A DNA stretch of 32,000 nt from an uncultured Clostridia bacterium (GCA_944387565.1 CALXFJ010000001.1:1-32000), one strand, 5' to 3'; positions 1-32,000 are shown, numbered from the stretch's first letter. Numbers and translations: made by a program. The notes: generated from the sequence alone by a model not told the origin.

Positions 1-61
1 AGTTTTTTTTCGAAGGACTGAACAATTTGTAGTGTTTTCACTACCTATATTTTAGAGATAG

Positions 62-429
62 ATAATAATTAGAATGTTTGAAAATAGGACAGTACAAATT
101 ATGTCATATAACATAGAAACAATTATAGCAGAAAAATTAGAAACAATCATATCAAGGGGGGATTAAACAGTAGGATGAAAGATTACTATGACTTATATTA
201 TCTATTTAAATATAAAAAAGAGGATATTTCTTCTAAAACATTAGAAAGAGCAATAGAAAACACATTTTCAAAAAGAAACACAAGTAAAGAAAATATGGAT
301 AAAATTTTAAATGAAATGAAAGAAAATAGATTTTTAAATGATTTATGGAATTCATATAAAAAAAGATATAATTATGCTAAAAATATAAAATTTAATGAAA
401 TAATAGATATAATATTAAAAGAAACATAA
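62..429 (+). pseudogene. AbiEii/AbiGii-family (DUF1814) nucleotidyltransferase toxin, C-terminal remnant, frameshifted
   Basis: Frame 2 reads ...MSYNIETIIAEKLETIISRGD* (stop 164-166). Frame 1 continues GGLNSRMKDYYDLYYLFKY... to 429. Joined, they give the AEKL..R...R.KD.YDL C-terminal signature. The frame switch lies in a G6 run at 156-161. Stop at 59-61 and no N-terminal half. Confidence 0.5.
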
Positions 430-473
430 AAACAAAAAACCTTACGGAATAAGGATTTTCTTGTTAAAATTAC

Positions 474-502
474 TTGCAAATTTTATCTAGTTTTAGTATA
501 AT
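474..502 (+). promoter_or_regulatory. sigma-A type promoter upstream of gyrA
   Basis: TTGCAA (474-479), 17-nt spacer, TATAAT (497-502), 37 nt before the gyrA ATG. RBS GAGGGAAAA precedes 540. Confidence 0.55.
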
Positions 503-539
503 ACAAATGTAGAAAAATACGAAGAAAAGAGGGAAAACA

Positions 540-3002
540 ATGGAAGAAACACCAAATAGAAATGACGGAAAAATAATAGAAAGAGACATCGAAAAAGAAA
601 TGAGAACAGCCTACATAGACTACGCAATGAGTGTTATTGTATCACGTGCACTTCCAGACGCAAGAGATGGTTTAAAACCAGTACATAGAAGAATTCTATA
701 TGCTATGTATGAAGATGGAATAACATCAGATAAACCATACAGAAAAAGTGCTAATACAGTAGGTTCAGTTTTAGGAAGATACCATCCACATGGAGATAGT
801 TCAGTATATGATGCAATGGTAAGAATGGCACAAGACTTCTCAATGAGATATATGTTAATAGATGGACATGGAAACTTCGGTTCTGTTGATGGTGATGGAG
901 CAGCAGCCATGAGGTACACAGAAGCAAGAATGTCAAAAATAGCATCTTATATGTTAACAGACATAGAGAAAAATACTGTAGACTTTATGCCAAACTATGA
1001 TGATAGACTACAAGAACCAACGGTATTACCAGCAAGAGTACCATTACTTTTAGTAAATGGCTCATCAGGAATAGCAGTAGGTATGGCAACAAATATACCA
1101 CCACATAACTTAACAGAAGTTATAAATGGAATAATAAAAATAATAGATGAAGATAATGTAACAGATGAAGACTTAATGAAAATTATAAAAGGGCCAGATT
1201 TCCCAACAGAAGGATTAATATTAGGACGTGAAGGTATTAAACAAGCATATACAACAGGAAGAGGAAAAATAACATTAAGAGCAGAAACAAATATAGAGGA
1301 AATGAGTGGAAACAGACAAAGAATAATAGTTTCATCATTACCATACCAAGTAAATAAAGCAAACTTAATAAAAACAATATCAGATTTATCTAAAGAAAAG
1401 AAAATAGAAGGAATCTCTGAATGTAGAGATGAATCAGACAGAAAAGATAAGGTAAGAGTTGTAATAGAATTAAAAAGAGATGTAAATGCACAAGTTGTAT
1501 TAAATCAACTATTTAAACACACACAAATGCAAACAACATTTGGAATAATTATGCTTGCATTAGTAAATGGAGAACCAAAAATATTAACATTAAGACAAGC
1601 AATAGATTGTTATATAGACCATAGAAAAGAAGTAATTACAAGAAGAACAAAATTTGATTTAGATAAAGCATTAGCAAGAGCACACATATTAGAAGGATTA
1701 AAAATAGCTTTAGATTATATAGATGAAGTAATTCAAATAATACGTTCTTCATATGATGATGCAAAAGAAAGATTAATGGAAAGATTTGGTTTATCAGATG
1801 TACAAGCACAAGCAATTCTAGATATGAGGTTAAAAACATTATCAGGATTGCAACGTGAAAAAATTGAAGAAGAATATAAACAATTAATGGAATTAATAGA
1901 CCACTTAAGAGCAATCTTAGGAAGTGAAAAACTATTATTTGATGTAATGAAAGAAGAGTTAATTGAAGTAAGAGATAAATTCGGAGATGAAAGAAAAACA
2001 AAAATAGTAGCATCTGAAGCAGAAATAGATGAAGAAGATTTAATAAAAGAAGAACAATGTGTAGTAGCCTTAACACATTTTGGATATATCAAGAGAATGC
2101 CAATAGACACATATAAGAGCCAAAGAAGAGGTGGAAAGGGAATCACAGGAATGGCAACACGTGAAAATGATTTTGTAAAAGAAATATTTACAACATCAAC
2201 ACATGATATGATATTATTCTTCACAAATAAAGGAAAACTATATAAATTAAAAGGATATGAAATACCAGAAGCAGGAAGAACAGCAAAAGGAACAGCAATT
2301 GTTAATCTATTAAGTTTAGACCCAGGAGAAAAAGTATCAGCAGTAATCCCAATCCAAAACTTCGCAGATGGAAAATATCTATTAATGGCAACTAAAAATG
2401 GTTTAATTAAGAAAACACCATTAAAAGAATATGATACAACAAGAAGAACAGGATTACAAGGAATAACTCTAAAAGATGAAGATGAATTAATTGCAGTAAG
2501 ACTAACAGATGGAGAAGATAATGTAGTTCTAGTTACAAGAAATGGATTATGTATTACATTTGATGAAAAAGAAGTAAGACCAATAGGAAGAGTAGCACAA
2601 GGTGTAATTGGAATTAGATTAGACGATGATGATGAAGTAATCGGAATGGAATCTGTAATTAATGGAGGAAAAGCAACATTACTTGCAATTACTGAAAACG
2701 GATTCGGAAAGAGAACAGAACTTGATGAATATAGAGTACAAAAAAGAGGCGGAAGAGGAGTAATTACTTACAAAATAACACCAAAAACAGGAAAACTAGT
2801 AGGAGTAAGAGTATCAACAGAAGAGGATGATGTAATGCTTGTTACAGATACAGGAACAATTATTAGACTAAAAGTAGCAGAAGTAAGCATTTTAGGAAGG
2901 TCAACACAAGGTGTTACTTTAATGAGAACTAGCGATGGTGGAAAAGTAGTAGGAATTGAAACTTTAAAACCTGAAAAAGACGGATTAGGAGATATAATAT
3001 AA
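540..3002 (+). CDS. gyrA: DNA gyrase subunit A
   Basis: 820 aa. Has AYIDYAMSVIVSRALPDARDGLKPVHRRILYAM, QRDR HPHGDSSVYDAMVRMAQDF (Ser87/Asp91, equivalent to E. coli S83/D87, wild type) and catalytic AAAMRYTEARM (Tyr126). C-terminal beta-pinwheel repeats (RGGKG, QGV..I). Confidence 0.98.
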   Translation: MEETPNRNDGKIIERDIEKEMRTAYIDYAMSVIVSRALPDARDGLKPVHRRILYAMYEDGITSDKPYRKSANTVGSVLGRYHPHGDSSVYDAMVRMAQDFSMRYMLIDGHGNFGSVDGDGAAAMRYTEARMSKIASYMLTDIEKNTVDFMPNYDDRLQEPTVLPARVPLLLVNGSSGIAVGMATNIPPHNLTEVINGIIKIIDEDNVTDEDLMKIIKGPDFPTEGLILGREGIKQAYTTGRGKITLRAETNIEEMSGNRQRIIVSSLPYQVNKANLIKTISDLSKEKKIEGISECRDESDRKDKVRVVIELKRDVNAQVVLNQLFKHTQMQTTFGIIMLALVNGEPKILTLRQAIDCYIDHRKEVITRRTKFDLDKALARAHILEGLKIALDYIDEVIQIIRSSYDDAKERLMERFGLSDVQAQAILDMRLKTLSGLQREKIEEEYKQLMELIDHLRAILGSEKLLFDVMKEELIEVRDKFGDERKTKIVASEAEIDEEDLIKEEQCVVALTHFGYIKRMPIDTYKSQRRGGKGITGMATRENDFVKEIFTTSTHDMILFFTNKGKLYKLKGYEIPEAGRTAKGTAIVNLLSLDPGEKVSAVIPIQNFADGKYLLMATKNGLIKKTPLKEYDTTRRTGLQGITLKDEDELIAVRLTDGEDNVVLVTRNGLCITFDEKEVRPIGRVAQGVIGIRLDDDDEVIGMESVINGGKATLLAITENGFGKRTELDEYRVQKRGGRGVITYKITPKTGKLVGVRVSTEEDDVMLVTDTGTIIRLKVAEVSILGRSTQGVTLMRTSDGGKVVGIETLKPEKDGLGDII

Positions 3003-3010
3003 AAATAAAA

Positions 3011-3042
3011 CCCTATTAATGTTAAACATTAGTAGGGTTTTT
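3011..3042. terminator. bidirectional intrinsic terminator between gyrA and the convergent loader gene
   Basis: CCCTATTAATGTT / AACATTAGTAGGG stem followed by TTTTT, with an A-run on the other side. Confidence 0.7.
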
Positions 3043-3044
3043 CT

Positions 3045-4047
3045 CTATCTTTTAAATCTTAAATCATCACCAAAGAAATAATAAATATCATAATAACCAG
3101 CAATTCTAGAACCAATACGTTCTTCATAATTATTAAAAATATCATTAATATTTAAATTAGTAGAAATAATAGTTTTAGTAATTTTATTATTTAAATTTAA
3201 AATACGAGTATTTAAAATAGTAAATAACTCACTAAGTTTCATGCTATTTAAACTTTCAGTACCCAAATCATCAATAATTAATAAATCAGACTCTAAAACA
3301 GATTTATAAATATTATTATCAGTATTTTTATTTTTACTCATCTTATAATCTATTACGCTTTCAAGTAAAACAGGAGCTGTTTGGTAAAGAACAGTTTTAC
3401 CTTTGTTTAATAAACTATAAGCAATACAATTTGACATAAAAGTTTTACCGTAAACCAGTATTGCCTGTAAATAATAAATTTTTTTGATTAGGGTCATCAA
3501 AATTTTCTACAAATTCAATACATTTTTCTTTTATATTTAATATATTTTTTCTTGGCGAGATATTAAACCTATATTTGGCAACATCAACTTCGTCAGAAAA
3601 AATATCAGCATTAAAGGTAGAAAAATTCTCTTTATCTAAATTAGACATATTAGATTTATTAAAAGAATAATTAAGTAATTTTTGTTTTAAACAATAACAC
3701 ATATGTGTCTGATAATTTGAATCTGTATAATAACCAGTATCATTGCAAACATTACATTCATAATGAGGTTTTAAATAATTTTCATCTAAATTTAAACTAT
3801 TTAAAATCTCAGATTTTTGATTTTTTAAATCATTAATACGCCTTTCAAGTTCATCCTGAGCAGAAGATGAATTACCATATTTAAGAATATTTTTTGCTGT
3901 ATTAATTGCAAAACTATTTAAATTATCTTCAATTTCCTTTAACTTAGGAACATTTTCATATAACTCTTCTTTTCTTTTTTCAGCATCCATTTCTGCTTCT
4001 AACTTTTTTTTAGCATATTCTTGTAAAATAGAATTTAATACTTCCAT
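3045..4047 (-). pseudogene. DnaC/DnaI-type replicative helicase loader (AAA+), frameshifted inside Walker A
   Basis: The two ORFs 3445..4047 and 3045..3500 overlap. The N part has the zinc motif CNVCNDTGY...MCYC and ends LLFTGNTGLR*. The C part begins ..GKTFMSNCIAY and has Walker B LLIIDDLGTE. Coding strand reads ggtttaCggtaaaact; removing one base (+strand ~3450) restores GNTGLGKT. Confidence 0.8.
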
Positions 4048-5022
4048 TTACCCCTCCTTGTTGTTATTTGCATAAAGAAAATCTAAATTAGAATATTTAC
4101 GCTGTTCGTAATTTGCTTTATTTACCCTAGTTTTTAATTCTTTAGTACTCTTTTCTTGTTTCTTTCTTTGCTCTAGAAAAGCATTAATTTCAGAAGGCGT
4201 TTTTAAGTTCCTTTCATGCCAATCTGTAATAATATTGTTAATATATTCAAAAGTAGGATTTTGCTTAAATGTAGTTCTTTTTAAAGCTATTTCAATAATA
4301 TTCATATCATATCCAAAATTTAGAACCCAATTTTCAATATAAGCTTCTTCGTATTGAGTTAATCCATTATATCTACCAAGTTTTTTAGCAATTGATTTTT
4401 TGATTTTATTTAAAATTTCTTGTTGTTCATAATATCTATCTAAATCATTCCAAGTTTTAATCTTATTGCTTGCCCAAGCTTCTGCAACAGTTTGAACATA
4501 ATTCCTATGAAGAGCACTACGTTTATAACAATAATCAAATAAAGCAATCATAACTTGCTCATCAAAATTATATTTTCTGAACCATAGGTCAATATCATTA
4601 TACCAAGAAGGACCCATAATTCCTTGAAAATATGTATTATTAATATGTTCGATAGCCTTTGATTTAGATTTATTTTTAGCAGTTTGTTCAATTTTCTCCT
4701 TAGAAAGACTTAAATTAGGAGTATATAAATTGTGCAAAGTAGCCTCTTGTAAATCAATAATAATATATCCTGTAGTTTTTTTCATAATTAAACCATGTTC
4801 TTCTAGGAATTTTGTACCTTCATTAATTACATTAAGTGGAATGTTTAATTTCTTAGAAAGGTCATTCAACTTTATATCTTTTCCATATTTAGATAAGAAA
4901 ATTAAATATAAATAAATTTTTAAATAATCCCCGGGTATTTCTGATAAATGTTCTGAAAAAAATATATCTGGAATACTTGTTTCTGAAAATAAAAGTGGCT
5001 TTTCTTTCTGTTCTAGCTTCAT
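4048..5022 (-). CDS. DnaD/DnaB_2-domain replication initiation / helicase-loading protein
   Basis: 324 aa. N-terminal wHTH-like region (GDYLKIYLYLIFLSKYG). Two DnaB_2-type repeats (VMIALFDYCYKR...YVQTVAEAWASNKIKT and NIIEIALKRT...YINNIITDWHERNLKT). Its stop abuts the loader start (4048/4047). Confidence 0.75.
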   Translation of the reverse strand: MKLEQKEKPLLFSETSIPDIFFSEHLSEIPGDYLKIYLYLIFLSKYGKDIKLNDLSKKLNIPLNVINEGTKFLEEHGLIMKKTTGYIIIDLQEATLHNLYTPNLSLSKEKIEQTAKNKSKSKAIEHINNTYFQGIMGPSWYNDIDLWFRKYNFDEQVMIALFDYCYKRSALHRNYVQTVAEAWASNKIKTWNDLDRYYEQQEILNKIKKSIAKKLGRYNGLTQYEEAYIENWVLNFGYDMNIIEIALKRTTFKQNPTFEYINNIITDWHERNLKTPSEINAFLEQRKKQEKSTKELKTRVNKANYEQRKYSNLDFLYANNNKEG

Positions 5023-5085
5023 TATAATCTCCCCTAATCATGTTCTTATTTGTAACCTAAATTATAACTTTTTTAGACAAAAAAT

Positions 5086-5385
5086 TCAAGTTAAATTTTT
5101 ATAATTTTTATTGTAAAAAAATAATTTTTGTCTAAAAATGAATTTAAATAAATATTTAAAAACATATATAATATTTTCTCCATGAAAACCAGCAAAACTA
5201 AAAAGAAGAAGTGGAAAACAAAAAGAAATAAAAACAAAAACTTTTATATTAATAGAATCAAATAATAAATTAACAAGTAAAAAAATAATACCATACCAAA
5301 TAACATTTACTAAAGCAGTTTGATAATCAATAATACCTAAAATCTTATTCTTAAAATGATAATTTTGTGGAAAAATAAATTTCAT
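5086..5385 (-). CDS. small polytopic membrane protein, PrgI/TcpE-like (conjugation-module type)
   Basis: 99 aa with two to three hydrophobic helices. It follows the VirB6-like gene, as prgI follows prgH in pCF10-type modules. Assignment is by size, topology and position only. Confidence 0.35.
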   Translation of the reverse strand: MKFIFPQNYHFKNKILGIIDYQTALVNVIWYGIIFLLVNLLFDSINIKVFVFISFCFPLLLFSFAGFHGENIIYVFKYLFKFIFRQKLFFYNKNYKNLT

Positions 5386-5394
5386 AATACCTCC

Positions 5395-6273
5395 TTAAAT
5401 TTTAAAATTAGAAAAACTTTTCACAGATTGTGAAATATTTGTGGAAACACAACCTATAAATTCACGTACAAAAGAATTTGCTCTAATTAAAGCATAAATA
5501 CCACCAGCATATATAAATTTATTAAATAAATTAGTAGAAGAGTAATCTAAAGAAAATAGAATAAGAAGAACTAAAGACACAATAATTTGTATAAAAAGTA
5601 ATGAAAATAAATTCTTAAGCCAGGACTTAAAAAACCACGATGTACTATTTAAACTAAGAGAAAGAAATGCAAAAGGAGCAAGAAGTACAAATACCTTTAT
5701 CATAATATATCTTAAAGAATAGGAAAAAACTAGACTTAAAAGAGAAACACTTAAAACACTTTTAATTAAACCATCTACTGAAAAAATGTTTAAAGAATTA
5801 GTATCCACAGCCATATTTGTATTAATAGTAGAAATTAATTGAGAGAAACTGATTTCTTTATTAAAAAGATTAAAACCAAGTTCTCTAATCGCAAGCGAGA
5901 TATTAGAATTTAAATCTAATATAATTTGGACGATAAAAAATGAGAAATTCATACAAATACCAAAAACGACTAATTTTATAATAAAACTAAAAGGACTATC
6001 TACTCTATGATATGTAATATGTGACATTAAATATCTAAAACTATAATAGAGAATAAAACCTAAAAGCAGGGAATTTGCAATTAAAAGAATACCTTGGGAA
6101 GTAGAAGAACCAAATAGATTTGTAAAATTTTTATCATCTAAAATACTAGAATTTACAAAAGTAATTTCATCTAATACAGAATAAAGATTGTTATCAATAG
6201 AAGCAAAAAGTGTTTCAAATATACTATTTATTGTATTAATAATTACTTGAGTTATATCATTTGAATTTTCCAA
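5395..6273 (-). CDS. polytopic membrane protein, VirB6/TrbL/PrgH-like
   Basis: 292 aa, at least 5 predicted TM helices, soluble N-terminus, RBS GGAGGG upstream. Assignment is by topology and context. Confidence 0.4.
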   Translation of the reverse strand: MENSNDITQVIINTINSIFETLFASIDNNLYSVLDEITFVNSSILDDKNFTNLFGSSTSQGILLIANSLLLGFILYYSFRYLMSHITYHRVDSPFSFIIKLVVFGICMNFSFFIVQIILDLNSNISLAIRELGFNLFNKEISFSQLISTINTNMAVDTNSLNIFSVDGLIKSVLSVSLLSLVFSYSLRYIMIKVFVLLAPFAFLSLSLNSTSWFFKSWLKNLFSLLFIQIIVSLVLLILFSLDYSSTNLFNKFIYAGGIYALIRANSFVREFIGCVSTNISQSVKSFSNFKI

Positions 6274-6284
6274 AAAAACCCTCC

Positions 6285-6617
6285 TTAACCAATTAAAGAT
6301 TTAATAGCAGATAGAATTAAATCAATTGCTAGAATAAAGGCATATGAAAATAAAGAACCTTTTATAATTTTCTTACCCATTCTAATTTTCTCTTCATCAC
6401 CAAAGCTAAATTTTTTCATAAAAATACCACTACCAACAGCAACAGCTGCAGCAGGAGTTGCAATTTTTATAATCCAACTTTCAATACTTTCAAATGCAGA
6501 GTTAATTTTAGTAACAATTTCTGGGTCACCCCAAGCAAAAGAAAAAGAAGAAAAAGTAAATAATAAAGTAGCTGAGAAAATAAATATAAAACCAAAATAA
6601 AATTTTTTCTTATTCAT
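6285..6617 (-). CDS. VirB2/TrbC (Maff2-like) small secreted membrane protein
   Basis: Probable start is MNKKKFYFGF (ATG at 6617, AAAGGA 9 nt upstream). Signal-like helix ending FSFAWG, then two hydrophobic helices separated by a KKFSFGDEEKIRMGKK loop, which is the typical pilin-like layout. Confidence 0.45.
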   Translation of the reverse strand: MNKKKFYFGFIFIFSATLLFTFSSFSFAWGDPEIVTKINSAFESIESWIIKIATPAAAVAVGSGIFMKKFSFGDEEKIRMGKKIIKGSLFSYAFILAIDLILSAIKSLIG

Positions 6618-6657
6618 ACTAATCATTCCTTTAATGTATTTAGATTTTAAGGAAAAT

Positions 6658-8410
6658 CTATAAACCAATTTCTTTAAAATGAGGAAACATTTTTAATTTT
6701 TTTGGTGGATAAATAATATTTCCATCAGATAAAAAAGTAAGAGCGGTAAAAGTTTCTAATTTTTGAGTAAAAAACTTAGAATCAAAAATAAAATCATTTT
6801 GAATATAAGTACTGTATGTTTCTGAAATATTTGAATCTTCTGAGTTTAAAGTTTGGGTTATATAACTAAAACTTGTTTTTTTAGCACTTTCAGAAATACT
6901 TCTAGATACTTTTTCTTTATCTTCTTTACCAAGTTGCTTTTGAGCTTCCTCAATTGTAAAAGAATCATCTGTTCTAAACCAAATCTTATTAATTAGATTT
7001 TGAACAATTACTTTAACACTAGCATCATCTTTTAATGTAGTTTTCAAAGAAGAATAACTTTGAGTACTTAAAATATTAATACATTTTGCCTCTCTACTTA
7101 AAGAAAAGAACTCACCATCAGTTTTACTTGCAAATTTATCATATTCATCACAAATAAAAGCAGATGTATGAACGTTACTTTTAGAAAGGTTAGTCATTAT
7201 TTCTGTTTGAAAATCAAGCTTTAAATATGTTGCTATAATTCTAGAAAGAATATCATATTCGAAAATATTCATATTAAGAATTACAATCTTTCCAGAAGAT
7301 AAAACTTCATCAAACCCTGTAAATGTAAGTTTATTCTTGGGAGGACAAAATGTATTTTTTACATCATAATCAGAAACAAAAGTAGATGTAATTCTAGTAA
7401 TTTCAGAAATTAGAATTCCTTTAGTTCTACTATCTAAGTTAAAGAATTCTTTTTCAAAGAAATCCATACATTCATTTAGTTCATATATTTGTTCATTAGT
7501 AAATTTACAAGAAATAAATAAATTTCTCAAAATAGATATCTTTTCTTTGTAGTAATTAGGATTAGTAACTAACTTATGAATTTCAGAGAAAGTAACATAT
7601 CCATTATTATAAAGTCTACAAAGTTTAATACATTCACATAATACTTCTTCAGCTTTATCAAGCCAATATGATTCAGAATTATTCTCAGAAAAAAGGAGTA
7701 AAATTGTTTTTAATCTACTTGCTAAAACTTGAGGTTTTAAATTAGGTTTGTGTAGTGGATTATAAAATATATTTGAATTTAGCCCAAGAACAATTAAATC
7801 TTTAGATAAATCATATTTATCACAATATGTTTTAATTTGTTTATAGTAATTACCTTTTACATCTAATATAAGCATACCAATTTTTTTATCAGGCTTATAA
7901 GAGTTATATTCTAAAAGTTGTCTTGTAAAAGGATACATAGCACTTGAAGTTTTTCCTGAGCCAATTGTTCCCGTAATTAAAAGATTTTGATAAAGACCGA
8001 TTTTCTGGTATATAAATAATTTTTTTGTTTTCATCTACTCCGATTTTTAAAAATAAAGAGTTTTTTAAAGATTGAAATCTTGTTATTTTTTCTTTAGAAT
8101 TAACCTCATATTTAGCTTTGGATTTTGGATTCTTTATTCTTAGAATTAAACTTTTAAAAAATTTTACAATATTTGAAATAATACGAAGATAAATAAATTC
8201 TCCTATAAAAAAGAATGAAATTATAGATGTAAAGATATATGTTGTTTTAATAATTTTCCATAAATCAGGATTTTCAGAACAAATATCAAAAGGATGAATT
8301 CCATAAGGTATTATAATTTCATCTGCTACAAAAATTGGATAAAAAATTTTAAAACTAATAAAACCAAGAATAAAAGAAAAGACCAAAGAAAATAAAATAC
8401 TTTTCTTAGT
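6658..8410 (-). pseudogene. VirD4/TraG/TraD-family type IV coupling protein (T4CP), frameshifted
   Basis: The N-terminal 2-TM part (ORF 7904..8386) and the ATPase part (ORF 6658..8034; Walker A GTIGSGKTSS, Walker B FICDEYDKF, TraG-D_C-like LSTQSYSSL) are in frames offset by 1. The lesion lies between ~7985 and 8030 and includes a T7/A7 run at 8020-8026. RBS AAGGAGG (8415-8421) is followed in frame by ATA ACT AAG AAA... with no ATG/GTG/TTG until 8386. Confidence 0.7.
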
Positions 8411-8428
8411 TATAAAAATTACCTCCTT

Positions 8429-8611
8429 TTAAAAATACTTTTTCTTAATTTTTAATTTTGCTCCTTGTTTGTTATTGAATAAAACTATATCAAAAAAAGT
8501 ATATAATGAATATAAAGTGATAAAAAGATATATAATAAATGTGATAAAAAATAAATGAATTAAATTAGAAATAATTATCACCGCCTTACGATTTTTTAAA
8601 TAATACAACAT
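8429..8611 (-). CDS. hypothetical small membrane protein
   Basis: 60-aa ORF with one long hydrophobic stretch, first gene of the minus-strand block. No recognisable motif. Confidence 0.25.
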   Translation of the reverse strand: MLYYLKNRKAVIIISNLIHLFFITFIIYLFITLYSLYTFFDIVLFNNKQGAKLKIKKKYF

Positions 8612-8688
8612 TTTTTATAATTTGTCTATACTTTTTTGAAAAAATATGGTAAAATTTATTATAGACATAAAAAAAGGAGGAATTCAAA

Positions 8689-8880
8689 GTGAAATTTGAT
8701 AAAGATACACGTATAGGAGATTTACTAGAACAAGCTCCAGAAAAAGCAGAAATTTTATTAAATGCTGGTATGCATTGTATTGGATGTCCTGCATCACAAA
8801 TGGAAACAATAGAAGAAGCTTGTGAAGTTCATGGAATAGATGTAGAGGAAGTAGTAGAAAAACTAAATGCAGAGGAGTAA
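8689..8880 (+). CDS. DUF1858-type small redox/disulfide protein (hybrid-cluster-protein-associated family)
   Basis: 63 aa. GTG start 8 nt after AAAGGAGG. Motif IGDLLEQAPEKAEILLNAGMHCIGCPASQMETIEEAC. Confidence 0.7.
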   Translation: MKFDKDTRIGDLLEQAPEKAEILLNAGMHCIGCPASQMETIEEACEVHGIDVEEVVEKLNAEE

Positions 8881-8942
8881 AATATAGTAAATTTATATAT
8901 AAATAGCATAAATTTTAAAAAATGCACAAAAAAATTACAATT

Positions 8943-8986
8943 TTTTTCACAAATGTATTGACATTTGTGAAAAAATATTGTAAACT
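8943..8986 (+). promoter_or_regulatory. tRNA-cluster promoter overlapped by a 13-14 bp perfect palindrome
   Basis: TTGACA (8958-8963), 17-nt spacer, TAAACT (8981-8986). Palindrome TTTTTCACAAATG-TATTGA-CATTTGTGAAAAA spans 8943-8974. Confidence 0.5.
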
Positions 8987-9016
8987 AAATAAGCGTTATG
9001 AAGTGTAACAAGTTAT

Positions 9017-9092
9017 GGGCTATTAGCTCAGGTGGTAGAGCACTTGACTTTTAATCAAGTTGTCCCGCGTTCGAGTCGCGGATAGCTCACCA
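9017..9092 (+). tRNA. tRNA-Lys (anticodon UUU)
   Basis: 76-nt cloverleaf. Acceptor GGGCTAT/ATAGCTC, anticodon arm CTTGA-CTTTTAA-TCAAG, T-loop TTCGAGT, encoded CCA. Confidence 0.93.
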
Positions 9093-9136
9093 AAAGAACT
9101 AAATAATTTAAAAGTTATTTAGTTCTTTGTATTTAA

Positions 9137-9211
9137 GGCCCCGTGGTCAAGCGGTTAAGACATCGCCCTTTCACGGCGGAGACATGGGTTCGATTCCCGT
9201 CGGGGTCACCA
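9137..9211 (+). tRNA. tRNA-Glu (anticodon UUC)
   Basis: 75 nt. Acceptor GGCCCCG/CGGGGTC, anticodon loop CTTTCAC, T-loop TTCGATT, encoded CCA. Confidence 0.92.
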
Positions 9212-9228
9212 AATTTAATTAAATAGTT

Positions 9229-9305
9229 GCCACTTTAGCTCAGTTGGCCAGAGCATCGCACTTGTAATGCGAGGGTCATCCGTTCGAATCGGATAAGTGG
9301 CTCCA
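9229..9305 (+). tRNA. tRNA-Thr (anticodon UGU)
   Basis: 77 nt. Acceptor GCCACTT/AAGTGGC, anticodon arm TCGCA-CTTGTAA-TGCGA, T-loop TTCGAAT, encoded CCA. Confidence 0.93.
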
Positions 9306-9354
9306 ATAAAAGGTCATTAGTTTCGAGATATCTCTTAATTATTGGCTTTTTTAT
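9254..9354 (+). repeat. direct repeat R1a: tRNA-Thr positions ~26-77 plus ~48 nt of 3' flank (attL-like)
   Basis: Near-identical to 13024-13125, with about 3 substitutions and 1 T indel, all outside the tRNA part. Confidence 0.9.
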
Positions 9355-9359
9355 TTACG

Positions 9360-9456
9360 AAAAAACAGAGTAGGCGCAACTTCTACTCTGACGACTGTTA
9401 TGTATTGCTCACATTAGTCTTTGTTTGTCTTTTCATTTTGCATTTGTTGAGGTTGT
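9360..9456. repeat. repeat R2a: orphan copy of a small-ORF 3' end plus its minus-strand terminator
   Basis: About 93% identical to 10175-10271 (6 mismatches by eye). In this copy an in-frame TGA sits immediately upstream, so only the tail survives. Confidence 0.85.
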
Positions 9457-9565
9457 CTTCATGACAGATTCTTTCCATTTTAAGAGCTTTTTTTTAAATA
9501 ATCTATGTATTATTATCCCTCCATTTTTTGAATTTTATAATAAAGTTTTAAGAAAGTTAATAAAA

Positions 9566-9639
9566 GGTGCCACTTTTTACAGGTATAAAATTTGAAAAGT
9601 TGCCATTTTTTGCAGGTATTAAAAAAAATTGCCACTTTA
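9566..9639 (+). repeat. three ~20-nt GTTGCCACTTTTTGCAGGTA-like motifs at ~32-bp spacing
   Basis: Copies at 9566-9585 (GGTGCCACTTTTTACAGGTA), 9599-9618 (GTTGCCATTTTTTGCAGGTA) and 9629-9639 (TTGCCACTTTA). A fourth copy is at 13370-13389. The first 12 nt equal the sequence spanning the tRNA-Thr 5' end (9226-9237). Confidence 0.8.
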
Positions 9640-9895
9640 TTTAATAATTTATAAAAAAATAGAGAGTATATTTTTATAAACATAGTATTTTGAAATTTTT
9701 AATACTTTTTAAACAATATCTCTATAAATGATGTGTAGTTCATACTACCATTTTCTTTTTATTTAAAATTAATACATAATATTTTATTATTCCTTTTTAA
9801 TTCTATATTTATTTCTCTTAGTTTTCCTTGTAAATACATTTCCATATATTATGTTTTTTGTTTCATATTTCACAAATATTTTAATTTTTATAATC

Positions 9896-10010
9896 TAAAT
9901 AAAATTAAAAGAGATTTTGAAAGAAAAATTCCCACAAAATTCCCAAAACACAAACTGAAATGTTTTTAAATAAACCTAATTAAATTTCTTTAAACTATTT
10001 TAAAATTTTT
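9896..10010. repeat. repeat R3a (~115 bp), orphan copy of the upstream region of the minus-strand islet operon
   Basis: Highly similar to 12826-12943. On the minus strand it contains tandem GGGAATTTT-GT-GGGAATTTTT. Confidence 0.85.
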
Positions 10011-10058
10011 TTCATTACCTTGAGATTTTTATTATAATTATGGATTTTAAAATTGAAT

Positions 10059-10087
10059 TTGACAAATTTTAAATTATGTGTTATTAT
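10059..10087 (+). promoter_or_regulatory. near-consensus extended -10 promoter of a candidate sRNA
   Basis: TTGACA (10059-10064), 17-nt spacer, TGtTATTAT (10079-10087). Confidence 0.45.
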
Positions 10088-10094
10088 TTAAGTA

Positions 10095-10169
10095 CAAAAT
10101 AAATGTGTTTGAAAGTAGCTAAGATTCAAGCATAGTCGTATGTGTATCGCAACTGCACATACTTTTTTT
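10095..10169 (+). ncRNA. candidate ~75-nt sRNA (promoter-to-terminator unit with no ORF)
   Basis: Bounded by the promoter above and a strong intrinsic terminator: 9-bp stem GTATGTGTA/TGCACATAC at 10138-10162, then T7 at 10163-10169. The single-stranded part contains GCTAAGATTCAAG (10118-10130). Confidence 0.35.
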
Positions 10170-10174
10170 ATGCA

Positions 10175-10271
10175 AAAAAACAGAGCAGGCGCAACTCCTA
10201 CTCTGCCGACTATTATGTATTGCTTACATTAGTCTTTGTTTGTCTTTTCATCTTGCATTTGTTGAGGTTGT
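10175..10271. repeat. repeat R2b (functional copy: 3' end of small ORF plus minus-strand terminator)
   Basis: Terminator on the minus strand is CAGAGTAGG-AGTTGCG-CCTGCTCTG followed by T7 (+strand 10174-10205). Confidence 0.85.
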
Positions 10272-10357
10272 TTCTGATTTTGTAGTAACATAAAGTTTTT
10301 TTCTTTTTCAGCAATAACCATATCAACTAAATGAAGAATCACATCGCTAAGATTCAA
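10229..10357 (-). CDS. hypothetical 42-aa peptide (shorter version of the 73-aa track ORF)
   Basis: TTG start at 10357, 8 nt downstream of GAAAGGGGGG (10366-10375). Peptide is (M)NLSDVILHLVDMVIAEKEKNFMLLQNQKQPQQMQDEKTNKD. The longer 73-aa version has no RBS. Confidence 0.3.
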   Translation of the reverse strand: MNLSDVILHLVDMVIAEKEKNFMLLQNQKQPQQMQDEKTNKD

Positions 10358-10468
10358 GACACTAGCCCCCCTTTCCGCCTTTGAGAAAAAGACTGGCCTT
10401 TTCAAGCGAAAGGTTGCTATTATATTACAATAATTTACAGCAAAAAACAAGCGAACATAAAAGGAATT

Positions 10469-11266
10469 TTAAATTATTCTCATTAAATATCCATAAATAT
10501 ATTTTTTATCTTCTTTAATTTCAGTTACCTTTATCAACACTTTATCAGCAAAATGTGGAAAACTATTAAATCTTGCTGGAACTCTTGTTAGAACTGTTAC
10601 TTGTGTGTTATCTAATTGCACTATAATGCCAGAGTTATTTTTGGGAAATGCAATTACTGTACCTATATATTCACCATTTATAGTAATATATTTTCTAATA
10701 TTGACAAATGGGTTTTCTTCAAATTCTTTTGCTGATAATTCATATATATTATTTTTTAAATCTATTTTTTTGATTTTAACTTTTAAATATTCTCCAACTT
10801 TATATATGTCTTTACAATTAACAATATATGTGTGTTTTAATTCAGACGCTTTTATAATAACTTCTTTACCGTACATATCAACAATAATATGCTTAACACC
10901 AATTCCGACTATACGAACTCTTATTGTATCATTGAACTTTAAATTTGGTAATTCTATTTTTGAGCGTAGTTCCATTGCATCTTTTCTACTGCCTATTGCT
11001 ATATTTGCAACTTCATCATACTCTAATATTATAAAGTCAATTTCTGCTCCTATCATTCCACGAATTATAGATTTGTTCTGTTTATCTACTCTTAAATGTG
11101 TTATAGGAATTAAAACTTTTACATTTCCGTACCATAAAATAGCACATGGGATATATGTATTTTTTAGTTTGTAATATTCATCTTCTATTCCTGTGATTAT
11201 TCCAGTAAGGATTCTTTTTTCTTCTTTACTTCTTAAAATTTCTTTTATATATAGATTTTTCGCCAT
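10469..11266 (-). CDS. S1-like (OB-fold) RNA-binding repeat protein
   Basis: Probable start is MAKNLYIKE (ATG at 11266 after GGGTGGTGA). Has three S1-like units (ILTGIITGIEDEYY..., DTIRVRIVGIGVKHIIVDM..., EYIGTVIAFPKNNSGIIVQL...). Confidence 0.5.
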   Translation of the reverse strand: MAKNLYIKEILRSKEEKRILTGIITGIEDEYYKLKNTYIPCAILWYGNVKVLIPITHLRVDKQNKSIIRGMIGAEIDFIILEYDEVANIAIGSRKDAMELRSKIELPNLKFNDTIRVRIVGIGVKHIIVDMYGKEVIIKASELKHTYIVNCKDIYKVGEYLKVKIKKIDLKNNIYELSAKEFEENPFVNIRKYITINGEYIGTVIAFPKNNSGIIVQLDNTQVTVLTRVPARFNSFPHFADKVLIKVTEIKEDKKYIYGYLMRII

Positions 11267-11325
11267 TTCACCACCCAACTAAAAAAGCACCTACCATTTA
11301 AGGCAAATGCTTAAATATTTTAATT

Positions 11326-11859
11326 TTAATTCCAATTCATTCCGCCATCAGTTGTTTCATAATAATAAATAGTAGTTCCATCTCTACCTCTTTGTGCAAT
11401 AATTCCTTCATTTTTATTTCCAAAATGAATTTCTACTAATCCATCTGAATAAGGTCCTACACCTACGACTACATCATTCCATGTTTTTCCTTTATCATCA
11501 GAATATACTATATGAGTAGCATATTGTCCTTTTAAATCCATAATAAGTTCACTACTAAGTCCAAGTTCTTCATAATTTGTATTATTAGTATCAAATTCAT
11601 AATAAAAAACTATTTTTTTATTATCCATTTGGAATGTACCTTCTTTATATCTTCCATTATTTATTTCTTTTAGATGTTCTGCTGTATATGAAAAATCTCC
11701 AGGAACTTCAATCCAATCTTTTGCATTTAAAGTAATATATAACTTATCATCTTCAAATTTATAATCCATATTCTTTTCTTGATTATAATAATAAAATACT
11801 ATACCTATGACTATTAGTAAAATAATGATTATTAATAATAAAATAATTCTTTTTTTCAT
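11326..11859 (-). CDS. membrane-anchored protein with BNR/Asp-box motifs
   Basis: N-terminal TM (KKRIILLLIIIILLIVIGIVFYYY). Two Asp-boxes, SDDKGKTW and TTDGGMNW. Confidence 0.5.
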   Translation of the reverse strand: MKKRIILLLIIIILLIVIGIVFYYYNQEKNMDYKFEDDKLYITLNAKDWIEVPGDFSYTAEHLKEINNGRYKEGTFQMDNKKIVFYYEFDTNNTNYEELGLSSELIMDLKGQYATHIVYSDDKGKTWNDVVVGVGPYSDGLVEIHFGNKNEGIIAQRGRDGTTIYYYETTDGGMNWN

Positions 11860-11904
11860 AATATTTTTCTATCCTTTTTTGTGAATTTTATTCTATTTTG
11901 ATTA

Positions 11905-12687
11905 TTATTTTTCAATTATTTCTATTGACTCTAATTCTAGTTCACTTAATTGATTTTCTAAATTTTTGTACTGAACTTTTACAGTTTTTCCATTTTCTAA
12001 CTTTCCTATTACTTTTGTGTTCTCTGTAATATATGCTTTAATTGCAAATGGAAAATTATAACCTGTATCAGAGTGTGTATCATCTTCTAAACTATATTTT
12101 AGATATACATATCCCAACTCTGCATAACTTTCTCCGATTGTTACAGTAGATGGATATATACTGTTTCCTTTTAATACTTCTAATTTCATATTATTATAAT
12201 CATTTGATTTTAAAACAATAATTGCATTATCTTTTGTATCAAAATCATTCTCACCACTATATCCTTTTTTGTATAATGTACCTGAACAAATTAGTAAATC
12301 GCCTTCTTCTATATAATCAGTATCATATTCTTGTAATGTAAGATAATCTATACATTTTTGTTTTTTATCAGCAATGTTTGCTCTAGTATATTCATCCATC
12401 TCAAATTCAAATTCTCCAAAATGTTGTCCATTGAAAGTATAAATATACCCATTATGATGTAATTCTACTATTCCTTGAATAACTGTATTTTCAACAGTTT
12501 CTGTAATATCGTCTTTTTTAGACAAATCGCTTATTACATGTCCTTCCGAATCATAAATAACGGAAGAATTATTTGAATTTTCTTCTTTTACTTGTGGTCT
12601 TTTAATAAAAAATAGTATTCCTACTATTGCAACAAATATCAATAAAATACAAATTAAAATAATAAATAACATTTTTTTCTTGTTCAT
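11905..12687 (-). CDS. membrane-anchored hypothetical protein
   Basis: Probable start is MNKKKMLFII (ATG at 12687 after GGAGA). One N-terminal TM; the rest is soluble with no motif recognised. Confidence 0.5.
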   Translation of the reverse strand: MNKKKMLFIILICILLIFVAIVGILFFIKRPQVKEENSNNSSVIYDSEGHVISDLSKKDDITETVENTVIQGIVELHHNGYIYTFNGQHFGEFEFEMDEYTRANIADKKQKCIDYLTLQEYDTDYIEEGDLLICSGTLYKKGYSGENDFDTKDNAIIVLKSNDYNNMKLEVLKGNSIYPSTVTIGESYAELGYVYLKYSLEDDTHSDTGYNFPFAIKAYITENTKVIGKLENGKTVKVQYKNLENQLSELELESIEIIEK

Positions 12688-12825
12688 ATCATATCTCCAC
12701 AATTTTTTTTAATTATATCACACAATCAAAAATTATAAAATGTAATTTTTCAATTAATATATTATCAAACCCAAATTTATTCCAAAAATAAAAAAGAGAA
12801 TATTTAATAACATAAAATACACCTC

Positions 12826-12943
12826 CAAATATAAAAATTAAAAGAGATTTTGAAGGAAAAATTCCCACAAAATCCCCAAAACACAAACTGAAATGTTTTT
12901 AAATAAACCTAATTAAATTTTTTTAAACTATTTTAAATTTTTG
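12826..12943. repeat. repeat R3b, upstream/promoter region of the islet operon
   Basis: Copy of 9896-10010, lying 120-240 nt upstream of the 11905..12687 gene on the minus strand. Confidence 0.85.
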
Positions 12944-13023
12944 TTAAACACTTAAAATACAAGTGAAAATTTGCTATTATAGTTATATCAATTAATTGAG
13001 AAAAAGAGAGGCTTGTAAAAAAA

Positions 13024-13125
13024 CATCGCACTTGTAATGCGAGGGTCATCCGTTCGAATCGGATAAGTGGCTCCAATAAAAGGTCATTAGTTTTGAGATA
13101 GCTCTTAATTATTGACTTTTTTTAT
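13024..13125 (+). repeat. direct repeat R1b: displaced 3' 52 nt of tRNA-Thr (13024-13077) plus flank (attR-like pseudo-tRNA)
   Basis: CATCGCACTTGTAATGCGAGGGTCATCCGTTCGAATCGGATAAGTGGCTCCA is identical to 9254-9305. No 5' half precedes it. Confidence 0.9.
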
Positions 13126-13369
13126 GTTCAAAATATACATTTTATTATTTTATAAAAAAGCAGCATATAGAGAAATTGATTTTATATTATTCTCAAAGCC
13201 AAAGTTCCTAGTTGAAAACTTTTATATAATTCTAATTGTTCTATTATTTTTCCATCATCAATAGTTTTTTTAAAATATATTTTAATTCAGAATTTTTTTG
13301 TAGATTAAAATATAAACATTGTCAAAATTTTCTTATCTTTATAATAATGTTTTAAAAAAGTCAATAAAA

Positions 13370-13389
13370 GTTGCCACTTTTTGCGGGTA
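13370..13389 (+). repeat. fourth copy of the GTTGCCACTTTTTGC(A/G)GGTA motif
   Basis: GTTGCCACTTTTTGCGGGTA. About 40 bp including the flank (13358-13398) aligns with 9556-9596. Confidence 0.8.
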
Positions 13390-13563
13390 AAAATTATAAG
13401 ATTGCTAAACTTTAGAAAAATAGATGGATTTTTTATCTTTTATCAAGAGAAAGTAATTATAAAATTAAACTTTTATATTTTAAACATATACTTTTTAAGT
13501 AATTTGTTGTAATATATAATAAATAAATGTAAAATTTATAATAAAAAAATAAATGGGATAAAA

Positions 13564-14010
13564 ATGGGAATACTTTTTTATATAGGAATAGTAGCATTAC
13601 CATATATAATATGTGCAATAATGGTATTGATAATGAGTACAAAATTAATAAAAAGTAATTTTGTAAAGATTTTGCTAATTATAATTATTTTAATTTTAGG
13701 ATTTGTAATATTAATAAATGTTAAAGAAGAAAGACCAGATGATTTATGTCGAAAAATGGCTGAGATTAGTGATAATCAAACTCTTATAGGATTATCAAAA
13801 GAAGAAGCTCAAGAAAAATTAGGCAAACCAATGGAAGAATTTAATGATGCAGTTGGGAATATATATTCGTACTATGCTGGAAATATGGATAAGGGAGTAT
13901 TTTTAGGAAAAACAACTATTCTTTTTGACTATAAATATATGTGTGAATTACGAATATGTTTTGATGAAAATGATATAGTAAAGAGTACTTCAATAAAATT
14001 GATTCCTTAA
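13564..14010 (+). CDS. hypothetical membrane protein
   Basis: 148 aa with two N-terminal TM helices and a soluble C-terminal domain. No motif recognised. Confidence 0.5.
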   Translation: MGILFYIGIVALPYIICAIMVLIMSTKLIKSNFVKILLIIIILILGFVILINVKEERPDDLCRKMAEISDNQTLIGLSKEEAQEKLGKPMEEFNDAVGNIYSYYAGNMDKGVFLGKTTILFDYKYMCELRICFDENDIVKSTSIKLIP

Positions 14011-14047
14011 AAGTAATTATATAAAATGAAAGAAAGTGTGTAAAAAA

Positions 14048-14404
14048 TTGAAAAAAGAATATGTTTTTCTAATTATAAATTATGCAATATTTTTTGTATG
14101 TTGGGCTATATTTAAAAGTGGAATAGCATTATCAGATAATGAGGTATTGTTTATTATTTCTTTAATAAATTTATTGGTTCATGCATTACTTATACTTGGT
14201 GGATAAGAGTTAATTTACTGTATTTTTTCATCAAAAAATGAACCGCAATTAGTTTTTAAGGTTTTAGCAATTTCTATATTAATAAATGTTTATATAAGCA
14301 TCGTTATAGGTAGTATAAGTGATATTATTATATATTTGTCAATAAATCAAATAGTAGGGACTATAATTGGAAGAATATATCATAAAATAAAATATAAACA
14401 ATAA
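14048..14404 (+). pseudogene. small polytopic membrane protein interrupted by an in-frame TAA
   Basis: One frame reads (TTG)KKEYVFLIINYAIFFVCWAIF...LLILGG-TAA(14204-14206)-ELIYCIFSSKNEPQLVFKVLAISILINVYISIVIGS...YKQ*. Hydrophobic on both sides of the stop. Weak RBS. Confidence 0.35.
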
Positions 14405-14456
14405 ATAAAGTTATATATAGTTGCTTTAATACTAATAAAAAATAAGGAGAATATAA

Positions 14457-15351
14457 ATGAGTAAAAAAGAATATATATTTATGTAATAATTATAATAATT
14501 ATAATTTTATTATTAGTAGGTTATTTTATTTTAAAAAATAATAAAACTACTAAAGATGTTAATATAGAAACTACTAATTCAGAAAGTTTAGAGCAATTAA
14601 ATTATATATTTTTTAAAGATAGCATTCCATATAATGATATGACATATTTTAACAACATATATTATAAGCAAATAAATTCATTAGAAGAATACAATGAATT
14701 TAAAACTAAAGTATTTTCTTTACCTGAATGTGAAACAAATTTTAATGAAAATTTTATACTTGTAACGATGATGGAAAATGTTTCAACACAGTATTTAGTA
14801 CCATATAAAATTTATGATGAAAATGATACTTTATATGTAGGATTAATAAAAGATGCTAGCGCTAATCCTAATTCTAATGCTATAATTATAGAAATCCCTA
14901 AAAGTCTACAAAAAGTAAAATAGAACCGTATAAAGCAATAGAAGAAGAAGTTCCTAATGAAAATTATACACCAATAGAAGAACTACCAGAGAACTATACA
15001 GCAGAGGAAGCCGTAAAAGATAATTGCTATGTTGAAGATAGTATAAATCATTTGAATCAAGAATTAGCAGAAGAATTCCTTGATAATTATAATAATTCTA
15101 AGGATGCTTTTCTAAGAATAGTAAGAATTTCTGAAGATAAAGAAAGTATCATAGATGTGTATTATTCAGCAAATGAAAATAAATTTCTTGTTTGTTTAGA
15201 TAATAGTAGGGTATTTGAAAATACTACTTATAATTATTATAAATATTCTAATTTAGATAAAAAGACATTAGCAATTGGTAAAGATGGTTCATCTGATTAT
15301 TATTCACTAACAGACACTTTAGAAAATGATTTGTTTTTATTTTATATTTAA
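14457..15351 (+). pseudogene. secreted/membrane-anchored hypothetical protein broken by two -1 frameshifts
   Basis: ATG at 14457 after AAGGAGA gives MSKK. Adding one A to the A6 run (14463-14468) gives MSKKRIYIYVIIIIIIILLLVGYF..., which is continuous with ORF 14639..14923. Adding one A to the A4 run (14917-14920) joins ...KSLQKVK to IEPYKAIEEEVPNENYTP...HLNQELAEEF (ORF 15052..15351). Confidence 0.6.
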
Positions 15352-15471
15352 ATATTAAGTAAATGCCAATAATATAGAGATACTCTTAATTATTGGCATT
15401 TTATTTTGTTAAAATTCTGACTAAGTTTTGAATAATTACTATAAACAATAAGATAGATTTATTATCTATCT

Positions 15472-15711
15472 TTATTCATCTTTTATATCTAAAAATAATT
15501 TATCATCAAAAAATTCGGTTAAAGTTATGTTAAAAGCTTCACATATATGTAATAATGTAGAAATTCTAGGGTCATGAGCTTTATTATTCATAAAAGATAG
15601 TAAAGTTGTGTGAGGTAATCCTGCTAAAGTAGAAACTTTATTAATCGTTATATTATTTTTTTTAGCTAAATCTATAATTCTTTTTCTAATTGCTCCTTCT
15701 AAATTCATCAT
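15472..15711 (-). CDS. XRE/Cro-CI family helix-turn-helix regulator
   Basis: 79 aa. HTH ITINKVSTLAGLPHTTLLSFMNNK. Ends ...ITLTEFFDD, as typical for the family. Confidence 0.8.
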   Translation of the reverse strand: MMNLEGAIRKRIIDLAKKNNITINKVSTLAGLPHTTLLSFMNNKAHDPRISTLLHICEAFNITLTEFFDDKLFLDIKDE

Positions 15712-15733
15712 TTAAAATCCTTTCAAATATTGA

Positions 15734-15815
15734 AACGTCGATATTTTTACGTAAATATATTGACAATTTAAATTTTAGCATTATATAATATTAAATGTAG
15801 TCAATATATCGACGT
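15734..15815. promoter_or_regulatory. divergent control region: consensus promoter for the GLUG gene flanked by inverted repeats (putative XRE operator)
   Basis: TTGACA (15760-15765), ~17-nt spacer, TATAAT (15784-15789). AACGTCGATAT (15734-15744) is the inverse of ATATCGACGT (15806-15815). AATATATTGAC versus GTCAATATATC forms a second inverted pair. Confidence 0.55.
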
Positions 15816-15859
15816 AAATATTATGAAAAGACACAAAAGTTAAGAATGGAGGTATTAAA

Positions 15860-17372
15860 ATGTTTAGCCAAAAAAACAAAAGAAATAAAAGAAAAGAAAG
15901 ATATGAACTTGATTTTAAAGGTATTACATTAATTGCTTTAGTTATTACAATTGTAGTTTTGTTAATACTTGCGGGAGTATCAATTTCAATGTTAACAGGA
16001 AATAATGGAATACTAACACAAGCACAAAATGCAAAAGAAATGACAGAAAAAACTTCAGAAGAAGAAAAAGTACAACTAGCAGTAATAGGAACTGAAACCA
16101 AAGATAATGGACATTCAGATGTATTAGATGAAACAAATTTTAAAAGTGAATTAAAAAAACAATTTGAAAATCAGGAATTAGATGTAAAAACAAATGGTGA
16201 TGGAAGTTTTATAGTAACTGTAAAAGATAGTAAAAGAAAATATTATATTAATGATGACAAAACAGTAGTAAATAGTGATAACATAATAGAAATAGGAACA
16301 AAGAGTGAACTAGAAAATTTCAGAAATGATGTAAATAGTGGAAATAGTTATGAAGGAAAAGCAATATTGCTTACAAATAGTATAGATTTAGAAGGTGAAG
16401 ATTGGGAACCAATTGGTTCTTACCCAATGGAAAATTCTACTCCAGCAGACAAAACTAATGCACCATTTAAAGGTATTTTTGATGGTTGTGGATATGAAGT
16501 AAATAATTTTAATATTGATACTACAGATAAAGTACAAGGATTATTTGGATTAGTTGATAGTGCAAAAATTGCAAACTTAGGTGTAGGAGAAAATGTTGAA
16601 ATTAGTAATGTAGATGACGGAGCAGGAGGAGTAATTGGATATATTTATAATGGTACTAAAGTATATAATTGTTATAGCAAAGCAAGTGTAAAAGGAAATA
16701 AAAATGTTGGAGGAGTAGTTGGAATAAGTTTTGAAAATAACAAAGTTTTAAATTGTTATAATTTAGGCAAGGTTGAAGGAACGACAACTGTAGGAGGTGT
16801 TTTAGGTTACCTAAAGTCTTTATCAGAGATAAAAGATTGTTATAATGAAGGAAGTGTAACAGGAAGTGGAAACTGGGTAGGAGGAATAGTAGGACAAGCA
16901 GAAGATTCATCAACTGTAGAAACATCATATAATAAAGGTTCTATCTATGGAAAGGCTAACAATACTGGTGGAATAGCCGGAAAACTTTTTAATAATAGTA
17001 TAGTAGAAAGTTGTTATAATATTGGAAAAGTAACAGGAGATGGAGATTATATAGGAGGTATAGTAGGACATATTCAAGCAAGTAATGCTAGAAATTGTTA
17101 TAATACAGGAATAATTAAAGGTGATAATGCAACTGAAATAAATTCAGTTGTAGGAAGAATTAATACTTTAAATGACTCAATTGTAGATAATTGTTATACT
17201 CTTGAACGGAGAATATAGTAATACAATAGATATAAAAGGAATAAAAGTATTAACTAGTGAAGAATTAAAAAATGCAGATAGTTTATTAGGAAGTATGTTT
17301 GAAAAAGATAATGAAGGTATAAACAATAATTATCCAATTTTATATTGGCAAAATAAAAAAGCTCTAGATTAA
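15860..17372 (+). pseudogene. prepilin-like-leader, GLUG-motif repeat surface protein, frameshifted near the C-terminus
   Basis: N-terminus KGITLIALVITIVVLLILAGVSI is class-III-signal-like. There are 8 or more GLUG-type repeats (VGGVVG, VGGIVG, TGGIAG, IGGIVG, each followed by ..NCYN). The frame changes at ~17205 (cttgaaCggagaa). The downstream frame continues GEYSNTIDIKGIKVLTSEELKNADSLLGSMFEKDNEGINNNYPILYWQNKKALD* (stop 17370-17372). Confidence 0.7.
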
Positions 17373-17385
17373 CTAGGGCTTTATC

Positions 17386-17730
17386 TTATTCAAAACTAAC
17401 AACATCATTATTATCGTTTTGTTCTACATTCATATCTAAATCATTAGAAACTTCACTTACTTCCTCTACAGGAGTCTCATCTGAAAAAGAAAATACCTTC
17501 TTTTCAGCTCTTGCTTTCTCATCAAATTTTTTATTAAACTCTTCTTTAGCTTCATTTAAAGTTTCTTGCATAGCATTAAACATATCTTCAACATCTTTTC
17601 TTGTAAAATCATAAGAATTACTTCTAGCCATTGGTTCTAAGATTTGAATATCATGTAATACATTATTAACTCTTTTACCTGCAAACTCTACAAATTTTTT
17701 CCTTTTTTCTTCATTAACTACTCTTTCCAT
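17386..17730 (-). CDS. hypothetical acidic protein
   Basis: 114 aa. RBS AGGAA-like. Terminator hairpin 17357-17384 is shared with the GLUG gene. No motif recognised. Confidence 0.5.
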   Translation of the reverse strand: MERVVNEEKRKKFVEFAGKRVNNVLHDIQILEPMARSNSYDFTRKDVEDMFNAMQETLNEAKEEFNKKFDEKARAEKKVFSFSDETPVEEVSEVSNDLDMNVEQNDNNDVVSFE

Positions 17731-17891
17731 AATACGTTCCTTTCTACATAAAGTTTTAAATTCCTAATAAACAATATCATATTTTAAAAAAATTTTCAAA
17801 TAAATATTTATAAAAATTTTGATAAATTCTAAAATTTACTTAATTGCTAAAGATAAAAAAATATGTTATCATAAAAAAGAAGGAGGAAGTC

Positions 17892-18623
17892 ATGGTGAAA
17901 GTAGCAATAATAACAGGCTCTTCAAGAGGAATAGGAAGAGAAATAGCAAAAACACTAGCAAGAAAAGGAATAACAGTAGTTGCAAATTATAATAAATCAG
18001 AAGAAGCAGCAAAAGAATTAAAACAAGAATTGGAAGAAGAAGGAATAAAAATAGATATAATAAAAGCAGATGTATCAAAAAGAGAAGATGCAAAAAAATT
18101 AGTAGAATTTACATTAAACAAATATGGAAAAGTAGATATATTAATAAATAATGCAGGAATATCAGAATACAAACTATTTACAGATGAAACAGATGAAGAC
18201 TGGAATAAAATAATAAATACTAATTTATATTCAGCATTTGCAATGTCACAAGAAGTAATTCCCAATATGGTACATAATAAAAGTGGATGTATAATAAATA
18301 TGTCATCAGCATGGGGAGTAGTTGGAGGCTCATTAGAAGTTATATATTCTGTATCAAAAGCGGGATTAGATGGTTTAACAAAAGCATTGGCAAAGGAACT
18401 TGGACCATCAAATATAAGAGTAAATTCAATAGCACCAGGTATGATTTACACAAAAATGAATGAAAAATTTAGTAAAGAAGAATTAAAGGAAATAGAAGAA
18501 GAAATACCACTAGGAAAGATAGGTAAACCATCAGATATAGCAAAATGTATAGAATGGCTATTAGAAGATGAATATACAACAGGACAAGTAATATCGATAA
18601 ATGGTGGATGGATTATAACTTAA
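17892..18623 (+). CDS. short-chain dehydrogenase/reductase (FabG-like 3-oxoacyl reductase family)
   Basis: ATG at 17892 after AAGGAGGAAG. Has TGSSRGIG cofactor motif, NNAG, and catalytic S...YSVSKAG, then PGMIYT. Confidence 0.85.
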   Translation: MVKVAIITGSSRGIGREIAKTLARKGITVVANYNKSEEAAKELKQELEEEGIKIDIIKADVSKREDAKKLVEFTLNKYGKVDILINNAGISEYKLFTDETDEDWNKIINTNLYSAFAMSQEVIPNMVHNKSGCIINMSSAWGVVGGSLEVIYSVSKAGLDGLTKALAKELGPSNIRVNSIAPGMIYTKMNEKFSKEELKEIEEEIPLGKIGKPSDIAKCIEWLLEDEYTTGQVISINGGWIIT

Positions 18624-18655
18624 AAAAATAACCAACCTTTATAGGTTGGCTTATT

Positions 18656-19123
18656 TTAGTTTTCTCTTAATTTTCTTTTATAATTTCCTGAAATTAATTT
18701 TGGTAAATATGTAATTATTTTATAAACAGCTAAACGAATTTTTTTACTCCATAAATAAGATTTTCTTAATTTTCTAGCAGAGCCCAAAGCAACAGGTTCA
18801 TCTTCTAAAACAATTAATTCGTTTTGCACTTTCTCTAATGGAAATACATAATTTTGACCATTATTATTATCCCATACATTATTCTCATTTCTAAAACAGA
18901 AATTAAAAGTGTCACCTTCTAATAATTGGATTTCAGCTTGAAAACCTAAATCTGTTTTTTCCATTTTTATATCATTAACATTATCCCAGTTCATACCAAA
19001 ACCATAATGAATAGATACTTCTTGAGAAGCATCTTGGAATAATTGTCCTAAATATGAAATTTTTACTTTACTATTTTCAACTAATTTGTCTGTATTGAAG
19101 AATATATTTTTTGATAATTCCAT
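18656..19123 (-). CDS. carbohydrate-binding-module-like protein (CBM25/53-type)
   Basis: 155 aa. Pattern HYGFGMNWDNV...F.F.N..NVWDNNNGQNY, with a basic C-terminal tail. Confidence 0.4.
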   Translation of the reverse strand: MELSKNIFFNTDKLVENSKVKISYLGQLFQDASQEVSIHYGFGMNWDNVNDIKMEKTDLGFQAEIQLLEGDTFNFCFRNENNVWDNNNGQNYVFPLEKVQNELIVLEDEPVALGSARKLRKSYLWSKKIRLAVYKIITYLPKLISGNYKRKLREN

Positions 19124-19375
19124 TTAAATTCTCTCCTTATTTATCTTTTGCTGCTACAATTATAATATTAAATTCTACAATGTTCAAGTGTTTTTTTTGA
19201 AATTTTTATTACTTTTATATTACAATATTGTTACAAAGTGGTAAAAACTTTATATATGCAATAAATTTAGCATTTTACAAGATAAAAAAAGATTAAAGAA
19301 AAAATTAAAAATATTGTCAAAAAAATTACTTTATGGTAAGATAAAAGTGTAAAAGTAAAAATAAGGGGAATGTCT

Positions 19376-21268
19376 ATGAAAGAGAAAGTAGAAGAGGATA
19401 AAAAGAAAGAAGAAGATATAGTGGAAAACAAAGAAAAAACTAATTTGGAAGAAACAAAAGAAGAAAAAGCAAAAAAAGTTTCTAAAAAAGAGAAAAAGGA
19501 AAAGAAACCTAAATTTAAAAAATCAGAAGAAAAGCCTAAAAAACAAGAAAAAGATATGAAAAAAATGGAAGGCAAAAAAAGTAAAAGAAAGTATGCTGTG
19601 ATAGCAGTTTCACTAGGGATTGTTCTACTTGTGGCTCTTTTTATATCTACAATATTTGCTTTAGTAAATATAAACAATGAAAACATTATAAGTGGAGTTT
19701 CGATTTCTGGAATTGATGTATCAGGACTTTCACGAGAAGAAGCTAAAGGAAAATTAGAAGCAGTTTATAATGAGAAAAAGGAAAACGACATTGATTTAGA
19801 ACATAATGAATTTGAGACAACTTTAAGTCCAGAATTAATGGAAGTAAATTATAAAATAGATGAAGCAGTAGAAAGTGCAGTTTCAATTGGTAAAAGTAAA
19901 AATATATTTAAAAATAATTATGATATATTAGGTACTTTAATTGGAAAAAGAAATATACCAGTAGAAATGACTATAAATGAAGAGGCTACAAGACAAACAA
20001 TTGAAGATATGAATGCAAGCTTACCAGATGTATTAATAGATTCTAGCTATTCAATAGAAGATGATGAACTAATAATTACAAAAGGAAAAGCAGGAGTAAA
20101 AATAGATACAGATAATTTATTAAATCAAGTAAAACAAAAATTAAATGATTTAAATGATAATGAAAATTTTATAGAAATACCAGTTGTGAATAAAGAGCCA
20201 GAAGCAATTGATATAGATAAAATACATAGTGAAGTATATAAAGAACCACAGAATGCTTATTATACAAAAGACCCATTTACTGTATATCCAGAAGTAGAAG
20301 GGGTAGACTTTGATGTAGAAGCAGCAAAAGAATTATTAAAAGAAGATAAAGATGAATATGTAATTAAATTAACAATTACAGAGCCAGAAATTACTTTAGA
20401 TGAAATTGGAACAGAGGCTTTCCCAGACCAATTATCAACATTTACAACTAGATATGATGTAAGTGATGTTGATAGGTCAACTAATTTAAGGTTAGCAAGT
20501 GAAAAAATTAATGGAACAGTTTTAAAACCAGGAGAGACATTTTCATATAATAAAACAGTTGGAGCAAGAACTATAGCAGCAGGATATAAAAATGCTAAAG
20601 TTTACGAATCAGGAAAAGTAGTAGATGGTATAGGAGGAGGAATTTGCCAAGTATCATCAACATTATATAATGCAGCTTTACTTGCAAACTTAGAAATAGT
20701 AGAAAGAAGAAATCATCAATTTGTAACTTCATATGTAGGAGCAGGAAGAGATGCTACTGTTGTTTATGGTCAAACAGATTTTAAATTTAAAAATACTAGA
20801 AAATATCCTATAAGAATAGTAGTAACAACAAATGCAGGAATATTAAAAATATCAATATTTGGAATTAAAGAAGAAAACGAATATACATTTAAATTTAACA
20901 CAAAAACAGTTTCATCTATTCCATACACAACTCAGTACATAGAAGATAGCTCATTACCAGCAGGAACAGAAAAAGTCGAACAAAAAGGAGCAAATGGATT
21001 AATAACAGAAACATATATTACAAAAATGCTAGATGGTAAAGTTGTTTCAACTGAATTACTTTCAAGAGACACATATAGTGCTATGACTAGAATTATAAGG
21101 AGAGGAACAAAGAAAACAAGTAGTTCAAATAGTAATGCTACTACAACAACTACTCAAAGTACAAATACAGAAGAAACAACAACTAAGCCAATACAAGAAG
21201 AAGTACAAAAGCCTCAAGGAACGCAACCAACAGAAGAAATGGTAGACACAGAAAATGTAACAGAATAA
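19376..21268 (+). CDS. VanW-family cell-wall protein with G5 domain
   Basis: ATG at 19376 is favoured, 7-8 nt after AAGGGGA; the track ORF starts at 19370. Lys/Glu-rich N-terminus, one TM, VanW core (GGGICQVSSTLYNAALLANLEIVERRNH...GRDATV), G5-like segment (LPAGTEKVEQKGANGL...TRIIRRGT) and a Thr/Ser-rich tail. Confidence 0.85.
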   Translation: MKEKVEEDKKKEEDIVENKEKTNLEETKEEKAKKVSKKEKKEKKPKFKKSEEKPKKQEKDMKKMEGKKSKRKYAVIAVSLGIVLLVALFISTIFALVNINNENIISGVSISGIDVSGLSREEAKGKLEAVYNEKKENDIDLEHNEFETTLSPELMEVNYKIDEAVESAVSIGKSKNIFKNNYDILGTLIGKRNIPVEMTINEEATRQTIEDMNASLPDVLIDSSYSIEDDELIITKGKAGVKIDTDNLLNQVKQKLNDLNDNENFIEIPVVNKEPEAIDIDKIHSEVYKEPQNAYYTKDPFTVYPEVEGVDFDVEAAKELLKEDKDEYVIKLTITEPEITLDEIGTEAFPDQLSTFTTRYDVSDVDRSTNLRLASEKINGTVLKPGETFSYNKTVGARTIAAGYKNAKVYESGKVVDGIGGGICQVSSTLYNAALLANLEIVERRNHQFVTSYVGAGRDATVVYGQTDFKFKNTRKYPIRIVVTTNAGILKISIFGIKEENEYTFKFNTKTVSSIPYTTQYIEDSSLPAGTEKVEQKGANGLITETYITKMLDGKVVSTELLSRDTYSAMTRIIRRGTKKTSSSNSNATTTTTQSTNTEETTTKPIQEEVQKPQGTQPTEEMVDTENVTE

Positions 21269-21276
21269 TTATAAAA

Positions 21277-21315
21277 AGACCAATATTTTAATATTTTTAT
21301 TTTTAATATTGGTCT
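21277..21315 (+). terminator. hairpin after the VanW gene
   Basis: AGACCAATATT ... AATATTGGTCT. Only a weak T-tract follows. Confidence 0.45.
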
Positions 21316-21367
21316 TAATTTATATAATAGGCATAAATTTGATTGTAATATTTAGCATATTAAGGTA

Positions 21368-21396
21368 TTGACATTTAATAAAAAAGATACTATAAT
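21368..21396 (+). promoter_or_regulatory. consensus promoter of the (now split) tRNA-Lys(CUU) gene
   Basis: TTGACA (21368-21373), 17-nt spacer, TATAAT (21391-21396), 18 nt before the tRNA 5' end. Confidence 0.7.
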
Positions 21397-21414
21397 GAAT
21401 AAGGTCTAGAAAAT

Positions 21415-21454
21415 GCGCCATTAGCTCAGTTGGTAGAGCAGCAGACTCTTAATC
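21415..21454 (+). pseudogene. 5' 40 nt of tRNA-Lys(CUU): acceptor 5' strand, D-arm, anticodon stem 5' strand and loop
   Basis: GCGCCATTAGCTCAGTTGGTAGAGCAGCAGACTCTTAATC. What follows (ATACTATGTATAAAAG...) cannot complete a tRNA. Confidence 0.9.
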
Positions 21455-21490
21455 ATACTATGTATAAAAGATAATCATACGTTGTTATAA

Positions 21491-21539
21491 AATCGTGTAA
21501 CTCTTGCAATATAAGAGATACACGATTTATTATTTTTTT
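21491..21539 (+). terminator. intrinsic terminator just inside the left end, insulating int from the tRNA promoter
   Basis: AATCGTGTA-A-CTCTT-GCAATAT-AAGAG-A-TACACGATT followed by TATTATTTTTTT. Confidence 0.65.
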
Positions 21540-21592
21540 AAAGGTCAATCCTATTCCTTTTTAATCTTTATTCGCCTTTTGGGTGTCCTTTG

Positions 21593-21621
21593 TTGACAAT
21601 CATACGTTGTAATTGTATAAT
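21593..21621 (+). promoter_or_regulatory. integrase promoter with an arm-type repeat in its spacer
   Basis: TTGACA (21593-21598), 17-nt spacer, TATAAT (21616-21621). AATCATACGTTG occupies 21598-21609. Confidence 0.6.
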
Positions 21622-21650
21622 TCAAAAAGAGTATTTTGGAGGTATGAAAA

Positions 21651-22736
21651 ATGGCAAATTTAACAAAAAGACCAAGTGAAAGAAAAAAAGAATTAGTAGC
21701 AAAACCAATTGTACTAAAAGGAAAAGGCGAAAGAAATTCAATGAATACTAGAATTTCCGCAGTTCAAAAAGAGTTTTTAGTTGAGCAAGAAGTAAAAGGA
21801 AATTCGACAGATACATTAAGATACTATAAATCGTCTTTCAGAAGAATGAACAAGTTTATTGCACAAAATGAACTACCACAAGAACTTTTGGAAAAGGTAA
21901 AGGAAGATGACGACCTAATCAGTATGGGAGAAAAAATGCCTTTGGGTGTTCTACTTGATAAGGATTTTGAGGTTGACTTTAAAAGACATTTAGAGGAAAG
22001 CGGTTGCAATCCTAGAACTATCAATACATATTTTAGAGCATATCGAGCATTTGCCTATTATTGCATGGACGAGGGTTGGATTCCTGTTAGGAAAATTAGT
22101 ATAAAAACAAGTAAAGCACCAATAAAGCAAGTTTATTCAGAAGAGGAATTGAAAAAACTTTTGAAAAAACCAAAGACCTCAAATTTTACAGAATATAGAA
22201 ATTGGGTTGTGGTAAATTATATGTTGGCAACTGGAAATAGATTAAGTTCAATTGTTGCATTAAATATTGAGGACGTTGACCTAGAAAATGGTTACATAAA
22301 TGTAAATACTCAAAAGAATAAAAGACCTGTTGCAATTCCGCTTGTAAAACAAATAAGAAGAATTTTAAAAGAATATATTACTTTATATAGAAACCTAGAA
22401 GAGGATTCAGACCTAATGGGAACAGACCCATTATTTTGCAATAGATTCGGCGAAAGACTAACAGGCGACGGACTTATAAATGCGATTTCAAAGTATAATA
22501 AAAATCGTGGGGTTGCAAAAACCTCAATTCACTTATTCCGCCATACATTCGCCAAAGATTGGATTTTAAGAGGTGGCGACTTGTTCAGTTTACAAAAAAT
22601 GCTCGGTCACTCATCACTTGATATGGTAAAAAATTATGCGAATCTTTATTCAAGAGATATTAAAGATAAAGCGGAAGAATTTTCATTTTTGTCAAATACT
22701 AGAAGAACAACAGGAAATACATTAAGATTGAAATAA
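21651..22736 (+). CDS. int: tyrosine site-specific recombinase (phage-integrase family)
   Basis: 361 aa, GGAGG RBS. SAM-like N-domain. Catalytic region has ATGNRLSS (Arg), HLFRHTFAKDW (H-x-x-R) and LGHSSLDMVKNYANLY (His, Tyr). Confidence 0.92.
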   Translation: MANLTKRPSERKKELVAKPIVLKGKGERNSMNTRISAVQKEFLVEQEVKGNSTDTLRYYKSSFRRMNKFIAQNELPQELLEKVKEDDDLISMGEKMPLGVLLDKDFEVDFKRHLEESGCNPRTINTYFRAYRAFAYYCMDEGWIPVRKISIKTSKAPIKQVYSEEELKKLLKKPKTSNFTEYRNWVVVNYMLATGNRLSSIVALNIEDVDLENGYINVNTQKNKRPVAIPLVKQIRRILKEYITLYRNLEEDSDLMGTDPLFCNRFGERLTGDGLINAISKYNKNRGVAKTSIHLFRHTFAKDWILRGGDLFSLQKMLGHSSLDMVKNYANLYSRDIKDKAEEFSFLSNTRRTTGNTLRLK

Positions 22737-22814
22737 ATTATGTAAATTTGAGAAAACTATTGACTTGCTATTTCTTTAATGATAAAATAAATATAATTTA
22801 TTTGGAGGTAAAAT

Positions 22815-23462
22815 ATGGAAGAAAAATTACAAGCAAAAAATGTAAGAATAGTTTTATTTTTTAGTCATTTATTAGAATGTACTTCTGTTAAGCTAGCGAA
22901 TTCACTTATAGACGAATTACCAGAATTAGGACAACCAAATATTTTTAATATACCAGCAGAAGCACCAAATGAAGTAAAAATGCAGATGCCTAAAATAATT
23001 TTTAATAATGCAAAACAGATTAATATAACTGTAACAAATGTGAGCATAGATATTAGTATTGATAATGATAATATAGAAATTATTAAAAATAATATAAATA
23101 AAATATATAAAGCATTAAGTGATAATAATGTGCATATACAAGCAATTGGTGTTGTTAGTAGGTATTTATATTTTGATATAAATTTTGAAAAAATAAAAGA
23201 AATATATTATAAAGATGAAGAATTAATGGAAAGTGATTTAATTAATCTGTCTTGGTATAAAAAGAAAGATACAATTAATATTTGGAAAACGTTAAAAACA
23301 GAAGATAAAGATAATGTAAAGAATTTAACTTTAAGTATAGATATTAATAATAAAGGCATAAATAGAATTATAGATATTGGTTATATAAATGAATTTTTAG
23401 ATAACCAAAATATAGAAGTAAATAGTTTTAAAGAAAATTTAGAAAAGAAAATAGGTGATTAG
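22815..23462 (+). CDS. hypothetical protein, first gene of a coupled 3-gene operon
   Basis: 215 aa, GGAGG RBS, no motif recognised with confidence. Its TAG stop is immediately followed by the next ATG. Confidence 0.6.
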   Translation: MEEKLQAKNVRIVLFFSHLLECTSVKLANSLIDELPELGQPNIFNIPAEAPNEVKMQMPKIIFNNAKQINITVTNVSIDISIDNDNIEIIKNNINKIYKALSDNNVHIQAIGVVSRYLYFDINFEKIKEIYYKDEELMESDLINLSWYKKKDTINIWKTLKTEDKDNVKNLTLSIDINNKGINRIIDIGYINEFLDNQNIEVNSFKENLEKKIGD

Positions 23463-23990
23463 ATGAGTACAATGACAATGACAGTACCCTTTTTTTGCAT
23501 AGACGTTGATGAAGAACAACAAGATGTTCAAAATAGTAGTATAGCTTTGTCAGATTTTGCATATACTAAAACTAATACTGCAAATATAATAAATAAATAT
23601 CAAACTAAATTAATAGATATTATATGTGAGTTATTAAAAAATGGAGAATCATATGAACATAGTAGTGTTAATAATAAACTTTTAGGAGAATTTATGGAAA
23701 AATATTATTATACTAAAAGAAAAATTTACTATAATAATACTACTTTTGAATTTAATATAGATTTCTTTTATGAAATTTATAAAGATATATCAGAAGACCT
23801 TTATATAGCTCAAAATGAATTTTTTGATATCTATGGATATGGAGATACATTATTTGAAGCAGAACAAGACCTATATAATACTTTATATGAATTATGGGAA
23901 ATTTATGCAGAAGAAGATGACAATAATTTAGATAATAAGGCAAAAGCTATAAAAGAAAAATTAATAACTTATATAAGGAAGTTAGATTAA
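23463..23990 (+). CDS. hypothetical protein with C-terminal HicB-like (antitoxin-fold) segment
   Basis: 175 aa. LYIAQNEFFDIYGYGDTLFEAEQDLYNTLYELWEIY resembles the HicB N-domain pattern (..vp.l.G..t.GdTleEA..n..ea...w.e). No DNA-binding domain is evident. Confidence 0.4.
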   Translation: MSTMTMTVPFFCIDVDEEQQDVQNSSIALSDFAYTKTNTANIINKYQTKLIDIICELLKNGESYEHSSVNNKLLGEFMEKYYYTKRKIYYNNTTFEFNIDFFYEIYKDISEDLYIAQNEFFDIYGYGDTLFEAEQDLYNTLYELWEIYAEEDDNNLDNKAKAIKEKLITYIRKLD

Positions 23991-24283
23991 TGTCTTCATT
24001 GAATGTTAAAGAGATAAATGCAAAGTTACAAAAAAAGGGTTTTAAAAAAGAAAATACCGACCACAATTGCTTTTATTATGTATATAATGGAAAAAAGACA
24101 GGTATATGGACAAAAACAAGTTTTGGTTCTCATAAAGATATAGGAGATAACTTAATTTTGAAAATGGCTAGACAAGTTAGATTAAAAAAACCAGAATTTA
24201 TGAGATTAATTGAATGTACTTTATCTGCAGAAGATTATAAAAAATTGTTAATACAGAATGGAGAAATAGAAGAGGAAAATTGA
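23990..24283 (+). CDS. HicA-like small basic protein (putative mRNA-interferase toxin fold)
   Basis: 97 aa. Its start overlaps the upstream stop (TAATG). VKEINAKLQKKGFKKENTDHNCFYY...FGSHKDIGDNLILKMARQVRL parallels the HicA layout (..L.k.Gf....gsH......vp.H..kdl..g.l..ilkqagl). Confidence 0.4.
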   Translation: MSSLNVKEINAKLQKKGFKKENTDHNCFYYVYNGKKTGIWTKTSFGSHKDIGDNLILKMARQVRLKKPEFMRLIECTLSAEDYKKLLIQNGEIEEEN

Positions 24284-24324
24284 TTTACAATTTTTCTCTT
24301 TTTCAAGTTATAGGAAATTGCAAA

Positions 24325-24358
24325 AATCCAATAGCAAAATATTGTTTGCTATTGGATT
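24325..24358. terminator. hairpin between convergent genes
   Basis: AATCCAATAGCAAA-ATATTG-TTTGCTATTGGATT, a 14-bp perfect stem. The T-tract is on the minus-strand side. Confidence 0.6.
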
Positions 24359-24412
24359 AAGAAGTATACCATAAAAAGAATATACAACCAACTGGAAATA
24401 TATGTATATAAT

Positions 24413-24787
24413 TTAATTATCAAATTTGTAAACAATGCCTCTAGGGCTTTTGTAATTAACTGGATACATAGTACCAGTATGGCATTTTTCACAACTGAAT
24501 GTAGGCAGAAAATCAGAACCGCCAAACTGTGAGTCTAGTGAATCTACAATGTTTTTAGGAATATATTCTGTGCAACCACAATTCTTGCATTTAAATTGAA
24601 CACCTTCTAAAATACAAGAATTAGATGAAGGGATGCCAAATATATCTTCCAAATCTTCATTAAGGAAATAATCCATATCCAACAATTCATCATCTGACAT
24701 TTTAGAAACATCTTTTCTAGAATATCCAATAGGTGGATTGTCCATATATTTTTTTCTAAGTTTATCAACTTTATTCAAAATAATCAC
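24413..24787 (-). CDS. hypothetical zinc-ribbon protein
   Basis: 124 aa. CxxC...CxxC (FKCKNCGCTEY ... FSCEKCHTG). Lies directly downstream of the IS91-like transposase. Confidence 0.5.
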   Translation of the reverse strand: MIILNKVDKLRKKYMDNPPIGYSRKDVSKMSDDELLDMDYFLNEDLEDIFGIPSSNSCILEGVQFKCKNCGCTEYIPKNIVDSLDSQFGGSDFLPTFSCEKCHTGTMYPVNYKSPRGIVYKFDN

Positions 24788-24810
24788 CTCACGATATGGA
24801 TATTATACAA

Positions 24811-26184
24811 TCAAGAGGAATCTTTTGCAACAACTAATTCAGAGAAAAACATAGTCTGATTGCAAAAAGGGCAAATTAAAGGGTCATAGTGAAAATATAA
24901 CTGAATACGCATACGCCAATTTGCAAGAATTTTTTTAGTTTTAATAGAAGCATCAGACAATTTTTTAATTAATTTATCAAAGTGAGCACATTTATGAGAG
25001 GAATATAAACCAGCATAACGTAGTATTTTAAAATTTTTATCAGGAATATGAATAATAAGGCGTTTCATCAAATCATAAACATGAACTTTTTCAACAACAT
25101 ACATATCATCTTCATGACGTTGATAATAGAAAACAACATAAGTACCATCATAATAAAGAATGCGAGATTGAGCCATAGCAGGTCTATTAAAATATCTAAG
25201 AAGATATTTAATAGCACCATCAGGATTACCTTCAAAAGGTTTAGCTCTAACATAGAAGCCATTATCATAAGATTGATAAAGAAGATTTACGAGAGCTTTA
25301 AAAACATTAAAATCTTTGGAAGATAAAGTAGTTTTTAGATAATCTTTCATTGATTTAAGAAGACAATATTGAAAAGATTTTCTAAAACCTTCATAATCAA
25401 AATGAGTAAGGTTAATCCAAATATCATCAGAAGGGCAATTTTTAATATTAGAAGAAGCACCTTCAGTAACAAGGCAATGAATATGAGGATTCCACTTTAA
25501 GTCTCTACCAAAAGTATGAAGAACAAGGACAATACCTGGGATAAGTTTTTTTCTAGGAGCACGTTTTTTAAAGAAAAATTTAATACAATTTTCACAAGAT
25601 TTAAAAAGAAGATTAAGCAAATTACGGTCTTTAAGAAAGTAAATACGAAGTTGTTCAGGGATAGTAAATACAACATGTCTATGTTCACATTTAATAAGTT
25701 TAGAAGTAATTTCTAAAGCCCTATCCATTTGATATTTAATAGCACAAGTATTGCAGAATCTGGACTTACAAGTAAAAGGAACACAATAAGTTCTGTGACA
25801 ATCAGGACATTCATAGACTGCATGACCCATAGAAGGATTTTGACAGGAAATCATTTTGTTAATTTCATCAATAACAACAGGTCTGATATTAAGAGAATGA
25901 TTATCAATAAGAAAAGAGTCAAAATTATCAGAGAAAATCTGTTGAAAAGTATAAGAATCAGCTCTTTTAAAATTAAATTCAGAAGGAGCAAATTCAAAAG
26001 CACCTAATCCCATATGAGAATAAAGGTGTTCAAAATGTTCAATTTCTTCAACGGTTGAAGCAATATTAGAATGGTCTACTTGAAATTGAGGATTAGCTTT
26101 TCTAAATTCTTCAATAGAGTTGTTTTCATTATTTATTATTCTATATAATTCTTCATTTGATAAAGGTTGCAATATAATCACCAA
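24811..26184 (-). CDS. IS91-family (HUH, Y2) rolling-circle transposase
   Basis: Zn-binding N-domain (YECPDCHRTYCVPFTCKSRFCNTC). HUH region (WNPHIHCLVTEG). Y2 region (IKYLLRYFNRPAMAQSRILYYDGTYVVFYYQ ... RYAGLYSS). The start codon is uncertain (GTG 26184 or TTG 26172). Confidence 0.75.
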   Translation of the reverse strand: MVIILQPLSNEELYRIINNENNSIEEFRKANPQFQVDHSNIASTVEEIEHFEHLYSHMGLGAFEFAPSEFNFKRADSYTFQQIFSDNFDSFLIDNHSLNIRPVVIDEINKMISCQNPSMGHAVYECPDCHRTYCVPFTCKSRFCNTCAIKYQMDRALEITSKLIKCEHRHVVFTIPEQLRIYFLKDRNLLNLLFKSCENCIKFFFKKRAPRKKLIPGIVLVLHTFGRDLKWNPHIHCLVTEGASSNIKNCPSDDIWINLTHFDYEGFRKSFQYCLLKSMKDYLKTTLSSKDFNVFKALVNLLYQSYDNGFYVRAKPFEGNPDGAIKYLLRYFNRPAMAQSRILYYDGTYVVFYYQRHEDDMYVVEKVHVYDLMKRLIIHIPDKNFKILRYAGLYSSHKCAHFDKLIKKLSDASIKTKKILANWRMRIQLYFHYDPLICPFCNQTMFFSELVVAKDSS

Positions 26185-26266
26185 AGAAATTATATATTAA
26201 ATGATGAAAAAGGAAAATATAAAAGGAGCAAAAAAATAAAATAAAAGGCTGAAACTTTAATCAGCC

Positions 26267-26494
26267 TCAAGAGTGCGAGCTATGCTCGCTTTGTTCTTTC
26301 TTATATTCAAATAAATCATTTATGTTGCATTTAAACAATTCGCAAAGTTGTTCAATTTCACTTGTTTTTATATCTTTTACTCTACCAAAATAATAATCAT
26401 TTACTCTTTTATAATTCCAATCAAGATAAATTCGCATTTTATATCTTGAAATTTTATTTTTTTCTAATAAATCCTTTATTTTAAATACTATCAT
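26267..26494 (-). CDS. XRE-family HTH regulator (short form)
   Basis: Start MIVFKIKDLLEKNKISRYKM at 26494 after AGAGG. The longer track ORF would cover a +strand promoter (TTGACA 26530-26535, 17-nt spacer, TATTAT). Terminator AGGCTGA...TCAGCCT at 26243-26264. Confidence 0.6.
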   Translation of the reverse strand: MIVFKIKDLLEKNKISRYKMRIYLDWNYKRVNDYYFGRVKDIKTSEIEQLCELFKCNINDLFEYKKEQSEHSSHS

Positions 26495-26653
26495 TATTTT
26501 TATACCTCTTTTTAGGCTATTATAATTGACAACTATAAAACTTTGTAGTATTATCTTACTTATAGTCATAACTATTATGCACTATACTTTGACTAAATAT
26601 TAAGATATTTTTTGCCTAATACTTTAAACAAAAAAATTTAAGGGGTGTATATA

Positions 26654-26788
26654 ATGCTTTATTCATTGAATCCAGAAGAAAATTTAAAAGTAGTTGCAAT
26701 AATGATTTTACTTATACCTTTTGCAATATTGATTGATTACATTGTTAAAAAGATAAAAGAGGAAAAGGAGAAGAAAAAAAGGGACTAA
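26654..26788 (+). CDS. 44-aa single-TM peptide with highly charged tail
   Basis: Not in the ORF track (under 60 aa). AAGGGG RBS. MLYSLNPEENLKVVAIMILLIPFAILIDYIVKKIKEEKEKKKRD*. Confidence 0.4.
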   Translation: MLYSLNPEENLKVVAIMILLIPFAILIDYIVKKIKEEKEKKKRD

Positions 26789-26794
26789 TTCCCT

Positions 26795-26959
26795 TTATTC
26801 TTCCATATTATCAGTAGAGTATTTAATCATTGCACATACAACCTCATTTAATGATTTTTTACTCTCTTTTGCTATTTTTTCTATAATATGAAAATCTGTT
26901 TCCTCTACTCTTATTGTCATTGGTACTTTTGACGTACCTTTTGGCATTTTAAAACCCAT
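26795..26959 (-). CDS. ribbon-helix-helix (Arc/CopG-like) protein
   Basis: Not in the ORF track (54 aa). AGGTGG RBS. MGFKMPKGTSKVPMTIRVEETDFHIIEKIAKESKKSLNEVVCAMIKYSTDNMEE*, with a beta-strand then two helices. Hairpin AAGGGA-CTAA-TTCCCTT is shared with the 44-aa gene. Confidence 0.5.
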   Translation of the reverse strand: MGFKMPKGTSKVPMTIRVEETDFHIIEKIAKESKKSLNEVVCAMIKYSTDNMEE

Positions 26960-27240
26960 TATATGCACCACCTATCACAAATAAAATGTTTCTATTTTTA
27001 AATTATTTTATAATTTATTGAGAAAATAGTATATTTTATTTTTGTTTCATATTTTGCATTAAAAAGTGTTGCGAAAAATAAAACGTTATGATAGAATCTA
27101 GTCGAAAAATAGAAAGACAGTAGGTAATATGTCAATAGAAAAATAAAAAATTTTTCAAATATTTTTTTGGAAAACATTAAAAAATAGACACACTTAATAA
27201 AACATGCAAAAAATGCACATTGGAATGGTAAAATATGTAA

Positions 27241-28518
27241 TTAGTTTGAGCGATTATCTAATTTGGTTGCAGAGTAAAGTTGATTATGGTGTAGCAAACC
27301 AAAAATTAACCTTACTAGTTTTCGAGCAGAAAGTGCTAAGGCACGCTTATGTGCACCACGGCTCACTTCATTGTATTTGCGAGTATAAAAATCATTAAAT
27401 TCTTTAGAATGGTTTTTAACAGAAGAAACAGCTTCAATTAAATAGTAGCGTAGATATTTGTTTCCTGTCTTAGTCATTCTAGTAGTTTCAGCTTCAAAGT
27501 AACCCGATTGGGTTTTACGCCAAGTTAAACCAGCATATTTAGCTAGAGCATTGTTGTCTTTGAAAAAGTTAATAGAACCAATTTCAGAGATAATGCCAGC
27601 AGCATATACATCACCAATTCCAGGGATTGACTTAAGAATGGTAAATTCATTGTCACAAAGACCTTTAACATTCTTCTCAATAGCTTTATCAATAACTTTA
27701 AGATTATCTTCTAAAGCATTAATAGTATTGAAAGATGAAGAGATAGCAACGTTAATAGGGTCATAAGCAACTTTGTCTAATCTGTAAGAATCACGAGCAA
27801 TTTTCTTAAGAAGTTTAACATTTTCTTGAGGATTAGAAAAACGAGATTTACCTTTCTCCATAATGAAATTAATCATATCTTCATCAGACATATTAACAAT
27901 ATCATCAGGAGTAAAGTCAGCAATAATGGATTTAGATGTATTACCAAATAAATTGCTAAAAGGTTCGTCCTCTTTTTTTGCAATATAAAGAGAACTGAAC
28001 TTTAGATAAATATTGCTCATCATGTAAGCTTTTTCTCTCATAATAGTTTTAACTAAATGAAAACGTTGACGAGTTAAGCGCTGAAGAGCAAACAGTTGAG
28101 ATGCCTTGTATGGTTGTTGGTTTATTCGACCACAACGAGCCATATCAGCTAAAACAAAAGCGTCTTGAGGATCAGTTTTATCCATATCAGAATAAGTTTT
28201 TCTAAAATTGCTAGATTCTTTAGGGTTAATAACAAACACTTTAGAATTAAAATTAAAAAGTGAATTGTTAGAAGCTAAAAAGTTAGCAATATGAAAGCTA
28301 AAAACATTAGTAGATTCCAAGACCATAGTAACATATTTTAAGTCATTTTCTTGAAGAGCATTAAAGATTCTTTCAACAGCGATTACGCTACCAGGTAAGT
28401 CGTTAGTTATAGAAAAATCTAAAATATGTTTACCTTCAAAATTAATGGCACAAAAATAGTTACTGGCAGAGCTAACATCAATGCCTACAAACAAAGTAGA
28501 TAAAACATCTTTATTCAT
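27241..28518 (-). CDS. IS110-family DEDD transposase/recombinase
   Basis: 425 aa. N-terminal RuvC-like DEDD (FVGIDVSS..., VLESTN). C-terminal Transposase_20 region (LKSIPGIGDVYAAGIISEIG...AKYAGLTWRKTQSG...TKTGNKYLRYYL). Confidence 0.9.
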   Translation of the reverse strand: MNKDVLSTLFVGIDVSSASNYFCAINFEGKHILDFSITNDLPGSVIAVERIFNALQENDLKYVTMVLESTNVFSFHIANFLASNNSLFNFNSKVFVINPKESSNFRKTYSDMDKTDPQDAFVLADMARCGRINQQPYKASQLFALQRLTRQRFHLVKTIMREKAYMMSNIYLKFSSLYIAKKEDEPFSNLFGNTSKSIIADFTPDDIVNMSDEDMINFIMEKGKSRFSNPQENVKLLKKIARDSYRLDKVAYDPINVAISSSFNTINALEDNLKVIDKAIEKNVKGLCDNEFTILKSIPGIGDVYAAGIISEIGSINFFKDNNALAKYAGLTWRKTQSGYFEAETTRMTKTGNKYLRYYLIEAVSSVKNHSKEFNDFYTRKYNEVSRGAHKRALALSARKLVRLIFGLLHHNQLYSATKLDNRSN

Positions 28519-28775
28519 AGAATCACCACCTTTCTTGATAGAATAAAGATAAAATAAGGACTATTCCTTAGCAATTAAAAATAAAATCAACCTCGCATAT
28601 AAGCATTCATTCAAATATTGTTAACGTCATTGCTACCTTGACCAATATTTGAAGATGCAGCAGTTGGTAAGAAAATAATTTTTAATGCAAGGCTTCACTC
28701 TTTATAAGCAATACCATAAGGTTTGCAGGGGAAAATAAAGTTTGCCTTATATAATATCTAAAAATATTATACTAA
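28519..28775 (-). ncRNA. candidate IS110 bridge (guide) RNA in the 5' non-coding end
   Basis: Minus-strand -10 TATAAT near 28768-28773. Contains an 11-bp perfect stem TTCAAATATTG/CAATATTTGAA with a 22-nt loop (about 28606-28649), a direct GCAAAC repeat, and no ORF. Confidence 0.35.
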
Positions 28776-28875
28776 AAAATAGTCCAATTAGAAAGGTTAT
28801 AAAAAATATAAAATATGTTTATAAAATTCATATTAAATAAACCTTATAAACATATTATACGAGGTGGAAAAGCAA

Positions 28876-29796
28876 ATGAAAAAGAAAATATTTATAGTTT
28901 TTATTATTATCTTTACAATATTTTTAATAGGGGCATTTAATAACAATTCATATGCTTATACAGATTTATCATCTGGTGAAGTAACGATTGAGGAAATACC
29001 AGACCAAACATATACAGGCAGACCAATAAAACCTAAAATTAGGGTTAAGCACGGTGGAAGTTACTTAACAGAAAATAGAGATTATGCTATTAGAGGTTAC
29101 TTCCAAAACATAAATACTGGGGTTGGAATGGTAGAAATACAGGGTATAGGAAATGATTACAGAGGAACTTTATCTGAAAGTTTTAGAATAAATCCAAAAG
29201 ATATATCATCTTGTTCAATCACTATAAATCCTTATGATTCCACTTATACTGGTAGTCCAATTGAACCAGATATTACAGTAATGGACGGAGGACAAATAAT
29301 TGATAGTGGTTCTCAAACTTATACTATTTCATATAGTGATAATATAAATGTAGGAACGGCGACAGTAACAATAAGAGGTATGGGAAATTATACAGGTTTC
29401 AATAGTGCAACATATTCTATTACCGCTAAACCTATTGATGATAATGAAAATCCTCCAGATGAAAAACCAACAACACCAGATGAAAACCCAGAGAATCCAT
29501 CAGATGAAGAGAATCCAACGACACCAGATGAAAATCCGTCAGATGGAGAAAATTCATCAATAATAGATAATAATTCAAACACTTCATCAGAAGATTTTCA
29601 AAACATAACAACAAATACAAGTTCTAATAATAAAAGCAACAATTCTATTTCAAATAATATAAAAGATAATACTGTATCAAAAACTATTCTACCAAAAGCA
29701 GGTTTAAAGCATGGAATAATTGCAATATCAATTTTAGTATTAGTTATAAGTATAATCTTTTATAAAAGATATACATATTTTAAAGATATAAAATAG
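28876..29796 (+). CDS. sortase-anchored surface protein with two Ig-like repeats and a Pro/Asp/Glu/Asn linker
   Basis: ATG at 28876 after GAGGTGG. Signal peptide KKKIFIVFIIIFTIFLIGAF. Two YTG.PI.P.I.V...G-type repeats. Linker (T)TPDENP is present three times. LPKAG motif, TM and a basic tail (YKRY). Confidence 0.75.
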   Translation: MKKKIFIVFIIIFTIFLIGAFNNNSYAYTDLSSGEVTIEEIPDQTYTGRPIKPKIRVKHGGSYLTENRDYAIRGYFQNINTGVGMVEIQGIGNDYRGTLSESFRINPKDISSCSITINPYDSTYTGSPIEPDITVMDGGQIIDSGSQTYTISYSDNINVGTATVTIRGMGNYTGFNSATYSITAKPIDDNENPPDEKPTTPDENPENPSDEENPTTPDENPSDGENSSIIDNNSNTSSEDFQNITTNTSSNNKSNNSISNNIKDNTVSKTILPKAGLKHGIIAISILVLVISIIFYKRYTYFKDIK

Positions 29797-29834
29797 GATT
29801 CTAACAAGCAATAAAAAATATTGCTTGTTTTATT

Positions 29835-30017
29835 TTATACCCCTAAAAAGGAAAGTACGTCATTCTCTGTTTTAAAATCAAATCCAGCAGACTCATAATA
29901 TTGAGTGATTGCCTCTATTTTATCGTCTAGTGTTTCAAATTCTTTTTCATATCCTTTATAAATATTTTTAAAAATATTGTTTATTCTTTCTATTTGTATA
30001 TTAGTTAAATTATTCAT
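29835..30017 (-). CDS. hypothetical small protein (paralog of 30089..30430)
   Basis: Start MNNLTN at 30017 after AAAGGTGG. LTNIQIERINNIFKNIYK and KIEAITQYYESAGFDF align with the 113-aa neighbour. Confidence 0.45.
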   Translation of the reverse strand: MNNLTNIQIERINNIFKNIYKGYEKEFETLDDKIEAITQYYESAGFDFKTENDVLSFLGV

Positions 30018-30088
30018 AATAAAACCACCTTTCAAATTTCTTTGTACTTATTTCGCTCATAAATGGGTCAAATTCCTATTTTTATCAT

Positions 30089-30430
30089 TTAGTTATAAAC
30101 ATACCTATTAAAACGATTTCTTTTCTTATTTCGCCAACTAGAATCATAATAATTAAAAATCAATACATTTCTATTTTCTATCAATTCGTGAATATCATTA
30201 AAAACGAATCCACAAGCCTTATATAATAACTCTAATGCTTGAATTTTATGTTCTATTTCAAAGGCACTATTAAATAAAGCATTTATTTTTTCGGCACTTT
30301 CGCCATTAAGTGCAAAATCAATATACAAACTAGAATCACATTCAAGCAATAGATTTTTTTTGTCCTCTATTTTGAAAATGCTATTAAATAGCATATCTAT
30401 TATTTCTATTTCATAATTTGTCAAATCCAT
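30089..30430 (-). CDS. hypothetical small protein
   Basis: 113 aa. LTNYEIEIIDMLFNSIFK ... KIQALELLYKACGFVF. Basic C-terminal tail. Confidence 0.5.
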   Translation of the reverse strand: MDLTNYEIEIIDMLFNSIFKIEDKKNLLLECDSSLYIDFALNGESAEKINALFNSAFEIEHKIQALELLYKACGFVFNDIHELIENRNVLIFNYYDSSWRNKKRNRFNRYVYN

Positions 30431-30440
30431 AATTAACCCC

Positions 30441-30794
30441 CTATTTTGCTTGTTCTAATAAAGCTAGTATTTGTGGTAGTACACATTGTCTTATTTGATT
30501 ACCATTTTTAAAGTATTTTATCATTATAAATTCTTTGATTTTTAGTAAATGTTCTTTATGTATAACATATTTACCATCCTTGTAACAATCTATATACATT
30601 TTTGTAAACCTTTCCATTGTATAATCATTACTTGGTCTAACGTCATATTCAATCTCCATATCTAAATCTAATAATAAAAATGGTGTAATACTTTCAAATT
30701 CTTCCAATGTTAACTTCATTTCTTTCATTTCTCCATTATAAGTAGGAATCCCCAAAATTAACTCATTTCTTTCATTTACTTTTACATTTTTCAT
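30441..30794 (-). CDS. hypothetical protein
   Basis: Start MKNVKV at 30794 after AAAGGTGG. 117 aa, no motif recognised. Confidence 0.5.
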   Translation of the reverse strand: MKNVKVNERNELILGIPTYNGEMKEMKLTLEEFESITPFLLLDLDMEIEYDVRPSNDYTMERFTKMYIDCYKDGKYVIHKEHLLKIKEFIMIKYFKNGNQIRQCVLPQILALLEQAK

Positions 30795-30846
30795 AATAAA
30801 AACCACCTTTCAAAATTTATTTTTTTCTTATCTCTTTGTTGAACTT

Positions 30847-30875
30847 ATTATACTATCTTTAAGACTAAATTTCAA
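30847..30875 (-). promoter_or_regulatory. consensus promoter for the 30794->30089 operon
   Basis: On the minus strand: TTGAAA (30870-30875), 17-nt spacer, TATAAT (30847-30852). Confidence 0.55.
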
Positions 30876-31129
30876 ATTTGGTATGTCTTGTATTGCTACA
30901 ACCACAAGACTTACAGACGATTTTTTAAATGTGATGTGCGTGCTTTTTGCGGTCTTGATTTTTCAAAAAATACGTTTTGAAAGCCTTGTTACACAAGGGA
31001 TTCAAGACCTAAAAAAATTTTTTAAAAAAATTTAAAAAATTTCTATTTTTATGCGGTTTTACTTTTTTGGGAAAGAAGCGGTTAGTAAAAGTTAACCATC
31101 GCAAACGTTGAATAAAAATTGTAAAACTA

Positions 31130-31159
31130 TTGACAAAGTTAATATGTTAGTAGTATAAT
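31130..31159 (+). promoter_or_regulatory. promoter of the element-borne tRNA-Lys
   Basis: TTGACA (31130-31135), 18-nt spacer, TATAAT (31154-31159). Confidence 0.55.
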
Positions 31160-31174
31160 AAAAATCGTCGAAAC

Positions 31175-31250
31175 GGGCTATTAGCTTAGTTGGTAAAGCA
31201 ATCGACTCTTAATCGAAAGACCCCCAGTTCGAGTCTGGGATAGCCCACCA
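31175..31250 (+). tRNA. tRNA-Lys (anticodon CUU), complete, carried inside the integrative element
   Basis: 76 nt. Acceptor GGGCTAT/ATAGCCC, D-arm GCTT/AAGC, anticodon arm ATCGA-CTCTTAA-TCGAA, T-arm CCCAG-TTCGAGT-CTGGG, encoded CCA. The sequence differs from the split host gene. Confidence 0.9.
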
Positions 31251-31255
31251 ATAGG

Positions 31256-31290
31256 CACTTTCAAGACTTTTTGAAAGTGTTTATTTTTTT
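31256..31290 (+). terminator. intrinsic terminator of the element-borne tRNA
   Basis: CACTTTCAA-GACTTT-TTGAAAGTG followed by a T-rich run. Confidence 0.7.
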
Positions 31291-31488
31291 GAACTTGACA
31301 AAAGCGGTATGATTCTCTTATAATAAGGTCTAGATTGAATTATACAATTACTAAAAAGTGAAAAAATAAAAAAGGGGAAATCATACGTTGCCTTTCATTA
31401 GATTTATTTATCAGTAAAAAGCGAACCGGTGCAAACCGTTGCAAGAGTAAGAGAAAAGACCAAAGACGTTGATTTTATTAGTCCGTAT

Positions 31489-31535
31489 GACTCTTAATCT
31501 GATGGTCGGAGGTTCGATCCCTCTATGGCGCACCA
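31489..31535 (+). pseudogene. 3' part of the split tRNA-Lys(CUU): 11-bp repeat plus anticodon stem 3' strand, variable loop, T-arm, acceptor 3' strand, CCA
   Basis: GACTCTTAATC-TGATGGTCGGAGGTTCGATCCCTCTATGGCGCACCA. ATGGCGC pairs with GCGCCAT at 21415-21421. Confidence 0.9.
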
Positions 31536-31565
31536 TAAAGCAGTTATTTTATATAAAGTGAAAAA

Positions 31566-31594
31566 AGTATGTGGCTTAAAATCACATACTTTTT
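31566..31594 (+). terminator. intrinsic terminator of the original tRNA-Lys gene
   Basis: AGTATGTG-GCTTAAAAT-CACATACT followed by TTTT. Confidence 0.65.
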
Positions 31595-31712
31595 ATAAAA
31601 TATAATAATATTTATATAGAAATGAAAAATTTAAAAAGGAAAGAGTAAAAATATTGACAAAAAGCCCGAAAAATACTAAAATAATAGTGTTGGAGAGAAA
31701 GAAAAAGGGGTG

Positions 31713-32000
31713 ATGGATTTGCTAAGAATATATTACACTGATATGGAAACAAATGAATTCCAAGAAATTAAAGAATTTAAAAGAGGAGCCTGGATTAATT
31801 TAGTAAACCCATCGGAAAGTGAAATTCGTAAAGTATGTGAAAGTGTAAATATAGAAGAAGAATTTATAAGAGATGCATTGGACTTTGAAGAAAAAGCCAG
31901 AATTGATGAAGAGGAAGATGATAATACCAAATTATTTGTTGTAGATGTACCGATAATTGAAAAAGGAGAAGAAGGAGAAGCGGTATATAATACAATGCCA
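31713..32000 (+). CDS. corA: CorA-family magnesium/cobalt transporter, N-terminal part (runs off the window)
   Basis: Open frame from ATG 31713 after AAAGGGG, absent from the ORF track because it has no stop. MDLLRIYYTDMETNEFQEIKEFKRGAWINLVNPSESEIRKVCESVNIEEEFIRDALDFEEKARIDEEEDD...VVDVPI. Promoter is TTGACA (31654-31659), 17-nt spacer, TAAAAT. Confidence 0.7.
   Translation, partial: MDLLRIYYTDMETNEFQEIKEFKRGAWINLVNPSESEIRKVCESVNIEEEFIRDALDFEEKARIDEEEDDNTKLFVVDVPIIEKGEEGEAVYNTMP

Follow-up and report, generated by a model that had tools for sequence, protein, structure and literature searches.

A small integrative element of uncultured Clostridia splits a host tRNA-Lys(CUU) gene and carries a cognate tRNA gene of its own

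In the tRNA-dependent lysogeny of actinobacteriophages (Fionnbharth/K4, LeBron/L, Gaia/X and Gordonia CQ2/DL), a tyrosine integrase encoded next to attP recombines the phage into a tRNA gene of the host, mostly tRNA-Lys and mostly the UUU isoacceptor, over a short common core of 8-17 bp (Guerrero-Bustamante & Hatfull, mBio 2024; PMC10865867). Both attL and attR are then left without a functional tRNA, and a cognate phage tRNA, transcribed from its own promoter and encoded elsewhere in the phage genome, complements the loss. This complementation is proven: mycobacteriophage integration vectors require the phage tRNA, which is needed to survive integration and not to prevent loss of the element (PMC10865867). 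Close relatives of these integrases (78%) have a classical, regenerating attP. The tRNA is likewise reported not to be rebuilt, and to be open to complementation by a prophage tRNA, in prophage Lj965 of Lactobacillus johnsonii, also from the Firmicutes, and in Mesorhizobium-phage-like prophages of Sinorhizobium meliloti (PMC10865867; PMC3714127; PMC12429752); as described there these are full-size prophages, whereas phage genes are lacking from the element reported below. Classical tRNA-targeting islands and prophages (Reiter 1989; Williams 2002; Islander, PMC4383910) resemble this element in the integrase gene adjoining the tRNA-proximal junction, in the crossover within an anticodon loop flanked by a symmetric stem, and in the direct repeats at their ends. 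In those elements, however, the displaced 3' portion of the tRNA is carried in attP and the gene is restored (PMC4383910), which is not the case here.

The window, that is the whole stretch of 32,000 nt analysed from an uncultured Clostridia bacterium, contains the two halves of a tRNA-Lys(CUU) gene separated by 10,045 nt (Table 1). As an earlier note on this DNA had proposed, the joined halves form a 76-nt tRNA-Lys(CUU), called by ARAGORN with 7/7 acceptor pairs, and a consensus promoter precedes the 5' half. The note had also suggested a search for the empty site in relatives, and an uninterrupted tRNA-Lys(CUU) gene was indeed found, behind an identical promoter, in the conspecific metagenome contig L009. 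The 5' half in the window is identical to this intact gene. The contig aligns to 19323-21454 at 98.2% and to 31489-32000 at 100% identity, and the sole overlap of the two blocks is exactly the 11-nt core GACTCTTAATC, the only junction sequence that the note had described as duplicated. This core is invariant across all related loci. The window holds exactly three copies of it, at 21444, at 31489 and at 31204, the last within a second tRNA gene described below. Neither junction completes a tRNA, again as claimed: the left junction runs on into ATACTATG and the right one is preceded by TCCGTAT, ARAGORN called no tRNA in attL alone or attR alone, the split halves gave none at the Rfam gathering score, and the junctions of related loci are likewise without a reconstructed tRNA. 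The element is thus inserted site-specifically into the anticodon loop, as established by its exact boundaries, the empty site and the lack of reconstruction. The attP core deduced from the attR core and the left arm, GTATGA-CTCTTAA-TCATAC, is a perfect inverted repeat about the 7-nt anticodon loop, and strand exchange probably takes place inside this loop. A search of viral contigs for the circular attP junction returned none.

Table 1. Features of the split tRNA-Lys(CUU) locus and of the inserted element (window coordinates)
Feature	Position	Strand	Basis or description
Host promoter of split tRNA-Lys(CUU), TTGACA-17-TATAAT	21368..21396	+	12/12 consensus, sigma70-type
5' half of host tRNA-Lys(CUU)	21415..21454	+	40 nt; acceptor 5' strand, D arm, anticodon stem 5' strand, loop, 2 nt
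attL copy of 11-nt core	21444..21454	+	Exact repeat
Left (P') arm	21455..21650	+	Repeats, hairpin, int promoter
Tyrosine integrase (int), 361 aa	21651..22736	+	Pfam PF00589 (Phage_integrase) E 7.5e-29; SAM-like N domain; PHROG integrase
Window-specific segment	22737..26289	.	Homology to L001/L002 breaks here
IS91-family transposase	24811-26184	-	Pfam Y2_Tnp + Zn_Tnp_IS91
Cro/C1-type HTH regulator	26267..26569	-	Pfam HTH_26 E 4e-10; conserved in L001, L002, L006
IS110-family insertion sequence, secondary insertion	27117..28861	-	Pfam DEDD_Tnp_IS110, Transposase_20; transposase 27241-28518
Cargo gene, 310-aa predicted secreted or surface protein	28864..29796	+	ORF
Promoter of cargo tRNA	31130..31159	+	12/12 sigma70-type consensus
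Cargo tRNA-Lys(CUU), complete, CCA encoded	31175..31250	+	ARAGORN; Rfam RF00005 70.1 bits
Intrinsic terminator of cargo tRNA	31250..31285	+	16-pair hairpin + T run; conserved
P_out, outward-facing promoter	31295..31324	+	12/12 consensus
Right (P) arm	31325..31488	+	Inverted repeat, AATCATACGTTG repeat, complementary segment
attR copy of 11-nt core	31489..31499	+	Exact repeat
3' half of host tRNA-Lys(CUU)	31500..31535	+	36 nt
Host hairpin + T run downstream of 3' half	~31562-31596		Read from sequence

The integrase starts 196 nt past the left core. The separately promoted and terminated tRNA-Lys(CUU) that the earlier note had seen inside the right end was recovered by both ARAGORN and Rfam. This element-borne (cargo) gene lies 238 bp from the right core (about 240 bp in every complete family copy), and its Rfam score compares well with that of the intact host allele of L009 (70.1 vs 69 bits). 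Its promoter hexamers are invariant in L001, L004 and L006, and the tRNA is 76/76 identical in L006 and L007, whose integrases differ by 15%. Two further valid sequence types, one in L004 and one in L023-L025, bring the number of types to three, and each retains 7/7 acceptor pairs. The cargo tRNA is therefore intact and conserved. It is probably expressed and charged, and the host may well need it.

The integrase has 28 homologues of 76-100% identity, all on metagenome or MAG contigs; no relative of it was found in IMG/VR. At 98-99% identity, the same element occupies the same tRNA gene of two MAGs, although the flanking sequences are only 75-80% identical; it has thus spread horizontally between divergent hosts. 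Relatives with 82-86% identical integrases interrupt four further host tRNA-Lys(CUU) variants, and the only sequence common to the five variants is the core with its tRNA-conserved surroundings. Every complete family copy has a promoter-driven, terminated tRNA-Lys(CUU), and in the six loci checked in full all joined host pairs and all cargo genes are valid tRNA-Lys(CUU); L023-L030 are further members. The pairing of a split tRNA with a cognate cargo tRNA is kept across the family, over five host variants and three cargo types.

Classical designs occur close by. In L018 (4.3 kb), whose integrase is 77% identical, a whole tRNA-Lys(CUU) lies directly upstream of int, the regenerating design. The arm and the int promoter of L018 are homologous to their counterparts in the window element, and the tRNA 3' half sits where the window element has AT-rich sequence. 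More distant relatives adjoin a whole tRNA-Ser(GGA). Also of the classical tRNA-restoring type, as the earlier note had stated, is the tRNA-Thr islet of the window. The element itself was considered as such an island and rejected: attP would carry the tRNA 3' portion, and no regenerated gene is present at either junction.

We consider it probable that this integrative element, which splits the host tRNA-Lys(CUU) gene, compensates in trans with its own gene. The tyrosine integrase would recombine the attP core with a chromosomal tRNA-Lys(CUU) gene at its anticodon stem-loop. Since attP has only GACTCTTAATC in common with its target and no tRNA 3' portion, integration would yield two dead halves, and the loss would be offset by the promoted and terminated cargo gene. 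In the excised circle the order would be tRNA, attP, int, a compact module. With a whole gene supplied, a hybrid tRNA of host 5' half and element 3' half need not fold, so that one attP would serve hosts whose tRNA-Lys(CUU) genes differ outside the anticodon loop, which would probably be an advantage in host range. When 3' halves were swapped between host types, acceptor pairs fell to only 5-6/7. Demand for such a tRNA exists, as AAG makes up 16% of the Lys codons, ~15 per 1000 codons, in the host genes of the window.

The earlier note had read the locus as inactivation of a tRNA gene paired with a cargo-encoded replacement. This pairing is conserved across the family and fits a proven strategy (PMC10865867), but the attached idea that the element is costly to lose fails for excision, the normal route: conservative recombination between the two cores would restore the host gene exactly, in the form seen in L009. 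Loss would be costly only if a deletion removed the cargo tRNA without excision. Nor is the design unprecedented, as the note had treated it; it is already known from mycobacteriophages and was described in 2024 (PMC10865867). From its layout, the element appears to work like this published system: it shares with it the element-encoded tyrosine integrase next to attP, the attB within a tRNA gene, a short core (11 bp here), attL and attR without a functional tRNA, a separately promoted cognate tRNA, which here would complement the loss, and a close integrase relative (77% here) with a classical attP. However, it is not a prophage. The carrier, 7.4-7.8 kb long when intact, lacks recognisable genes for virion, lysis or packaging functions and has no IMG/VR relatives, so the term lysogeny does not strictly apply. 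It further differs in its hosts, uncultured Clostridia/Bacillota of 26% GC as opposed to Actinobacteria, in the CUU isoacceptor, and in the position of the cargo tRNA directly beside attP. New here are the Clostridia hosts, the CUU isoacceptor and an element of this size without phage genes.

In the left arm lie two copies of the AATCATACGTTG repeat (21473-21484 and 21598-21609), a hairpin (21490-21528, read from the letters and formed in RNA folds) with a T run to ~21539, and a 12/12 consensus int promoter (21593-21621) with one AATCATACGTTG repeat in its spacer. L001, L004 and L006 share this layout, and so, from about column 100 on, does the classical relative L018. The right arm has a further AATCATACGTTG repeat (31379-31390), a 17-nt inverted repeat (31335-31351) of the int -10 region (21609-21625), and a segment (~31429-31468) complementary to the left-arm hairpin (5' strand). 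P_out, which holds an inverted AATCATAC motif in its spacer (31307-31314) and is conserved in L001, L004, L006, L023 and L024, points toward attR and, in the excised circle, through attP toward int. A possible but doubtful role of the right arm is antitermination at the left-arm terminator, only in the circular form; if so, int expression would be specific to the excised state. In the state-dependent int transcription of ICEKp1, ICEclc and ICEEc1 (Liu et al., NAR 2026, PMC13023037), similarly, integrated int lies downstream of a host tRNA promoter, the int leader contains a terminator-like stem-loop, and an outward promoter at the far end would reach int only after circularisation, an arrangement predicted here from sequence. 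In contrast to these ICEs, int here also has its own consensus promoter, and the apparent pairing of right arm and left-arm terminator is absent from the published model (PMC13023037).

The cargo tRNA could instead be kept for another reason, namely extra AAG decoding, protection from anticodon nucleases that target tRNA-Lys, or use as a landing site. AAG is the minor Lys codon (16%), and a tRNA-Lys(UUU) is present at 9017-9092; as the latter may read AAG, the split might be tolerated without compensation. The cargo anticodon, however, is always that of the split gene, in every complete member and in three independent sequence types; in the nearest relative whose attP retains the tRNA 3' half, the gene is rebuilt instead. 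An anti-defence role is raised in the published discussion (PMC10865867), but the cargo anticodon loop is identical to that of the host and thus shows no escape change there. As for a landing site, the cargo tRNA includes the 11-nt core, beyond which the five attB variants in use vary freely, so that it is a possible target, but among the complete copies none has an element inserted there. We regard these other reasons as unlikely.

It is far less credible that the split tRNA still functions, its halves being transcribed separately from the host promoter and P_out and joined through a complementary trailer and leader, as in Nanoarchaeum. Each half does lie between a consensus promoter and a terminator, and complementarity between the sequence downstream of the 5' half and that upstream of the 3' half is present in four diverged elements (duplex energies against dinucleotide shuffles: p 0.02, <0.002, 0.10 and 0.08). 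The complementary blocks, however, lie ~45 nt from the junctions and do not form a bulge-helix-bulge at the anticodon loop. A copy of the core would be present in each half RNA, and the complementarity is more simply explained in cis on the circular form. The archaeal splicing endonuclease pathway is not known from bacteria, and the conserved cargo tRNA would be superfluous. The locus was also compared with Nanoarchaeum-type split tRNA genes as a class and set aside: promoters are present, but there is neither junction-adjacent complementarity nor an apparent bulge-helix-bulge. Finally, that both junctions are chimeric products of misassembly, a concern of the earlier note, found no support and is refuted by identical junctions in at least six assemblies that are independent of one another and differ in sample and host (L001, L002, L004, L006, L007 and L024) and by the exact empty site with its 11-nt overlap.

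The window copy of the element is decayed: it has lost four core genes and bears two IS insertions. At 10,045 bp it is longer than its intact relatives; the window-specific IS91-type segment stands in place of the genes for conserved family proteins of 65 aa (HTH), 99 aa, 330 aa and 186 aa (a small recombinase), which are present in L001, L004 and L006 and have no homologue in the window by tblastn. Lacking them, this copy may have lost excision or movement. The IS110 element is missing from L001 and L002, where its flanks are contiguous. Neither the window copy nor L002, intact at 7.6 kb, yielded capsid, tail, terminase or lysis families, and phage or plasmid matches were limited to the small recombinase. 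In a comparison with integrative mobilizable or conjugative elements, relaxase, coupling protein and replication-initiator families were not detected either. The homologues of the 330-aa protein are family-restricted, and its model is of low confidence (pLDDT 58.5) with generic winged-helix matches only. The 310-aa protein, without a match in Pfam or PHROG, is 99-100% identical in L001 and L002 and shows in translation a signal-like N-terminal segment, a Pro/Asp/Glu-rich region, a C-terminal LPKAG motif and a hydrophobic tail.

A wider reading, which we hold to be quite doubtful, is that the family drives turnover of the host tRNA-Lys(CUU) gene. A copy would decay in place and its cargo tRNA would become the working gene of the cell; having the same 11-nt core, this gene would be the landing site for the next element. 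In L020-L022 two truncated 5' halves lie in tandem upstream of int, which would be the footprint of such a cycle.

In the window, ARAGORN called four tRNAs: Lys(UUU), Glu and Thr, grouped together, and the Lys(CUU) carried by the element. It called none at 21415 or 31500, nor in the junction regions alone. The earlier note had placed the two halves of a host tRNA-Lys(CUU) gene at these positions, and its coordinates and distances were correct on re-check. Once joined, the 5' and 3' halves were indeed called as a 76-nt tRNA-Lys(CUU) with an acceptor stem paired throughout. With Rfam, the cargo gene passed covariance-model detection at 70.1 bits and an intact host allele taken from another contig scored 69 bits; nothing rose above threshold in the split halves, which bears out the claim that neither junction completes a tRNA. 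The sequence GACTCTTAATC occurs three times in the window, once at each junction and once within the cargo tRNA. Consensus promoters (12/12) lie upstream of the 5' half, the tyrosine integrase gene (int) and the cargo tRNA, and a fourth faces outward near the right end (P_out).

Positions of features in the window, or in related contigs where named
Feature	Position	Remarks
tRNA-Lys(UUU), -Glu, -Thr	within 9017-9305	ARAGORN
tRNA-Thr(UGU) islet, direct repeat	9254-9352; 13024-13122	99 nt, 97% identical
Partial third copy of islet repeat	15383-15423	downstream part
Further islet repeats	9901-10012 with 12834-12945; 9348-9456 with 10163-10271	
TAAGGTCTAGA at host tRNA promoter	21400-21410	also in L009
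Host tRNA-Lys(CUU) 5' half	21415-21454	
Left core (attL)	21444-21454	11 nt
Left-arm hairpin, 5' strand	21480-21516	
int -10 region, inverted repeat	21609-21625	17 nt
int	21651-22736	
IS91-family (Y2_Tnp) segment	22737-26289	3.55 kb; transposase and four unknown ORFs
IS110-family element	27117-28861	between 58-aa and surface-protein genes
IS110 transposase	27241-28518	minus strand
310-aa surface-protein gene	28864-29796	
Cargo tRNA-Lys(CUU)	31175-31250	
P_out	31295-31324	outward-facing
TAAGGTCTAGA at P_out	31324-31334	also in L001, L002
Start of P_out transcript, inverted repeat	31335-31351	17 nt
Right-arm complementary stretch	31429-31468	
Right core (attR)	31489-31499	11 nt
Host tRNA-Lys(CUU) 3' half	31500-31535	
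tRNA-Ser(GGA) loci	L012 9820-10000; L013 and L014 9518-10000	
Tandem tRNA-Lys(CUU) 5' halves	L020 206-245; 389-428	same in L021, L022

The element belongs to a family. Close homologues of its integrase (n = 28, 76-100% identity) came from metagenomes or MAGs in 28/28 cases, and contigs whose integrase homologues are 82-86% identical (L004-L008, L023-L030) share one layout: host 5' half, core, int, small genes, a complete tRNA-Lys(CUU), about 240 bp, core and host 3' half. All contigs that cover the upstream flank (L004-L007, L026) have a VanW-family gene there as the neighbour. At the six loci examined in full, all joined host pairs and all cargo genes were valid as tRNA-Lys(CUU). Five different host tRNA sequences are targeted, with a core common to all; four have the acceptor 5' strands GCGCCAT, GGGTTAT, GGCTCAT and GGGTGAT, and the fifth (L023) was seen as a 3' half only. 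The cargo tRNAs fall into three types with 7/7 acceptor pairs in each, and one type is identical at 76/76 positions across elements whose integrases are 15% apart.

Integration splits the host tRNA-Lys(CUU) gene; the cargo tRNA would replace it in trans, and excision would restore it, a reading that we consider quite likely. The window copy has kept both cores and the cargo tRNA intact. It is also conceivable that disruption of the host gene is tolerated and that the cargo tRNA is retained for another reason, but we regard this as rather unlikely. Assembly of a functional tRNA in trans from the two split halves was considered and rejected as highly improbable. The proposal that the element would be costly to lose fails for excision: precise excision would restore the host gene, and we therefore reject an "addiction" reading. 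A cost could be conceived only for deletions that take out the cargo gene.

Scanning metagenomes with the joined tRNA as query turned up contig L009, which matches window positions 19323-21454 at 98.2% and 31489-32000 at 100%. These matches have the 11-nt core, and nothing more, in common, and L009 has an intact tRNA-Lys(CUU) with contiguous halves, the uninterrupted gene that the insertion proposed in the earlier note implies among relatives. L009 is thus the empty site of a conspecific strain; in more distant relatives, L010 and L011 represent empty sites too. The insertion in the window is real and recent, and an assembly artefact, already refuted, retains virtually no probability. The same element, 98-99% identical, occupies the same gene in a Bacillota MAG (L001) and a Clostridia MAG (L002), but identity to the window drops to 75-80% in the flanking genes; therefore, the element has moved between species.

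When the right and left ends are joined, the attP core reads GTATGA-CTCTTAA-TCATAC, a perfect inverted repeat about the 7-nt anticodon loop that mimics the anticodon stem of attB. From this symmetry and the known crossover behaviour of anticodon-loop integrases, we infer that strand exchange would occur within the loop. The arm motif AATCATAC(GTTG) is present in three direct copies and one inverted copy, and another forms the right half of the core; copies lie in promoter spacers, one in the int promoter and one in P_out. In the left arm, a strong hairpin with a T run separates the host tRNA promoter from int. P_out, the arm motifs and the hairpin are kept in diverged elements.

The two arms are also related to each other. 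The start of the P_out transcript and the int -10 region share a 17-nt inverted repeat, and the left-arm terminator hairpin has the complement of its 5' strand in a right-arm stretch, the sequences differing between diverged elements. Compared with shuffles, the energy of this duplex, in a region picked post hoc, gave suggestive p values of 0.02, <0.002, 0.10 and 0.08; in minimum-free-energy folds the terminator was retained in the window, L001 and L004 and replaced only in L006. That the right arm might act as an antiterminator across attP is a lead only, and the two pairs could possibly represent an operator pair or an RNA switch spanning attP. The layout of the module resembles that of the state-dependent int transcription of ICEKp1 (PMC13023037). 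The sequence TAAGGTCTAGA follows the -10 box of both the host tRNA promoter and P_out. The local alignment of these promoters over TATAAT..TAAGGTCTAGA scored 28, a value that 6/300 shuffles reached, and other hosts lack the motif, so the homology is too weak to use; chance or an old host-element exchange may explain it.

In L018, at another host locus, a whole tRNA-Lys(CUU) stands immediately upstream of the integrase (77% identical). The L018 arm and int promoter align with their counterparts in the window element, and a 36-nt tRNA 3' half replaces the AT-rich stretch that bears an extra AATCATACGTTG repeat in the window. Integrases at 45-50% identity were found beside a whole tRNA-Ser(GGA) (L012-L014) or within a phage. 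One integrase lineage therefore contains both regenerating and non-regenerating designs. Between tRNA-Ser(GGA) and int lie three AAATCGTGT(A) repeats, an arm-type motif unlike the AATCATAC of the Lys-targeting family.

With 3' halves swapped among the three host types that are best characterised, only 5-6/7 acceptor pairs would remain, and hosts of all three types are occupied by observed elements. A plausible benefit of carrying a whole tRNA is thus independence from hybrid-tRNA compatibility. As a clean natural comparison, the family (one regenerating relative whose integrase is 77% identical, five host variants, three cargo types) supports the idea that whole-tRNA cargo would free an anticodon-loop integrase from the need for a compatible hybrid, and so widen its host range. 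In L020-L022, upstream of an integrase 78% identical to that of the window, two truncated tRNA-Lys(CUU) 5' halves stand in tandem, with an unmatched stretch of about 135 bp between them. The first, with its consensus promoter, is 84% like the window host promoter and 5' half; the second, which continues into the element arm, lacks an obvious promoter. They may be the trace left by an earlier insertion, or by one that went into a former cargo tRNA.

The same strategy has already been described as "tRNA-dependent lysogeny" (Guerrero-Bustamante & Hatfull 2024, PMC10865867), in which a tyrosine integrase acts at a core of 8-17 bp that overlaps a tRNA, in most cases tRNA-Lys(UUU), the gene is not reconstructed, and viable integration needs a same-isotype phage tRNA with its own promoter; the integrases of regenerating and non-regenerating phages there are 78% identical. 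Other mentions, earlier and later, concern prophage Lj965 and rhizobial prophages (PMC10865867, PMC3714127, PMC12429752). The window element agrees with tRNA-dependent lysogeny in four of its sequence-level criteria but differs in not qualifying as a temperate phage. On sequence grounds, we file it as working like tRNA-dependent lysogeny in a non-phage carrier. The principle itself has been known, with experiments, since 2024; the family-level evidence here is cleaner than one locus. Splitting a tRNA gene and supplying a replacement, not rebuilding it, is extended here in host (from actinobacteriophages to uncultured low-GC Clostridia), isoacceptor (from tRNA-Lys(UUU) to CUU) and carrier (from phages to a small element devoid of phage genes). 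Island finders that rely on a regenerated tRNA and a displaced fragment will miss such elements, and the compact tRNA-attP-int module could become an integration cassette for Clostridia.

With L002 (7,622 bp) as the reference, the intact element carries int and genes for an HTH protein (65 aa), a protein of 99 aa, one of 330 aa whose N-terminal part is winged-helix-like, a 186-aa catalytic-domain-only tyrosine recombinase (a serine resolvase instead in L023-L027), a Cro/C1 HTH regulator, a protein of 58 aa and a surface protein of 310 aa, besides a few small ORFs. Searches among these genes for virion, lysis, packaging, relaxase and known replication families were negative. IMG/VR gave no match to the attP junction CGTATGACTCTTAATCATAC or to the cargo tRNA sequence and no relative of the integrase, and in DNA searches of phage and plasmid collections with the intact copy, only the 186-aa recombinase matched. 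A replication role for the 330-aa protein stays a guess because its 21 homologues are all unnamed, its AlphaFold model is of low confidence (pLDDT 58.5) and Foldseek returned generic winged-helix matches only (E > 0.3).

In the window, the element survives as a decayed derivative. The IS91-family segment stands in place of the four genes after int (65-aa, 99-aa, 330-aa and 186-aa), with a breakpoint within the last codons of int, which is intact apart from its last dozen or so residues. L001 and L002, whose copies are otherwise 98-99% identical, lack the IS110-family element. The 310-aa protein, which had no Pfam or PHROG match, starts with a signal-like segment, contains repeated PDE-rich motifs and has at its C terminus an LPKAG motif, then a hydrophobic tail and basic residues, an end that resembles a sortase anchor.

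Elsewhere in the window, a classical tRNA-Thr(UGU) islet is bounded by a direct repeat made of the last 52 nt of tRNA-Thr and 47 nt downstream, at a spacing of 3,770 bp. No integrase family was found among the ORFs inside it. A third, partial copy of the repeat lies beyond the islet, and two further pairs of repeats lie inside.
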